Shown here piece after piece: positions 1-64,000 of a stretch of 64,000 nucleotides of DNA (positions within the stretch are counted from its first letter, which is position 1; every line of letters begins with the position of its first letter). A program made the position numbers and the translations under genes. The DNA comes from Acidobacteriota bacterium (GTDB lineage Bacteria; Acidobacteriota; UBA4820; DSQY01): positions 1 to 64,000 of the forward strand of contig JBMFSH010000003.1 in the NCBI GenBank assembly GCA_049967655.1, read 5' to 3'. The notes beneath the pieces were generated by a model. That model was not told the DNA's origin, searched no databases, and worked only from the letters and a program-made list of their open reading frames with translations.

Positions 1-218
1 GCTCGTTTACTGGGGAGCCAAGGAGGATGGAGTCAATGCGGCGCTCGTCTTCGCGCAAAATCGGCGGGGTCTGGATCTCAAACGATTGCGGAAGAGGGCG
101 AAAGATGAGGATGTGGGGGAAGCCCTTTCCAAGTTGGAGAGGCTGTTCCATCGCCGGCCCAATCCCACGCGAGAAGAAATGAGCCGCTTCCTGAAGGAAT
201 CGGTTGGAGGTGTGAGCC

Positions 219-590
219 ATGGGTGAAGGGCGTCCCGAGTGGGCCCAGCTCGATCCTAGCGATCTTTCTCCCGGCAAGCCCCGTACCTTCCTTGAATGGA
301 GGATGCTGCGCTGCTGGGGCAAACTGCCTGAGTGGGAGCGTGACGTCCCCGGCTACTTGCTCCGGGATCTTAGGGAGCAGAGCGGGCTGACCCAGGTACA
401 GCTCGCTCAGCGCCTCGGTACGAGCCAGCAGGCCGTGTCCAGTGCCGAGCGATGGAATGCGAACCCCACGCTCAGGCTCGTCTTTGCGTGGCAACGGGTG
501 TGCAACAGCCCAGTTGGACTTGCGGGAAAGAGGCCGAGAGGGTCCCAGAAACACCATGCCGCAAAGGATTCAATACGTAGTATATGGTGA
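219..590 (+). CDS. XRE-family helix-turn-helix protein
   Basis: LRDLREQSGLTQVQLAQRLGTSQQAVSSAER is a typical Cro/CI HTH; lies in the mobile segment. Confidence 0.6.
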   Translation: MGEGRPEWAQLDPSDLSPGKPRTFLEWRMLRCWGKLPEWERDVPGYLLRDLREQSGLTQVQLAQRLGTSQQAVSSAERWNANPTLRLVFAWQRVCNSPVGLAGKRPRGSQKHHAAKDSIRSIW

Positions 591-798
591 GGCGCCGAAG
601 AGTTTAAGAGTGGTGCGGCCTGCTGTTGATCAGCGTTCGACGGTGCGTTCTTTCACGAAAACGTTCGGCGAAGAAAGCGCCTGAGTTGGACCCCAAACCA
701 GAAGGGCAGCACGATCACAAAACCGATCCGCATCCCCCGATACAATCCCATCGTGTCCTCCAATGCTCGGAGCAAGGGCCGGCGTGCGGCGCAGCCCT

Positions 799-1260
799 TT
801 ATTCGGCAGCGTCCTCGGGGATAGGGGGCACGTCCTTACCCGCAAGGTATTGCCCAAAGGCCTCCTCCACGACTCTCTTCAGCTCCTTGCGATCCCAATA
901 CGCCACCGCCTTAAGCTGTTGGACCGTCTCTTCCTTGACGATGAAGGTGGCGCGGGTCCAGCCGGGGCGGAGGCCTTTGGAGGTGGTGGAGCCTCGGGGA
1001 GGCCTGGCGGGTGTACTGGGATGATCGGAGCTACCCGGTGAACTCGGTAAATCCCGTTTACTCGGCTTACCGGTCTTACTCAGGCCACCCTGAGTACTGG
1101 GCTTATCAGGCTTACTCGGTTTCTCAGGGTTACTGGGTTGACTGGGTGGACTGAATACACCCTCCGTCTGTTCGGTCTCCTCGGCCTGGGCACCGCTGAT
1201 CCATCCGAGCGGGTCCTTCTTCTGGAACGGGTCGGAGCCCATGCGGGGTTTGCGAGCCAT
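799..1260 (-). CDS. ParA partner / centromere-binding adaptor-like protein (low-complexity linker, C-terminal RHH-like domain)
   Basis: Starts 3 nt after parA stop; N-terminal DPL motif, (K/Q)PS repeats, C-terminal WTRATFIVKEETVQQLKAVAYWDRKELKRVVEEAFGQYL fits a ribbon-helix-helix pattern. Confidence 0.7.
   Translation of the reverse strand: MARKPRMGSDPFQKKDPLGWISGAQAEETEQTEGVFSPPSQPSNPEKPSKPDKPSTQGGLSKTGKPSKRDLPSSPGSSDHPSTPARPPRGSTTSKGLRPGWTRATFIVKEETVQQLKAVAYWDRKELKRVVEEAFGQYLAGKDVPPIPEDAAE
1011..1154 (+). repeat. 16 degenerate tandem 9-bp units (consensus about GNTTACT(C/G)G) inside the ParA-partner gene
   Basis: e.g. gtttactcg gcttaccgg tcttactca ... gcttactcg gtttctcag ggttactgg gttgactgg. 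Confidence 0.7.
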
Positions 1261-1263
1261 GCC

Positions 1264-2013
1264 TTACCTCCTCGCGACGGCTTCTTGGGACAGGGCCAGA
1301 TAGTCCTGAGCGCCCCGGCAGTCGGGCCGGTACTCGAAGATGGTCTGGCCGTAGCTCGGGGCCTCGGCCAGGGCCACGTTGTCGTGGATCAGGGTTGCGA
1401 AGAGCTTGTCGGCGAAGTACTCGCGGATCTTCTCCACGACCTCCCGGTTGAGGTTCTTCCGGGCGTCGAACTGGGTGCCGATGATGCCCGAGATGGTCAG
1501 GTCGGGGTTGAGCCGCCGTTTCACGACGTTCACCGTCTCGATGAGCTTGCTCATGCCCTGGAGGGCGAGGTACTCGGTCTGGAGGGGGATGAAGAGCTCC
1601 TGGGCGGCCGTGAGGGCGTTCAGGGTGAGAAGGCCGAGGCTCGGAGGGCAGTCCAGCAGGACGAAGTCGCGCGCCGGCAGGCCGGCCAGGGCCTCCTTGA
1701 GCAGGAACTCTCTCCCCGCCATGCCCGAGAGCTCGATCTCGGCCGCGGACAAGCTCAGAGAGGAGGGGAGGACCTCGAACTGGTCCCGCCGGACAATGGC
1801 CTCAACAGCGGGGACCTCTCCCTTGAGCACCTCGTAGACCGTGGTTTCCAGCTCGTGGGCCTGGATGCCCAGCCCGTAGGTCAGGTGGGCCTGCGGGTCC
1901 AGGTCCACCAGCAGGACCGACTTCCCCAGCATGCTCAGCCCCGCTCCCAGATTGATCGTGGACGTGGTTTTGCCCACGCCCCCCTTTTGGTTGATCAACG
2001 CAATCGTCGTCAC
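1264..2013 (-). CDS. parA: ParA/Soj family partition ATPase
   Basis: Deviant Walker A NQKGGVGKTT, LLVDLDPQAHLT, LLDCPPSLG, LAEAPSYG. Confidence 0.95.
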   Translation of the reverse strand: MTTIALINQKGGVGKTTSTINLGAGLSMLGKSVLLVDLDPQAHLTYGLGIQAHELETTVYEVLKGEVPAVEAIVRRDQFEVLPSSLSLSAAEIELSGMAGREFLLKEALAGLPARDFVLLDCPPSLGLLTLNALTAAQELFIPLQTEYLALQGMSKLIETVNVVKRRLNPDLTISGIIGTQFDARKNLNREVVEKIREYFADKLFATLIHDNVALAEAPSYGQTIFEYRPDCRGAQDYLALSQEAVARR

Positions 2014-2040
2014 GGCTTTCCTCCTGGCAAGGAATATAGG

Positions 2041-2078
2041 TTACTCAGTAATCTCAATCAACTTTAATTACTTAGTAA
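2041..2078. promoter_or_regulatory. Two TTACT-N-AGTAA palindromes upstream of parA (putative operator/parS)
   Basis: ttactcagtaa 2041-2051 and ttacttagtaa 2068-2078, 27 bp apart in an AT-rich tract. Confidence 0.5.
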
Positions 2079-2211
2079 ACAGTGTAATCCAATCATACTT
2101 TGTCGAACGATGAGCTGGTATCCCGCCCCCTAACGGGGGAGGGGTGCCGGGTACTTGACAAGATGAGTCGCCGTAGGGGATTATTTCCCCCATAGTGACG
2201 CGGAGGGTAAA

Positions 2212-3009
2212 GTGACGACGGCTGAGTTCTTTGCTGCGCATGCGGTTTTTTCGCTCGATGAGGCGGTCCAGGCCCTGGCCCCGAAGAGTGCCCGCTCCAG
2301 CGTCGTGGAGCGGCTGAAGCATCATCTAAAAGTGGGCCGCCTTCAGCTAGTAACGAGGGAAATCTACGCGGTGGTTCCACCGTCCTCCCGAGCCGCCGCG
2401 TTCAAGGCGGATCCCTACCTCGTCGCATCCGCCGTCAGATCAGATGGGATCTACTCTTACCACAGCGCCCTGGAGTTGCTGGGAGCGGCCCATTCGACGT
2501 GGAACCAGTTGACGCTCTATACCGACCATCGCCGCCGGCCCTTGCGCGTGAAGGGTGTCATCCTTCGATTTCTGGAGCATCCTAGCCCTTTCCGCGTGGG
2601 ATCAGCCAGGGAGCTTGGGACACGCCAGGCTGAGCGGCAGGGGGGGCTCCTCAGGACGACAGGGCCAGAACGGACCTTAGTGGAAGGGTTTCATCGACCT
2701 GGACTCGTCGGGGGCCTGGAAGAGCTCGTGTTGTCGGTCGGGGGCGTTGCGGTCCTGGACCTGGATCTGCTGTGCGGGGTGCTCGAACGCTACGATATCC
2801 GCAAGCTCTGGGCCGCAGCCGGATGGTTCCTGGAGCGCCACGAAAAGACATTCCATGTGCCTAGTGCGATCCTCAGCCGTTGTGAGAAGAGGCGGCCCCC
2901 CTCGCCGCACTACTTGGATCGAAACAGCAGGGGAGGGACCCTTTCATCGCGCTGGAACGTGGTCGTACCTGAACAGTTGAGGAGAGTTGGAGGGCCCGAT
3001 GAGTCCTAG
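2212..3009 (+). CDS. abiEi: AbiEi-like type IV toxin-antitoxin antitoxin / transcriptional regulator
   Basis: N-terminal wHTH-like region (GRLQLVTREIYAV), SYHSALELLG and TGPERTLVE motifs; overlaps the AbiEii gene. Confidence 0.8.
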   Translation: MTTAEFFAAHAVFSLDEAVQALAPKSARSSVVERLKHHLKVGRLQLVTREIYAVVPPSSRAAAFKADPYLVASAVRSDGIYSYHSALELLGAAHSTWNQLTLYTDHRRRPLRVKGVILRFLEHPSPFRVGSARELGTRQAERQGGLLRTTGPERTLVEGFHRPGLVGGLEELVLSVGGVAVLDLDLLCGVLERYDIRKLWAAAGWFLERHEKTFHVPSAILSRCEKRRPPSPHYLDRNSRGGTLSSRWNVVVPEQLRRVGGPDES

Positions 3010-3964
3010 CCGGGAGTTGCTCCAGCGCTACTCCGACGAGACCGGCTATGCCATTAGTCCTCTCGAGAAAGTCGCCCGGCTGGGCGAATTTGCGGCCAAC
3101 ATGGGGCGCCATCCTCTCCTTGGGCGAGTCCTGGCACTCAAGGGAGGCACTGCCCTCAACTTGTGTTTTGGGCCTCCGACGCGGCTCTCCGTTGACCTCG
3201 ACTACAACTACCTAGGGCAGCTGGAACGAGGGAAGATGCTTGAGGAGCGGTCCAACGTTGAGGAGGCACTCGCGGGCTTGGCGGCACGAATGCGGTACCA
3301 GATTCAGTGGTCCGCGGACGCCTTCGCTGGCCGCAAACTCTATCTACAGTACCGCTCCGCCCTGGGTGTTCCAGACCGGATTGAAGTGGACGTGAACTAT
3401 CTCTTCAGGTTGCCCCTTGCAGGAACGGTCACCAAGGAGCTCTGGCAACCGGGCGACATGGACCGTCCGACCATCCCCCTGGTCAGCCTGGACGAGATAC
3501 TCGTTGGAAAACTCCTGGCCTTCTTCGACCGATGCGCGCCGCGCGATCTCTGGGATCTTGCCCACCTGCCCAAGCCTGCCCGATCAGTGGGGAGTTCATC
3601 TTCCTTCAGGGCTCTCTTTCTTGCGATGTCCGCAATCCTCGATCATCAGGTGAACACTTATGGTCCCGACCGGATTGGAAGAATGGTGACGGAGCGAGCT
3701 ATGGCAGAGCAGCTGGTCCCCATGCTCATCGCCGGCGAAGCACCGGACAGAACCGTTTTGATCGAGGCAGCATGGGGCTTCGCAGCAAGGTTTGTCACGC
3801 TGGCCCCCAACGAGGAAGCCTACGTGGCGGCTGTCGGACGAGGGGAGCTCGCCCTCGAACACCTCTTCCCGTCCGCGCCTCAAGAGGCTGCAAGGCTGGC
3901 TCAACATCCCGCGTTGCTCTGGAAGATCGCCAACGTTAGGGAGCATCTCAAACGCAGCGTCTAA
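2999..3964 (+). CDS. abiEii: AbiEii/AbiGii nucleotidyltransferase toxin
   Basis: LALKGGTALNL, RLSVDLDY, GKLLAFFDR..PRDLWDL motifs. Confidence 0.9.
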   Translation: MSPSRELLQRYSDETGYAISPLEKVARLGEFAANMGRHPLLGRVLALKGGTALNLCFGPPTRLSVDLDYNYLGQLERGKMLEERSNVEEALAGLAARMRYQIQWSADAFAGRKLYLQYRSALGVPDRIEVDVNYLFRLPLAGTVTKELWQPGDMDRPTIPLVSLDEILVGKLLAFFDRCAPRDLWDLAHLPKPARSVGSSSSFRALFLAMSAILDHQVNTYGPDRIGRMVTERAMAEQLVPMLIAGEAPDRTVLIEAAWGFAARFVTLAPNEEAYVAAVGRGELALEHLFPSAPQEAARLAQHPALLWKIANVREHLKRSV

Positions 3965-4020
3965 AAATGCGAGGCCGGGCAGGTCGCCCGGCCTCCAAAT
4001 ACCCTCGTTCGGTCCCCAAA

Positions 4021-4042
4021 AAATCGCAACTAAATCGCAACT
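4021..4042 (+). repeat. Perfect 11-bp tandem repeat (AAATCGCAACT)x2, possible integrase arm-type site
   Basis: Seen directly, about 130 bp left of the att core; function inferred. Confidence 0.45.
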
Positions 4043-4173
4043 TTGAAATCGGCCCGGGCTCGACTTGTGAAAAGCCCGTTAGAGAGATCCGATTCAGTTC
4101 CGCCATACCCAATATGACTAACTCGCACTCCTGGAGAATTGAGCTAAGTCGTTTAAAATCAGCCACATGCATT

Positions 4174-4218
4174 TTCGGGACCAAGGGGTCGGTGGTTCAA
4201 ATCCACTCGCCCCGACCA
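4174..4218 (+). repeat. att core: 3' half of tRNA-Pro(CGG), anticodon loop to CCA
   Basis: ttCGGga-ccaaggggtc-ggtgGTTCAAATccact-cgccccga-CCA; no D-arm or 5' acceptor strand upstream. Confidence 0.85.
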
Positions 4219-4320
4219 GATAAATCCTCCAGAATCAGGTGGTTACGGAAGCCTCCGAAGCCGGGCTGAGGTTGGAGTCCGCCCGATTGCAGCGGAGCCC
4301 GGCCCCTGGAAGCCCCGCCG

Positions 4321-5574
4321 TCACCCGTCTGCCGCGTGGGGCGATGGCTTCTCCACCGCCTCTCCCCGCATGTGGACGCCGCGCGCCTCGGCGCCCAGGC
4401 CGACCAGGAGCGCGATCAGCAGTGCGGCGCCGCCGGCCACCACCGCGAGCGCCCAACTGTAGTTCTGGTGCATGTGCCGACCGATGGCCGCCTGCAGGGT
4501 GGCGTTGGAGGAGGCCAGCAAATTGCCGAGCTGGTAGACGACCCCCGGGAAGGTGGCGCGCAACTCCGGCGGCGACAGCTCGTTGAGGTGGGCCGGGATG
4601 ACGCCCCAGGCGCCCTGCACGCACACCTGCATCAGGAACGCGCCGATCGCCAGCGTCAGAGGCGAGCGGGAGAAGGCCCAGAGCGGGAGCACGGGGAGGG
4701 CGAGGAGGCTCGCGAGCACGATCGCCGCGCGGCGGCCCATGCGCTGCGAGAGGGCGCCGAAAACGATGCCGCCGATGATCGCCCCCGCGCTGTAGATGAG
4801 CGCAATCGTGGTGATGGTGCCGTGCGAGAAGTGGAGCTGCCGGCCGAGGAAGGCGCTCGGATAGAGGTCCTGCGTGCCGTGGCTGAAGAAGTTGAAGGCG
4901 GTCATCATGACAACGGCCCAGAGCAGGAGGCCCAGGTGGTCGCGGAAGATGCGTCGGAAGGCGGGGCGCGGGGCGTCGCGGCGCGCGAGCCAGTCCGGGC
5001 TCTCGGGGACCGAGCGGCGGACGTAGAGGACGAGAAGGGCCGAGAGCCCGCCGATCATGAACATGCCGCGCCAGCCCACGAGCGGGTAGAAGAGGCCGAA
5101 GGCGGCGGAGGCGACGAAGTAGCCGGCCGGGTAGCCGCTCTGGAGCAGCCCCGAGACCCAGCCGCGCCATCGCGCCGGCACGGTCTCCATGGCGAGCGAG
5201 GCGCCGATCCCCCATTCGCCGCCCATGGCAATGCCAAACAGTGTGCGCAGAACGAGAAAGGTGATCAGGTTGGGCGCGAACCCCGACAGGAACTCGAGGC
5301 CGGCAAAGCAGAGGACGTCGATGACGAGGACCGGCCGGCGGCCGTACCGGTCGGCCAGGCGCCCGAAGAGCAACGCCCCCACGGGGCGCATGGCCAGAGT
5401 GAGGGTGATGGCGAGCGTGAGCGTGGTGAGCGAGGTGGAGTAGCTTCGGGCGACGTCGCGAAGGACGAAGATCAGGATGAAGAAGTCGAAGGCGTCGAGC
5501 ATCCAGCCCAGAAACGCAGCGACGACAACGTGCCGTTGCAGGCCCGTGGGAGCGCTCACGATCTCATCCTTCAC
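4321..5574 (-). CDS. MFS transporter, SHS family (NanT/Jen1-like carboxylate:H+ symporter)
   Basis: GWMLDAFDFF, FGRLADRYGRRP, GIAMGGEWG, FSHGTQDLYP, QGAWGVIPAHLNELSP. Confidence 0.9.
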   Translation of the reverse strand: MKDEIVSAPTGLQRHVVVAAFLGWMLDAFDFFILIFVLRDVARSYSTSLTTLTLAITLTLAMRPVGALLFGRLADRYGRRPVLVIDVLCFAGLEFLSGFAPNLITFLVLRTLFGIAMGGEWGIGASLAMETVPARWRGWVSGLLQSGYPAGYFVASAAFGLFYPLVGWRGMFMIGGLSALLVLYVRRSVPESPDWLARRDAPRPAFRRIFRDHLGLLLWAVVMMTAFNFFSHGTQDLYPSAFLGRQLHFSHGTITTIALIYSAGAIIGGIVFGALSQRMGRRAAIVLASLLALPVLPLWAFSRSPLTLAIGAFLMQVCVQGAWGVIPAHLNELSPPELRATFPGVVYQLGNLLASSNATLQAAIGRHMHQNYSWALAVVAGGAALLIALLVGLGAEARGVHMRGEAVEKPSPHAADG

Positions 5575-5798
5575 ATCCTCCTAGGACTCCTCGCGGGCCC
5601 GTCGGCCGGCCGGTCCGGCCCACGGCCTCCTCCGCCCCGGGCAGGCCCCGGCGCCGAGCCGGAAGCAGCCGCACACCGGGAGTCCTGCCTCTTCCCACCC
5701 TACCCCCACCCACAACTCTCCACAAGTGCCCGCATCTCGCCCCCGTGTCCAGAATTCAGCCCGCAAGGACGGTGGCCCGACCGCGATGGCGGGGCGGG

Positions 5799-6181
5799 CT
5801 ATCGCACCTCGGGGAGGTTGGAGCGCCGCCAGGCGAGCATGCCCCCGGCGAGCTGGACGGCGCCGGTATAGCCGTGAAGCATCAGGAGGCGAACGGCCGG
5901 CACGCTGCGGTGGCCCTGAGGCAGACGGCCACGAGGGGGCGGGCCGGATCCAGCGAGAGACCGCCGATGCGACCTCGGAAATCCGATAGGGGAACGTGCA
6001 TGGCCCCTGCGATGTGGCCCTGGCGCCACTCGTGGTCCGTGCGCACGTCCAGGATCTGCGGGCGTTGGGCCCCGCGCTTGAGCCGCTTGGCCAGCTCCTG
6101 CGGGGCGATCTCCGGAGCCGTGCCGAAGGGCAGCCACCAGAAGAGCCTGAGGAAGAGCGATGCCTGCTGAGTTCGATCCAT
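5799..6181 (-). pseudogene. Rhodanese-domain protein with a 1-nt frameshift in the active-site loop (or sequencing error)
   Basis: ILDVRTDHEWRQGHIAGA..VAVCL in one frame continues as GHRSVPAVRLL..LAGGMLAW in another; one inserted base near 5916 restores CL(S)GHRS. Confidence 0.75.
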
Positions 6182-6272
6182 CTTCACCCCGCGCGCTCCT
6201 CCGGCACCGTCAGCGGAGGTCCGGTAGTATACCCGATGCCATCGGTTGTCCAAAATAAATTCGACTCGCCTT

Positions 6273-6415
6273 AATTCCGCGATGTAGGCATAAAGCCTTT
6301 GCAGGAGCGTCGCCTCGCCGCGGCCTCGGGTGAGCGCGAGACCGTGGGGAGATGGTCCGGAACGGCCCCTCGCGCCTGGGGCGGCGCTCCTACGCGCGAA
6401 ACTCGATCGCGGAAT
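6273..6415. repeat. Element bounded by ATTCCGCGAT/ATCGCGGAAT inverted ends, enclosing a GTAG-type REP doublet
   Basis: Minus-strand GTAGGAGCGCCGCCCCAGGCGCGA (6370-6393) faces degenerate gcaggagcgtcgcctcg (6301 onward). Confidence 0.6.
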
Positions 6416-6499
6416 CGGGGGTGCCCGAAGGCTTTCGCTCGGCCGGCCGTTATGGTAAGTAGGACTCGGTGAATGTGCTGGAGACCAAGAGGAGGTGCC

Positions 6500-7813
6500 A
6501 TGCGAACACTCAAGATCATGACGGCAATGCTGGCCGTTTCGGTCGTTCTGGCTGGAGGCCAGGCCTTACGCGCCCAGGAACCGATGGCCTACTCGGTGGG
6601 GCAGATTGACCAGATGGTGGCGCCCATCGCCCTGTACCCGGACGCGCTCGTCTCGCAGGTTCTCATGGCCGCCACTTTCCCGGACCAGGTGGCCGACGCG
6701 GACCAGTGGCTTCAGGCCAATCCGGGTCTTTCGGGCGCCGAGCTCGACGACGCGCTCTCCACGGCGAGCTGGGATCCGAGCGTGATCTCCCTCTGCAAGT
6801 TCCCCAATCTTCTGCACCGGATGGGGAGCAACATGCAGTGGACGACCGATCTCGGCTACGCCTTTCTGGGACAGAGAGACCAGGTGTTCGATTCCGTTCA
6901 GAGGCTCCGAAGGGTCGCCTATCAGAACGGGTACCTCCGCTCCTCGCCCCAGCAGACGGTCGTCGTGGAGCCGCAGTACATCGTGATCCAACCCTACAAC
7001 CCGAACGTCGTCTACGTCCCGGTCTATGAGCCCACGGTGGTCTACGGGCCGGCCTGGAACTACCCGATCTACTACTACCGTTCGGTTTGGACGCCCTCGC
7101 CCGGGCTCTCCTTCGTGAACGGATTCGCGTGGGGCATCGGGTTCGCGGCGGCGCAGGCGCTCTTCGGGGGCTGCGACTGGAACCACCACAACGTGGTCGT
7201 GAACAACACGGTGGTCATCAACAACACCATCTACCGGACGAGCTACGACCGCTATCGGAGCTACTACGGAAGAGAGGGGCGGCGCGGCTGGGTCCGCCCC
7301 GCCCTGGTCCCGCACGGCAACGAGGGCCGCAGGGGCGCCCCCTACGGCGGGGAGAACCACGGCGCCGTCCGCGGGATCTCCCACCTGCCTCCGGCCTACC
7401 ACGCCCCGACGCCGCGTCGCCCTTACTCGGGCGAGCCTTACCGGAGAGAGGGTACGGTGAGCCATCCACCCACGACGGTGCCTCGCGAGAGCTACCCGCG
7501 GAAGGTCGAACCTCCCAAGGGGGAGCCTTATCGGAGGGAGGGTACGGTGAGCCATCCACCTACGGTGGTGCCTCGCGAAACCTACCCGAGGAAGGTCGAA
7601 CCTCCCAGGAGCGAACCGTACCGCAGGGAGGGCATGGTGAACCGTCCGCCCACGACGGTGCCGCGCGAGCCCCGCGAGGGGACCCTTCGAGCTCCCGTTA
7701 GAACCCAGGCCGGACCGCATGTCGAGCAGATGCGCAAGAACCCGGCGCACCCTGCCGAACCGGCCCGCGTGCAGGAGCCCAAGAAGGAGGAGAAGGAAAA
7801 CAAGCACAACTGA
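6500..7813 (+). CDS. DUF3300 family exported protein with Pro/Arg-rich repeat tail
   Basis: Signal peptide; IDQMVAPIALYPDALVSQVLMAATFP, WDPSV, IQPYNPNVVYVPVYEP; RBS gaggagg. Confidence 0.9.
   Translation: MRTLKIMTAMLAVSVVLAGGQALRAQEPMAYSVGQIDQMVAPIALYPDALVSQVLMAATFPDQVADADQWLQANPGLSGAELDDALSTASWDPSVISLCKFPNLLHRMGSNMQWTTDLGYAFLGQRDQVFDSVQRLRRVAYQNGYLRSSPQQTVVVEPQYIVIQPYNPNVVYVPVYEPTVVYGPAWNYPIYYYRSVWTPSPGLSFVNGFAWGIGFAAAQALFGGCDWNHHNVVVNNTVVINNTIYRTSYDRYRSYYGREGRRGWVRPALVPHGNEGRRGAPYGGENHGAVRGISHLPPAYHAPTPRRPYSGEPYRREGTVSHPPTTVPRESYPRKVEPPKGEPYRREGTVSHPPTVVPRETYPRKVEPPRSEPYRREGMVNRPPTTVPREPREGTLRAPVRTQAGPHVEQMRKNPAHPAEPARVQEPKKEEKENKHN
7430..7669 (+). repeat. About 2.7 copies of a 90-bp (30-aa) coding repeat
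   Basis: GEPYRREGTVSHPPT(T/V)VPRE(S/T)YPRKVEPP(K/R); units start at 7430, 7520, 7610. Confidence 0.85.
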
Positions 7814-7823
7814 TCCTCGCCTC

Positions 7824-8092
7824 CCCAATTCCGCGATGGAAGCGCGGGTGGCTTCGGCCAGGTCTCGGACACACGGGGGAAAGGCATTGTCTCTTGGACG
7901 GGGAGGGCCATTCCCTCCCCGCCCCACGGGCAAAGCCCGTGGGGCCCCACCCCGCCCTTGGGGCTTTCTCGCCCGGCCTGGGCCGGGCGAGAAAGCGACC
8001 CAAACCCCTTGGTGGGTGAAGACCGGCTTTCGTGGAAACCTCTGTCCATCTGCCTTTCCTCGCCACTGCCATGTCCGATCGCGGGATTTGGG
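7824..8092. repeat. MITE-like dispersed repeat, copy 1 (ends CCCAATTCCGCGAT / ATCGCGGGATTTGGG)
   Basis: 7824-7961 aligns in reverse orientation with 55230-55369 with few mismatches. Confidence 0.75.
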
Positions 8093-8316
8093 TGCCTCTT
8101 AAACGCCTGATCCTCCGAGCGGGAAGGGGTCGCCCCTTCCCGCTCGCCGTTCCAGGCCGGAGGGAAGCGCGCTCGGCCCCGCCCGGCCTGAAGCTCCAGC
8201 CCCTCCGAATGAGCGGCCGTGGCCGTGAGCCCTCTGCCCTCCCGCCCCCGCCCCCATTGAGCGCCGCGGAAGCGGCCACTTTGCCGGACGCCCGAGATCG
8301 AGTCCCTCTCCGCGGC

Positions 8317-8376
8317 TTGACGGGCATGATCGAAGACCTTATTCTTAGCTCTGCTGATATTTAGTGGAGCTAAGAA
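8317..8376 (+). promoter_or_regulatory. sigma70 promoter (TTGACG-N17-TATTCT) overlapped by a MarR-type inverted repeat
   Basis: TTCTTAGCTC 8342-8351 and GAGCTAAGAA 8367-8376 form a perfect IR directly before the marR ATG. Confidence 0.7.
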
Positions 8377-8868
8377 ATGGGACGTGAGACCAGAAAGAGG
8401 CAGGGCAGCCCGAGGGGAACCAGGGAGGCGTGCGCCCGGCAGATCCTGGAGGTCGTTCCTCAGGCCATGTGGCTCGTGCGGCGGGAGATGCGCGAGGTGG
8501 CGGGCCGTGGGCTTTCCGTGCCCCAGCTCCGCGTGCTCGCCTTTCTCAGTCGATCCCCCGGCGCCTCCCTGTCGGCGGTGGCCGACCTGGACGGCGTGGC
8601 CGACGCCACGGCCTCGGCCATGGTGGAGCGGCTGGTGCGCCGGGGGCTCGTGATCCGGCAGGCCGATCCTCAGGAGCGGAGGCGCGTCAAGCTGTCGCTC
8701 ACGGAGGAGGGAGCGACCCTGCTCGAAGGGGCCCGCGCCCACGCCCGGGGGAGCGTGGCCGAACGCCTGCGCGGCTTCACCGATGAGGAGCTGGGGGCCC
8801 TGGCCGACGGCCTCCGGCTGCTCCGCGAACTGCTCGACCCGGCGAGGCAGCAAGAGGGTCAATCATGA
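8377..8868 (+). CDS. MarR family transcriptional regulator
   Basis: LSVPQLRVLAFL, TASAMVERLVRRGLV, DPQERRRVKLSLTEEG. Confidence 0.9.
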   Translation: MGRETRKRQGSPRGTREACARQILEVVPQAMWLVRREMREVAGRGLSVPQLRVLAFLSRSPGASLSAVADLDGVADATASAMVERLVRRGLVIRQADPQERRRVKLSLTEEGATLLEGARAHARGSVAERLRGFTDEELGALADGLRLLRELLDPARQQEGQS

Positions 8869-9716
8869 CGGAGAGGCCCGAGCAGCCGACGCCCGACCCC
8901 CATTCATCAGCCGGAACCCCTCTCGCCGTCATCGCGACCGATGGTTTGACGCGGGCCTTCGGCGCCCTCCTGGCGGTGGACGGCCTGACCCTCTCGGTTC
9001 CGCAAGGGAGCCTCTTCGGCCTCGTGGGACCGAACGGCGCGGGCAAGAGCACGACCCTCAAGATGCTCACGACCCTGCTCCCGCCGACCAGGGGTTCGGC
9101 CCGGGTGGCAGGCTTCGACGTGGCGAGGCGCCCCAGGGAGGTGCGGAGCCGCATCGGCTATGTTCCGCAGCTCCTCTCCGCCGACGGCGGCCTCACGGGC
9201 TACGAAAACCTGATGGTCTTCGCCAGGCTCTACAACGTCCCGCGCGGCGAGCGCCGGGAGCGCATCCGCCTGGGGCTGGAGATGATGGGCCTGAAGGAGG
9301 CGGCGAACACCCTCGTCAAGCGGTACTCGGGCGGCATGATCCGGAGGCTGGAGATCGCTCAGGCGGTCCTCCACAGGCCATCCGTCCTCTTTCTCGACGA
9401 GCCGACGGTGGGCCTCGACCCGGTGGCGCGGCGCGCCGTGTGGGAGCACGTTCGCGAGCTGCGAGACCGCTTCAACACCACGGTGCTGCTCACCACACAC
9501 TACATGGAGGAGGCGGACGAGCTCTGCGACGGAGTGGCCATCATGCACCTGGGCCGGGTGGCCGCCCTGGGCTCTCCCTCCGATTTGAAGAGGCAGGTGG
9601 GGGAGGGCGCCACGCTGGACGACGCCTTCGTCCACTTTACGGGAAACACCATCGAAACGGGAGGGACATACCGTGACGCCGCGCGAACGCGCCGAACGGC
9701 CCGACGCCTCGGCTGA
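8865..9716 (+). CDS. ABC transporter ATP-binding protein (DrrA-like)
   Basis: GPNGAGKST, YSGGMIRRLEIA, LFLDEPTVGLD, TTHYMEEA. Confidence 0.95.
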   Translation: MTERPEQPTPDPHSSAGTPLAVIATDGLTRAFGALLAVDGLTLSVPQGSLFGLVGPNGAGKSTTLKMLTTLLPPTRGSARVAGFDVARRPREVRSRIGYVPQLLSADGGLTGYENLMVFARLYNVPRGERRERIRLGLEMMGLKEAANTLVKRYSGGMIRRLEIAQAVLHRPSVLFLDEPTVGLDPVARRAVWEHVRELRDRFNTTVLLTTHYMEEADELCDGVAIMHLGRVAALGSPSDLKRQVGEGATLDDAFVHFTGNTIETGGTYRDAARTRRTARRLG

Positions 9717-10560
9717 CGTGGCTCGCGCCGGTGCGGGCCCGGGGAGGCACACGGCGGGGAGCGGCCTGGCGGCCCTCCTGGCCCGGTCCGTCCGGGACTT
9801 CAGCCGGCAGGTCCTGACCATCGCTTGGGCGGAGACGCGGAAGCTCCGCCGCGACCCCACCGAGCTCTTCACGCGCGCCGTGCAGCCGGCCCTGTGGCTC
9901 GGGGTGTTCGGTGTCGTGATGGCGAGGACGCGGGCCATCCCCACGGGCTCCGTCGGCTACCTCGACTTCATGGTGCCGGGGATCCTGGCCCAGAGCGTGC
10001 TCTTCGTCGCCATCTTCTACGGCATCCAGCTCATCTGGGAGCGGGATCTCGGCATCCTGCACAAGTTCTTGGCAAGCCCGGCCTTCCGGAGCGCCCTCGT
10101 GACCGGCAAGGCGGCTTCGGCCGGCGTGCGGGCCATCGCCCAGGCCGTGATCGTCGTCGTGCTGGGCCTCCTCATGGGGGCCCACCTGCGGCTCTCGCCG
10201 GGAGCCTTGGCCGGGGTGCTGATCTTCATCGTGCTGGGGGCGGCGGTCTTCTCCACCTTTTCTCTGGTGATCGCGTGCCTGGTCAAGACCCGCGAGCGAT
10301 TCATGGGGATCGGCCAGGTGCTCACCATGCCCCTCTTCTTCGCCAGCAACGCCATCTACCCTCTCAGCCTCATGCCGCGCTGGCTGCAGCTCCTCTCCCG
10401 CGGCAACCCCCTCACCTACCAGGTGGACGCCCTGCGGGCCCTCATGATCAGGGGCGGAGCGAGCACCATGGGGCTCGGCGTGGATTTCGCCGTGGAGGCG
10501 GGGGTCCTGATCGCGCTGATCCTCGTCGCCGCCCGGCTCTATCCCTCGGCCGTCAACTAG
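9673..10560 (+). CDS. ABC-2 type permease (DrrB-like); start may instead be GTG 9718
   Basis: YLDFMVPGIL, WERDLG, FFASNAIYP, NPLTYQVDALR. Confidence 0.9.
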   Translation: MTPRERAERPDASADVARAGAGPGRHTAGSGLAALLARSVRDFSRQVLTIAWAETRKLRRDPTELFTRAVQPALWLGVFGVVMARTRAIPTGSVGYLDFMVPGILAQSVLFVAIFYGIQLIWERDLGILHKFLASPAFRSALVTGKAASAGVRAIAQAVIVVVLGLLMGAHLRLSPGALAGVLIFIVLGAAVFSTFSLVIACLVKTRERFMGIGQVLTMPLFFASNAIYPLSLMPRWLQLLSRGNPLTYQVDALRALMIRGGASTMGLGVDFAVEAGVLIALILVAARLYPSAVN

Positions 10561-10566
10561 CGGACC

Positions 10567-12120
10567 ATGGGCAACAACGGCGAAGCCAACCGAGGGATGA
10601 TCACCGTGGCCACCATGCTGGCCTCCATGATGCAGGCCGTGGACACCTCCGTGGCCAACGTGGCCCTGCCGCACATGCAGGGGAGCTTTTCGGCCAGCGT
10701 GGACGAAATCACGTGGGTCATCACCTCCTATCTCGTGGCCAACGCCATCGTCGTGCCGATCACGGGCTGGCTGGGGAACTTCTTCGGAAGGCGCCGCATC
10801 TACCTGCTCAGCGTGGTGGCCTTCACCCTCGCCTCCCTGGGCAGCGGCGCGGCCCCGAACCTCACCTTCATGGTCGTCATGCGGGTGCTCCAGGGGCTCT
10901 CGGGGGGGATCATCGTCCCCATGAGCCAGGCCATCTTGCTGGAGGCCTTCCCGCCCCGGGAGCGGGGCCGCGCCCTCTCCTATTTCGGTGTCGGGGTGGT
11001 TTTCGGCCCCATCATCGGCCCCATCCTCGGCGGCTGGATCACCGACAACTGGGGCTGGCGCTGGATCTTCTACATCAACATCCCGCTCGGAGTGCTGGCG
11101 GTGGTGCTCGCTCTCCTCTTCGTGCGGGACCCGGACTACATCCGCAAGCCTGAGGGGCGGGCGGACCTGTGGAGCTTCCTCTTCATCGTGCTTGGGCTGG
11201 GAGGGCTCGAGGTGGTGCTCAGCCGGGGCGAGCGGCTCGACTGGTTCAAGAGCCACTTCATCCAGGTCGCGGCCTTCGTGGCCGTATTCGGCATCGCCCT
11301 GCTCATCTGGCGCTCCTTCACGCACGACCACCCGCTGCTGGACCTGTCGGTTTTGAAGAACAAGGAGTTCGCGGCGGGCGTGTCGCTCTCCTTCTTCCAG
11401 TACTTCGTCCTCTACGCGACCCTTCTCCTGATTCCTCTCTACGTCCAGAACCTGCTCGGCTACACGGCCACCTGGGCGGGGCTCATCCTCGCCCCCGGCG
11501 GGGTGGCCTCGCTCCTCGCCATGATCGTCGCCGGCCGAATCGTGCACCGCATTGACGTGCGGTGGATCCTGCTCGCCGGAGTGGCCTGCATGCTGGGAGC
11601 CCTGCGAATGCTCTGGGACGTCGATCTGGCCTCGACCTTCGGATACCTGGCCGGGGCGCGTTTCCTGCAGGGCTTTGGTGCTGGATTCCTCTTCATCTCC
11701 GTGGCCGCCGCCGCCTACAGCACCATGCCCGCCGAGAAGATGGGACAGTCCACGGGCCTCTACAACCTCGTCCGCAACGAGGCCGGCTCCATCGGGATCG
11801 CCCTCTCCTCAACGCTTCTGGCCACGCGGGCGCAGTTCCACCAGTCTCGGCTCGTGGAGCGCCTCGACGCCTTCAACCCGATCTACGCCGATCGCCTTCA
11901 GAAGGTGGGCCGGACGATGCAGCCCATCGCCGGCCTGGACCCCCACTCGGTCAAATCCCTCTCCGTCGGCCTGCTCTTCCGCCAGGTCCAGGTGCAGGCG
12001 TCGGTCATGGCCTACGTGGACGTCTTCGCCCTCATGACCCTGGTCCTGCTGTTCTTCCTGCCCCTCATCCCCCTCCTGAGAGCCGGCGGGGCCAGGGCGT
12101 TGCCCCCCGCGGCCGAATGA
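10567..12120 (+). CDS. DHA2 (EmrB/QacA) MFS efflux permease
   Basis: VDTSVANVALPHM, WVITSYLVANAI, GPIIGPILGGWITDNWGWRWIFYINIP. Confidence 0.92.
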   Translation: MGNNGEANRGMITVATMLASMMQAVDTSVANVALPHMQGSFSASVDEITWVITSYLVANAIVVPITGWLGNFFGRRRIYLLSVVAFTLASLGSGAAPNLTFMVVMRVLQGLSGGIIVPMSQAILLEAFPPRERGRALSYFGVGVVFGPIIGPILGGWITDNWGWRWIFYINIPLGVLAVVLALLFVRDPDYIRKPEGRADLWSFLFIVLGLGGLEVVLSRGERLDWFKSHFIQVAAFVAVFGIALLIWRSFTHDHPLLDLSVLKNKEFAAGVSLSFFQYFVLYATLLLIPLYVQNLLGYTATWAGLILAPGGVASLLAMIVAGRIVHRIDVRWILLAGVACMLGALRMLWDVDLASTFGYLAGARFLQGFGAGFLFISVAAAAYSTMPAEKMGQSTGLYNLVRNEAGSIGIALSSTLLATRAQFHQSRLVERLDAFNPIYADRLQKVGRTMQPIAGLDPHSVKSLSVGLLFRQVQVQASVMAYVDVFALMTLVLLFFLPLIPLLRAGGARALPPAAE

Positions 12121-12215
12121 GTCCGGCGGGTGGCGGAGGAAGCATCGGGCCGGGAGGCGGCACATCGGCCTCCCGATCGCCTGCCGATGGCTGAAGTGGA
12201 GAAGCGGCCGCGGTC

Positions 12216-13064
12216 CTAAGGATGAAAGAACTCGGCGAGCGCGGCGGCCATGCCGGGCTCCCGGTGGGGGTCGGAATGTCCGCGGCCGGGCAGGAGCCAG
12301 AGGCGGGCCCTGCCCGCCGCCGCGGCTTCGAGCCGCCGGGCGTGAGAGAGGGGGATCACGGAATCGGCCGCTCCGTGGATGAGCAGGAACCGGGCGGAGG
12401 TGCGGCCGATGTGGCGTTCCGGGGCGATATCGCGAAAGTGCAGGCCGATGCGCCTCTCCACCATGCGAAAGGCCAGCGGAAGGCCCGGCCCGAGAATCCA
12501 CCACCAGCGGCCGAGGGTGGCCCTGGGGTCGGCGGGCGTCGCGAAGGCGCCCACCGTGGCCACGGCCTGGATGCGCTCGTCGTGGGCCGCCGCGTGAATG
12601 GCCGCGGACCCTCCCACCGACAGGCCCAGCACGCCGACCCCCTGGATCTCGGGCCGCCTGCGCCGGACCTCGTCGACGGCCGCCCGGATGTCCTCGGAGA
12701 ACTTCGGCATGGAGGCGTAGCCGTCCGTGTCCGACTCCCCGTGGTGGCGCGCGTCGAAGGCGAGGAGGTCGTAGCCCGCCGGGTGCAGCATCTGGATGTA
12801 GGGGAGCATGCGCGCGGCGTTGCGGCCCCAGCCATGGACGAGCACGAGGACGGGCGCCGCCTCCCCGTTGTCCGAGGGAATCCACCAGCCGTGAAGGCTC
12901 TTCCCTCCGGCGGTGGGAAAGCGTACGGTCTCGAAGGTGAGGCCCAGAGAGGAGGGGTCCCGCTCGTTCTTCGCGCGCGGATTGCGCCAGCCGAGGCGCA
13001 CGACGAGCAGAACGAGGGCCTGGTAGAGGATGGCCCCGGCGGCGATCCAGAGGAGCCACCTCAC
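12216..13064 (-). CDS. Membrane-anchored alpha/beta hydrolase
   Basis: N-terminal TM helix, VHGWG, FDARHHGES, GLSVGG nucleophile elbow, IHGAADSVIP, GRGH. Confidence 0.88.
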   Translation of the reverse strand: MRWLLWIAAGAILYQALVLLVVRLGWRNPRAKNERDPSSLGLTFETVRFPTAGGKSLHGWWIPSDNGEAAPVLVLVHGWGRNAARMLPYIQMLHPAGYDLLAFDARHHGESDTDGYASMPKFSEDIRAAVDEVRRRRPEIQGVGVLGLSVGGSAAIHAAAHDERIQAVATVGAFATPADPRATLGRWWWILGPGLPLAFRMVERRIGLHFRDIAPERHIGRTSARFLLIHGAADSVIPLSHARRLEAAAAGRARLWLLPGRGHSDPHREPGMAAALAEFFHP

Positions 13065-13131
13065 GAAAAAGGCCTCGCCGGGCCTGCGTCAGCCTTCGGC
13101 TGGGGTCCCTGGGCCGCGTTTCCGCGCGTTG

Positions 13132-13323
13132 TCATCCCGGCTTCTTCACCTTTTCCAGGAATCGGAGGTGGTGCTCGGAACCCTCCCGGACCATCGTAGC
13201 ACCGCACTGGGGGCATTTGGTTTCCATGCACCGTGTGCCAGCCTGGTGGGGGACCTTGGTGCCGCACTTGAGGCAGATGCAGGCTCCCGAAGGGCCGCCG
13301 CCGCGTTTGTGTAGCTCTTTCAT
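13132..13323 (-). CDS. Small Cys-rich zinc-ribbon/ferredoxin-like protein
   Basis: GPSGACICLKCG..HQAGTRCMETKCPQCGATMVR; RBS aaggag. Confidence 0.8.
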   Translation of the reverse strand: MKELHKRGGGPSGACICLKCGTKVPHQAGTRCMETKCPQCGATMVREGSEHHLRFLEKVKKPG

Positions 13324-13430
13324 CGGGGGCTCCTTATTGGGGGCAAGGGACAGGGGACAGGGGCGGAGAGACGGGAGGCCCGCGGGTGGGGTCGCCCGCA
13401 CTTCCACCTCTCCGTCCCTCGCCTGTCCGC

Positions 13431-13808
13431 TCAGTCTTCTTCTCCGTGATCCCCGCAGTGGTGCAGGTGGCCGCCGCTGCACGGTTCGCCTGTGGCGGCG
13501 AGGGTCCCCGCAAGGAAGTCCTTCACCACCGTTTCGGGGTTGTTGCCGGCCACGCCGGCCACCACCCGAATGCCGTAGTGCTCGAACATCTGGACCGCCC
13601 TTGGTCCCATGCCGCCCGCCAGGATGACGTCGGCGCCCTGTTCGCGGAGCCAGCGCGGGAAGGCTCCCCGCTCGTGTTCCGGGGCTGGGGAAAAGGTCTG
13701 GGACAGGATGGTCCGGTTGCTTTCGTCCACCTCGAAGAGCCCGAAGGCTTCCGCGCCGCCGAAGTGGTCCGAGAACTGTCCCTGAACGATGGGTATGGCA
13801 ATCTTCAT
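13431..13808 (-). CDS. NifB/NifX (dinitrogenase FeMo-co binding / orange protein) family protein
   Basis: MKIAIPI..FSDHFGGA, GADVILAGGMGPRA, C-terminal Cys/His tail. Confidence 0.9.
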   Translation of the reverse strand: MKIAIPIVQGQFSDHFGGAEAFGLFEVDESNRTILSQTFSPAPEHERGAFPRWLREQGADVILAGGMGPRAVQMFEHYGIRVVAGVAGNNPETVVKDFLAGTLAATGEPCSGGHLHHCGDHGEED

Positions 13809-13840
13809 TTTGAGCTCCTCCTTGGGTGTCGTATGACTTC

Positions 13841-14875
13841 CTACTGTCCGATGAGACACAATCCGTATCCCGCAGCCAGTCCGGCTGCGAAGGTAATGGC
13901 CTTGACCTTCAGGAATTCCCGCCAGGATTCGGCGAGCAGAGGGAGCATGCCGTGGCCGTCCTGGACCACGGAAGAGGCCACCAGGGCGGAGAGGGGAAGA
14001 AGCCCCTGCGCGTAGCCGACGACGAAGAGCATGTGGGGGCCCGATTCCGGCAGAATGCCGATGAGGGCCGCGGCCAAAACTGCCCAACCCGGATGGGTCT
14101 GGATCCAGTTCTGCAGTGGCCCGCCCTGCACCTGGATCCAGGCCATCACGAACAGGGCTCCCAACGTCCATGCGAAGACGCGGGGCACGTGCTCGCGGGC
14201 CACGTGGTGGTAAAGGTGCTCCTCCAGAAAGTGGTCGGGTGCGAGGAAGACCAGCGTGAACGCGACGGCCGCGGCCAGAAGCAAGGTCACGCGGACCCAG
14301 TTCCACTCGCCCGGTCCCACGGCTCCGAAGGCCACGCCCAGGGCGAAGAGACCGAGGGCGACGCAGAGAACGGCCCTCGGGAAGGAACACTCCCGGAAGG
14401 AGGAGCGAACAGCCAGGCGGGGACGCTCCTCTTCGCGCGAGTGAACGGCCAGCCCCGTTTCGCACCGGCTCCCGCCATAACAGCGCCGGCCGTTGACCCT
14501 GTCCACCACAAAGGCAAGGGCGAGGCCGTAGAGGAAGAGCCCCGCGAACAGCAGGAGCGCGGTTTTCGGCATGAGCGCCAGCATGACGAAGGCCTCGTCA
14601 CCCGAGGCGGCCACCATGCTCCCGGCGAGGGCGCCGAGGGAGATGACCCGGTGAATGTAGAGCGTCACGTCGGTGAAGGCCCCCAGGCAGCCCGGGAAGG
14701 TGCCCACGAGGACCACGGCCGCGTAGCCCAGGAGGCCCTGTTTTTCGAGCCACCGCGCCGCCAGTCCCGCCGTGGCCACGTTGAGGTACTCCACGAGGAG
14801 CATGATGGCGAAGACGAAGCCGGTAATCATGAGGGCGTCAGCGAGGACCCCCTTCAGGATGGGCAGGAGGGTCAT
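13841..14875 (-). CDS. Putative metal (manganese) transporter-like membrane protein
   Basis: Multi-TM; PGCLG, ASGDEAFVM, HFLEEHLYHH, GILPESGPH, SSVVQDGHGMLPLLA. Confidence 0.75.
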   Translation of the reverse strand: MTLLPILKGVLADALMITGFVFAIMLLVEYLNVATAGLAARWLEKQGLLGYAAVVLVGTFPGCLGAFTDVTLYIHRVISLGALAGSMVAASGDEAFVMLALMPKTALLLFAGLFLYGLALAFVVDRVNGRRCYGGSRCETGLAVHSREEERPRLAVRSSFRECSFPRAVLCVALGLFALGVAFGAVGPGEWNWVRVTLLLAAAVAFTLVFLAPDHFLEEHLYHHVAREHVPRVFAWTLGALFVMAWIQVQGGPLQNWIQTHPGWAVLAAALIGILPESGPHMLFVVGYAQGLLPLSALVASSVVQDGHGMLPLLAESWREFLKVKAITFAAGLAAGYGLCLIGQ

Positions 14876-15858
14876 GGGGCGCCTCCCTGGACCTGATAGA
14901 AGCGCCGCTGGCCGTGCATTCGGCTTCCGACGCGGCCGACGGCCTCCAGGACGGCGAGGGCCTTGACCACCTCGTTGGGGGCCGCGCCGAGGCCGGCGGC
15001 GGCGTCCTCCACCGTGCAGGGGCGCCTGGATAGGAGCTCCAGGAGCCCCTTCTGAAGGTCCTCCTCTCCACGGACCCGGGCGGATCGAGCGGGGGTGAAA
15101 TCGGCCATGACCTCGGCGGCGGGGGTGAAGAGAGCACGCATCTTTTCAAGGCGCTCCCGCCGCACTATGGCCTCGGGGCCGAGTGCGGAGGGTCGCACGG
15201 GGGTGTTGAGGTGGATGCGGTCGGGCCGGATGCGGCGGGCCTGCTCGGCGATGAGGCGCAGGCGAGGCTCCCGGTCCGTGAATCCTGCCAGCACCATGAC
15301 CTCCAGCCAGATGGGGCCGGCGTATTCACGGCGGAAGGCCTCAAGGCCCGCCACCACCGACTCAAGGGTGAGGCTTTCATGGGGCCGGTTGACGGTCCGG
15401 AAAAACTCCTCGTCTCCCGCGTCCAGGCTGGGGAGGACCCGGTCGGCCAGGGCCGCCTCGCGGCGGAGGGCCGGATCGCCGAAGAGGGCACCGTTGGTCA
15501 GCAGCACCACGGGGAGGTTGGTGATGGCCTTCAGGGCTTGGATCAGCTCGCCCAGGGGCGTATAAAGCGTGGGCTCCCCGGAACCGGCCAGGGTGATGAC
15601 GTCTGGGCGCGGCCCGCGTTCCAGGGCGCGCCGCACCTCCTCCACGAGCCCTTCGACCGGGAAGAAGGCCTCCCGTTGCGTCGTGAGGCGCCGGGTGGAA
15701 CCGAGCTGACAGTAAATGCAGTCGTAGGGGCAGGCCTTGAAGGGGACGAGGTCCACACCGAGGCTGAGGCCGAGGCGGCGGCTCGGAACGGGGCCGTAGA
15801 CGCGGCGTCGCCCTGCCGAAGCCTTCGCGGGGTGCTTGCCGGGGAGCGGTCGGGTCAT
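14872..15858 (-). CDS. Radical SAM protein (COG0731-like) with C-terminal HTH
   Basis: VYGPVPSRRLGLSLGVDL, CPYDCIYC, GSGEPTL, LLTNG. Confidence 0.9.
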   Translation of the reverse strand: MTRPLPGKHPAKASAGRRRVYGPVPSRRLGLSLGVDLVPFKACPYDCIYCQLGSTRRLTTQREAFFPVEGLVEEVRRALERGPRPDVITLAGSGEPTLYTPLGELIQALKAITNLPVVLLTNGALFGDPALRREAALADRVLPSLDAGDEEFFRTVNRPHESLTLESVVAGLEAFRREYAGPIWLEVMVLAGFTDREPRLRLIAEQARRIRPDRIHLNTPVRPSALGPEAIVRRERLEKMRALFTPAAEVMADFTPARSARVRGEEDLQKGLLELLSRRPCTVEDAAAGLGAAPNEVVKALAVLEAVGRVGSRMHGQRRFYQVQGGAP

Positions 15859-16499
15859 GGGGAGTCGCCTCCTTCCGCGGCCGCGCCTCTGTGAAGCAGG
15901 GCCCGATCCTGGAGATGCCCGGTGGAGCGGTCCAGCAGGCGGAAGCCGAGCCCCTCCAGGAACTGCAAGGCCCGGGCCATGGTGACGGCCCCTCGCGGGT
16001 GGATGTGCCCCTCCTCCGAGTGGATGCGCTCGACCAGGGCAAAGCCCTCCTCCGAGAAATCGGCCAGCACCAGGCGCCCGGAGGGTTTGAGGAGGCGGGC
16101 CATCTCGCGAAGGACGGGTTCGCCCGATTCGAAGTGGTGCAGTGCGTCCATGCAGGCCACCACGTCGAAGCGGCCGTCTGGGTAGGGGAGGCTCGATGCG
16201 TCGGCCCGATCGAAGGCGATCCGGCCGTCCACGTCCGCCTTGCGCGCCAGCACCGCCGCCAAAGCCTGTTCGTCTGGATCAACGTCCACCGAGGTGACGT
16301 GGAAGTCCCGCCGGGCCAGGGCGACGGCCAGCAGACCCTTGCCCGTTCCCACGTCGAGGCCCCGGCCTGGCCCCGTCCCCGCCGCTTCGGCCACGAAGGC
16401 CGCCGCGGCGAATCGGTCGTGGCCGTGGCCCAGGTATTGGGCCGTGCGCTTCCAAAATCGCTCCTGTCGAGAAGCGAGTTCATCCGCGGAAAGCGTCAT
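15855..16499 (-). CDS. Class I SAM-dependent methyltransferase
   Basis: LDVGTGKG, DASSLPYPDGRFD, EMARLLKPSG. Confidence 0.88.
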   Translation of the reverse strand: MTLSADELASRQERFWKRTAQYLGHGHDRFAAAAFVAEAAGTGPGRGLDVGTGKGLLAVALARRDFHVTSVDVDPDEQALAAVLARKADVDGRIAFDRADASSLPYPDGRFDVVACMDALHHFESGEPVLREMARLLKPSGRLVLADFSEEGFALVERIHSEEGHIHPRGAVTMARALQFLEGLGFRLLDRSTGHLQDRALLHRGAAAEGGDSP

Positions 16500-17181
16500 G
16501 GTGTTCTCCCTCGGTGCTTTTTTGGAGGGGCTCCCGGTTCGCGCGCTTGGCCGCGGCCAGGACCACGAAGGCGCCCTCTCCGTACCCCGGCTTCACCGGG
16601 TCCGTTTCCCGCATGGAGTCCAGCGGACCGAAGAGCGTCTGGACTATGGCGGGCGCCGAAAATCCCCGCCGCATGAGCGCCGCCACCACCTCCGGAACGC
16701 TCCAGAACAGGGCCTCCCCGTAGAATCGGCTCTCGCCCCTCCGCTCCGCGTAGCGCCTTCCCAGCTCGCTGCGGGCATCCACGAAGCCCGCCACGAAGAG
16801 GCCCGAGGGCTTCAGGACGCGCCTGCACTCGTCGAGGGCGCGATCGGGGTCATCCAGGAAGCAGAGCGTGGTGACCATCAGCAGAGCGTCGAACCGCTCG
16901 TCTCCGAAGGGAAGGGCCTCGGCCACACCGTCGAGAGCCTCGATGCCCCTGTGTCCCGCCATGGCTCGCATGGCCGCCGAGGGCTCCACGCCCCAGCGGA
17001 TTCCCAGCGCCTCGGCGAAGCGGCCCGTCCCGACGCCCACTTCGAGGCCCTCGCACGCCGCCGGCCAGAACCGGCGCACGGCCTCCACCTCCGATTGGAA
17101 GGCCCAGGGGTAGACGTCGAACCAGGCGTCGTAGGCCGCGGCAAAGCGCTCGAAGGGCTCGATCTTGGGCATGGCTCGCAT
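16480..17181 (-). CDS. Class I SAM-dependent methyltransferase
   Basis: YDAWF, GLEVGVGTGRFA, AEALPF, VTTLCFLDDP, RVLKPSG. Confidence 0.88.
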   Translation of the reverse strand: MRAMPKIEPFERFAAAYDAWFDVYPWAFQSEVEAVRRFWPAACEGLEVGVGTGRFAEALGIRWGVEPSAAMRAMAGHRGIEALDGVAEALPFGDERFDALLMVTTLCFLDDPDRALDECRRVLKPSGLFVAGFVDARSELGRRYAERRGESRFYGEALFWSVPEVVAALMRRGFSAPAIVQTLFGPLDSMRETDPVKPGYGEGAFVVLAAAKRANREPLQKSTEGEHHDAFRG

Positions 17182-17279
17182 CTCTCCCCATCGCTTTCGA
17201 TCCGGCGTGCGGAGGGGAGGCGAGAACTGTCCCCCCTCCGTCTCCGGGCCGCGCCCGGCACCCGCCGGCCGTTGTCGTG

Positions 17280-17987
17280 TCAGAAGGCGTTCTCCACCTT
17301 CCACTGCTTCCAGACCTTGCCTGCCAGATCGGGGCTGGGCGTCAGGGTGGGCCTGCCCGGCTGCCAGCCCGAGGGGGTCACCTCGTCCGTTGCCCGCACG
17401 TGCTGGAAGGCCTTCACCTGGCGGATCAGCTCCGTCACGTTGCGCCCCACGGGCGGGGTGAGGACCTCCATCGCCTGGATGATGCCGTCGGGGTCTATGA
17501 TGAAGCGCCCGCGGATGTCCACTCCCGCCGCCTCGTCGTAGATCCCGTAGATCCTGCCGATGGCTCCCGTCTGGTCGGAGAGCATGGGGAAGGGCACGCC
17601 GCCCGGGACCATCTTGGAGAGCTCCTCCTCCTGCCAGATCTTGTGGCTGAAGCGGCTGTCCGTGGAGACCGAGAGCACCTGCACCCCCAGCTTCGTCAGC
17701 TCACCGTACTGGGCGGCGACCGCCGCCAATTCGGTGGGTCAGACGAAGGTGAAATCGCCCGGATAAAAGCAGAGCAGGATCCACTTGCCTTTGAAGTCGG
17801 AGAGCTTGAAGTTCTTGAAGCCTCCGTCCAGATACCCGCTGGCCTCGAAGTCCGGCGCCACCTGTCCCACTCTCGCCACCATAGTCTTTCCTCCTTTTTC
17901 GCGGTCCTCCGCCGGACTTGCCTCCGGCTGTGCCGGGAGAATGGGCCCCCCGGCCGGTTGCACGCATCCGTCTTTCGCCTTGGCCAT
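17280..17987 (-). CDS. prxU: Selenocysteine-containing peroxiredoxin (AhpC/PrxU type); UGA=Sec at 17739-17741
   Basis: [15 protein letters not shown] puts the stop codon at the peroxidatic Cys position; the frame continues to a full Prx fold; hairpin follows the UGA. Confidence 0.9.
17702..17736 (-). promoter_or_regulatory. Putative bacterial SECIS hairpin
   Basis: mRNA CACCG-AAUU-GGCGGC-GGUC-GCCGCC-CAGUA-CGGUG just 3' of the UGA. Confidence 0.65.
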
Positions 17988-17997
17988 GCTTTTCTCC

Positions 17998-18351
17998 TCA
18001 GTAAGCGTGGGTTCCCAGCACCACCTTGATTCCGAATTTCCCTTCCAGCAAGGCCTTGGTGGCCTCGAAGTCGATGGGACAGGCGGCCGTCTCCATGGCC
18101 AGCTTGGCGCAGGTGCCGAAGTGGAGGACCTCGATCTTTTCGTCCAAGCGGCTGAGCACCTCGTTGAGCAGCTTGACCCTGGGCACGAGGACACCCGGGC
18201 AGTCGCCGCAGTCAGTCATGGCCACGAGCTGGATGTCGTCGTAGTCTTGAAAAGCCGCGTTCTTCTCGTACATGGCCTTGTAGCACTTGGCGCAGGCGAT
18301 GCACGAGTAGTCCTTCACCTTCTTGCAGTAGAGAATCGCGATCTTGGCCAT
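17998..18351 (-). CDS. CGGC domain protein
   Basis: [34 protein letters not shown]. Confidence 0.85.
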
Positions 18352-18450
18352 GACACCCCCCTTGGGACGCAAAACGTGAGACGCAAAGCGCGAGACGCCC
18401 GATTATGGCAAGTATCCTCACTCTCTCTCCTCATTTCCTCATCACGGCCC

Positions 18451-20349
18451 TCACACCGCGAGCCCCGCCTCGTAGCCCTCGCGAACGGCGCTCTCGACGT
18501 CTCGGGGCGCTTGGGCGTCGCCCACCACGTGGACCTCCGGGACCAGCGCCCGGAGAGATTCGGGCAGGGGTTCGGGCCGCAGTCCGGCGGCCAGGAGCAC
18601 CGCCTCCACCGGCTCCAGGCTCCTGGGCCCGTCCGGCGTGCGCACTTCCAGGGCATCCTTACCGATCCGGAGGACCGTCGTGGAGGTGAGCAGCGTGAGA
18701 CGGGAGAGGGCCTTCAGCCGGTTGAAGAGCAGGGCCTTGCCCACGGCCTCCATGCCGCCGCCCATTTCTGGGAGCATCTCCACCACCACCACCTCGCGGC
18801 CCTCCAGGGCCAGCTTCTCCGCCGCCTCCACGCCGACGAGGCCGCCGCCCAGGACGAGGACCCTCCGGCCAGGCAGCTCGCGGCCGCCCAGGTAGTACTC
18901 CTTCGAGGTGAGCACGGGCACCGTCTCCAGCCCGTCGATGGGCGGCCGGACCGCCTCGGCCCCCACGGCCCAGAGGAGGACCTCGGGGCGGACCTTCGCG
19001 AGGAAGGCCTCGTCCACCGTCTGGTTGAAGAGGAGGGGGATCTCCTGGAGCCGAACCGCCGCGAGAAGACCGTGTAGGGGGCGCTCCATGGACTCCTTGC
19101 CGGGAGAGAGGGGCGCGGCGCGGAAGGTGCCGCCCGCCGCCGGCCCGGCCTCGGCCACGATGACGCCGTGGCCGCGCTCCCAGAGCGCGAGCGCCGCGGA
19201 GAGGCCCGCCGGTCCCGCTCCCGCCACCAGCGTCCGTCGGCGCTGCGCGGCGGGAACCACGGGAGCTCGACCCACGGCGGGGTTCACGATGCAGGAGAGG
19301 CCTTCCCCCTTGGCCACCTTGGCGAGGCATCCCTGAAGGCAGGAACCGCAGGCCACCACCGCGTCGAAGGCACCGGCCTGCCACTTGGCGGGCAGCCCGG
19401 GGTCGGCCACGAGGGGCCGCCCGAGGGCGACGGCGTCGGCCAGCCCCTCCTCGACGATCCGGCTGGCCCTTTGGAAGTCGCCCATGCGTCCGGCGGCGAT
19501 CAGGGGCAAGGGGGTCAGGTCCCGTATGGTCCTCAGTGCCGCCTCCTGCGGCGCGAAGGGGAGCGAGCCGTGGTGGTAGTACCAGGGCGGGTTGGCGCAG
19601 GCGTCGCCCATGCCCACGTGGATGGCCGCCACGCGGTGGGCGCGGGCCATCTCCAGGAGCATCCGGAGGCGCTCCGTCTGCCCCAGATCGTCAGGGTCGC
19701 CGAGGGTCACGCGGAGGCTTGCGGGAAGGGCGCAGGCGCCCGATACGGCTTCCAGCACCCTCCGCGCGAAGAGCAGGGGCTCCCGGCCAAAGGCATCGCT
19801 CCGCCGGTTCACGGAGGGTTCGAGAAACTGCTGCACGAGGTAGCCGTGCCCCGCCTGGATCTCGATCCAGTCGAAGCCCGCGGCCTGGGCCACGGCGGCG
19901 GCCTGGCCGAAGGCGGCGACGATGCCTTCGATCTCCTCGGGGAGAAGCTCTCGGGCCTGGGTTCCCCTGGCCGGGCAGGCGCAGGCCGACGGGGCGACGG
20001 GCTCCGTGCCGCTGGCCTTGGGGTTGGCGGCTCTGCCGGCGTGGTTGAGATTGAGCGCTGCCTTGGCGCCCCCATCGTGCAGCACCCGCACGATCTGGGC
20101 GAGATCGGTCGCCGAGTCGGGGAGAGTGACGGCGAGCTGTTTGGGGTGCTCGCGCCCCTCCCAGCGCACGGGAACCGGCTCGATGATCACCAGACCCGCG
20201 CCGCCCATGGCGATCCGCCGGTAGAAGTGGAGGTGCCTCTCGGTGACGCGGCCTTCGGGTGTTCCGAAGGCGGTCTTAATGGGAGCCATCCAGAGGCGGT
20301 TCCGCAAGGGGAGAGAGTCCAGCGTCCAGGGATCGAGTAGGGTGGTCAT
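18451..20349 (-). CDS. NADH:flavin oxidoreductase (OYE / 2,4-dienoyl-CoA reductase-like; FMN, 4Fe-4S, FAD)
   Basis: LRNRLWMAP, LNHAGR, EIQAGHGYL, CGSCLQGC..CIVNP, GAGPAG, GGGLVG. Confidence 0.9.
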   Translation of the reverse strand: MTTLLDPWTLDSLPLRNRLWMAPIKTAFGTPEGRVTERHLHFYRRIAMGGAGLVIIEPVPVRWEGREHPKQLAVTLPDSATDLAQIVRVLHDGGAKAALNLNHAGRAANPKASGTEPVAPSACACPARGTQARELLPEEIEGIVAAFGQAAAVAQAAGFDWIEIQAGHGYLVQQFLEPSVNRRSDAFGREPLLFARRVLEAVSGACALPASLRVTLGDPDDLGQTERLRMLLEMARAHRVAAIHVGMGDACANPPWYYHHGSLPFAPQEAALRTIRDLTPLPLIAAGRMGDFQRASRIVEEGLADAVALGRPLVADPGLPAKWQAGAFDAVVACGSCLQGCLAKVAKGEGLSCIVNPAVGRAPVVPAAQRRRTLVAGAGPAGLSAALALWERGHGVIVAEAGPAAGGTFRAAPLSPGKESMERPLHGLLAAVRLQEIPLLFNQTVDEAFLAKVRPEVLLWAVGAEAVRPPIDGLETVPVLTSKEYYLGGRELPGRRVLVLGGGLVGVEAAEKLALEGREVVVVEMLPEMGGGMEAVGKALLFNRLKALSRLTLLTSTTVLRIGKDALEVRTPDGPRSLEPVEAVLLAAGLRPEPLPESLRALVPEVHVVGDAQAPRDVESAVREGYEAGLAV

Positions 20350-20434
20350 GATCCGCTCCTTTTGCCGCCGGGCTTCGCGGGGTCCCCTTGGGCGGCTCTT
20401 CTCCCAGCACCAGCAGACGGCGCCTGGCGAAGCG

Positions 20435-21064
20435 TCATTTTCTGCACACCATCACCTTGGACCGCCCCGTGGGAGAGAGGAGCTTTTCGACTTCGGCGAA
20501 ATGGCTCTCCAGAATGGCGCGCTCCTGACGCAGGAATCCTCTGACGCGGCCGGCTCCGGCCACCGTCAGGCGGATGTAAAAGAGGAGGCGCGCCAGCGGG
20601 CTCCGGGGAAGGTCGTGTTCCATCATCAGAAAGAGTCCATGGGGCTTGAGCACCCTCTTGATCTCGCGGAGGGCCTCCTCGCGGGCCTGGCCCTTGAGCT
20701 CGTAGAAAGCGTGGGAGCAGGTGACGGCGCCGAAAGCGGCGTCGGCAAAGGGGAGCTTCTCGGCCGCCGCCTGAACCAGGAGGACGTTGGGTCGTCCGGC
20801 GGCCTTGCGGGCGGCCTGCCGCAGCATTCCCATCGAGAAGTCCAGCGCCGACACCTTTCCCGTCGGTCCCACCTTCTCGGCGAGGTAGGGGAGCAGCGCC
20901 CCCGTCCCCGTGCAGAGATCCAGCACGGAGCCTCCTTCCCCCAGCGGAAGCAGACCCGCCAGAAACTCGCGGACGCGCCGCTGGCCGTCGCCCGAATGGA
21001 GCGCCACGAAGCGATCGTAACCGCGCGAGAAGAGATCGTAGTAGAGCTGACGGACGCTCCGCAT
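20435..21064 (-). CDS. UbiE/MenG-like class I methyltransferase
   Basis: VLDLCTGTG, LDFSMGML, AEKLPFADAAF, RVLKPHG. Confidence 0.85.
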   Translation of the reverse strand: MRSVRQLYYDLFSRGYDRFVALHSGDGQRRVREFLAGLLPLGEGGSVLDLCTGTGALLPYLAEKVGPTGKVSALDFSMGMLRQAARKAAGRPNVLLVQAAAEKLPFADAAFGAVTCSHAFYELKGQAREEALREIKRVLKPHGLFLMMEHDLPRSPLARLLFYIRLTVAGAGRVRGFLRQERAILESHFAEVEKLLSPTGRSKVMVCRK

Positions 21065-21098
21065 GGGACCTGGCTCCGTGGGCCAAGGATCGGCCGCG

Positions 21099-21608
21099 CT
21101 ATTTCTTGGCCGCTGGCTGCTCGGTGCCTTGAAGCAGGGAATGGTGCAGGTCGGCGAGCAGGCTCCTGGCCTGTTGGTCCACCGACTCCACGAGCCACGG
21201 GTCCATTTTCGCCGTGCCGTCGGCCTTTAGGTAGTATTCCAGAGGCCGTTGGACGCTGCCGTCGAAGACGTAGAGAGCGCCCACGGTGGAGCAGAGCCTG
21301 GGTCCCTGGGCCTCGAAGGCCAGGGTATAGAAGACCGTATAAGGCATGCCTGCGTGGGGGACCTGGAAGGAGTCGCCCACCATGATGCAGTGGGGCTGTT
21401 CCCCCTTCTGAATGTCGGCCGGCGTGTTTGCGCGCTGAGCGAGCCAGAGGCGGGCGCGCCGCATGAGCTCGGAAGGCGCCGCCCCAGAGATCTCGACCGT
21501 ATCCATGTACTGCACGCGGCCCGCCTTGTTTCTCGGCAAAGTTAGTGGAGTGGCGGCCAAGAGCGCCACCGTCAGCAAACTGAAAAAGATGATCCATCGC
21601 GCTTTCAT
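21099..21608 (-). CDS. Exported hypothetical protein
   Basis: Signal peptide MKARWIIFFSLLTVALLA; RBS aaggag; in operon orientation. Confidence 0.65.
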   Translation of the reverse strand: MKARWIIFFSLLTVALLAATPLTLPRNKAGRVQYMDTVEISGAAPSELMRRARLWLAQRANTPADIQKGEQPHCIMVGDSFQVPHAGMPYTVFYTLAFEAQGPRLCSTVGALYVFDGSVQRPLEYYLKADGTAKMDPWLVESVDQQARSLLADLHHSLLQGTEQPAAKK

Positions 21609-21832
21609 CGTCAGCTCCTTGAACGACGACGGCTCCCTTCTCGCCCCGAATGGTAAGAAGCACGGCCGAGGTCTTCTCATCTCCATCCGGCCCTAGCGAC
21701 GACCGGCGGGAGAGCGAAGGAGGTAGATGACCTGCCGGCAATATCCGTGTTGGACCGGCGCTCCGTCCTTCGCCCTCCGACGCTCCCCTCCGGATCCCCG
21801 AGGGGGCTATCTCCTTTCCCTTCGCCAGGCAG

Positions 21833-22102
21833 TTAAGGCGTGCCGGAAGAGTCTTTGGAAATCCGCTCTTCGAGAGTCTGAATCCTGCGTTGCAGCGACT
21901 CCAGAAGCTCGCCAAGGCCACTTCCGCGGGCCTGCACGGCGGAGTATCGCACCGATCGCTCCGCGACCGACCCATCCCGGGAACCACCCCAGCAGTGGCC
22001 AAAGCCGCCGCCCCAAGGTTGCCCGCCCTGGCCCACGCCTCGAGGATCCACCTCCTGCGCGGCCGAACGCCCACCGCGACCGAATCTTCCATTGCCGTTC
22101 AT
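21833..22102 (-). CDS. Gly/Arg-rich coiled-coil small protein (DUF5320-like)
   Basis: GRFGRGG..GGGFGHCWG..LESLQRRIQTLEERI; ATGA overlap with DUF134 gene, RBS aaaggagg. Confidence 0.65.
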   Translation of the reverse strand: MNGNGRFGRGGRSAAQEVDPRGVGQGGQPWGGGFGHCWGGSRDGSVAERSVRYSAVQARGSGLGELLESLQRRIQTLEERISKDSSGTP

Positions 22103-22497
22103 GTCGGACCTCCTTTCGCTTCTACGTCGTTGGGCAGATCGCACCGGCACGCCCGCCCCCGCCGTCTGGGACCTCCGTGGACGGGGCAGGCTCCATCGGC
22201 CCTGGGGCTGAAGCGGACGGGCCCCTCGCCGAGGACGACCGCCTTGTTCTCCAGGAGGGCTTCGGCCATCTTGGCGTGCGCCTTTTGAAGGATGCGGCCG
22301 AAAGTCACGCGAGAAATCCCCATCTGTTCCGCAGCCTGCTCCTGGTAGAGCCCCTCCTGATCGGCCAGCCGCAGCGCCTCCACCTCGTCCGGTCCGACGG
22401 CGATGACCTCCAGTTGGTCAAGGGGAATGCCGAGCGGCTTCAGCCCCAGGATGTTGGGTTTCCCTGATACGCGCCGCAGACGGTAGGGTCTAGGCAT
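22099..22497 (-). CDS. DUF134 family HTH protein (putative regulator)
   Basis: MPRP..R, DEVEALRLADQEGLYQEQAAEQMGISRVTFGRIL..A..KMAEAL; C-terminal Cys. Confidence 0.9.
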   Translation of the reverse strand: MPRPYRLRRVSGKPNILGLKPLGIPLDQLEVIAVGPDEVEALRLADQEGLYQEQAAEQMGISRVTFGRILQKAHAKMAEALLENKAVVLGEGPVRFSPRADGACPVHGGPRRRGRACRCDLPNDVEAKGGPT

Positions 22498-22536
22498 GCC
22501 GTTCGCTCCTACGGAGCCCGATGGGCCCCACGAAAC

Positions 22537-22566
22537 GAACATATGTTCTTAACTCGCTTTTGTCAA
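22537..22566 (-). promoter_or_regulatory. sigma70 promoter TTGACA-N17-TATGTT with palindrome GAACATATGTTC over the -10
   Basis: Perfect 12-bp palindrome 22537-22548; tgtcaa 22561-22566. Confidence 0.75.
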
Positions 22567-22624
22567 GTCCACGGCCTCCGTTCCAGTACGCGAACTCGTG
22601 GCCGCGGGCCCGTGCGCTCCAAGG

Positions 22625-22942
22625 CTAGCTGCGATCCTCTCCGAAATAGTCGATGTGACAGCCGCACCCGTCCCACATGCGTTCGTAGGTGGCAAGCCGG
22701 CTCCGAACAAGCTGCTCCGCCGCCTCTTTGGAGGGCATCTGCCGGAGGAGGAGCTGCCGCTCGGGCGTCTCCTCCTGAAAGAGAAAGCGCCGGTTCCAGA
22801 CGAGGAGGCGGATGGGGCCGGCCATGCCCGTGTTCTCCTCCATCACTATTTCACCTTCGCTCAGCAGGTGGGCAAGCTCCTGCTCGCCGATCCGCACGAC
22901 GGGACTGCGGTCGAGTTGGGCCAGGAGTGATTCGTCCGTCAC
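22625..22942 (-). CDS. Hypothetical protein with C-terminal WDGCGC motif
   Basis: RBS gaggag plus GTG; 10 nt after the cNMP gene stop. Confidence 0.7.
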   Translation of the reverse strand: MTDESLLAQLDRSPVVRIGEQELAHLLSEGEIVMEENTGMAGPIRLLVWNRRFLFQEETPERQLLLRQMPSKEAAEQLVRSRLATYERMWDGCGCHIDYFGEDRS

Positions 22943-22952
22943 GGCGGTCTCC

Positions 22953-23417
22953 TCAGGAATTGCTCAGGGGAAGGGAGTTCACCACGCTCTGCAGCCGGGT
23001 GATGGCTTCAATGTAACGCCGAAAGTAGACGCTGGAAATGTAGCGCTGAACGGCGTAACCCAAGATCAGATCCTCGTCGAGAATTCTCTTGAGCGTCTCG
23101 GTGCGGATCCGCAGGAGCTTGCTTTTCTGGACGCAGACCGCGTGGAGAGCGTAAGTCGTCCTGTCCAAGCAGAGGCAGGTTCCGAAGACTTCGCCTGGCA
23201 GGACGTCGTCCACGTGAAGGGTAAAACCGGCGGTGGCGCTCCGGAGCGCGATCTGTCCCTCCCTGACGAGGAAGAAGAATTCGGCGGGCTCTCCCGCTTG
23301 GTACACCGGCGTCCCAGCCTCGAGAACCAGCTCCTCGGTGGCGTTGCTGATCTTTTCCACCTGCTTCGGCTGCAGCATCTGGAAAAGGCTATGCCCCCGT
23401 AGTTGCGATCGTTCCAT
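22953..23417 (-). CDS. Stand-alone cyclic-nucleotide-binding (Crp-type) domain protein
   Basis: LFQML..VYQAGEPAEFFFLVREG..PGEVFG; no HTH domain. Confidence 0.8.
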   Translation of the reverse strand: MERSQLRGHSLFQMLQPKQVEKISNATEELVLEAGTPVYQAGEPAEFFFLVREGQIALRSATAGFTLHVDDVLPGEVFGTCLCLDRTTYALHAVCVQKSKLLRIRTETLKRILDEDLILGYAVQRYISSVYFRRYIEAITRLQSVVNSLPLSNS

Positions 23418-23581
23418 GGTTACCTCCTGTCAGAACAATCGTCACTTTCACCTTTGCGCCTTCGGGCTACCACCTGCCCGCTGGACGGATCCGCCGTTCG
23501 AGACCATCACCCCCGGGCGCCGTGAAGCGCTGGCCGATGGCTCACTCCTCCTTTCCGCAGGGCCTGGCAGGGGGCCTATCG

Positions 23582-24025
23582 TCAGTCGTACGCCTCCATG
23601 ACGCTCATGGCCTCATGGAGGAGCGGACCCACCAACTCCTCCATGCGTGCCCGTTCCCAGAAGGGGAGCTTTCGATGAACCTCGAAATACTTCTTGGGGA
23701 CGGGGTGGGTGCCGATCACCACGGGCATCCCGAAGCGGGTTTCGATGTAGGACTTGAAGTCGTTCAGGTAGGGGCATGGTGGATAGCCGACCACGAGGCC
23801 CGTGGCGAGGTGGATCACCTCGGCGCCGTTCCGTTTCATCTCTTCGGGTGCCGATTCCACGTTGCCGCCTGGACAACCCCCACAGGACGAATAACCCACG
23901 ATTTCAACGGACTCGGCCGCCGGGTAGCGCGAAAAGGCCCCCGCGCGCTCGCGCAAGGCGCGAAAGCACTTGCCGCCCCCACAGCTTCGGTAGCGATCGC
24001 AGATGAGAATACCGATCCTTTTCAC
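23582..24025 (-). CDS. CGGC domain protein
   Basis: RIGILICDRYRSCGGGKC..SCGGCPG..YPPCP..VIGTHP; GTGA overlap with thi4. Confidence 0.9.
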   Translation of the reverse strand: MKRIGILICDRYRSCGGGKCFRALRERAGAFSRYPAAESVEIVGYSSCGGCPGGNVESAPEEMKRNGAEVIHLATGLVVGYPPCPYLNDFKSYIETRFGMPVVIGTHPVPKKYFEVHRKLPFWERARMEELVGPLLHEAMSVMEAYD

Positions 24026-24810
24026 GCCCTCTCCTCCTTCTGAGACGCCTCCAGCGCCTGGGTGATCAAGTCGGCGGCCCGCGCGCCCGAGCGGAGCATG
24101 CCCCCGAAGATGGGCCCCATGCGGGGTCCTCCGAGGGCCGAACAGACGCTCATGCCGGCGAGGTAGAGGCCGGGATAAACTTCCCCCGTCCTCTCGACCA
24201 CGAACGCTTCTGCGGCGCGCGCATCCATGGGGCCCTCTCCTTGAGGGCGCCCCGAGAGAGCAAGCAATCCGCGGCGCTGGAGCAGAGCCGCCGCTACGGC
24301 CTCGTGACCCGTGGCGTCCAAAACGGCGCGGGCATCGAGGGTCAGCGGATCCACGGGCAGCCTTTCGCCTACCATGGTTCGGTTCACCACGGCGCCCCTG
24401 ACGGCTCCCCCCTTCACCACGAGATCCTCCAGAAAGGTGAGGTTCAGCAGGAAGGCCCCGGCGCCAACGGCGCGAAAGACCAGCGCGGAGGCCAGCTCGG
24501 CGGCGTGTGAAACGAGGAGCTCCCCTCTCGATGCGGAGTGATAGCGCACCGAAAGCTCTTCCAGCAGGGGGCGCTCCTCGCTCTCCATGACCACCTCGCC
24601 CATCCCCATGCCGCCGCCCCAGAGGCCTCCTCCCGGCGCCAGCCGCTTTTCCAGGATGGCCACCGTGAATCCGCGCTGCGCGAGCTTCCAGGCGCACACG
24701 AGCCCTGACGGCCCGGCGCCGACGATAATCACGTGGCTCTGAAGGCACCGCTCGAACCCCTCAGTGAATCTAGTCAGAATCGTCCTCGATATCTCCGTTT
24801 CGTAGCTCAC
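24022..24810 (-). CDS. thi4: Sulfide-dependent (non-Cys) adenosine diphosphate thiazole synthase
   Basis: IVGAGPSGL, GGGLWGGGM, LPVDP, DATGH, GPRMGPIFGGML.SG. Confidence 0.9.
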   Translation of the reverse strand: MSYETEISRTILTRFTEGFERCLQSHVIIVGAGPSGLVCAWKLAQRGFTVAILEKRLAPGGGLWGGGMGMGEVVMESEERPLLEELSVRYHSASRGELLVSHAAELASALVFRAVGAGAFLLNLTFLEDLVVKGGAVRGAVVNRTMVGERLPVDPLTLDARAVLDATGHEAVAAALLQRRGLLALSGRPQGEGPMDARAAEAFVVERTGEVYPGLYLAGMSVCSALGGPRMGPIFGGMLRSGARAADLITQALEASQKEERA

Positions 24811-24945
24811 GCTCTCGTTCTCCTGAACAGACGGGACACTCCCGCTGAATCGCGTTCGACCGCGGCAGAAATGGTCCCCCCGGGGCAGGCTGGGCGAAAA
24901 TCGGCGCCAGAGGTACCCCAAGCCGACCCTTCAGAGGCTAGTAAT

Positions 24946-24975
24946 GAACATATGTCCTTCTCGATCGCGGGTCAA
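24946..24975 (-). promoter_or_regulatory. sigma70 promoter TTGACC-N17-TATGTT with near-palindrome GAACATATGTCC
   Basis: Same layout as the promoter at 22537-22566. Confidence 0.7.
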
Positions 24976-25063
24976 GCCGAGAGAGGCAGGAAGCGAAACC
25001 CCTGGAGAAAGGAAATTGGGAGAGACCCGTGGCCAGGAAGGTGCCGCGGCTTCCCTCCGCTTC

Positions 25064-26476
25064 TCAAGGTGGCCCCTTGGAGGCTCTCGCCCGCTTGGAG
25101 CGGCCGTCGCCGTCGGGCAGATCGAGGTGCAGGCGCTTCATCTTTCGGTGGAGGGTCGTTTTGTGAATGCCAAGCGCCGCCGCCGCCTGGGTGCGGCTCC
25201 AGCCGCAGCGGGCCAGGGTCTCCTTGAGAATCCGGGCCTCCGCCTGCTCGAAGGAGGGGGGCTGAGGCTCCACGGCCGAAAGGCGCTCGCGGAACCACTC
25301 GGGCAAATCCCGGCCCTCGATGAGCGGCCCGGAACAGAAAAGGCAGGCGTACTCCAGGATGTTCTCCAGCTCTCGAACATTGCCGGGAAAGTCGTAGCGC
25401 ATGAGGAGGGCCAGTGCGTCTGGGGAGAGTCCGTCTATCCGCTTGCCCTTCTTGGCCGCCGTCCGGCGCACGAAGCGCTCGGCGATGAGGGCCGCGTCGG
25501 CCGGGCGGGCGCGCAAGGGCGGCATGGTGATGCGGATGACGTTGATGCGGTAGAAGAGGTCCTCGCGAAAGGAACCCTCTTCGACGAGCTTGGCCAGCTC
25601 CTTGTTGGTGGCCGCCACGATCCGGACGTCCGCCGGCTGGGTGGTGGTTCCACCGAGAGGCTCGTACACCTTCTCGTGCAGCAACCGAAGCATCTTGACC
25701 TGGACGGGGAGGGGCATGTCCCCGATCTCGTCGAGAAAGAGCGTTCCGCGGTCCGCCAGAGCCACGCGCCCGGGCTTGTCTTTCGTGGCACCCGTGAAGG
25801 CTCCCGCCTTGTAGCCGAAGAGCTCCGACTCGAAAAGGGTGTCGGGGAGCGCGCCGCAGTTCACCGTGACGAAGGGGCCCTCCTTCCGCGAGCTCAACAG
25901 GTGTATCGCCCGCGCGGCGAGCCCCTTGCCGGTGCCCGACTCGCCCTCGATGAGCACCGTGCTGTCCGAGGCGGCGATGGTAGGAAGCAGTTCGAGCGTC
26001 CTCTTGAGGGAGGGATCGGTGGTGACGATGGTGGTGAGGGGGTCGAGGGCCTCGACCTGGTGGAGCAGGGCCTGGACCTTGTTGAGGTCCCGGAAGGTTT
26101 CGACGCCGCCCATGATCCTCCCTTGGCCGTCCCTCAGTACGGCCGTGGAGATGGCGGCGGGGATGGGCCTCCCCTGGACATCGCGCAGGGTGACCGCCAA
26201 GTTAAGGACGGGTATGCCCGTTTCCATGGTGTACCGGAGGGGACAGGCGCCCTTGCAGACGTCGGCCCTCAGAACCTCATGGCAGGGGCGGCCTAGGGCC
26301 TGCTCGCGCGGAATACCGATGCTCTCGGAGGCGGCCCGGTTGAAGCAGGTGAGGCGCCACTCCCGGTCCACGGCGAAGACGCCGTCCGCGATGCTGTTGA
26401 GCACGAGCTGAAAACGCTCGGAGGCGCGCTCGGAACCGAGGCAGTCGGCCACCGGCCCCATCGGAGTTTTCGCCAT
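25064..26476 (-). CDS. PAS-domain sigma54-dependent activator (OrpR-like, C-x8-C-x3-C)
   Basis: PAS with [45 protein letters not shown], Fis-type HTH. Confidence 0.92.
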
Positions 26477-26557
26477 GGTGAACTCCTTCCAGGGGAGGCT
26501 CGACCGGGTAAAGCCCGCGGGGTGGGTCCGCGCAGGTCTCTCCCCAGAGTCTTAAGG

Positions 26558-26606
26558 GTAGCAGCGGCGCTACTCTATGCCTGTAATAGAGTAGCATCTT
26601 CGCACC
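26558..26606. promoter_or_regulatory. Putative enhancer (UAS): GTAGC-N6-GCTAC and GTAGC-N6-GCACC, 33 bp apart
   Basis: Sites at 26558-26573 and 26591-26606; also a perfect IR gctactctat/atagagtagc. Confidence 0.55.
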
Positions 26607-26807
26607 CATATTGCCACCCTTGAAAACAGGCAGCCCCCGGCGAAGGAAGGGGCCGCTCTCTGAGGCCGAAAGGGTTGAGGGCTGGCCTTGGCCGTCTCGA
26701 AACGGCCGCTGCCGCCGTGCGTCCACGCTTCGCCGCTTCCCATGCCGAACCGTGTTTAGCCGCGCGGCACCGGCCCCTTGATTGAGGAACGAGGGGCGCC
26801 ATGGGAC

Positions 26808-26824
26808 TTGGCACTAAAACTGCT
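26808..26824 (+). promoter_or_regulatory. sigma54 (-24/-12) promoter
   Basis: TTGGCACTAAAACTGCT = GG-N10-GC, about 30 nt before the ATG at 26857. Confidence 0.8.
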
Positions 26825-26856
26825 ATGAGAGGACCGCGTGGTGAAGGAGGTGAACC

Positions 26857-27060
26857 ATGGCGAGCGGAGAGAAGAAACGGGAAGAGACGTCCGAACGGGA
26901 GGTTACTCAGGCCCCCCACGTGGCAGCCCGTCCCATGAAGGTCGTCATGGACGAGAAGGGTTGCCCTTGGCTCTGCGACGCCGACGCCAACCCGCACGAG
27001 AACTTGGCATCCCAGGGTTGTTGGCGTTGCAGCGAAGTGGCGTTCACCAGGAATGACTAG
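26857..27060 (+). CDS. Small 4-Cys protein (C-x3-C ... C-x2-C)
   Basis: Strong RBS aaggaggtg; GCPWLCD..QGCWRCSE..FTRND. Confidence 0.75.
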   Translation: MASGEKKREETSEREVTQAPHVAARPMKVVMDEKGCPWLCDADANPHENLASQGCWRCSEVAFTRND

Positions 27061-27068
27061 GCGGGCGA

Positions 27069-27113
27069 GGGCGGAGGAGATGGCGAGGCCGCTCCTCCGC
27101 CCCCCCTTTTTTT
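27069..27113 (+). terminator. Intrinsic terminator-like hairpin between the small Cys gene and tusA
   Basis: gggcggaggag / ctcctccgccc 11-bp stem followed by cccc and T7. Confidence 0.65.
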
Positions 27114-27130
27114 GTCCGAAGGAGACCGTT

Positions 27131-27385
27131 ATGACACCCGAAGAGCTGAAAGCGTTGTCCGTCGCCAAACAGGTCGATGCCCGAGGAACCGCTTGCCCGG
27201 GGCCGCTGCTGGAGGCCAAGCGGGCCATGGCGGCCGTGCCCCTCAAGGGGATTCTCGAAGTGCTCTCGTCCGACGAGGGGACCAACCAGGACATCCCTCT
27301 CTGGTCCAAGAAGGTGGGCCACGAGTACCTCGGCAACATCGAAGAGGCCGGCTACTGGCGCGTCTTCGTCCGGAGAATGAAGTGA
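27131..27385 (+). CDS. tusA: TusA family sulfur carrier
   Basis: VDARGTACPGPLLEAK..LEVLSSD..DIPLW..GH. Confidence 0.92.
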   Translation: MTPEELKALSVAKQVDARGTACPGPLLEAKRAMAAVPLKGILEVLSSDEGTNQDIPLWSKKVGHEYLGNIEEAGYWRVFVRRMK

Positions 27386-27822
27386 TGAACGCTTCGCCGG
27401 GGGGCCACGCTTCGGGCCCCAAGATCCTGGTCTTCTCGACCAACACCATCTCCGACCCCGGGATCGACTTGGCGGGCAGCGCGCACATGCACTACCCCGC
27501 CTCGGCCGTTGTCGTCAGCGTGCCCTGCTCCAGCGGCGTGAAGCCTTCGTGGGTGCTTCACGCCCTGGAGAACGGCTTCGACGGCGTCTTCATCGCCGCC
27601 GACGGCAGTGACTGCGCCTACCTCTCGGACTGCACCGACAGGACGGGAAGGGTGGTTCAGGAGGCCCAGCGGCTGATTCTGGAGAAGGGTCTGGACCCGA
27701 GGCGCCTCAAGATGGCCGCCGTGTGTTCGGTCTGCGCCGAATCTTTTGCCTCTCATATGGAGAAGTTTCACGCCGCGCTGGCTAAGCTCGAACCCGCCGC
27801 GGCAGGAGCCAGCCATGGCTGA
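27385..27822 (+). CDS. mvhD: MvhD/FlpD-like iron-sulfur subunit (atypical Cys pattern)
   Basis: DLAG..YP..VPCSSGV.P..L.ALENGFDGV, GLDPRRL; TGATG coupling to tusA. Confidence 0.85.
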   Translation: MNASPGGHASGPKILVFSTNTISDPGIDLAGSAHMHYPASAVVVSVPCSSGVKPSWVLHALENGFDGVFIAADGSDCAYLSDCTDRTGRVVQEAQRLILEKGLDPRRLKMAAVCSVCAESFASHMEKFHAALAKLEPAAAGASHG

Positions 27823-30577
27823 AACGGCGACGTTGACCCTCGCGCCCGATGTTCCGGCTCTGCGCCCCTCCTACGACGTTCTCGTGGTGGGGGGCGGCAT
27901 CGCCGGCATGGAGTCGGCCCTCACGCTGGGCGACATGGGCTACAAAGTCCTATTGGTCGAAAAAGAGGCAAGCATCGGGGGGAAGATGATCTTGCTGAGC
28001 AAGGTCTTCCCCACCCTCGACTGCGCGAGCTGTATCTCGACCCCCAAAATGGCCTCCACCTCCCACCATCCCAACATCACGACGCTGCTCTACAGCGAGA
28101 TCGAGGCCATCACCAAGGGCGAGGACGGTCTCTTCCGCGTGAAGCTTCGCAAGAAGCCCACCTTCGTGGACTGGGCCGCCTGCACGGGCTGCGGTGAGTG
28201 CGAGATCGTCTGCACGGTGGCCCTGCCCGACGAGTTCAACGCAGACCTGGTGGCCCGCCGGGCCACGCACATCGCCTTTCCCCAGGCCGTCCCGAAGAAG
28301 GCCGTGGTGGACCGCTTCGGCACCTCGCCCTGCTCCTTCACGTGCCCCGCCGGCGTCAAGGCCCACGGGTACGTGTCGCTGGTGCGCGCGGGCAAGTACG
28401 ACGAAGCTTTTCACCTCCACATGGAGGACGCGCCCCTTCCCGGCAGCTTGAGCCGGGCCTGCTACGCGCCGTGCGAGGGGGAGTGCACCCGCGGCACCCT
28501 CGAAGGCACGGTGCCCATCCGCGCCATCAAGCGCTTCATGGTGGACCGGTACTACGCCGCCCACCCCGTCCCCGAATACGGCCCGCCCGAAACCGTGCGC
28601 TCCGAAAAGGTGGCCGTCGTAGGCTCGGGCCCGGCCGGCCTCTCCGCCGCCTATCACCTGGCTCGCAGGGGCTACCGCGTGACCGTCTTCGAGGCCGCTC
28701 CGAAGACGGGCGGCATGCTCCGGTACGCCATCCCGGCCTACCGCCTGCCCAAGGAGGTCGTGGACCGGGACATCCTCAATATCACTGCGCTGGGTGTGGA
28801 TATTCGAACCGAAAGCCCGGTTCGCACCCTTGCTGACCTGAAGGCGCAAGGCTTTGATGCCGTCTTCTTGGCGGCGGGCACGATGCAGGGCTTCAAGCTC
28901 GGCGTTCCAGGCGAAGAGCTGGACGGCGTTACCGACTGCATGGGCTTTCTGAAGCGCGCCAACGGCGGCGAGGCCATGGACCTCAAGGGCAAGACCGTCA
29001 TGGTGGTGGGCGGGGGCAACTCGGCCATCGACCCGGCGCGTATGGCTTTGAGGCTCGGGGCCAAGAAGGTCATCATCCAGTACCGCCGAAGCCGCAAGGA
29101 GATGCCTGCCCACGACTGGGAGATCGAGGCCGCCCTGGAAGAGGGCGTGGAGCTCCAGGTTCTTCACACGCCCAAGCGCTTCATCGGTGAAAGCGGGAAG
29201 CTGAAGGCCGTGGAGAGCCTCACCATGCGCCTCGGCGAACCGGACGCCAGCGGACGCCGCCGCCCCGTTCCCGTCGAAGGCTCGGAAGCCACGACGCCGG
29301 TGGATCTAATGGTTCTCGCCATCGGCCTCAAACCCAGTACCGCCCCCTTTGCGGCGGAAATTGCCCTGAACAAAAACGGCACCGTGAAAGCAGATAAGGA
29401 AACCCTTCAAACGTCGCTTCCCTACGTCTTCTCCGGTGGAGACGCGGTGACCGGCCCTTCGATGATCGTTCAGGCCATCGGCCAGGGCAAACGGGCCGCG
29501 TTTTACGTGGACCGCTTTCTCCGAGGCGAATCGCTGGACGGTGTGCGCTTCGAGGAGCCGCTGCCCGTGGTGGACAAGGGCGAGGTGGTGGCCCGGACGC
29601 CGAATCTGACCCCGCTGCCCGCCGCGCCCCGGCGCGAGCGCCCGGTGGCGGAGCGCCTTGCCTCCATGGCGGAGGTGGAGCTGCCCGTGAGCGAGGAAGA
29701 GGCGCGGAAAGGTGCCTCACGCTGCCTGGACTGCGGCGGCTGCTGCGAGTGCCACGAGTGCGTCCACGCCTGCCCGGCCGGAGCCTTCCACTTCGAGATG
29801 CGGGAGGAAAAAGCCGAGGAGGTGGTACGCTCCGTCATCGTCTCCACCGGTTTCAAGCTCTTCGATGGCAGGAGGAAGCCCCTCTTGGGCTACGGCCGTT
29901 TCCCCAATGTCATTGACGCCATGGAGATGGACCGCCTGCTGGCGCCGACCCGTCCCTACAACACGGTTCTCAGGCCCTCCGACGGAAAGATGCCCGACAA
30001 CATCGCCTACGTGCTCTGCACCGGCTCCCGCGATTGCACGGTGGATCACCGCCTCTGCTCTCGAGTCTGCTGCATGTACTCGCTCAAGCAGGCGCAGCTC
30101 ATCCTGGGCGCCCTGCCGCTCGCCGACGTGACCATCTACTACATGGACATCCGCGCCTTCGGCAAGGGCTACGAGGAGTTCTTCGAGCAGGCCAGGGGAA
30201 TGGGCATTAGCTTCGTGAAGGGGAAGGTGGCCCAGATCGACGAGCAGCCGAACGGGAACCTCGTCGTCACCTACGAAGACATCGAGGGCGGCGGCGGTAA
30301 GAGGCGCATGGAGCACGACCTCGTGGTGCTCTCCGTGGGGCTGCTCCCCAACCGCGAGGCCTTGAGCCTCTTCCCGGGCGGGCTTTTGGAGTCGGACGCC
30401 TACGCTTACGTCCGCGAGGTGGACGAGGACCTCGATCCGGGCAAGACCAGCATCGATGGGGTCTTCGTGGCCGGAACCGCTTCGGCGGCGAGGGACATCC
30501 CCGACACGGTGCTTCACTCGGGCGCCGCCGCGGCCCAGACCGCCGCTTACCTGAAACGCATGGAGAAGGGCTCATGA
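27815..30577 (+). CDS. HdrA-family flavoprotein with an inserted GltD-like NAD(P)H module (HdrL-like)
   Basis: VVGGGIAG, KVFPTLDCASC, CTGCGEC; insert CPAG..SRACYAPCEGEC..GSGPAG..GGGNSA; then CTGSRD..CSRVCC, YMDIRAFGK. Confidence 0.9.
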   Translation: MAETATLTLAPDVPALRPSYDVLVVGGGIAGMESALTLGDMGYKVLLVEKEASIGGKMILLSKVFPTLDCASCISTPKMASTSHHPNITTLLYSEIEAITKGEDGLFRVKLRKKPTFVDWAACTGCGECEIVCTVALPDEFNADLVARRATHIAFPQAVPKKAVVDRFGTSPCSFTCPAGVKAHGYVSLVRAGKYDEAFHLHMEDAPLPGSLSRACYAPCEGECTRGTLEGTVPIRAIKRFMVDRYYAAHPVPEYGPPETVRSEKVAVVGSGPAGLSAAYHLARRGYRVTVFEAAPKTGGMLRYAIPAYRLPKEVVDRDILNITALGVDIRTESPVRTLADLKAQGFDAVFLAAGTMQGFKLGVPGEELDGVTDCMGFLKRANGGEAMDLKGKTVMVVGGGNSAIDPARMALRLGAKKVIIQYRRSRKEMPAHDWEIEAALEEGVELQVLHTPKRFIGESGKLKAVESLTMRLGEPDASGRRRPVPVEGSEATTPVDLMVLAIGLKPSTAPFAAEIALNKNGTVKADKETLQTSLPYVFSGGDAVTGPSMIVQAIGQGKRAAFYVDRFLRGESLDGVRFEEPLPVVDKGEVVARTPNLTPLPAAPRRERPVAERLASMAEVELPVSEEEARKGASRCLDCGGCCECHECVHACPAGAFHFEMREEKAEEVVRSVIVSTGFKLFDGRRKPLLGYGRFPNVIDAMEMDRLLAPTRPYNTVLRPSDGKMPDNIAYVLCTGSRDCTVDHRLCSRVCCMYSLKQAQLILGALPLADVTIYYMDIRAFGKGYEEFFEQARGMGISFVKGKVAQIDEQPNGNLVVTYEDIEGGGGKRRMEHDLVVLSVGLLPNREALSLFPGGLLESDAYAYVREVDEDLDPGKTSIDGVFVAGTASAARDIPDTVLHSGAAAAQTAAYLKRMEKGS

Positions 30578-32316
30578 GCGCTCCCAAGGACTCCGACCGG
30601 CGCATCGGCGTCTTCATCTGCCACTGCGGCGGCAACATCTCGGACTACGTGGACGTAGAAAAAGTGCGGGAGGCGGTGGCTGGCGAGCCCGGTGTGGTCA
30701 CGGCGAAGACCACCATGTTTGCCTGCTCCGACGCCGCCCAGCAGGAGATGATCGAGGCGATCGGCCAGGAGAAGCTCGACGGCATTGTCGTCGCCTCCTG
30801 CTCCCCGAAGCTCCACCTCTTCACCTTCCGCGCCATGGCCCAGCGGGCCGGGCTGAACCCCTACCGCTACATCCAAGCCAACATCCGCGAGCAGTGCTCG
30901 TGGGCCCACCGTGGCCAGGTTCCCGAAGCCACTGAAAAGGCTACCTCCATCGTGCGCGCGGCCATCGCCAAGGCCCGCGCCAGCGCCCCCCTCTCGACGA
31001 TGCGCATCAAGACCCAACCGCGCGTCCTGGTGGTGGGCGCCGGAGTGGCGGGGCTGCGAGCGGCCCTGGCCCTCTCGGACATGGGCCTCACGGTGTACAT
31101 CGTCGAGCGGGAAGAGAGGGCCGGCGGATGGGCCGTCACCTTCGGCAAGACCTTCGCGCGCGATCGGTCCGGCTCGGACATGATCCAGATGCTGCTCCGG
31201 CAGGTGGCCCAGCGGGACAACATCGTGCTCTACACCCGCGCCGAAGTCACGCAAAAGACGGGCAGCGTGGGCGACTTCACGGTCGAACTCTCCATCGCGG
31301 GCCAGGAGAAGGTCACGCTCAACGTGGGAGCCATCGTGGTGGCCACCGGCTTCGAGAGCTACCAGCCGCGCGAGGGGGAATTCGGTTGGGGCCTCCCCGG
31401 CGTGGTGACCCTTCCGCAGTACAAGGTCATGCTGGATGCCGGAGAGGAGCTGCGCCTCGGTGACGGGAAACCCGTCCGTTCGGTGGCCTTCGTCTACTGC
31501 GTTGGCAGCCGGCAGGGTGAAGAGGCCCGGAGCCCGCACCGCTACTGCTCCCGCTTCTGCTGCAGCGCGGCCTGCCACGCGGCCGTCGTGGGGGCCCAAA
31601 GGGCCGTCGGCCTTCACCAGGTCCACCTCTACCGAGATATGCGCACCTACGGCAAGTACGAGACCCTCTACGAAGAGGCCCAGCGGCAAGGTTCGGTCTT
31701 TTTGCGCTGGGATCCCTCCGAGCCGCCCGTGGTCGAGCTGGACGAGGGTCACCTGTTGGTCCGCGTGAAGGACCATCTCCTTGGCGGAGAAGAGCTCGAG
31801 ATCCCCGCGGACCTGGTGGTGCTCGTCACCGGCATGGTCCCGAGGGAAAACGCCACCCTCGTGAACGCCCTCAAGCTGCCCATCGGCGGCGACGGCTTCT
31901 TCAACGAGATCCACCCCAAGCTGAGACCCGTCGAGACCGTGGTGGACGGCGTTTTCATCGCCGGCGCCGCCCAGGGCCCCAAGACCATCGCCGAGAGCGT
32001 GGCCTCTTCGCTCGCCGCGGTCTCCAAGAGCGCCGCCCTTCTTCTCAAGGGTTACGTGGACCTGGAGCCCTTCGTGGCCGAGGTGGACGAGGCTCTCTGC
32101 ACCTGGTGCGGAAAGTGCCTGGAAGCCTGCCCCTACGAGGCCATCGAGAAGGTGGCCGTGGGAGGCAAGGAGGTGGCTCGGGTCATCCCCTCGCTCTGCA
32201 AGGGGTGCGGCGCCTGCGCCGTGCCTTGCGCGGCCAACGCCATCAACGTGAGAGGGTACACCGACGAGCAGGTGCTCGGCATGATCGACGCCCTGCTGAA
32301 GGAGGCGGTGGGATGA
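30574..32316 (+). CDS. hdrA: Heterodisulfide reductase subunit A family (QmoB-like) protein
   Basis: RIGVFICHCGGNI, ASCSP, NIREQCSW, GAGVAG, CVGSR..CSRFCC, HPKLRPVE, C-terminal 2x[4Fe-4S] motifs. Confidence 0.92.
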   Translation: MSAPKDSDRRIGVFICHCGGNISDYVDVEKVREAVAGEPGVVTAKTTMFACSDAAQQEMIEAIGQEKLDGIVVASCSPKLHLFTFRAMAQRAGLNPYRYIQANIREQCSWAHRGQVPEATEKATSIVRAAIAKARASAPLSTMRIKTQPRVLVVGAGVAGLRAALALSDMGLTVYIVEREERAGGWAVTFGKTFARDRSGSDMIQMLLRQVAQRDNIVLYTRAEVTQKTGSVGDFTVELSIAGQEKVTLNVGAIVVATGFESYQPREGEFGWGLPGVVTLPQYKVMLDAGEELRLGDGKPVRSVAFVYCVGSRQGEEARSPHRYCSRFCCSAACHAAVVGAQRAVGLHQVHLYRDMRTYGKYETLYEEAQRQGSVFLRWDPSEPPVVELDEGHLLVRVKDHLLGGEELEIPADLVVLVTGMVPRENATLVNALKLPIGGDGFFNEIHPKLRPVETVVDGVFIAGAAQGPKTIAESVASSLAAVSKSAALLLKGYVDLEPFVAEVDEALCTWCGKCLEACPYEAIEKVAVGGKEVARVIPSLCKGCGACAVPCAANAINVRGYTDEQVLGMIDALLKEAVG

Positions 32317-32552
32317 GCACCTCGGCGCTGCGCGACAAGCGGGAGATCTTCCGTGATGAACTGGTGATGAGAGACAGCATCGCCGCCCTGCTCGCGGATG
32401 GCCCCAAGACGGTTCCCGATCTGGCCCGCGCCCTGGGGTGCCCCGCCTACGAAGTGATGGCCTGGGTGGCCGCCATGCGCCGGTACGGCCGCGTCGAGGA
32501 GCGGGGCAAGGCCGACGAGGAAGGCTACTTCGCTTACGCCCTGAAGGGCTGA
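32313..32552 (+). CDS. Small winged-helix protein
   Basis: IAALLADGPKTVPDLARALG..AMRRYGRVEE..YFAY; ATGA overlap. Confidence 0.75.
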   Translation: MSTSALRDKREIFRDELVMRDSIAALLADGPKTVPDLARALGCPAYEVMAWVAAMRRYGRVEERGKADEEGYFAYALKG

Positions 32553-32581
32553 CGGCTTCGGCCGCGAAAGGAGACGACACC

Positions 32582-33742
32582 GTGGCGACGCGCGTCAATC
32601 TGGACCTGCACGACGAGCTCAAGGCCTTCGGCGCGAAGGACCTCGACCTCTGCTACAACTGCGGCAACTGCACCGCCGTCTGCTCCCTCGCCGACGAGGG
32701 AAGCGCCTTCCCTCGCCGGATCATGCACCTCATCCAGGTGGGAGCGTCGGACCGGCTCAAACAGAGCGTGGACCCCTGGCTCTGCTACTACTGCGGGGAC
32801 TGCTCGGCGCAGTGCCCCCGGGGAGCCAACCCGGGCGAGGCCATGATGGCCGCCCGCCGCTACCTCACCTCCCGCTACGACTGGACGGGGCTCTCCAGGC
32901 GCATCTACCTCTCCAAGGCCTGGGACGTGGCGGCCGTCCTCGTGGTGGCCCTCTTCGTTATCGGCCTCTTCGCCCTCTTCCACGGCCCCGTGGTTCTTAG
33001 CCACGTGGAGCTGAACACCTTCGCCCCGGTCCGAGCCGTGGAGGCGGGCGACCTGTTCATGGCGGGCGTGCTCTCCTTCTTCCTGCTGACCAACGCAGCC
33101 CGTATGGCCTTCTGGATTCTCAAGGAGGATGGGGCGCCGCCTCTCCCGGTGGGAGCCTTCGCGAAAGCCCTCCCCGAGTTCGTGGTGAACTTTGCCACGC
33201 AGAAGCGCTGGCGCCGCTGCGGAACGGCGCAGGGTAAGCCGAAGGAGAATCGGCGCTGGCTCACACACCTGATCCTCGTTTCGGGCTACCTGACCATGCT
33301 CACCCTCATCGTCGTCTTCCTGCGCTGGTTCCAGACCGACGTGGTCCATCCCTTCTATCACCCCCAGCGGCTGCTCGGCTATTACGCCACCGCGGCGCTT
33401 CTGTATGGCACCGTGGCGTTCATGTTGGGACGCTGGAAGAAGCGGGACGAGATCCACAAGTTTTCCGAGGCCACCGACTGGATGTTCCTGGTCCTCCTCT
33501 TCTTGACCACCCTCACGGGGCTGTGCGTGAACGTCTTCCGGCTGGCCGATTGGCCTTTGGCCACGTACCTCATCTACGTCGTGCACCTGGCCGTGGCGGT
33601 GCCCATGCTCGTGGTGGAGGTGCCCTTTGGCAAGTGGTCCCACCTCTTCTACCGGCCCTGGGCGCTCTACCTCGTCAAGGTGAGAGAGATCGCCCAGAGG
33701 GCGGAACGGGTTCGGGCCGAAGGGATTCCCGCCACAGCCTGA
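32582..33742 (+). CDS. QmoC-like membrane subunit (2x[4Fe-4S] plus cytochrome b-like TM domain)
   Basis: CYNCGNCTAVC, PWLCYYCGDCSAQCP, several TM helices with His, PFGKWSHLFYRP. Confidence 0.85.
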   Translation: MATRVNLDLHDELKAFGAKDLDLCYNCGNCTAVCSLADEGSAFPRRIMHLIQVGASDRLKQSVDPWLCYYCGDCSAQCPRGANPGEAMMAARRYLTSRYDWTGLSRRIYLSKAWDVAAVLVVALFVIGLFALFHGPVVLSHVELNTFAPVRAVEAGDLFMAGVLSFFLLTNAARMAFWILKEDGAPPLPVGAFAKALPEFVVNFATQKRWRRCGTAQGKPKENRRWLTHLILVSGYLTMLTLIVVFLRWFQTDVVHPFYHPQRLLGYYATAALLYGTVAFMLGRWKKRDEIHKFSEATDWMFLVLLFLTTLTGLCVNVFRLADWPLATYLIYVVHLAVAVPMLVVEVPFGKWSHLFYRPWALYLVKVREIAQRAERVRAEGIPATA

Positions 33743-33769
33743 GGCTTTCTTATTGGAAAGGACGATCGT

Positions 33770-34156
33770 ATGACCTCGAATGCGGAACAACCCGTCGAAA
33801 AGTTGACCTTCATCGGCCTGCACGGGCCCGACGACCCCGAGATCGCCATCCTGCCCTTCATGCTGGGCGTGGCGGCGCTGGCGATGGAGGTGCAGGTGAG
33901 CATCCTCCTCCAGGGCCCCGCCGTCCTCTTGGCGCACAAGGGCATCGCCGAGCACGTCTTCTCGGGCTGCGAGGGTACCTCGCTGCGCAAGCTCATGGAC
34001 CAGTTCTTCGAGCTCGGCGGCAAGCTCTACATCTGCACGCCCTGCGTCGAATCCCGCAAAATCAGTAAGAACATTCTTATCCAGGGCGCGCAACTGGTGA
34101 AAGCCGGCAAGGTCGTTTCGGACCTGCTGGAGTCCAAGACCGCGCTCACCTTCTGA
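33770..34156 (+). CDS. DsrE family sulfurtransferase-like protein
   Basis: HGPDDPE..LPF..A.A..LLQGPAV..GGKLYICTPC..R. Confidence 0.85.
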   Translation: MTSNAEQPVEKLTFIGLHGPDDPEIAILPFMLGVAALAMEVQVSILLQGPAVLLAHKGIAEHVFSGCEGTSLRKLMDQFFELGGKLYICTPCVESRKISKNILIQGAQLVKAGKVVSDLLESKTALTF

Positions 34157-34188
34157 GGCGCCGGAGACGGCGCTTGAGGAAACAGGCC

Positions 34189-34563
34189 ATGAGTGAAGAG
34201 AAGCCCGAGAAGATCACGATCGTCTCGACCTACGGGGGCGAAGACCCGGAGCGCGCCACCTATCCCTTCTTGACGGGCAACGCGGCCCTGGCCATGGAGG
34301 TGGCCGCCACCATCGTCCTCCAGGGCAACGGCGTCACCGCCGCGACGAAGGGGATCTACGAACACGTCCACGCGCCCGGCCAGGCTCCCCTCAAGCAGCT
34401 CGTGGACCAATTCGTGGAGCTGGGCGGCACCCTGCTGGTGTGCATCCCCTGCATGGAGGCGCGAAGCATCACGAAAGACCATCTGGTGGAGGGCGCCCAG
34501 CCCGTGAAGTCGGCCCGGCTGGTCACGGAAATCCTGGAATCGCGGGGCTCGGTTACTTACTGA
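34189..34563 (+). CDS. DsrE family sulfurtransferase-like protein (tandem paralog)
   Basis: GGEDPERATYPF..LQGNGV..GGTLLVCIPC..R. Confidence 0.85.
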   Translation: MSEEKPEKITIVSTYGGEDPERATYPFLTGNAALAMEVAATIVLQGNGVTAATKGIYEHVHAPGQAPLKQLVDQFVELGGTLLVCIPCMEARSITKDHLVEGAQPVKSARLVTEILESRGSVTY

Positions 34564-34579
34564 GCCCCAAGGAGGCGGC

Positions 34580-35401
34580 ATGTCCGTCATCGCCATATCA
34601 CGGGGTTCCCTGCGGGCCGCAACGCAGCTCGCCCAAGGCCTGGGGAGCCGGCTCGGCAGCAGGGTAGTGGACCGAGAGGAGATCCTCGCCGCGGCCGAAC
34701 GCTACGGCATCGGCGAGACGGGTTTGGAGATGCGGCACATCCTGGCCAAACATCCGCCCGGCTTTTGGGAACGCTACGCCGAGGCCCGCCGCCACTACCT
34801 CGCCTGTTTCAAGGCGGCGCTGCTGGACGCGGTCCTGGAGGGGCCGCTCGTCTATCACGGGAACCTGGCCCACCTCCTCCTGAAGGACGTCCCCTTCGTC
34901 TTGCGCGTCCGGGTCAACGCCCCCATGGAAAACCGGGTGGAGGCCATGATGGCCGAGCAGGGGCTCTCGCGGTACGAGACGACCCGCCGAATCGAGGCCA
35001 TCGACAACGAGCGGAAACGGTGGACGGAGTTCTTATACGACGCGGATATCATGAGTGCCTCCCAGTATGACGTGGTCTTGAACCTGAACCGGGTCAGCGT
35101 CGGCGACGGTATCGAGATGGTCGCGTCGGCAGTCCAGAAGGAGGCCTTTCAGCGCACGCCGGACGCCATCCGCCGGGTGCGGGACCTGCGCCTGGCCACC
35201 GTGGCGGAGGTGCTGCTGATGAGCCATCCGGACACCTACGGGTTGCCCGTCCAGATTTCCGCCGATGCCGAGGGGGGCAGGATAGCGATCGAGCTTTCCG
35301 TCGAAGCGGGCGACAAGCGGTTGATCGAGGGGCAGATCCAGTCGGCGCTTCAAGATCTGGATGGGGTTCGCCATCTCGACGTCTCGGTCACGGTTGGGTA
35401 G
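34580..35401 (+). CDS. Cytidylate kinase-like family protein
   Basis: VIAISRGS..LA..LG, VYHG, LRVRVNAP..R, D.ERKRW, YDVVLN. Confidence 0.85.
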   Translation: MSVIAISRGSLRAATQLAQGLGSRLGSRVVDREEILAAAERYGIGETGLEMRHILAKHPPGFWERYAEARRHYLACFKAALLDAVLEGPLVYHGNLAHLLLKDVPFVLRVRVNAPMENRVEAMMAEQGLSRYETTRRIEAIDNERKRWTEFLYDADIMSASQYDVVLNLNRVSVGDGIEMVASAVQKEAFQRTPDAIRRVRDLRLATVAEVLLMSHPDTYGLPVQISADAEGGRIAIELSVEAGDKRLIEGQIQSALQDLDGVRHLDVSVTVG

Positions 35402-35425
35402 AAGACCGGCGAATAGGAGTCGGCC

Positions 35426-35881
35426 ATGCGGCAGTGGACATCCCTAGAAGAAGTGTTGGACTTCGCCATAGGCGAAGAGGAGAAAGCAGCGGCCTTTTAC
35501 GATGAATTGTCGGCCCTTGCGACGGGCTCCGACCGAAAAGCTATCTTCGCCGCCTTCGCCAACGAGGAAAGAGCCCACAAGGCCCGTCTTTTGGAAGTGA
35601 AGCGAGGCGGGGCCACGCTCGCCCCGCAAAAGCGAGTGGCTGACCTCAAGATCGGCGATTACCTGGTGGAGGTAGAACCCTCGCCGGAGATGGATTACCC
35701 CAATGCGCTCAGGGTAGCCATGGCTAAGGAGAGGGCTGCGTTCCAACTCTACAGCGACCTCGCCGCACAGATCGGCCGTAGAGAGCTTCGGGAGGTCTTT
35801 CAGGGGCTCGCTCAAGAGGAGGCCCAGCACAAGCTCCGCTTCGAATCGGAATACGACCAAGAGATTTTGAAGGAGAACTAG
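35426..35881 (+). CDS. Ferritin-like (rubrerythrin di-iron domain) protein
   Basis: AIGEEEKAAAFY, EERAH, AMAKERAAFQLY, EEAQH. Confidence 0.9.
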   Translation: MRQWTSLEEVLDFAIGEEEKAAAFYDELSALATGSDRKAIFAAFANEERAHKARLLEVKRGGATLAPQKRVADLKIGDYLVEVEPSPEMDYPNALRVAMAKERAAFQLYSDLAAQIGRRELREVFQGLAQEEAQHKLRFESEYDQEILKEN

Positions 35882-35928
35882 CTTGCCCTTCTGGATCATG
35901 CGGGCGCCAACAGCAGAGGGAGATGGTC

Positions 35929-36516
35929 ATGGAATCCACTGAGAGAGCATCCTCGCTCGCGGGCCCGCCGGCCGCGGCGTTGCAGGAGCGCCTGAACGAA
36001 CTGGAAGAGAGAGTGGCATTGCTGGCGGCCAACGCCGCGGAAGACAATCTTTCCATGGTGGTCATGAGCGGGGACCTGGACCACATCCTGGCCGCCTTCG
36101 TGATCGCCACGGGCGCCTCGGCCATGTACGAGAAGGTCACCATGTTTTTCACCTTCTGGTCCATCCAGGCCCTCCGCGATCCGAACAAGAGTTCGCCCCC
36201 CAAAGACCTGGTGGGACGGCTCTTTTCCAAGTTGCTCCCCAAAGGCGCTCCCGGTCTCAAGCTGTCGAGGATGAACATGGGCGGTCTGGGAACGGGAATG
36301 CTCAAGCGGTTGATGAAGAGGAACCATGTGCTGGGGCTGGAGGAACTGCTCCACCGCGCCGCCGACGCCGGAATCCAGATCTTCATCTGCCAGATGAGCA
36401 TGGATCTCATGGGCTTCAAGCTCGAAGAGATGATCGATTACCCGAACCTCAAGCTCGCCGGGGTGGCCACCTTCTTGGCCGAAGCCGGCACGAGCAAGGT
36501 GTCACTCTTCATTTGA
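35929..36516 (+). CDS. DsrE2/DrsH-like family protein
   Basis: SGDLD..AFVIATGA, MFFTFW, LSRMNMGGLG, ICQMSMDLMG, AGVATFL. Confidence 0.9.
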   Translation: MESTERASSLAGPPAAALQERLNELEERVALLAANAAEDNLSMVVMSGDLDHILAAFVIATGASAMYEKVTMFFTFWSIQALRDPNKSSPPKDLVGRLFSKLLPKGAPGLKLSRMNMGGLGTGMLKRLMKRNHVLGLEELLHRAADAGIQIFICQMSMDLMGFKLEEMIDYPNLKLAGVATFLAEAGTSKVSLFI

Positions 36517-36532
36517 CGGGAGGAAATCTCGC

Positions 36533-38428
36533 GTGGAGCGGCTCTTCAGACCCCTGGAGCTGGGTCCCCTCAAGCTCAAGAACCGCTTCGTCCTGGCCCC
36601 TATCCTGGCCGGTTTGGGGGAGGCCGGCGGAGGGGTGACGAGGCGGCAGCAGCGCTTCTACGAAGCCATCGCCGAGGGCGGCGCGGGCCTGCTCATCCTC
36701 GAACCGGTGGCCGTCGCCCCCGGAGGGCGTGAACACCCCAACCAGCTCCTGGCTACCAGCGATGAAAGCATGGAAGGGTTGAGCCGGCTGATACGGGCCA
36801 TTCATGACCGCGGCGCGAAGGCCGCGGTCCAGATTACCCACGCTGGAGCCGCCGCCGATCCGAGAGCCGCGGGCTCTCAGCCCATCGCCCCGTCCGGCTG
36901 CCTCTGTCCCTCTCGGGGCACCTTCGCTGCGGAGATGCGAATCGAGGAGGCCGAGGCGCTCGTGCGGGCCTACGGACGGGCGGCGGCGAAAGCCGCGGCG
37001 GCGGGTGCCGACGCCGTGGAAATCCAGGCGGGGCAGGGCCACCTCGTGGCGCAGTTCCTCTGCCCTCAGACCAACCTCCGGACGGACGCCTACGGCAGCG
37101 ACCGCCTTCTGTTCGTGCGACGAGTGGTTCACGAGGTGCTCGAGGCCACGGAACTCCCGATCATACTGAGGGTATCGTGCAGCCGGCCCGCAGAGGGCGA
37201 CAAGCGGAGAGGGATCCTGAGTCTGGCCGAACTTGCCGGACAGACGGGTCTCGCGGCGCTGGACGTGGCCTTCGGTGACGCGTGCCATTCGCGTCCGTGG
37301 TTTTATCTCCACTCGAGTCTGCCTCGGGAGCCCCAGGAGGCGCTCTTCGCGACGCTCCGGCGCGCTACGAAGTTGCCCCTCCTGGTGGGAGGGCGCATGG
37401 GAAACCGTGCGGCCCTCCAGCGTCTCTTGGAGGAGGACTGGGGAGACGCCGTGACGCTCGCCCGGCCGCTCATTGCCGATCCGAACCTCGTCGAAAAATG
37501 GCGGCGGCACACGGACGGAGAGGTGAGGGAGTGCGGGGGCTGCCTCCAGGGGTGTCTGCGCCACCTGCCCGAGGGGAGGGGACTGCGCTGCACGCTCAAC
37601 CCCTTCCTTGCGGAGGAGCCGCCGCCGCCCGCATCGAGCGCCAAGACCTTTCTCGTGGCGGGAGGTGGCCCGTCCGGTATGGCCGCGGCAGCCCTTCTCG
37701 CCGAGCGCGGCCACCGCGTGACGCTCGCCGATCCGGCTCCGAACCTGGGGGGCATGCTGCGCACTGCCGCCGAATTCAAACCCGCTCTCTTTCACCCCCT
37801 CCTGACACTGGTCCGCCGCCTGGATGCTTCGGGGGTCACCGTACTGCTGGGGCAGAAGGTGGATGAGGCCGCCCTCGCGCGGCTCTCGCCCGAGGTGCTG
37901 ATCTGGGCCGTGGGAGCCGCTCAGGTTCTCCCTCCCATTCCCGGCCTGCGAGGGCAGAAGCGCTTGACGGCCGCGGAGTTCTTTTCCCGCCGCCCTTACC
38001 CGCAGGGGCGCCGTGTGCTCGTGCTAGGAGCCACGAGGCTGGGGCTGGAGGCGGCCGAGAGACTGGCCGACGGCGGATGCCGCGTCACCCTCATCGAGAC
38101 GGGCAGCACGGCCGGGTGGGACATGGAAGGCGTCGGCCGTGAGGTGGCCTTGGCGCGGTTGGCTTCGCTAACGGGAATCACGCTCTTTGCCGGTACGCAG
38201 GTTGAACGGTTCGAAAGAGAGTGGGTTCTCCTCTCGGTGGGTGGGCAACCGGTGCGCGTCCCGCGCTTCGATTGGATCCTGATCGCCGGAGGTTTTCGCG
38301 CCAAGAGCGGCCCACCTCCCGTCCTGCGAAAGGCCGTACGCGCGGTGCACATCCTGGGCGGCCCGCAAGCGGCCACGGACCTTCTGGATGCGATCCACTC
38401 CGCCCAGGCCCTCGCCGCAAGACTCTAA
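36533..38428 (+). CDS. NADH:flavin oxidoreductase (OYE family), paralog of 18451-20349
   Basis: LKNRFVLAP, QITHAG, EIQAGQGHL, CGGCLQGC..CTLNP, GGGPSG. Confidence 0.88.
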   Translation: MERLFRPLELGPLKLKNRFVLAPILAGLGEAGGGVTRRQQRFYEAIAEGGAGLLILEPVAVAPGGREHPNQLLATSDESMEGLSRLIRAIHDRGAKAAVQITHAGAAADPRAAGSQPIAPSGCLCPSRGTFAAEMRIEEAEALVRAYGRAAAKAAAAGADAVEIQAGQGHLVAQFLCPQTNLRTDAYGSDRLLFVRRVVHEVLEATELPIILRVSCSRPAEGDKRRGILSLAELAGQTGLAALDVAFGDACHSRPWFYLHSSLPREPQEALFATLRRATKLPLLVGGRMGNRAALQRLLEEDWGDAVTLARPLIADPNLVEKWRRHTDGEVRECGGCLQGCLRHLPEGRGLRCTLNPFLAEEPPPPASSAKTFLVAGGGPSGMAAAALLAERGHRVTLADPAPNLGGMLRTAAEFKPALFHPLLTLVRRLDASGVTVLLGQKVDEAALARLSPEVLIWAVGAAQVLPPIPGLRGQKRLTAAEFFSRRPYPQGRRVLVLGATRLGLEAAERLADGGCRVTLIETGSTAGWDMEGVGREVALARLASLTGITLFAGTQVERFEREWVLLSVGGQPVRVPRFDWILIAGGFRAKSGPPPVLRKAVRAVHILGGPQAATDLLDAIHSAQALAARL

Positions 38429-38548
38429 GCCCACTCGCGACGCCCGAAGCCGAACATCGGCGTGGGAGAGGAACCATTCGTTCGACGGCGCCCTCGGCCC
38501 AGGGCCGATCCGGTGGCTGGACGCCGAATCCGAGAGCACTGCTTGGTT

Positions 38549-39376
38549 CTATCCCACGAGATTCTTGAGGAACTGGGCCTTCTCCATGCGGCGGAGGATG
38601 AGGCCCACGCGCCAGCGGTAGGTCCGGTTGGAGCTTCCTGGGTGCCAGGCGTCGGGCGCGGGGAGACCGGCGGCGAGCTGGGCGGCCTCCCATTCGGTCA
38701 GGACCGACGCGGGCTCGTGAAAATAGACCTCGCTGGCCGCCTCGGCGCCGAAGACCCCGGGGCCGAACTGGGCCACGTTCAGGTAGATCTCCAGGACTCT
38801 TCGCTTGTCCAGCTCCCGGTCGAGCTGCACCGTCAGCGCGGCCTCCTTCAGCTTGCGCAGGGGGTTGTAGGAGGGATTCAGCCAGAGGTTCTTGGCCACC
38901 TGCTGGGTGATGGTCGAGGCCCCTCTCGGCAGCCTCTTCTCCTGCCATGCCTCCTTGAGCGAGTCCTCGATCTCGCGGACGTCGAACCCGTTGTCCGAGA
39001 AGAAGTCGATGTTCTCCGAGACGAGGACGGCCCGCTTGAGGTTGGGCGAGATGGCGCTGTAGGGGACCCAGCGCCACGCCACCACGGGCGGCTTGCCCTC
39101 ACGCCGGAGGCGCGCCTTGTACCGCTCGATGAAGGCCGTGGTGGCGGGATTGTGATGGGCCAGACGGGCCACGTCGGGCCAAGTCGCCAGTTCGAAGGCG
39201 GCGAAGGCCAGCAGGAGCAGGCCGCAGAGGAGAATCAGGGCGAGAAGCCGCAGGAAGAGACGGCGGCAGCCCGAGGGCCCCGCGGGTTCCCCTCGGACGG
39301 TCTCTTCTGGGGGCGCCGTCGCCCTCCCCTTGTCGGCATAAGCTACTCCCGTGGTTGGTGGCGACCCGGACGGCAT
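38549..39376 (-). CDS. mtgA: Monofunctional biosynthetic peptidoglycan transglycosylase (start uncertain)
   Basis: WVPYSAISPNLKRAVLVSE, RGASTITQQVAKNLWL, RKLKE, KRRVLEIYLN, FGAEAA. Confidence 0.9.
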   Translation of the reverse strand: MPSGSPPTTGVAYADKGRATAPPEETVRGEPAGPSGCRRLFLRLLALILLCGLLLLAFAAFELATWPDVARLAHHNPATTAFIERYKARLRREGKPPVVAWRWVPYSAISPNLKRAVLVSENIDFFSDNGFDVREIEDSLKEAWQEKRLPRGASTITQQVAKNLWLNPSYNPLRKLKEAALTVQLDRELDKRRVLEIYLNVAQFGPGVFGAEAASEVYFHEPASVLTEWEAAQLAAGLPAPDAWHPGSSNRTYRWRVGLILRRMEKAQFLKNLVG

Positions 39377-39487
39377 GGCCCGGGACCCTCGGTTCGGTTC
39401 CAGGGCGAGGCTCACCAGAAAATGAAGTGGCGCCACCAAAGGGCTCCTTGGCCGGCCTTCGGTTGGGAACCGCCGGCGGTCATCCTC

Positions 39488-39841
39488 TCATGGGGCCGGC
39501 GCGGCCTCGCCGGCCACGTGGAGGGTTTCCGGGTCATCCTCCACAACCAGGACCAGGGGACGCGTCACGGACTCGGGGGATGGCTGGGCCCGGAGCTCAA
39601 TCTGCGCCCCGTGGCGCTGCAGCGTCTTTCGGTGCCAGAGGCTGGCGGGGGCGGCGGTCCAAAAGGCCTTCTGATGCGTTTGCGGGGCCTTGCAGAAACA
39701 CTGGCCGCAGTGGGGGCAGACGAAGGTGCGGGCCGGACTCAGGCAGGTGCAGAAGGGGGCCTGAAGGGCGTCGAAGGTCCGGCCGCAGTGGTTGCACGCA
39801 ATCTCGTAGGTTTCTGGTGGGTCCTCTTTCAGGTTGGCCAT
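39488..39841 (-). pseudogene. Cys-rich N-terminal domain plus truncated response-regulator receiver
   Basis: CNHC, CTC, CPHCGQCFC followed by LVLVVEDDPET and a stop 11 codons later. Confidence 0.6.
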
Positions 39842-40322
39842 CTCACGGCTCTCCGGCGATGAAGGGCGACGGTGTCTGATCCCATGGCAATAGAACTCCT
39901 CCATACGAAAATGTCAAGGGAAAGGTTCATCGCATGGGGAAGGCGGACACCTTCCCCGCCGCCTCGCCTTCCCGTCCGTGGGCCCTTATCGCCGCTCCGA
40001 TCATCTGGGCCCACCGGGCTTTGGAGGTGGTCTGGTAGACCGTAGCCCCGCGGCGGGGGGAGCGGGCCTAAGCGGGCGCCCATTGTCGACAAAAGCTCTC
40101 TAAAGTGCTCCGTCATCCACCACTCCATCTCACTGGCGGGGACCGTCGCTCGCGGCCCCTGTAGAGACACACAGCGTTCGGGGGGCGGCTATTCCAGAAC
40201 GCCAGGGCTGCAGAGGCCTTTGGAGCACGGCCTCCACCGTTCCTATTGCGCGGCTCTGCTCCGCTGTATAGCATGACTGGGGGCCACGCCGTAGGGTGGC
40301 GCCGATCAGGAGGAGCCAAGCC

Positions 40323-41441
40323 ATGGAAATCTTGCGTCTGTGTTGGCTGGTGTGGGCGTGCGCCCTCGCCGGGCTGGTTCTGGGGCAGGACGTGCGGGGA
40401 GAGGGGCCCGCTGCCCCGGCCGGAGTACGCCCCGCCGCGGAGGGCCGCGGTTTCGCGACAACGGCCCAGCAGATGGAGGTGGTGGTCCCCTACTGCGAGA
40501 GGATGGCGGCCGAACACCCGGCCGGGCCCGGCGAGGGCAAGGGCGCGCGCCCCGACACCCGCTGGGTGGCCTCGATCTGCCCCCACGATGATTACGTCTA
40601 CGCGGGGCCCGTTTACGCCGACGCGCTTCGCAACCTCAGGGCGAAGACGGTGATCCTGTTCGGCGTCTGCCACCAGGCCAAGAAGTGGGGCCTCAAGGAC
40701 CAGCTCGTCTTCGACGACTTCACCTCGTGGCAGGAGCCCTTCGGCCCCGTCAAGGTGTCGTCACTGCGCGATGAGATCGTGAGAGAGCTTCCGAAAGGGG
40801 ACGTCGTGGTCCACGACGAGGCCCAGGCCTCTGAGTGGTCCGTGGAGGGCATCGTGCCCTGGTTGCAGTACGCCGACCGCGACGTGGAGATCGTCTCCAT
40901 CCTCGTGCCCTACATGGACTGGAACCGGACGGACGCCCTGGCCAGGGAGCTGGCCGATGTGCTGGCGGGCATCGTGAAGACCCGCCATCTAGAGCTGGGG
41001 AAGGACCTCGCCTTCGTCATGAGCTCCGACGGCGTCCACTACGGAGACCAGTGGGCCGACGGCTGGAGCTACGCCCCCTTCGGGGTGGGGGCCGACGGCT
41101 ACCTCAAGGCCACGGCCCAGGATCAGTGCCTGATCCAGTGGTACCTCGACGGCAGGCTGGAGCGCGGGCGCATCGAGCGCCTGGCCGAAACGCTCGTGGA
41201 TCAGAGGGACGTGACGCGCTACAAGGTCACCTGGTGCGGCCGGTTCTCCATCACCCTCGGCCTGGACGTGCTCTCCTACCTCACCGAGAAGCTGGCGCGG
41301 CCGGCGCTGGAGGGGCTTCAGGTCGGGTACGGAACGAGCATCGGAACGGGGTTCCTGCCCTTCGAGGAGGTGGGGCTCTCCGCCACGGCGCACGAGAACC
41401 TGCACCACTGGGTGAGCTACATCGCGGAGGGCTACCGCTAG
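40323..41441 (+). CDS. amrB: MEMO1/AmmeMemoRadiSam protein B family with signal peptide
   Basis: ICPHDDYVYAG, ILFGVCH, EWSVEG..PWLQY, SSDGVHYG, TWCG, HWVSY. Confidence 0.8.
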   Translation: MEILRLCWLVWACALAGLVLGQDVRGEGPAAPAGVRPAAEGRGFATTAQQMEVVVPYCERMAAEHPAGPGEGKGARPDTRWVASICPHDDYVYAGPVYADALRNLRAKTVILFGVCHQAKKWGLKDQLVFDDFTSWQEPFGPVKVSSLRDEIVRELPKGDVVVHDEAQASEWSVEGIVPWLQYADRDVEIVSILVPYMDWNRTDALARELADVLAGIVKTRHLELGKDLAFVMSSDGVHYGDQWADGWSYAPFGVGADGYLKATAQDQCLIQWYLDGRLERGRIERLAETLVDQRDVTRYKVTWCGRFSITLGLDVLSYLTEKLARPALEGLQVGYGTSIGTGFLPFEEVGLSATAHENLHHWVSYIAEGYR

Positions 41442-41534
41442 TGTGCCCTCCCAACGACGGGTTCACGTGCAGACCCAAGGGGGGGGACGCAACCCCACTC
41501 CCCGGCGCCTGGGGGCCGCGAGCCGAGGCGGGAG

Positions 41535-42077
41535 ATGGAGCGCAGGGAGCGCGGTGAGCGGCTGAAAGAGCTTCTGGAGGCCCGCGATTGGGTCGGCGTG
41601 GCGGCCTTCCCAGCTCCCTCCGGCTGGCTTCTGCGGCGGCTCCTGGGCTTCCTGCAGGGCACCTCGCCGGGCCTTCGTTGGCGGGCCGTTCTGGGGCTGG
41701 GGCACGTGGCGGCGGGGCTGCCGTCCGGAGATCCGGCCCTCGCCGAGTTCATCCGCACCCTCTTCTGGTCCATGAACGACGAATCGGGCAACCTCTGCCG
41801 CATGGCGCCGGAGGCCCTGGGAGAGATCCTGAAAGCCAGGCCCGACCTCCGTTCCGGCTACGCTCCCCTGCTGCCGCAATTCCTGGCCGAGGAGCCCTTC
41901 GAAACGGGGACCCTCTGGGCACTGTGCCGCCTCACCGAGGCCGGCTGGCCAGCCAACCCTGGCCTCCGCCATCTCCTGCAGGCCTCCCTCCGCCACCCAG
42001 ACCCGCGCCGCCGCGGTCTCGCGCGAAGACTGGAGAGGCTGGCGAGCGCGGATCGGGTCCCTCGGCCAGAACACTGA
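41535..42077 (+). CDS. HEAT-repeat-like (DVU0298-type) protein
   Basis: RWRAVLGLG..FIRTLFWSMNDESG..APEALGEI..LWAL.RL. Confidence 0.7.
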   Translation: MERRERGERLKELLEARDWVGVAAFPAPSGWLLRRLLGFLQGTSPGLRWRAVLGLGHVAAGLPSGDPALAEFIRTLFWSMNDESGNLCRMAPEALGEILKARPDLRSGYAPLLPQFLAEEPFETGTLWALCRLTEAGWPANPGLRHLLQASLRHPDPRRRGLARRLERLASADRVPRPEH

Positions 42078-42274
42078 ACTCCTCAACGTGAAGGGCTCGG
42101 CGGATCTCTCCACCGGGCCCGTGTGCCGCTGCACTGCTTGCTCCCGTCAGTTTTTCACGGGGATGGGCTTGACCTTGACTTCCTTACTAGTAAAGCTTTA
42201 TCACAGCTGGCGGGAGTGTGGGGGAGAGCCCGGGGGTGCAGGCTGCACCCCCAGGCCGATGGCGGGACCCGAGC

Positions 42275-44677
42275 CTACTGGAAGAGCGGGAAGGGTCTAG
42301 GCGTAAAGGGATCGTAGACCGGCGCCATGCTAAAGAAGTTGGGGTCGAAGGAGGGGTTGCCGGAGGCGTCCAATCCGATGAAGCCGGACTCGCCCAGCGG
42401 GAACATGCTTTCGATCCGGCTGGGACCGGTGGAATCGAACTCCACGCAGTGGGCGTAGGTCGAGCGGTTGGAGTAAGGGGCCTGGTGGATGAGGCCCAAA
42501 AAGTCGTCCGTGAAGTTGATGGTTCCGCGAGGTTGGTTCCAAGGGCCGGGCCCGAGCTGGTTCAGGGCCTGGTCCAGCGCCAGAACGATGAGCTGCTGAG
42601 GGTCAGTGGGCAGACCCTGCCCCGAGGTGTCCTGGAACCAGTTGTACTCATTCACGATGCCGGAGCTGCTTCCCTCCAGGGAGTGCAGGAGCACGTTGAA
42701 GAGCTGCATGGAGGGAGCGGCGCCAGTGGTGCCCAGCTTGTCCGCGAAGGTGAGCTGGAGCATCTGGTCGACCCATGCCTCCTCCAGCACCCAGGCGTCG
42801 GCGCGTGTTGTGCCCATGGCCCACTGGGTGGGGCCGCCCGCCACGAAGTGGCCGTCCCAGTTCTGGAGCATCTGGAGCGCGGCGGTGCGGGCAGGCGTGG
42901 GGTAGGCCTCTACGGCCGCGGTGAAGTAGGGGGCGACGAACTTCCACGGCACGCCGCCCGGCACGTCGAAGTCGGTCGTCGTGGTGGCGATGTTCACCGC
43001 CAGGTCGCGCACCTCCTCGAAGGTCAGGTTGTTGTGGGTGGAGAGGTAGTCGGCGATGACGTGGGCGCGGTCGAAGGGTCCGAAGCCGTAGCCGATGTTG
43101 TTCGGCGCGTTGTCGTAGTTCACGTTGGACTTGTTGTTCCAGCCGGCGTAGAAGCCCTGGGCAGTGTTGCGGTCGGTGGAGCGGGGCTTTAGGGTGACGG
43201 GAGTGGGCCAGTTGTGCTTGCCGTCGCCCGGGACGGGCAGGCGCGGGTCCACGTTGGAGGCCCGCACGGGGTCGCGGCCGGCCATCCAGTAGGCGATGTT
43301 GCCGTCCTTGTCCGCGTAACAGAAGTGCTGACACACGGCGACCTGTTCGATACCCTTGCCGAAGTCGTCCATGCTCTGGGCGCGGGCGAGCTGGAGAAAG
43401 CCGTCCAGGGTGTCCAGCTCGTAGCCGCGCTGGGCGTAGTCCCAGGTGATGACGGGGCCGGTGATGTTCTTGGGATCGTAGGGCATGGGATTGATGACGG
43501 GGCCGTGGCTGGTCTTGTAGAGCTTGAGCTTCACGTCTGCCTGCCCCGCGACCTTGATGATCGCGGTGCCATTTTTCTTGACGGCCCGGGGGCTCTCGAC
43601 GAAGTAATCCAAGGTATGGCAGTGGCCCACCTGCATGGACCAGGCGTGGTGGGGTGTGCGGCCGATGATGATGCCCGGGACGCCGGGAACCGTCATGCCG
43701 GAGACGTCGTATCCGGGAACCTCGATGGAGCCCTCCAGCACGATCGAGGGGACGGAGAAGCCCATCTGGGGACCCGAGTAGAGGATGGGGTTGCCGTCCG
43801 CCGTCTTGCTCCCCGCCACCGCCCAGGCGTAGCTGCCCATGTGCACGTAGGCGTTGATCTTCTTCAGATTGTCGAGGACGCCCTGGATGGTATTGTGCAC
43901 CGAGAGCGCCTGGGCGCGAAGGTCCGGCGGCAGCGCCCGCTGCTGGTCCGCCAGCCGGTTGGTGAGCGCCTGCTCGTCGACCTGGGGCGCCACGGCTCCC
44001 TGCGGCGCGGGAATGTAGGTGAGGGCCGAGGGGTCGTTGAGCCAGCGGAGGTCCTGGAACATGGCGAGGTAATCGTGGGGGAAGGTCGCTTGGAGCGTTT
44101 CGAGCAGGACCTCGTTGTCGAGCTGGCCCGTGGAGAGGGCCTCGGGGTCGAACTCCCGCTGCATCAGGGCCACCCAGGCCAGCACGTCGTACACGGTCCA
44201 GTGCTGGGGGCGCACCGTGGTTCCGAGCTGATGGCTGATGGCCAGGTACTCGAACGGCATGAGGGCGGGATTGGCGTTCACCTCATCCACGCGGCGGTTG
44301 AAGCCGGCGATGTAGGACTTGACCGCCGTCTGTCCGTCCTTGCTGAGCTTCTTGAACCCCTGCTTCAGCTCCTTCTTGCTGTAGCCGATCGTGCGCATGA
44401 ACATGTCGGTGGGGAGCTGGCTGGGTCCGAAGATCTCGGCGAGGCGCCCCGTGGCCGAGCGGAAGTAGAGCTCGGTCTGCCACAGGCGGTCGGTGGCCAC
44501 GGCGTAGCCCATGGCGTCGAAGGCATCGCCCAGGTTGTTGGCCGTGATGAACCAGACGTCGTTGTCCGCCCTCGTGGTCTGGGCCGTGGAGGCCTGCGCA
44601 TTGGGAGGAGGGGAGGCCTGCCAGGGGAGCGCGGCCATCACCACGAGCGCGCACAACATCGAACCCAATCTCTTCAT
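42275..44677 (-). CDS. Exported penicillin acylase family (S45 Ntn-hydrolase)
   Basis: Signal peptide; GYAVATDRLWQ, GRLAEIFG, G-SYAWAV (Ser nucleophile), YADKDGNIAY, WNNK. Confidence 0.9.
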   Translation of the reverse strand: MKRLGSMLCALVVMAALPWQASPPPNAQASTAQTTRADNDVWFITANNLGDAFDAMGYAVATDRLWQTELYFRSATGRLAEIFGPSQLPTDMFMRTIGYSKKELKQGFKKLSKDGQTAVKSYIAGFNRRVDEVNANPALMPFEYLAISHQLGTTVRPQHWTVYDVLAWVALMQREFDPEALSTGQLDNEVLLETLQATFPHDYLAMFQDLRWLNDPSALTYIPAPQGAVAPQVDEQALTNRLADQQRALPPDLRAQALSVHNTIQGVLDNLKKINAYVHMGSYAWAVAGSKTADGNPILYSGPQMGFSVPSIVLEGSIEVPGYDVSGMTVPGVPGIIIGRTPHHAWSMQVGHCHTLDYFVESPRAVKKNGTAIIKVAGQADVKLKLYKTSHGPVINPMPYDPKNITGPVITWDYAQRGYELDTLDGFLQLARAQSMDDFGKGIEQVAVCQHFCYADKDGNIAYWMAGRDPVRASNVDPRLPVPGDGKHNWPTPVTLKPRSTDRNTAQGFYAGWNNKSNVNYDNAPNNIGYGFGPFDRAHVIADYLSTHNNLTFEEVRDLAVNIATTTTDFDVPGGVPWKFVAPYFTAAVEAYPTPARTAALQMLQNWDGHFVAGGPTQWAMGTTRADAWVLEEAWVDQMLQLTFADKLGTTGAAPSMQLFNVLLHSLEGSSSGIVNEYNWFQDTSGQGLPTDPQQLIVLALDQALNQLGPGPWNQPRGTINFTDDFLGLIHQAPYSNRSTYAHCVEFDSTGPSRIESMFPLGESGFIGLDASGNPSFDPNFFSMAPVYDPFTPRPFPLFQ

Positions 44678-44833
44678 AGACCTCTCCTTCCAGAGCAAAC
44701 CATGGCGTTTCAGGTGGCGTAGTCAGAAATCCTGTCCTGGGAATGCGTGGGTCAGTGCTTGTCGGCCGTCCTCCTCTAGAAATGGCAATTTGGCGTGTCG
44801 CAACCTCCCGGAGGGGAGGTCCCCGGTGACACG

Positions 44834-46351
44834 TCACTGCTCCGTGTCCCTCGATCCGTCGAAGGTGTAGGTTTTTGGCTGTCCCTGGAACACGGTTTGA
44901 AGATTCACGGGGCGGCGCCAGACTCGGTGGAGGGCGTGGAGGGTCTGGCGCGCTTCGCCGACTTTGAGGTCCACCCCGTCGTGCAGGTGCCTGAGCAGCA
45001 GCTCGGAACGGTTGGCGTGGTTGGCGTCCACCACCTCGAGAACGGGTTCGCCCCCGTTGGTCATGTGGGCCAGAAGCGTGTTCTTGACCTTCTGGAACTC
45101 CCGGCTCTCAAGGACATAGGCCCCCTGGCGGGGGTTGAGGCGGAAGGTGAAGAGGCGCGACTTGATCACGAACTCGGGGGTGAGGAAGGCATCGAGGAAC
45201 TGGGCATCGTCAAAGGCGGAGCGGACCTCGAAGACCTTTTCCATGCCGTGCCGCTCGCGGGTGTCCCACCGTTCGCGCTTGGCCCTGTCCTGGCAAGTCT
45301 CCCACTCCGGGCCGTGGCGGCCCTTATCCCAGCGGTCCCGGATGTCCTCGAAAAGGAGGTAGCCGAGCCGGTAAGGATTGAGCCTGCCGGGCCAGGCGGC
45401 GATGATCTTGGAGTTCTCATCCGAGTACTCCACGAGCTCCGAGGGCCGGAGTCCCTTGGCCACCATGATCCGCGTGTGCCAGAAGACCGCCCACCCCTCG
45501 TTCATGATCTTGGTGAGGCGCTGCGGCAGGAAATAGTAGGCCTCCTCGCGTACAATCTCCAGGATGTCCCGCTCCCAGTCCTCCAGCGGGGCCTGGTCCA
45601 CCAGGAAGTCCAGAACTCCCCGCAGGGGCCGTTCGGGAAAGGCCTTCAGAGGAGGGCTTTCGGGCTCCGCTTTGCGTTCCTTCGCCGCCGAGGGGGTCTT
45701 GGCGCTGCGGTAGTAGGAGGTGAGGTAGGTGCTCGAGAATCTCGGCCCGACCTGTCTCGCGGCGTCGCCACCCGGCGGTTCCAAGGGCTCCTTGTCCCGG
45801 GCCCGCCAGAACAGCAGGTTGGGATCCACGAGATTCTCCAGAGAGAGGCAGGTGTCCAGGAAGCGTTCCACCCGTTCGAATCCGTGCCTGTTCTGGTAGC
45901 GCTTCACGCGCGCCGCGTGGTTGGCCATCTCGTTCAGCATGTTTCTGTTGGTACCCAGAAAGAAGGCGTTGTGCCGGAAGAAGTCGCAGTGGCCCATGAC
46001 GTGGGCCATCACCATTCGGACGACCACCGGCGTGGAGCCCTCCAGGAGGTAGGCGTAGGCCGGCTGGTTGTTGATCACCATTTCGTAGATCGTGGAGAGG
46101 CCCCAGCTCCGGCTCTTGTCGAGCTGGTCGAAGGCCATGCCGAACCGCCAGTGGGGGTACCGGCCCGGGAAGCCGTCGTAGGAGGCGGCCTCGCTGATCT
46201 GGGAGGGCGAGAGGAAGTCGAAGACGATCTCCCCGGGATCGAGGCCCATCTTGCGGGCGTAGGCCATGAACTCGCGCTTGACCTGCACGAGCTCCTCCGG
46301 GAAGGGGATGAAGTTGAGGCGCCTCAGCGCCTGCGCATCGGGATGCCTCAT
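44834..46351 (-). CDS. spoVR: SpoVR family protein
   Basis: GFPGRYPHWRFG, IYEMVINN.PAYAYL, AHVMGHCDFF, TKIMNEGWA.FWH, NPYRLG. Confidence 0.93.
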   Translation of the reverse strand: MRHPDAQALRRLNFIPFPEELVQVKREFMAYARKMGLDPGEIVFDFLSPSQISEAASYDGFPGRYPHWRFGMAFDQLDKSRSWGLSTIYEMVINNQPAYAYLLEGSTPVVVRMVMAHVMGHCDFFRHNAFFLGTNRNMLNEMANHAARVKRYQNRHGFERVERFLDTCLSLENLVDPNLLFWRARDKEPLEPPGGDAARQVGPRFSSTYLTSYYRSAKTPSAAKERKAEPESPPLKAFPERPLRGVLDFLVDQAPLEDWERDILEIVREEAYYFLPQRLTKIMNEGWAVFWHTRIMVAKGLRPSELVEYSDENSKIIAAWPGRLNPYRLGYLLFEDIRDRWDKGRHGPEWETCQDRAKRERWDTRERHGMEKVFEVRSAFDDAQFLDAFLTPEFVIKSRLFTFRLNPRQGAYVLESREFQKVKNTLLAHMTNGGEPVLEVVDANHANRSELLLRHLHDGVDLKVGEARQTLHALHRVWRRPVNLQTVFQGQPKTYTFDGSRDTEQ

Positions 46352-46514
46352 GGCTTGCCTTCGAAGGAGGCCGCTGGGGGCCGAGATGAGGAGATGAGGG
46401 GATGAGGGGATGGGGGCGGGGCCGTGCCTTCGCGGGAGGGGAGTCCCGCCGCCCGTGGCGGAAGTGGGAGGCCCCCCATCACTTCCTTTCTCTCTGCCTC
46501 GGTGCCTCTGTGGT

Positions 46515-47627
46515 TCATCGTCCTTTCCCCAGGAATTCGCGGATCGAGTCCAGGATGTGCTCCTTGTCGTCGATCTTGCTCAGCGCCACGTTCTCCTGCT
46601 CGGGGAAGGCCTTCTCCAGGATGGGGTAGAAGGCGCCGGAGCCGTAGGCGCTCTTGACCTGCCCGTAGGCGAAGAGGTTGGCCACCGGCAGGAGCCTCTG
46701 GTTCATGATGTCCACGCAGTGGGCCGAGTCCTCGTCGCTCCAGTTGTCCCCGTCCGAGAAGTGGAAGAGGTAGAGGTTCCAGTCGTCCGGCGGATAGTCC
46801 TGCTTGATCATGTCCGCCGCCAGGGTGTAGGCGGAGGAGATGAGGGTGCCGCCCGACTCCATGCTCTTGAAAAAGGTGTCCCGGTCCACCTCGCGCGCCT
46901 CCGCGTCGTGGGTGATGTAGCGGATCTGGAGGTTCTTGTAGTGAGAGCGCAGCCAGAGGTCGATCCAGAAGGCCTCGATCCGCACGATCTCCTTCTGCTC
47001 CTCCCCCATGCTGCCCGACACGTCCATCATGTACAGGATGGCCGCCGCGGACTGGGGCAGCAGCACCTCCTTCCGGGCCCGGTAGCGCTTGTCCTCCCTC
47101 ACCGGCACCACCAGGGGGTCGCCGGGGTTGTACTCCCCGCTGGAGATGGTGCGTTTCAGGGCCGCCTTGAAGGTCCGTTTGAAGTGCACCAGGGATTCTG
47201 GGCCCGTCCTGCGGATGCCGGTGAAGCGGCCGGTGTAGCTCGTCAGGACCTTCTGGCCCCGGGGCTGGATGCGGGGGAGTTCGAGCTCCTCGCCCAGGAT
47301 CTGGGCCAGCTCCTCCAGGGTAAGTTCAACCTCCAGGGCGTGCTCTCCCGGCTGGTCGCCCGCTTCGCCAGCGCCCTCTCCCTCGCCCGGCTGCCCCTTG
47401 CCCAGGACGTCCCCCTCCTTGCCCTCGCCTTGGCCCGCCTGGGACTGGTCCTCCCAGGAGTACTCGAACTTGGGCAGGCGGATCTCCTTGAGGGGGATGG
47501 CCACCTTCTTGCGGCCGTGCTGGGCCACGAGGTCTCCCTGCACAATGAAGCGCCGGAGGTTCTCGCGCACCCTCCCCTTCACGATGGAGCGAAATCTCGC
47601 GTGGTCGGAGTGGATCCTTAGGGGCAT
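46515..47627 (-). CDS. yeaH: YeaH/YhbH (DUF444) vWA-like protein
   Basis: MMDVSGSM, ESGGTLISSAY, WNLYLFHFSDGDNW. Confidence 0.92.
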   Translation of the reverse strand: MPLRIHSDHARFRSIVKGRVRENLRRFIVQGDLVAQHGRKKVAIPLKEIRLPKFEYSWEDQSQAGQGEGKEGDVLGKGQPGEGEGAGEAGDQPGEHALEVELTLEELAQILGEELELPRIQPRGQKVLTSYTGRFTGIRRTGPESLVHFKRTFKAALKRTISSGEYNPGDPLVVPVREDKRYRARKEVLLPQSAAAILYMMDVSGSMGEEQKEIVRIEAFWIDLWLRSHYKNLQIRYITHDAEAREVDRDTFFKSMESGGTLISSAYTLAADMIKQDYPPDDWNLYLFHFSDGDNWSDEDSAHCVDIMNQRLLPVANLFAYGQVKSAYGSGAFYPILEKAFPEQENVALSKIDDKEHILDSIREFLGKGR

Positions 47628-47634
47628 GTCATCT

Positions 47635-47784
47635 CACCACAGAGACACGGAGGCACAGAGGAACCTGGATTCGAAAGGAAAGAGAACGGGGGCTCCTTCT
47701 CCGATGGCCTTGCCTGTCTCTCCCACAAAGGGCTTCATTCTCAGCAGCCTCGACTATTTCTCGGCGCCTCTGCGCCTCTGTGGT

Positions 47785-47786
<2 letters not shown>
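47635..47786. repeat. Inverted pair of CACAGAG-type repeats between prkA and yeaH; further copies at 46491-46516, 50743-50768, 61925-61950, 61979-62005
   Basis: caccacagagacacggaggcacagagg ... ctcggcgcctctgcgcctctgtggtt. Confidence 0.7.
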
Positions 47787-49854
<2,068 letters not shown>

Positions 49855-50219
49855 GGGAGCCTCCCTGCGGATGCATCTGAACTGAGTATAGGGTCCGCGC
49901 CCGCCGCGCGTCCACCACCGCGATCCACGCAAATTCCGCGATGCAATTCCCGCCGGTGTGGGAGCCTTCGCCTGACAGCGAATTCCCCATCGCGATTAAG
50001 CGAGTAAGCAATTAAGCCTAAGCGGGATGTGATGAAAGGCCGACCCCTTTCAGGTGAGCTGCCCTAGCTTGCGATCCATGGCTGGATTAGCCTTGCCCCG
50101 CCTTCTCTTTGCTGCATCGCGGAGTCTGGGAGCCACCTTCCTGCGGGCCCCGGCCCGATGCCGGGGGGCTTTTATCCCCCGGAGGATTCCTTTACACTAA
50201 CGGCCGCGAGGAGGTTGGC

Positions 50220-50702
50220 ATGCCCGAATCCAAGGGTCTGGAGGCCACGCGCAAGGCTCTCGAGGCCGACCTGAAGAAGTTGGACCACGAACTGCGGATC
50301 GACCTCCCCAAGGAGATCGATCGCGCCCGGCAGTTGGGTGACCTGAGCGAAAACGCCGAGTACCACATGGCTCTCCAGCGACAGCAGTACGTGAAGGCGC
50401 GGGTCATGGAGCTTCAGAAGCGGATCGCCGCTCTGGCCACCGTGAACCTCTCCTCCGTTCCGAAGGACAGGGCGGCCTACGGCAGCCTCCTCAAACTCTA
50501 CGACGTGGAGAAGGAGGAGGAGTTGGAGGTCCGCCTTGTCACCCACGAGGAGGCGGACATCCAGAACGGCTGCTACTCCGTGCAGTCGCCCATCGGCAAG
50601 GCTCTCCTGGGCAAGCGGGAGGGGGATGAGGTGACCGTGGAGACCCCCGGCGGCCGCCGGACCTTCGAGGTCCTCAGCCTCAAGACCATCCACGACCTGT
50701 GA
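50220..50702 (+). CDS. greA: Transcription elongation factor GreA
   Basis: ARQLGDLSENAEYH, SVQSPIGKALLGK..GDEV.VETPGG. Confidence 0.92.
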   Translation: MPESKGLEATRKALEADLKKLDHELRIDLPKEIDRARQLGDLSENAEYHMALQRQQYVKARVMELQKRIAALATVNLSSVPKDRAAYGSLLKLYDVEKEEELEVRLVTHEEADIQNGCYSVQSPIGKALLGKREGDEVTVETPGGRRTFEVLSLKTIHDL

Positions 50703-50994
50703 GGGCCTTGGGCGGAAGGCGGATAGCGGAAGGAAAGAAGACGCCACAGAGGCAGTGAGGCACAGAGGGGAATGGGGGACTTGGGGTTGTTACGTCTCAC
50801 GACTAGCCCCTAACGTCTCGCTCCCCGCCGCCCTTCCCAATCCTCCCGCCGTGCCCTGATTCGCCGTCCCCGCGTGTCCCCGACTCCACTTCCTCCGTCC
50901 CCCTTTTCGGACGGGCTTCCGGCATGGAGCACAGAGACGGGCGCCCGTCCCAACCTGAACGCAGTAGACGCGGCCCTTTTGCCGGCCCTTTCTG

Positions 50995-51011
50995 TTGGCA
51001 TCGGCCTTGCT
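50995..51011 (+). promoter_or_regulatory. sigma54 (-24/-12) promoter
   Basis: TTGGCATCGGCCTTGCT = GG-N10-GC, 25 nt before the ATG at 51037. Confidence 0.7.
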
Positions 51012-51036
51012 GTCACCGTCCCTGGAGGGAATACCC

Positions 51037-52536
51037 ATGAACCAGAGAATCCTGATCGTGAGCGCGATCCTCATGGTAGTGGCGGTGGCGGGCTGGCCGG
51101 CGGCGAGCGGTGGGCCCGCCACGGAGGTGGTGGTCTTCCCCAACCTCACCCCCGCCCAGGCCTCGACGGTCCTTTCGGCTGCCCAGCGCCTCGTCTGGGA
51201 CCGCCAGACGGGTATCGCCGTGGCCGAGGTACCCACCGCCTGGGACACCAAGCTCGCGTCGGTGCGGCTGGAGGACCTCGGTCCCGTCACCGGCCCCCAG
51301 GACTTCGACGCGGCTCTTCGGATCTATCTTCCCGGCTACCTGAATGCCCCTCGCGAGGAGGCCTCCTCGGCGACTCCGCGCTACGCCGTCAAGGCGCCCG
51401 TGCATCTCGTGAAGCCCCCGGCGGAGGTGGCCAGAATGGCCCAAGCGCGAGCTTCGAGAAAGGAAGACGCGACCTGTCTGTATGAAGGGTTCGAAACGAA
51501 CGAACTGCCGATCTGGTATGAGGATGGCGGCAATTGGTGGCATTACCAGGGTGGATATCCGAACGACCAAGGCGACTACTTCTGGCTCGACGACAACTGC
51601 GACGCCCACAGCGGACAGTGGGAGGCCAGCGCTACCCTGGGGGGCACCCTCGGGCAGTACCTCTCCTGCAACTCCACCTACGCCAGCAACACCGACTCCT
51701 GGATGGAATACGTGCCCGAGATCACCTGCGCGTCGGGCGTGCCGGAGGCCTCGCTCAACTTCTATCTCAAAGTGCAGAGTGAGCCGAACTACGACCTCTT
51801 CTACTACCTCGTCTCGGTGGACGGCACCAACTACTACGGGTACAGCCTCTCGGGAGACTGGTCCGACCAGTGGTACCTCAACGACCCGTACGACCTGAGG
51901 AACTGGACCGGCCTCGGCGACCTGACGCAGTACCCCTATTTCTACCTCGCCTTCGCCTTCCAGTCGGACAACCAGATCAACGAGGGCTTTGGGGCGGCGG
52001 TGGACGACATCTCCATCTCGGCCACCTCCTTCTCGGTGGCGGCGCAAGCCGATACCCAGTCGGGGCTGGTTCCCCTCACGGTCCACTTCACGGCTACTCC
52101 CCTGGGCGGACAGGCTCCCTTCACCTATGCGTGGGACTTCGGGGACGGCAGCCCGCGCTCGGCCGACCAGAACCCCGTCCATACCTATTCGGCCGCCGGG
52201 ACTTATTCCGTCCAGCTAACGGCGCAGGATGCCACTGGCGCGGTGTCGACGGGAGGCCTGACGATCACCGTGAGCGTGCCCACTCCTCCGGTCATCAACT
52301 CCATGGCCAAGAAGGGCAATCCCTTCCGAATCGTGGCCTTCGGAACCAACTTCATGCAGAGCATCCAGGTCTACATCAACGGGAACCAGTGGCCCAACGT
52401 GAAGGTCAAGAGTTCCGGAAAGCTCGTGATCGCAGGCGGGGCCGGACTCAAGGCGGCGGTGCCCAGGGGCGTGCCGACCCTCTTTCTCTTCAAGAATCCC
52501 GACACGACGACGGCCACCTATACCTTCAGCTGGTAG
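51037..52536 (+). CDS. Secreted PKD-domain protein with a jelly-roll-like central domain
   Basis: Signal peptide; YEGFE..SEPNYD..F.FQSD..GAAVDDISI; PLTVHF..YAWDFGDG..NPVHTYSAAGTYSVQLT. Confidence 0.85.
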   Translation: MNQRILIVSAILMVVAVAGWPAASGGPATEVVVFPNLTPAQASTVLSAAQRLVWDRQTGIAVAEVPTAWDTKLASVRLEDLGPVTGPQDFDAALRIYLPGYLNAPREEASSATPRYAVKAPVHLVKPPAEVARMAQARASRKEDATCLYEGFETNELPIWYEDGGNWWHYQGGYPNDQGDYFWLDDNCDAHSGQWEASATLGGTLGQYLSCNSTYASNTDSWMEYVPEITCASGVPEASLNFYLKVQSEPNYDLFYYLVSVDGTNYYGYSLSGDWSDQWYLNDPYDLRNWTGLGDLTQYPYFYLAFAFQSDNQINEGFGAAVDDISISATSFSVAAQADTQSGLVPLTVHFTATPLGGQAPFTYAWDFGDGSPRSADQNPVHTYSAAGTYSVQLTAQDATGAVSTGGLTITVSVPTPPVINSMAKKGNPFRIVAFGTNFMQSIQVYINGNQWPNVKVKSSGKLVIAGGAGLKAAVPRGVPTLFLFKNPDTTTATYTFSW

Positions 52537-52639
52537 CGTCAAATGCTCGGCTGGCCCTCCACCCTCCACCGCTCCCATCCGGACCTTTCGGACGGGAACA
52601 GGGCAGGATCACTCCGGCTAACAGATTTCCTTCTCTCAC

Positions 52640-52672
52640 GGCCGGGGGCTTCGGCTCCCGGCCTCCTTTTCT
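52640..52672 (+). terminator. Intrinsic terminator (cUUCGg hairpin)
   Basis: ggccgggggc-ttcg-gctcccggcc then tccttttctt, between convergent genes. Confidence 0.6.
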
Positions 52673-52760
52673 TGAGGATGCCTGCAAAGCCGCCCTGAGC
52701 GAAACAGGCGGGGCGCCTCCGCCGGAGGCGCCCCAGGTAGAGCCGGCAGGAGAGAGCGGG

Positions 52761-54011
52761 TTAGGGAGCCGGCACTGGGTGCTTGCTCGGAAGAGCCGGA
52801 GCGGGCGCTGGAGGGGGCAACTCGGCGAGGGTGAAGCCCGCCACCCGCCCCAGCCGCGGTGCTTGGGCGGCTACCCGGATGGCCTCGATGTCGAGGAGAG
52901 AAGCGTCTCGGACAAGGTAAGGAGGGTCCACGTCCGCGCGGGAGAGGTCCTGGCCGGCGAAGCGCAGGGTCATCGTCCGTTCTCCCGCCTCCAGCGAGGC
53001 CTCCACCGAGGCGTAGGCCACCTCGACCTCCGCGCCCGAAGGCGACCGCCCCGTCAGGGTGGCCTGGAGCCGGTACGTTCCTGCCTTGGGCAGCTTGACG
53101 CGGACGGGCACCTCCACGGCCGAGACCCCCGTCGGATCGCGGAGGACCTGGCAAGGCCGGGCCCCGAGGATGCGGAAGCCACCCTCCGAAAGGGCCAGCG
53201 CGGCATGGCCGACGCGGTGGAGCGGTAGGCCATCGGCGGTGCCCGAAGCGTCCACCTTGACGTCCTCCATGCCGCCTCCCGGCTCCACCGGCAGGAAGCA
53301 GGAGTAAACGCCGTCACCGGCGGTGGCGTCGGGTGCAACGCCGTCATCGCGCAGGATCACGCGGACGGGCGAACCCGCCGAGGTGCTTCGGACCATGGCC
53401 GTCACGCGGAACCCGGGCAGGGGAGCCCCGCTATTCTGGTTGAACAGCTTGGCGTAGAGGACTGGATGGCCGCCGGGCGAGGAGACCATCTCCGAAAGGC
53501 TCACCCGCATCCGGTAGCCCGAGCCGTCCTGGACGGCCACCATGAAGGCCTTGGCTCCGCTCTGGGCGTGGCTGAAGTCGAGCGTGTAACGCCCCGGTGC
53601 GGCGGGGGAGATTTTCAGAAGGGTGGCCGTGGGCGGAAGATCCACAAGTCCCGACAGCTCAGCCGAAGAACCCGCTGCGAAAGCGGCCTCGGTCCGGCCG
53701 TCGGGCGCGAAGGGAGTCCCCTGCGGGTCCAGCAGTCGCAGGCCAGTTTCCGCCGTCGGGACGCCCACGGGCCACACCACGACCCTGGCGTCCGGGCCGC
53801 GGAGCACCACGGAGGCGCTGCTGTGGCGGGTGGCATCCACGACGAAGGCGTCGAGCGACGAGGTGCTGGCGAAGGGTCTCGGGGCCACGTAGGGAGTCTG
53901 GGGAGCGAAGCCCTGGCTCATCTGAGTGGCGGAGCCCGCGGCGAACAGGGAGAGCACGGGGAGGAGCGCCGCGAGGAGGACGGGTGTGCGATGGCTCTTG
54001 AACGGTCTCAT
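52761..54011 (-). CDS. Secreted choice-of-anchor X / conditioned-medium-factor-like protein
   Basis: Signal peptide; LRDDGVAPDATAGDGVYS motif; Ig-like C-terminus. Confidence 0.7.
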   Translation of the reverse strand: MRPFKSHRTPVLLAALLPVLSLFAAGSATQMSQGFAPQTPYVAPRPFASTSSLDAFVVDATRHSSASVVLRGPDARVVVWPVGVPTAETGLRLLDPQGTPFAPDGRTEAAFAAGSSAELSGLVDLPPTATLLKISPAAPGRYTLDFSHAQSGAKAFMVAVQDGSGYRMRVSLSEMVSSPGGHPVLYAKLFNQNSGAPLPGFRVTAMVRSTSAGSPVRVILRDDGVAPDATAGDGVYSCFLPVEPGGGMEDVKVDASGTADGLPLHRVGHAALALSEGGFRILGARPCQVLRDPTGVSAVEVPVRVKLPKAGTYRLQATLTGRSPSGAEVEVAYASVEASLEAGERTMTLRFAGQDLSRADVDPPYLVRDASLLDIEAIRVAAQAPRLGRVAGFTLAELPPPAPAPALPSKHPVPAP

Positions 54012-54022
54012 GGGTTCCCCCC

Positions 54023-54865
54023 TCAAAAGTCGTACGACAGATAGGTGCCGATCGGCCGAAAATCGTTGCGGCGGTTGTGGTGGTGGTTGGCATCGGTCTC
54101 GAACCAGAGGGTACCCACCGCCTCCGCCGAATACTGGGCCACCATGCCGTCGTTGGCGCCGGGGAAGCCGCTCACCGAGGCGAGCGCCGCCAGGCCGTAG
54201 TCTTCCGCGTGGGCCCAGTCGTTGAAGATGGCCAGCCCGGTGTCCACCCCGGCGATGCAGTAGAAGCTCTTGGGGAGGGCGGGCCTGCCCGCCGTGCCGA
54301 AGAGCCAGTACTGGTTGTAATAGGCCATCCAGTCGGTGCGGCAATTATAGGTGGAGTTCGTGTTCTCGCCCACGAGGTCCACCAGCCAGCCCGTGAGCCA
54401 GGAGCCCGACAGCGTGCCTGCGAGGTCGGCCGCCTCGGAGCCGTCCTGCGGGGCGGCGATGGTGTTCACCCACCGCGTGGCGTTCACCACCGTCTGGTAG
54501 TCCGAGTTCCGGTTCGGGTTCGAGAAGATCCACCGCACAACCACTCCGCCGAAGGAGTGGGTGTCGATGACGAGGTCCGTAATTCCCTGCGTATTGACGA
54601 AGGAGGCGATCTGAGAGGCCACCTGGTCGCCCGCCACCCACATGTACTGGGTGCCGTCGTAGTGGCAGACGATGTAGGGCACGCTGTAGTTCTTGGTGAC
54701 CGCCGCGATCATGGGCGAAGTCCAGTAGGCGAGCGCCGTGGAGACATTCTGGAGATCCGCCCCACCCTTGCCGTGAACTAGGGCCACCCCCGTTTTGGCC
54801 CAGAGGTTCAGGGCGCACAACAGTAAAACCGAGACCAACAGGACGGTACGAGCTCTTCTTCTCAT
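54023..54865 (-). CDS. Secreted alpha/beta hydrolase (lipase-like)
   Basis: Signal peptide; LVHGKG, THSFGG, IAAPQDGS, NDGMV, NHHH. Confidence 0.8.
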   Translation of the reverse strand: MRRRARTVLLVSVLLLCALNLWAKTGVALVHGKGGADLQNVSTALAYWTSPMIAAVTKNYSVPYIVCHYDGTQYMWVAGDQVASQIASFVNTQGITDLVIDTHSFGGVVVRWIFSNPNRNSDYQTVVNATRWVNTIAAPQDGSEAADLAGTLSGSWLTGWLVDLVGENTNSTYNCRTDWMAYYNQYWLFGTAGRPALPKSFYCIAGVDTGLAIFNDWAHAEDYGLAALASVSGFPGANDGMVAQYSAEAVGTLWFETDANHHHNRRNDFRPIGTYLSYDF

Positions 54866-55110
54866 CCCGCTCCTCCTTGAGAGATCCATCCTTTAGCAAT
54901 GATCGTACCAACGCCCGCGTGCAGAGGGTGGAAACACCGCTGCAACGGGCATTGCGAGGAGGCCCTCCGGGGCGGCCCTCGCCGCCAAAACGTGAACCAA
55001 GTATCATGAAATGGCATGGAGACTTGTCTAGTATCCAGTAAATAAAATAGATAGGCAATGCATTCTCGGTTCACGGCGGTTCGTGAACGCAAGCCTCACT
55101 CTAGAGCCAC

Positions 55111-55369
55111 AATCCCGCGATGGAACGGGGGAAAGAGCATGGAAAGCGGGCGGAACAAGCCATTGAAGAAGAGGCCCTTGTCACCTATCAAGGGATTGGG
55201 GCGCCCTCGAGCCGAAGGCGAAGAGGGCGCCAAGGGAGAGGTGGGGCCCCATCGGGCTTTGCCCGTGGGGCGGGGAGGAAATGGCCCTCCCCGTCCAGGA
55301 GACAACGCCTTTCCCCCGTGAACCCGAGCCGTAGCCGAAGGCACCCGCGTCTCCATCGCGGAATTTGGG
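55111..55369. repeat. MITE-like dispersed repeat, copy 2 (AATCCCGCGATGGA ... TCCATCGCGGAATT)
   Basis: Inverted ends; 55230-55369 is the reverse-complement homolog of 7824-7961. Confidence 0.75.
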
Positions 55370-55382
55370 CGGAGCGGACCCC

Positions 55383-55412
55383 TTGACCGAGGCCCGTACC
55401 GGAGGGTATGCT
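55383..55412 (+). promoter_or_regulatory. sigma70 promoter TTGACC-N18-TATGCT for the tyrA leader
   Basis: Consensus-like boxes just upstream of the leader RBS. Confidence 0.65.
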
Positions 55413-55438
55413 CGGGGAGAACCTGGAGGGAGCTGAAG

Positions 55439-55534
55439 GTGGATGACGGGTCGGACCGGATGAACAGGATCGGGCGCTGGGGCGTCGCGTACGCCTACTA
55501 TTACGCCTTCGACCCGTCGTGTCCGGCGCCCTGA
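55439..55534 (+). CDS. Tyr-rich leader peptide ((V)DDGSDR)MNRIGRWGVAYAYYYAFDPSCPAP
   Basis: RBS ggagggag plus GTG 55439 (alternative ATG 55460); 4 Tyr codons within 5 positions; absent from the ORF track. Confidence 0.85.
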   Translation: MDDGSDRMNRIGRWGVAYAYYYAFDPSCPAP

Positions 55535-55555
55535 GGGTCCCGTTGGATCGCGATC

Positions 55556-55583
55556 AGGCCCGCCGGAGACGGCGGGCCTTTTT
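55556..55583 (+). terminator. Attenuator terminator upstream of tyrA
   Basis: aggcccgccg-gaga-cggcgggcct followed by a T run. Confidence 0.9.
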
Positions 55584-55624
55584 CATGCCCCGAGGAGCAT
55601 CCGCACCTGACGATGGAGGAGATC

Positions 55625-56785
55625 ATGCCGAAACGGCCCAAACCGAAGGCGAAGGCGGCGATGGCGGAGGCGGCGCCGACGGGAGACCTGGAGCAGCACC
55701 GGCGCACCATCGAGGAGTTGGATGCCCGCATCCTCGACCTCGCCGCGCAGCGGATGGAGACGGCCCAGAAGATCGCCCGCTTCAAGATCGCGCGGCGCAT
55801 CCCGCTGCGCAACTTCGAGGTGGAGGCCCAGGTGCGCTCACGCATGGAGCGGCGATGCCTGGAGCGGGGGATTGATCCCGCTCTCGGACGGGAGCTGGCC
55901 TTGCTCCTCATCGGACATTCGCTCCTGGCCCAATCTCCCATTGTGGAGAGCAGCTACGAGGGCTCACTCCTTCGGGTCCTGGTGGTGGGCGGCATGGGCG
56001 GCATGGGCGGCTGGATGGCCCGCTTCCTGTCAGGACAAGGACATCAAGTGACCATCTTTGACATAGCCGGCGGCGACTCGTCCTTCCCTCGCGCCCAGAG
56101 CTTTGAGGATGGCCTGGAGAACGCCGATCTCGTCGTCCTGGCCGTCCCCATGAGCGCCTGCGCGGAGCTCCTGCGCCGACTCGGGCGCCTGCCCGCCCGC
56201 CCGGTCGTTGCCGAACTGTGCAGCCTCAAGCTCCACCTGCGCCCGGCCCTGGAGGCGGCCCGGTCCGTGGGGCTGCGCGTGGTCTCCTTCCACCCCATGT
56301 GGGGCCCGGAGGCGAGGCTCCTGAGCGGCAAGCGGCTCCTTCTGGTGCGTTCGGGCAACGAACGGGAGGAGGAGCTCGTAAGGGGCCTCTTCGCGCCCAC
56401 CAGCGTGACCATCCATGATCTCTCGCTGGAGGAGCACGACCGGAGGATGGCCGTGGTGCTGGGGCTTGCGCACTTGGTCAACCTCGGTTTCGCCAGGGCC
56501 CTGGCCCTGTGCGGATTGTCCCCGGAGGCGCTCCGGGAGGCTGCCGGCGTGACCTTCGGCAAGCAGCTCCGGACCACGCTGGAGGTGGTTTCGGAGAACC
56601 CCGATCTCTACTTCGAGATTCAGCGCCTGAGCGGTTCCACGTCGGAGCCCTTGGAGCGGCTTCATGAGGCCCTTGGAGACTTCAAGAGAGCGGTGGAGGC
56701 CGGCGACGCCGCGGCCTTTTCCGCCTACATGGAGGAGGCAAAGGCCCGACTGTCCCATGCGGGGGCGTTCGAGGAGTGGGTCTGA
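55625..56785 (+). CDS. tyrA: Bifunctional chorismate mutase / prephenate dehydrogenase
   Basis: N-terminal CM (RRTIEELDARILDLAAQR..IARFK), VVGGMGGMG, SFHPMWGP, EHDRRMAVVLGLAH. Confidence 0.92.
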   Translation: MPKRPKPKAKAAMAEAAPTGDLEQHRRTIEELDARILDLAAQRMETAQKIARFKIARRIPLRNFEVEAQVRSRMERRCLERGIDPALGRELALLLIGHSLLAQSPIVESSYEGSLLRVLVVGGMGGMGGWMARFLSGQGHQVTIFDIAGGDSSFPRAQSFEDGLENADLVVLAVPMSACAELLRRLGRLPARPVVAELCSLKLHLRPALEAARSVGLRVVSFHPMWGPEARLLSGKRLLLVRSGNEREEELVRGLFAPTSVTIHDLSLEEHDRRMAVVLGLAHLVNLGFARALALCGLSPEALREAAGVTFGKQLRTTLEVVSENPDLYFEIQRLSGSTSEPLERLHEALGDFKRAVEAGDAAAFSAYMEEAKARLSHAGAFEEWV

Positions 56786-56882
56786 ACGGCGAAGCAGACC
56801 GAGGAGCACAAAAGAGCCCGGGCGGAGGTGGCGCCCGCCCGGGTAAGGGGGAAGGAAAGGAAGCTGGTGCTGAGAAGGCTCT

Positions 56883-57419
56883 TCAGGGAGCGGGCTGGTC
56901 CTGCGGGGGCGGGGCGTCCGGGCCCTGACCGTAGCCGTCGGGAGGAGGGGCCAAGGGCCGTCCCATCCCCTGTCCGCGGCCCTGGCGCCAGGCCCCGCGG
57001 CCCTGCCCCATCCGGTGGGCGCGGCGTTCCATCATGCGCTCGCGGAAGAGCTGGCGGGCCTGCTGCCACTGCTCCGGGGTGAGGATCTTGCGGACCTGCT
57101 GCATGTGGCCGAAGCGGAGCTTCGCCACCTGGGCCTTGGCCAGGGCCAAGTCATCGATGGCCTTGTCCACTTTGGCCGGGTCTGGGTTGTCCTTGCTCAT
57201 CTCTTCGCGCAGGGAGAGCTGCTGAAGCTCCACGTTTCTTCGCAGATCGATCATCTTTCGCGCCTGCTCGAAGCGGAGCTGCCGGAGCTGGTCCTGTTGC
57301 TGCTGCGTCAGGTTGAGCTCCTGGGCCATCCTCATGGGGTTGCCGGGCATTTGGGCGAAGAGGGCGGCGCCGGCGGCGATCACCCCAGCGGCCAGTGCAA
57401 CTTTTGTCCACGTCTTCAT
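56883..57419 (-). CDS. Spy/CpxP family periplasmic protein
   Basis: Signal peptide; LNLTQQQ and ILTPEQ (LTxxQ motifs). Confidence 0.85.
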   Translation of the reverse strand: MKTWTKVALAAGVIAAGAALFAQMPGNPMRMAQELNLTQQQQDQLRQLRFEQARKMIDLRRNVELQQLSLREEMSKDNPDPAKVDKAIDDLALAKAQVAKLRFGHMQQVRKILTPEQWQQARQLFRERMMERRAHRMGQGRGAWRQGRGQGMGRPLAPPPDGYGQGPDAPPPQDQPAP

Positions 57420-57467
57420 GGGTGTTCCTCCTTCAGGTTGCATGGACAGAGTGCGCACCGGGGTGGT

Positions 57468-57716
57468 TTAGTCCTTTCGGGAAGGCGCGCCGTCGCCGTC
57501 CGCCGACGGCCGTCGGGAGGAGAGGAGCCCTTCCAGGTCCAGGGTCCTGATGGCGTCCATGGCGGCCTCCCAGGCCCCCTCGTGACAGAGGCCGGCGGTG
57601 GCCGCATCCTCGTAGGCCCGCACGGCGGTTTCCCGGCAGAGGTCGCGAACCCGCTCCGCCAGGCTCCGCAACTCCTCGGGAAGAGACCTAAAACCCGAAT
57701 TCTCCATCATGCTCAT
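57468..57716 (-). CDS. Small conserved hypothetical protein
   Basis: AYEDA..AGLCHEGAWEAAMDAIRTLDL helical motif; start uncertain. Confidence 0.6.
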   Translation of the reverse strand: MSMMENSGFRSLPEELRSLAERVRDLCRETAVRAYEDAATAGLCHEGAWEAAMDAIRTLDLEGLLSSRRPSADGDGAPSRKD

Positions 57717-57861
57717 GAAACACCCCACATCCCATGAACCGCATGCATTGGGCAGGTATTGCGCGTTCAGCCGGGAAAGCCAAGCGGTGCCCTGCCCCGA
57801 CAGCCATCCGTGCGCTTGGCGGTACAGTGGGGCCGTGGTATGGTTCCCTCCTGGAGGAGCC

Positions 57862-58338
57862 ATGGAGCCCTTCGTTCGAGAGTATGAAGCCTGCGAGAGG
57901 GGTCTGGCGGAAGCCCTTCCGGCCCACCTCGGCCGGGAAGGGCGTCTGCGGGCCTGCGTGGAGCTTCTCTGGGAGCACCTGCGGAGCCGCGGTGTGGACT
58001 GGCTGGGCGTCTACCTCATCAACGATGCACGGGACGCCATGCTTCTTCACGAGTGCCGGCCCAGACCCGCCTGCTCGCCCATTCCCCTGCACGGCGTCTG
58101 CGGACGGGCCTGGAAGGAGGGGAGGCCCCAGGTAGTGCCGGATGTGACCGCGCTGGGCGAAGCGCACATCGTCTGCGACCCCGCCAACCTCTCCGAGGTG
58201 GTGGTGCCCCTTTTCGAGCCGGACGGCACCTGTTACGGAGTGCTCGATCTCGACAGCCGCACGAAGGCAGCCTTCACCGATGCCGACGCCGAGGGTCTCC
58301 GCCGCGCCTTGCAAGCCGCCGGCCTCACCGCGCGATGA
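57862..58338 (+). CDS. msrC: GAF-domain free methionine-R-sulfoxide reductase-like
   Basis: WLGVYL, PACSPIPLHGVCG, HIVCDP.NLSEVVVP, GVLDLDS. Confidence 0.75.
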   Translation: MEPFVREYEACERGLAEALPAHLGREGRLRACVELLWEHLRSRGVDWLGVYLINDARDAMLLHECRPRPACSPIPLHGVCGRAWKEGRPQVVPDVTALGEAHIVCDPANLSEVVVPLFEPDGTCYGVLDLDSRTKAAFTDADAEGLRRALQAAGLTAR

Positions 58339-58368
58339 TGGATGAAAGGCGCGGCTCCACCACCGCCC

Positions 58369-59862
58369 CTAGCGTCCCGCGTCCCGCCTCTCGCTCTCAT
58401 TCAGATGCGGCAGGAAGAAGATCAGCGCCATGCCTGGAATGGTGGCGATGAAGGTGAAGCCGAAGAAGGCGGCGTAGCCGAGCCAGTGGGCGAGGAAGCC
58501 CGAGAGGACGCCGGAGAGGCTGGAGGCCACGTTCATGACGCTCGTGGCGAGGGACATGTGGGCCGCCTTGTAGGCCGGCTTGCAGGTCCGCATGATGAAG
58601 ACCAGGAAGACCGCCGTGCCGTTCCCCGCGCCGAAGGCCTCCAAGACCACGAAGAGCGCCACCACCGTGAGGTTGGCCGTGCCCCGCTCGGGATGGCCGA
58701 TGATCCCCCCGTAGATCAGCGCGAGCAGCATGTAGAAGAGGTTCGGCAGGTTCTGGGCGAGGACCAGCGGCCAAATCACCCGCTTGAGCCCGAAGCGTCC
58801 GATGAGGTGGCCGCCGAGAATCCCCCCCGCGATGGAGGCGCCGATGCCGAGGGTCCCGTAGATGAGCCCGTACTGGGCCCTGTCCACGCCGATGTCCTTC
58901 AGCATGGGGTAGACCATGGCCAGCAGGAAGGCCTCCCCCGAGCGGTAGAGAACCAGGAAGGCCAGGATGACGCCGATGCGCGGCTGGTCCAGGTAGTCGA
59001 TGAAGGCCCTGGCGTAGAAGGAATCGGAGGCGGCCAGGTGGCGGCGAAGGCGCGGCAGGTTGGCCAGGAGCAGCAGAAGCGCGGATAAAAGGCCGAGGGT
59101 GATCCAGCCGGGAACCCCCACCCTGGCCAGGTAGGGCTGGAGGTCCTTCCTGGCCGCCGCCACCGGCGCCAGTAGCCACAGCGCCCGGAGGGCCAGGAGG
59201 AGCAGGGCCGTTCCGGCCACCCAAAGCAGTCGCCTGGGCGAGGCCGCCCACCGGGCCAGATCGGAGATGGGCCGCCTGGGCTCCTCCACCTTCGGAAGGA
59301 AGAGGAGGTGGTAGACCATGAGGCCGGCCAGCAGCGCCGCCGAGAGGAGGAAGGCAGGGCTCCAGCCGGCGACCCCAGAGAGCCAGACGATGCCGCCGCC
59401 GCCCGCGATGAGGGCCAGGCGGTAGGCCATGGCCTGGTAGCCGACGTACCGGGCCTGCCCCTCCCGGTCCAGCGCCTCCAGGTAGTAACCGTCGATGGCG
59501 ATGTCGTGGCTGGCCGAGAGGAAGGCCGTGATCAGGAAGAGCACCGAGGCCACCGCCAGGGGGTCGGCGAGGGCGGAGCCGGCGGCCAGGGCCAGCGCCG
59601 CCGCCGCGAGCGCGGCCTCCGCCGCCAGGAGCCACCTCCGCTTGGTGGCGAAGGCGTCGGCCAGGGGCGCCCAGAGGAACTTGAGGACCCACGGCAGGCC
59701 GTAGAGCGAGGTCATGCCCACGGCCTCCAGGCTGGCGCCGTGGTCCCTGAAGAAGACGGTGGAGATCTGGCGGACGAGGCTGTAGGGGAAGCCTTCGGCG
59801 AAGTAGGTCGAGAGCACCCAGAAGGGAGGGGCCTTCTTGCGGGGGGCCGTTTCCGCGTTCAT
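58369..59862 (-). CDS. ampG: AmpG-family MFS permease
   Basis: YFAEGFPY, LPWVLKFLWAPL, SASHDIAIDGY. Confidence 0.8.
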   Translation of the reverse strand: MNAETAPRKKAPPFWVLSTYFAEGFPYSLVRQISTVFFRDHGASLEAVGMTSLYGLPWVLKFLWAPLADAFATKRRWLLAAEAALAAAALALAAGSALADPLAVASVLFLITAFLSASHDIAIDGYYLEALDREGQARYVGYQAMAYRLALIAGGGGIVWLSGVAGWSPAFLLSAALLAGLMVYHLLFLPKVEEPRRPISDLARWAASPRRLLWVAGTALLLLALRALWLLAPVAAARKDLQPYLARVGVPGWITLGLLSALLLLLANLPRLRRHLAASDSFYARAFIDYLDQPRIGVILAFLVLYRSGEAFLLAMVYPMLKDIGVDRAQYGLIYGTLGIGASIAGGILGGHLIGRFGLKRVIWPLVLAQNLPNLFYMLLALIYGGIIGHPERGTANLTVVALFVVLEAFGAGNGTAVFLVFIMRTCKPAYKAAHMSLATSVMNVASSLSGVLSGFLAHWLGYAAFFGFTFIATIPGMALIFFLPHLNESERRDAGR

Positions 59863-59946
59863 GGGAGCTGCCGGCCCGCGCCGAAAACCGGGCGCGGCGG
59901 GGGGCGGCGCCGTCCACCGCTCTGATCGGGGAGGCCGAGACCCCCC

Positions 59947-61848
<1,902 letters not shown>

Positions 61849-62146
61849 CCGCAACCTCCTCCGGAGCGGGATTGTAACGGAGAAAGGCGGGATGCGAAAG
61901 GCGGAGGGCGGAAGAAGAGGGGCAAACCACAGAGCCACAGAGACACAAAGGAGTGACGAAGGGCTAAAGAAGGGGCCAAACCACAGAGGCGCAGAGACAC
62001 GGAGGAACGATGAAGGGCTGAGGGAGGATGCGGCCGCCGACCGCCGTCTCGCTTTTCGCCTCTCACGCCTCGCGGCTAAATTTCCGCCGCCTTGCCGCTC
62101 CGGCGGCCGCGTGCCATGCTGGGGGCTGACTCGGCGGAGGTGGATC

Positions 62147-62521
62147 ATGAGGCTCCTGCACACGATGCTGAGGGTGCGAGATCTCGAGAAAAGCCTGGCC
62201 TTCTACTGCGGCTTCATCGGCCTGCACGAGGTCCGGCGCACGCCCGTGGGCGATGAGGCCACCCTCGTCTTCCTCACGGACGAGGAGGAGCGGTACTTCC
62301 TGGAGCTGACCTACAACCACGACAACCCGGACTACACGCTGGGGGACCAGTACGGCCACCTCGCCTTCGGGACGCCCGACCTGGATGCGGTGGAGGCGGA
62401 GGTGAAGCGCCGCGGCTGGGAGTTCTGGCCGAGCCGGCCCGAGCTGAAGAGCCGCTACCTCTTCGTCTGCGACCCCGACGGGTACGACGTGGAGATCATT
62501 GAGACGAGGGGGCGTGGTTAG
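62147..62521 (+). CDS. gloA: Lactoylglutathione lyase / VOC family
   Basis: MRLLHTMLRVRDLEKSLAFY, LELTYN, YGHLAF, DPDGY.VEII. Confidence 0.85.
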   Translation: MRLLHTMLRVRDLEKSLAFYCGFIGLHEVRRTPVGDEATLVFLTDEEERYFLELTYNHDNPDYTLGDQYGHLAFGTPDLDAVEAEVKRRGWEFWPSRPELKSRYLFVCDPDGYDVEIIETRGRG

Positions 62522-62523
62522 GT

Positions 62524-62604
62524 AATTAGGCGATTCAGCGATTAAGCGAGTAAGCGATTAGGCAAGTAAGCGATTCGGCGAGTGGGCTGTTAGGCGAATG
62601 GGGC
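62524..62604 (+). repeat. Degenerate tandem 8-mer array (about TAAGCGAT); related array at 49992-50023
   Basis: gcgattaagcgagtaagc occurs identically at 62538 and 49992. Confidence 0.65.
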
Positions 62605-62656
62605 AAGAGATCGGGTCAGCATCTCGCGTCTCACGTTTCGCTTTGCGGAGGTTGTC

Positions 62657-63013
62657 ATGCCGCACCTGAAAGAGTTCCGCGAATTCCGCGAAAAGATGAA
62701 CGGGCGCATCCTGGCCGAGGGCCACAAGGGGATCCAGCGCTTCTTCGCGCTGGATTCGCAGGCCTACGCCGAAGGGGCCCTGCCGCCCAAGACCAAGGAG
62801 CTCATGGGGCTGACGGCCTCCATGGTGCTCCGCTGCGACGACTGCATCGCCTACCACGTGATCCGGTGCAGGGAGGAGGGGTGCAGCCGGGCCGAGCTCT
62901 TCGAGGCCTTCAACGTGGCCCTCGTGGTGGGCGGCTCCATCGTCATTCCCCACCTCCGTCGGGCCGTGGCCCTCCTGGATGAAATGGAGGCGCAGGGAGG
63001 GGAGGCGCCGTGA
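62657..63013 (+). CDS. Carboxymuconolactone decarboxylase/AhpD family protein
   Basis: GALPPKTKELMGL..SMVLRCDDCIAYH. Confidence 0.88.
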   Translation: MPHLKEFREFREKMNGRILAEGHKGIQRFFALDSQAYAEGALPPKTKELMGLTASMVLRCDDCIAYHVIRCREEGCSRAELFEAFNVALVVGGSIVIPHLRRAVALLDEMEAQGGEAP

Positions 63014-63078
63014 ACCGCTTCGCCGCCGTGGGTTGGGCCGAGGGAGGCCCGGCCGGAAGCGCCGGGAGGAGGTGAGCT

Positions 63079-63429
63079 GTGCTTGGCCGGCGATGGTTTC
63101 CGGGACTCTTGTGGGGCGGCGCGGCGGCTTCGGGCGCGGCGGCCTGGCTCTTCGAGGGCTGGCGCTGGGAGGGACGCCTCACGGCTCTGCTGCTCCTGGG
63201 AGGGGCCGTGGTCGTGGGCTACCTTCGCCCCCGGATCATGTGGGCGGCCGCCGGCCTGGTTCTGGCCTCGGTTCTGGCCGCGCGCTGGCTGGGCGGGCTG
63301 GTGGGGTTCACGCCCTCGCCGGCCTTCTCGCCGTGGACCGTTCTGGTGCCCCTCGTTCCCCTGCTGGCCGGCGCGTGGCTGGGCGCCTCGCTGAGGCCGC
63401 GGGGAAAGCCCCGAAAGTCAGCCTCTTAA
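63079..63429 (+). CDS. Small membrane protein
   Basis: About 4 hydrophobic segments; RBS ggaggagg upstream of GTG. Confidence 0.6.
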   Translation: MLGRRWFPGLLWGGAAASGAAAWLFEGWRWEGRLTALLLLGGAVVVGYLRPRIMWAAAGLVLASVLAARWLGGLVGFTPSPAFSPWTVLVPLVPLLAGAWLGASLRPRGKPRKSAS

Positions 63430-63437
63430 CGAACCTG

Positions 63438-63466
63438 AAAAAATGAGGGCCCCGTCGCCGGGGCCC
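63438..63466 (-). terminator. Intrinsic terminator for sodA
   Basis: gggccccg/cggggccc stem followed by a T run on the minus strand. Confidence 0.6.
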
Positions 63467-63505
63467 GTGGCTGGACTGCCTGCCGTGTGGTGTGGCGGTT
63501 CGGGA

Positions 63506-64000
63506 TCAGCCGCGCGCCTTCTGGTAGCGCTGGTTGATGACGTCCCACCGGAGCGTGTTCCACCACGCCTTGATGTAATCGGCGCGACGGTTCTGGTACT
63601 TGAGGTAGTAGGCGTGCTCCCAGACGTCCACGCCCATCACGGGGAACTTGCCCTGCATGAAGGGGCTGTCCTGGTTGGGGGTGGAGATGACCTCCAGCTT
63701 GCCGTCGCTCAAGACGAGCCAACCCCACCCAGAGCCGAAGTGGCCGCCGGCGATGGCGTTGAGCCTCTCCTGGAAGGCGGTGAAGCTGCCGAAGGTCTTG
63801 TCGATGGCGCCGGCCAGATCGCCGGTGGGAGTGCCGCCGGCGTTGGGGCCCATGATCTCCCAGAACATGGTGTGGTTGGCGTGACCGCCGCCGTGGTTGC
63901 GGACGGCCGTGCGGATGGCCTCGGGCACCTTGTCGATGGCACGAAGAAGATCCTGAACCGGCTTGCCCTGCAAGTCGGGGTGCCCCTCCAGGGCCTTGTT
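63506..64000 (-). CDS. sodA: Mn/Fe superoxide dismutase (5' end outside the window)
   Basis: [40 protein letters not shown]. Confidence 0.95.

Follow-up and report, generated by a model that had tools for sequence, protein, structure and literature searches.

Gene content and promoter region of the locus

Within the window, meaning the whole 64,000-nucleotide stretch of DNA analyzed, profile searches placed all genes from tusA to an OYE-family gene on the plus strand, with intergenic distances of -8 to +41 nt. The order agrees with the run given in the original prediction (tusA-mvhD-hdrA-hdrA-wHTH-qmoC-dsrE-dsrE-CMK-rubrerythrin-dsrE2-OYE). From 5' to 3', the features are as follows, where mvhD* is an mvhD with remodelled cysteines and hdrA' and hdrA'' are the two hdrA genes:

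25064..26476, minus strand: divergent PAS-AAA+-HTH sigma54 activator, OrpR-like, with C65-x-E67...C74-x3-C78 in the PAS domain
26569..26595, no strand: 10-bp inverted repeat lying some 215 nt 5' of the promoter, a candidate binding site for the activator, partly conserved in the related locus L001
26809..26824, plus strand: sigma54 (-24/-12) promoter site, from a pattern search
26857..27060, plus strand: 67-aa four-cysteine ORF, first gene 3' of the promoter, lineage-restricted
27069..27113, plus strand: GC-rich hairpin with a U7 tail, terminator- or attenuator-like (z -2.74)
27131..27385, plus strand: tusA, sulfur carrier with the invariant CPGP cysteine C22 (PF01206)
27385..27822, plus strand: mvhD*, MvhD fold (PF02662) with remodelled cysteines, an invariant new CxxC (C114/C117, nt 27724-27735), and invariant Asp76
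27815..30577, plus strand: hdrA' (QmoA-like/HdrL), 920 aa, with FAD domain, C70/C73, and K409-equivalent
30574..32316, plus strand: hdrA'' (QmoB-like, without fused MvhD), 580 aa
32313..32552, plus strand: winged-helix (wHTH) protein, 79 aa, core gene
32582..33742, plus strand: qmoC-like, 2x[4Fe-4S] domain plus membrane domain (NF038018, 208 bits)
33770..34156, plus strand: dsrE-like sulfur carrier, C89/C92
34189..34563, plus strand: second dsrE-like sulfur carrier, C90/C93, 47% identical to the first
34580..35401, plus strand: cytidylate-kinase-like (CMK) protein, accessory, in 4/80 GTDB loci
35426..35881, plus strand: rubrerythrin/ferritin-like protein, local, in 0/80 GTDB loci
35923..36516, plus strand: dsrE2-like sulfur carrier, C156, its place varying among relatives
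36533..38428, plus strand: OYE-family flavoprotein, local

Two elements 5' of tusA, the 67-aa ORF and the hairpin, were absent from the original prediction. The ORF had no Pfam or NCBIfam match and has relatives in L001, L166, L168, L172, and five metagenome loci; an Atlas search with it returned weak, mixed leads. The OYE-family protein has a paralogue, 44% identical, encoded at 18451-20349 of the window.

The -24/-12 site is the sole match to its pattern in the window, and by itself the pattern is weak, with 0.19 matches expected by chance and a match present in 18 of 100 shuffles. One such promoter had been proposed to stand before the entire run. The site itself held up, as L001, L166, and L168 have one at the equivalent position (closer to tusA in L175) and the host genome encodes rpoN. 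The hairpin lies between the 67-aa ORF and tusA, so that a single transcript for the operon is an assumption. Only 3 of 200 shuffled sequences were as stable as the hairpin, and its U tail is weaker in L001 and L168. It was not picked by our terminator scan, which allowed loops of up to 8 nt and whose terminator-like matches were at chance level; a sigma70 scan found nothing. The spacing of the PAS motif in the divergent activator equals that of C52/54/C61/C65 in OrpR, which is active at low redox potential (PMC8359166), and this protein likely regulates the operon.

A conserved core unit linked to sulfur carriers

Across relatives, what is conserved is tusA-mvhD*-hdrA'-hdrA''-wHTH-qmoC together with a gene of the DsrE type. 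The tail of CMK, rubrerythrin, and OYE genes is a local feature, and the last four genes of the run lie outside the conserved unit. When metagenomes were searched with MvhD* alone, tusA was found in 77 of 80 loci, the three misses beginning less than 230 nt from a contig end, and the same search in genomes of the phylum recovered tusA in 20 of 20. A DsrE-type gene was present in 67 of the 72 loci other than the hydrogenase-linked type; the eight hydrogenase-linked loci gave no tusA or dsrE match. The expectation that tusA and dsrE would be conserved neighbors was thus confirmed, with linkage across phyla. YeeE/TsuA importers accompany the unit in 18/80 loci and an ArsR regulator with two 76%-conserved cysteines in 48/80, and no YeeE was found in the host genome. 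The wHTH gene occurs in 77/80 loci and lacks a conserved cysteine; the idea that it is a DsrD relative was rejected (no match to host DsrD, probability 0.2%).

In 12 of 32 informative metagenome loci, an HdrC-like protein and a CCG protein stand in for QmoC. The automatic count was 14, from which L122 and L125 were removed because unrelated opposite-strand genes had been matched. L125 has an HdrC with a truncated CCG frame, and L122 has no terminal module.

A remodelled MvhD with an invariant CxxC

Taking the [2Fe-2S] cysteines of canonical MvhD as C13, C42, C67, and C72 (by elimination from a solved structure), the window MvhD* keeps only the C42 and C72 equivalents, and copies elsewhere likewise lack part or all of the ligand set. 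Instead, a new CxxC is present in all 60 TusA-type MvhD proteins, a count that leaves out L059 (frameshifted) and L020 (other arrangement); tusA lies directly upstream in 57 of them and a contig edge in the other three. The motif is absent from canonical MvhD proteins, including all six copies of the hydrogenase-linked sister form, whose MvhD is canonical. The CxxC-type form makes up essentially one clade in the tree, so the tusA linkage reflects one origin kept over time and not many independent events. In the predicted MvhD* structure, the motif falls where a strand ends and a helix begins. Foldseek with this model finds MvhD, and the fold aligns to methanogen Hdr structures with TM 0.75-0.79; a wide structural search gave generic alpha/beta folds, with no MvhD among the matches listed. 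The MvhD Asp that contacts the HdrA Cys pair in solved structures is invariant in MvhD*.

The family is large: at least 6765 homologues scored E<=1e-25 among 8000 scored, with the CxxC in all 120 matches listed. Vulcanisaeta souniana JCM 11219 and Archaeoglobus neptunius carry MvhD*, and that of V. moutnovskia is 55% identical to the window copy and adjoins its subclade in the tree (SH-aLRT 87). Many profile matches stopped just before the motif, which raised the idea of selenocysteine at the CxxC; we rejected it, as the tails were those of frameshifted fragments.

We considered whether the CxxC provides new ligands for a metal or an Fe-S cluster, perhaps shared with HdrA', making MvhD* a wire or structural cap and the complex a quinone/ferredoxin/NAD(P)H interconverter, with TusA and DsrE serving cluster assembly, regulation, or another site such as the CCG subunit. 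The window's subclade keeps five cysteines, which could bind a remodelled cluster or metal, and most others keep three or four; the CCG variants exist, and solved structures show an unidentified ligand on the HdrA Cys pair and MvhD Asp. In 9 of 61 MvhD* proteins, however, the only cysteines are the two of the CxxC, too few for a [2Fe-2S] cluster, and canonical MvhD does without this pair. The hydrogenase-linked sister also speaks against a maturation role, as its chassis is the same and equally rich in clusters, yet no TusA or DsrE accompanies it. Overall, we regard this explanation as improbable, although it is the strongest of the three alternatives considered.

Two divergent HdrA proteins and a distant QmoC

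The inserted ferredoxin of HdrA' is split by an NfnB/GltD-like NAD(P)H module at about residues 170-640. The original prediction had made this module part of the system; it is present here but is not a constant feature, occurring in about 11 of 62 GTDB copies. The FAD-side Cys pair (C70/C73) is found in 62/62 GTDB and 71/71 metagenome copies of HdrA', and every GTDB copy has Lys at the K409 equivalent and Glu or Asp at the E356 equivalent (62/62 each), residues that presumably have a role near the FAD. HdrA'' retains the N-terminal cluster domain and C-terminal ferredoxin and has lost the Cys pair, the inserted ferredoxin, and both the E356 and K409 equivalents. Its gene ends after the ferredoxin domain, MvhD being a separate upstream gene. 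HdrA'' scored 400 bits with 5odc_A against 225 tblastn bits (30% identity) with host QmoB, a comparison that is only indicative as the scores come from different programs. The QmoC-like protein falls under the NF038018 cut-off of 300 bits (208, against 408 for the host copy on contig C22) and has invariant His233, His339, and His358 in its membrane domain.

A second Qmo paralogue that mostly occurs without Apr

The host genome is 99% complete and encodes sat and a canonical aprBA-qmoABC-dsr set elsewhere; the earlier statement that the window has no apr, sat, or dsr gene is correct. No HdrB (TIGR03288) match exceeded the family cut-off in the host genome, and none lies in the operon. Although aprAB is present in the genome, as might be expected if the operon were an ordinary QmoABC, aprBA has its own adjacent type I qmoABC on contig C22, and the window QmoC is only 30% identical to that QmoC and far from it in the tree, which bears out the claim that the complex is distinct from canonical Qmo. 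Judged by its sequence, the window complex is a predicted second Qmo paralogue beside the Apr-linked QmoABC, mostly occurring without Apr.

The complex very likely corresponds to the published "type II QmoABC" (Neukirchen et al. 2023, PMC10504309), a match we infer from the part of that source available, and the description "undescribed system" therefore does not hold for its chassis. In the available text, type II Qmo occurs in the sulfate reducers V. moutnovskia and A. degensii, an Apr-serving role is inferred in V. moutnovskia, and its sulfate use is attributed to acquiring type II Qmo (PMC10504309). This raises the possibility that the window complex donates electrons to APS reductase, as a back-up or an alternative route. 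V. moutnovskia MvhD* lies in the window's branch, and aprA is present in the host and in 18 of 21 genomes of its family. Against such a role, 39 of 50 genomes carrying relatives gave no aprA match, nor did 9 of 19 carriers in the phylum, including genomes 97-100% complete. Where aprA does occur (11/50), a second, better-scoring qmoC lies within 8 kb of it in 9 of 11 genomes, and the host itself has type I qmoABC beside aprBA. Moreover, all three same-genus genomes have aprA and lack MvhD*, and in the supplement rows examined from PMC10504309 the type II genes lie apart from aprAB. We consider service to APS reductase unlikely but a live alternative.

A proposed thiol relay for protein-bound sulfur

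We propose that the complex is a thiol relay in which NAD(P)H or ferredoxin, together with menaquinol, would drive the reduction of sulfane sulfur on TusA/DsrE to H2S, a reading whose chances we judge to be evenly balanced. By analogy with solved Hdr structures, HdrA' and HdrA'' would form an asymmetric dimer with one working flavin, that of HdrA', and HdrA'' with MvhD* would be the mobile arm. A low-potential electron would enter from NAD(P)H via the insert, or from ferredoxin in copies without it, and a high-potential electron from menaquinol through QmoC; both would combine on the FAD and exit as a pair, passing HdrA' C70/C73 and then the MvhD* CxxC before reaching the TusA persulfide. The CxxC is likely the dithiol that reduces this persulfide sulfur; flavin bifurcation and the direction of sulfur turnover are putative. 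The S0/HS- potential is about -270 mV and that of menaquinone about -75 mV, which puts the reaction near equilibrium, so that it may run both ways. When conditions are strongly reducing, the complex would likely serve as an electron sink or to dispose of sulfane sulfur.

The slot swap supports the thiol relay, with CxxC-type MvhD occurring with tusA versus canonical MvhD with hydrogenase and no carriers, as do the YeeE/TsuA importers and ArsR beside the operon, the OrpR-like regulator, the two-cysteine MvhD* copies, the invariant HdrA' Cys pair and MvhD Asp, and the independence from Apr. Counting against it, no YeeE was found in the host genome, V. moutnovskia has MvhD* while its type II Qmo is credited with sulfate reduction, and HdrC-like plus CCG in place of QmoC offers another disulfide-active site. 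In Hdr enzymes, the Cys pair sits between MvhD and FAD and has been proposed as a relay (PMC13580544, PMC13518236). The MvhD cluster is 22-25 Å from FAD in the solved structures, and with a ligand on the Cys pair a pure thiol relay is a proposal even there.

The complex might instead run in the opposite direction, with sulfide or a thiol oxidized at MvhD*/TusA and the pair bifurcated to menaquinone plus NAD(P)+ or ferredoxin, loading TusA/DsrE for reversed Dsr or disproportionation. At standard potentials S0 reduction by NADPH and menaquinol is slightly uphill, which counts against the thiol relay, and sulfide oxidation with NADP+ and menaquinone is downhill. Furthermore, the same slot is the hydrogenase input in the sister form, sHdr and rDsr systems use TusA and DsrE to feed oxidation, the host carries DsrL, DsrAB, and a heme-copper oxidase, and the literature notes an unknown sulfur-entry step for such Acidobacteria. 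On the other hand, only 9 to 11 of the 50 carrier genomes gave a dsrA match, leaving most hosts without a Dsr route for the product; the sulfur importers next to the operon suggest that the substrate is sulfane sulfur, and the activator is of a type that works at low potential. We view oxidation as unlikely.

More tentatively, the complex may be a widespread, reversible persulfide:quinone/ferredoxin(NAD(P)H) oxidoreductase, in which bifurcation would be coupled directly to thiol chemistry, a cluster-less MvhD dithiol accepting or donating an electron pair by way of the HdrA Cys pair and turning over TusA-bound sulfur without a non-cubane cluster. If so, fermenters, sulfate reducers, and archaea would have a new kind of cytoplasmic module for respiring sulfur, one that also supplies natural evidence for a two-electron thiol relay at the MvhD-to-FAD step of Hdr enzymes. 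Hdr structure papers of 2025-2026 state that it is not known how electrons reach the bifurcating flavin from MvhD, and a naturally occurring MvhD that lacks the cluster ligands and carries a dithiol opens the thiol-relay idea to a direct test. Many anaerobes process elemental sulfur without a known cytoplasmic enzyme, and a module with thousands of MvhD* homologues is a candidate for it. Lone qmo genes are read as markers of sulfate reduction, and the present data argue against that use.

Comparison with known systems

The HdrL-MvhD systems of Desulfobacterium autotrophicum and Desulfurivibrio dismutans likewise have an HdrA with an NAD(P)H/FAD module beside mvhD, but the available text of PMC12142623 associates them with genes for formate dehydrogenase and the Wood-Ljungdahl pathway and describes no TusA, QmoC, or CxxC-type MvhD. 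In the sHdr-LbpA system, too, an HdrA-like gene has TusA and DsrE-type carriers as neighbors, in many cases with an ArsR regulator (PMC11094781). Unlike it, the window has a full-length HdrA pair and membrane QmoC and lacks sHdrB1/C1 and a lipoate-binding protein, and thus does not contain the shdrC1B1AHC2B2 (or B3) plus lbpA set defined in PMC11094781.

The HdrABC-MvhAGD and Elp-Hdr complexes of methanogens (5odc, 8rvu, 7bkb, 9sw4) share the MvhD fold, the HdrA domains, and the FAD-side Cys pair and K409 kept in HdrA'. They differ in that the window encodes a split heterodimer with one intact flavin site and incomplete [2Fe-2S] ligands, has no HdrB or hydrogenase, and has membrane QmoC in place of HdrBC. 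Type I QmoABC is likewise built from two flavoproteins, a domain resembling MvhD, and a membrane Fe-S/heme subunit in which the same three His occur; there, however, MvhD is fused to QmoB, whereas here it is separate and remodelled, the genes adjoin aprBA, whereas those of the window do not, and host QmoB keeps the E356/K409 equivalents that HdrA'' lacks.

The closest likeness is to type II QmoABC as given in the available text of PMC10504309: two flavoproteins closer to HdrA than to type I QmoA/B, plus QmoC, occurring with or without Apr/Dsr as in the carriers here. In V. moutnovskia and A. degensii there is one accession number between qmoB and qmoC, which fits the wHTH position. That text does not speak of TusA, DsrE, a separate CxxC-type MvhD, the wHTH, or the NAD(P)H insert, and it either ties the function to Apr or does not settle it. 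The TusA-MvhD*-Qmo unit has no description in the literature searched, although Appel 2021 (HdrA classes), Chernyh 2020, and the full PMC10504309 supplement may show the gene set.

An operon with a predicted sigma54 promoter

The gene run of the original prediction was confirmed, making 13 genes on the + strand together with a 67-aa ORF ahead of tusA, and the families it had named matched our domain and family searches. Between tusA and the OYE gene, intergenic distances ranged from -8 to +41 nt, and ribosome-binding sites were present. Features of the window are:

18451-26476, - strand: Thi4-family, CGGC-domain, cNMP-binding, DUF134, methyltransferase and second OYE genes, behind the divergent activator
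26602-26616, - strand: second sigma54-like site, oriented toward the activator gene
26809-26824: sigma54 site
26857-38428, + strand: operon (67-aa ORF, tusA, mvhD*, hdrA', hdrA'', wHTH, qmoC-like, dsrE, dsrE, CMK-like, rubrerythrin-like, dsrE2, OYE)
26857-27060, + strand: 67-aa ORF with CPWLC and CWRC motifs, without a family match
34580-35401, + strand: CMK-like gene
42275-44698: penicillin-acylase-like ORF
44834-46351: 505-aa ORF 3' of the preceding, presumably of the SpoVR family

The predicted sigma54 promoter was located as the sole pattern match within 64 kb (chance expectation 0.19 per window); among 18 loci compared it recurred at the corresponding position in L001, L166 and L168 and closer to tusA in L175, and rpoN was found in the host genome. 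Between the promoter and tusA lie the 67-aa ORF and a U7-tailed hairpin (z -2.74), so read-through into tusA may be regulated. The ORF, possibly a small metal-binding protein, is conserved 5' of tusA within the host's family, and five metagenome loci also have it close to the operon. The arrangement of the two sites suggests divergent sigma54 promoters flanking one inverted repeat. The divergent activator carries C-x8-C-x3-C and an acidic residue at +2, the same pattern as OrpR, which PMC8359166 describes as a PAS sensor that has a [4Fe-4S] cluster and is active when the potential is low. Of the 80 GTDB loci, 8 have a CGGC gene close to the operon.

Two Qmo-like systems in one sulfate-reducing host

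The absence of apr, sat and dsr genes, true of the window, does not extend to the host genome (99.3% complete): sat was found, and aprBA, qmoABC and dsrAB lie on contig C22, where further ORFs are read, from sequence and order, as putative dsrD, dsrL, dsrC, dsrT and dsrMKJOP. For HdrB, likewise absent from the window, the genome gave no match over the family cut-off; no YeeE was found in this genome either. It also holds futalosine menaquinone genes, NiFe hydrogenases and a heme-copper oxidase family match. The window QmoC is far from the C22 copy in identity (30%), in model score (208 vs 408 bits) and in a 31-row tree, in which the C22 copy formed a very long branch outside 30 relatives; the window operon is therefore a second Qmo-like system of a sulfate reducer. 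Among the matches listed, the closest locus, labelled Thermoanaerobaculia, had a 95% identical QmoC. In the canonical cluster, aprA and qmoA are separated by a 278-aa ORF that contains cysteines (C22:21301-22137).

A conserved core with modular ends

A QmoC query against GTDB genomes gave at least 590 matches among 600 candidate stretches, and the best 80 loci, with hosts including Acidobacteriota, Chloroflexota, Planctomycetota, Bacteroidota and Myxococcota, were examined.

Genes present in the best 80 GTDB loci
hdrA'': 77/80
wHTH: 77/80
hdrA': 71/80
mvhD: 68/80
tusA: 59/80
ArsR gene: 48/80
YeeE/TsuA importer: 18/80
CMK-like: 4/80
OYE: 1/80
rubrerythrin-like: 0/80

With a DsrE-type gene in 67 of 72 loci outside the hydrogenase type, the conserved core is tusA-mvhD*-hdrA'-hdrA''-wHTH-qmoC plus a DsrE-type gene, where MvhD* denotes an MvhD-like protein with remodelled cysteines. 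Both operon ends are modular. In L001 the operon ends at the two dsrE genes, yet 10 kb is available 3' of qmoC. The ArsR proteins have two cysteines, each conserved in 76% of 51 proteins, and score only 60 bits against the BigR model (cut-off 155). In several loci the CMK-like gene lies between dsrE genes; the host has six more relatives of it (C7, C18, C46, C59).

Of 32 metagenome loci reaching wHTH, 15 continued into QmoC and 12 into an HdrC-like plus a single-CCG protein, the remainder showing HdrC with a truncated frame (one), neither (two) or the contig end (two). In L085, L091, L094, L108, L109, L113, L163 and L190, a 103-aa HdrC-like protein and a 330-aa protein with one complete CCG motif take the place of QmoC, giving a soluble form of the same core. 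L122 and L133 lack a terminal module in the kilobases past the wHTH gene.

Six sister loci (L012-L016, L021) read hdrA''-mvhD-mvhG-mvhA-hdrA'-wHTH-qmoC without HdrBC, making their product a candidate H2:quinone/ferredoxin bifurcating enzyme. At the MvhD slot, the sister form has a hydrogenase and the window form the dithiol-bearing MvhD* with TusA.

A CxxC-type MvhD linked to TusA

MvhD* has the MvhD fold (TM 0.75-0.79 to the reference chain 5odc_D). Compared with this chain, the window copy has lost the equivalents of C13, C16 and C67 and retains those of C42, C72 and Asp71; where MvhD reads SASE, it reads CSVC (C114/C117). The CxxC was present in 60 of 66 aligned copies, 57 directly 3' of tusA and three at a contig edge; the other six were canonical, with MvhA and MvhG as neighbours and without tusA. 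Queries that used only MvhD* recovered tusA in 20/20 genomes of the phylum, where the single canonical hit lacked it, and in 77/80 metagenome loci, for which the tusA link alone is an independent result since the scan patterns included CxxC. Among full-length representatives at 50% identity, the CxxC type and the canonical type were cleanly separated. In a quick tree the CxxC proteins fell on one side, except one long-branch row, which points to a single origin of the CxxC type.

MvhD* may carry a remodelled metal site, most plausibly in the window's subclade, with its five cysteines. Across 30 diverse copies, C114 and C117 were the only invariant cysteines, and 9 of 61 copies had no cysteine in the domain besides this pair.

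Two HdrA subunits and a possible sulfur-directed mechanism

HdrA' retained both a Cys pair after the first FAD motif (C70/C73) and K409 in 62/62 copies. Its inserted ferredoxin and the cluster site with four cysteines are kept as well, and position 356 is E or D; we take K409 and E356 to have a role near FAD. Its NAD(P)H insert, found in about 11 of 62 GTDB copies and in 41 of 45 full-length metagenome copies picked for likeness to the window, resembles NfnB/SudA-type modules and has GGGNSA and YRR motifs, presumably NADP(H)-preferring. HdrA'' retains its N-terminal cluster domain and C-terminal ferredoxin and has lost the Cys pair, the inserted ferredoxin and the equivalents of E356 and K409. 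This HdrA'/HdrA'' split would fit an asymmetric dimer in which a single flavin is active. In the 2025-2026 structure papers (PMC12350162, PMC13518236, PMC13580544), MvhD and the HdrA N- and C-terminal domains form a mobile arm serving the partner's FAD; the MvhD-to-FAD step is termed unknown, the Cys pair lies in the gap along with MvhD Asp71 and a ligand yet to be identified, and one paper proposes a disulfide or selenylsulfide relay.

In the mechanism we propose, the flavin's two-electron side would connect through HdrA' C70/C73 and the MvhD* CxxC to carrier-bound sulfur, and its one-electron sides would be linked to quinone, by way of QmoC, and to either NAD(P)H or ferredoxin. Reduction to H2S is the direction we favour, given that most hosts lack a dsrA match (matches in 9/50 genomes over the cut-off, 11/50 in all), that importer genes occur alongside the operon and that activators of this type respond to low potential. 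Redox potentials place the reaction near equilibrium, with NADPH tipping it slightly toward oxidation, and direction is therefore the weakest step of the mechanism.

Relationship to type II Qmo and other known systems

Type II Qmo, as defined in PMC10504309, occurs with or without Apr and its function is open; the accession numbers given there for V. moutnovskia and A. degensii leave room for a single gene separating qmoB from qmoC. MvhD* is present in V. moutnovskia and V. souniana (55% identical, same CxxC), as well as in Archaeoglobus neptunius and a Thermoanaerobacterales MAG. Because of the Vulcanisaeta match and the one-gene spacing, we take this operon family to be probably type II Qmo. 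The same source reports that sulfate use in V. moutnovskia, an MvhD* carrier, was attributed to gain of type II Qmo; in a rival reading the complex would serve Apr. Against this rival reading as a general rule, an aprA match was found in only 11 of 50 genomes (those of 50 among the 80 loci, with no completeness values), 9 of these 11 had a better-scoring qmoC near aprA, 9 of 19 phylum carriers gave no aprA match, several of them 97-100% complete, and in the host's family aprA occurred in 18/21 genomes vs MvhD* in 8/21. The 50-genome set and the phylum/family set share at least two genomes.

The operon had been put forward as a candidate for an undescribed system; its chassis already has a name, while the TusA link and CxxC-type MvhD, like the hydrogenase sister and swappable ends, were not found in the literature searched, which covered neither Appel 2021 and Chernyh 2020 nor one supplementary PDF. 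PMC9872577, PMC8477390, PMC12142623, PMC4911364, PMC13490349, PMC11005417, PMC11094781, PMC6019823, PMC5861303 and bioRxiv 197269 describe related systems, none of them the TusA-MvhD*-Qmo unit.
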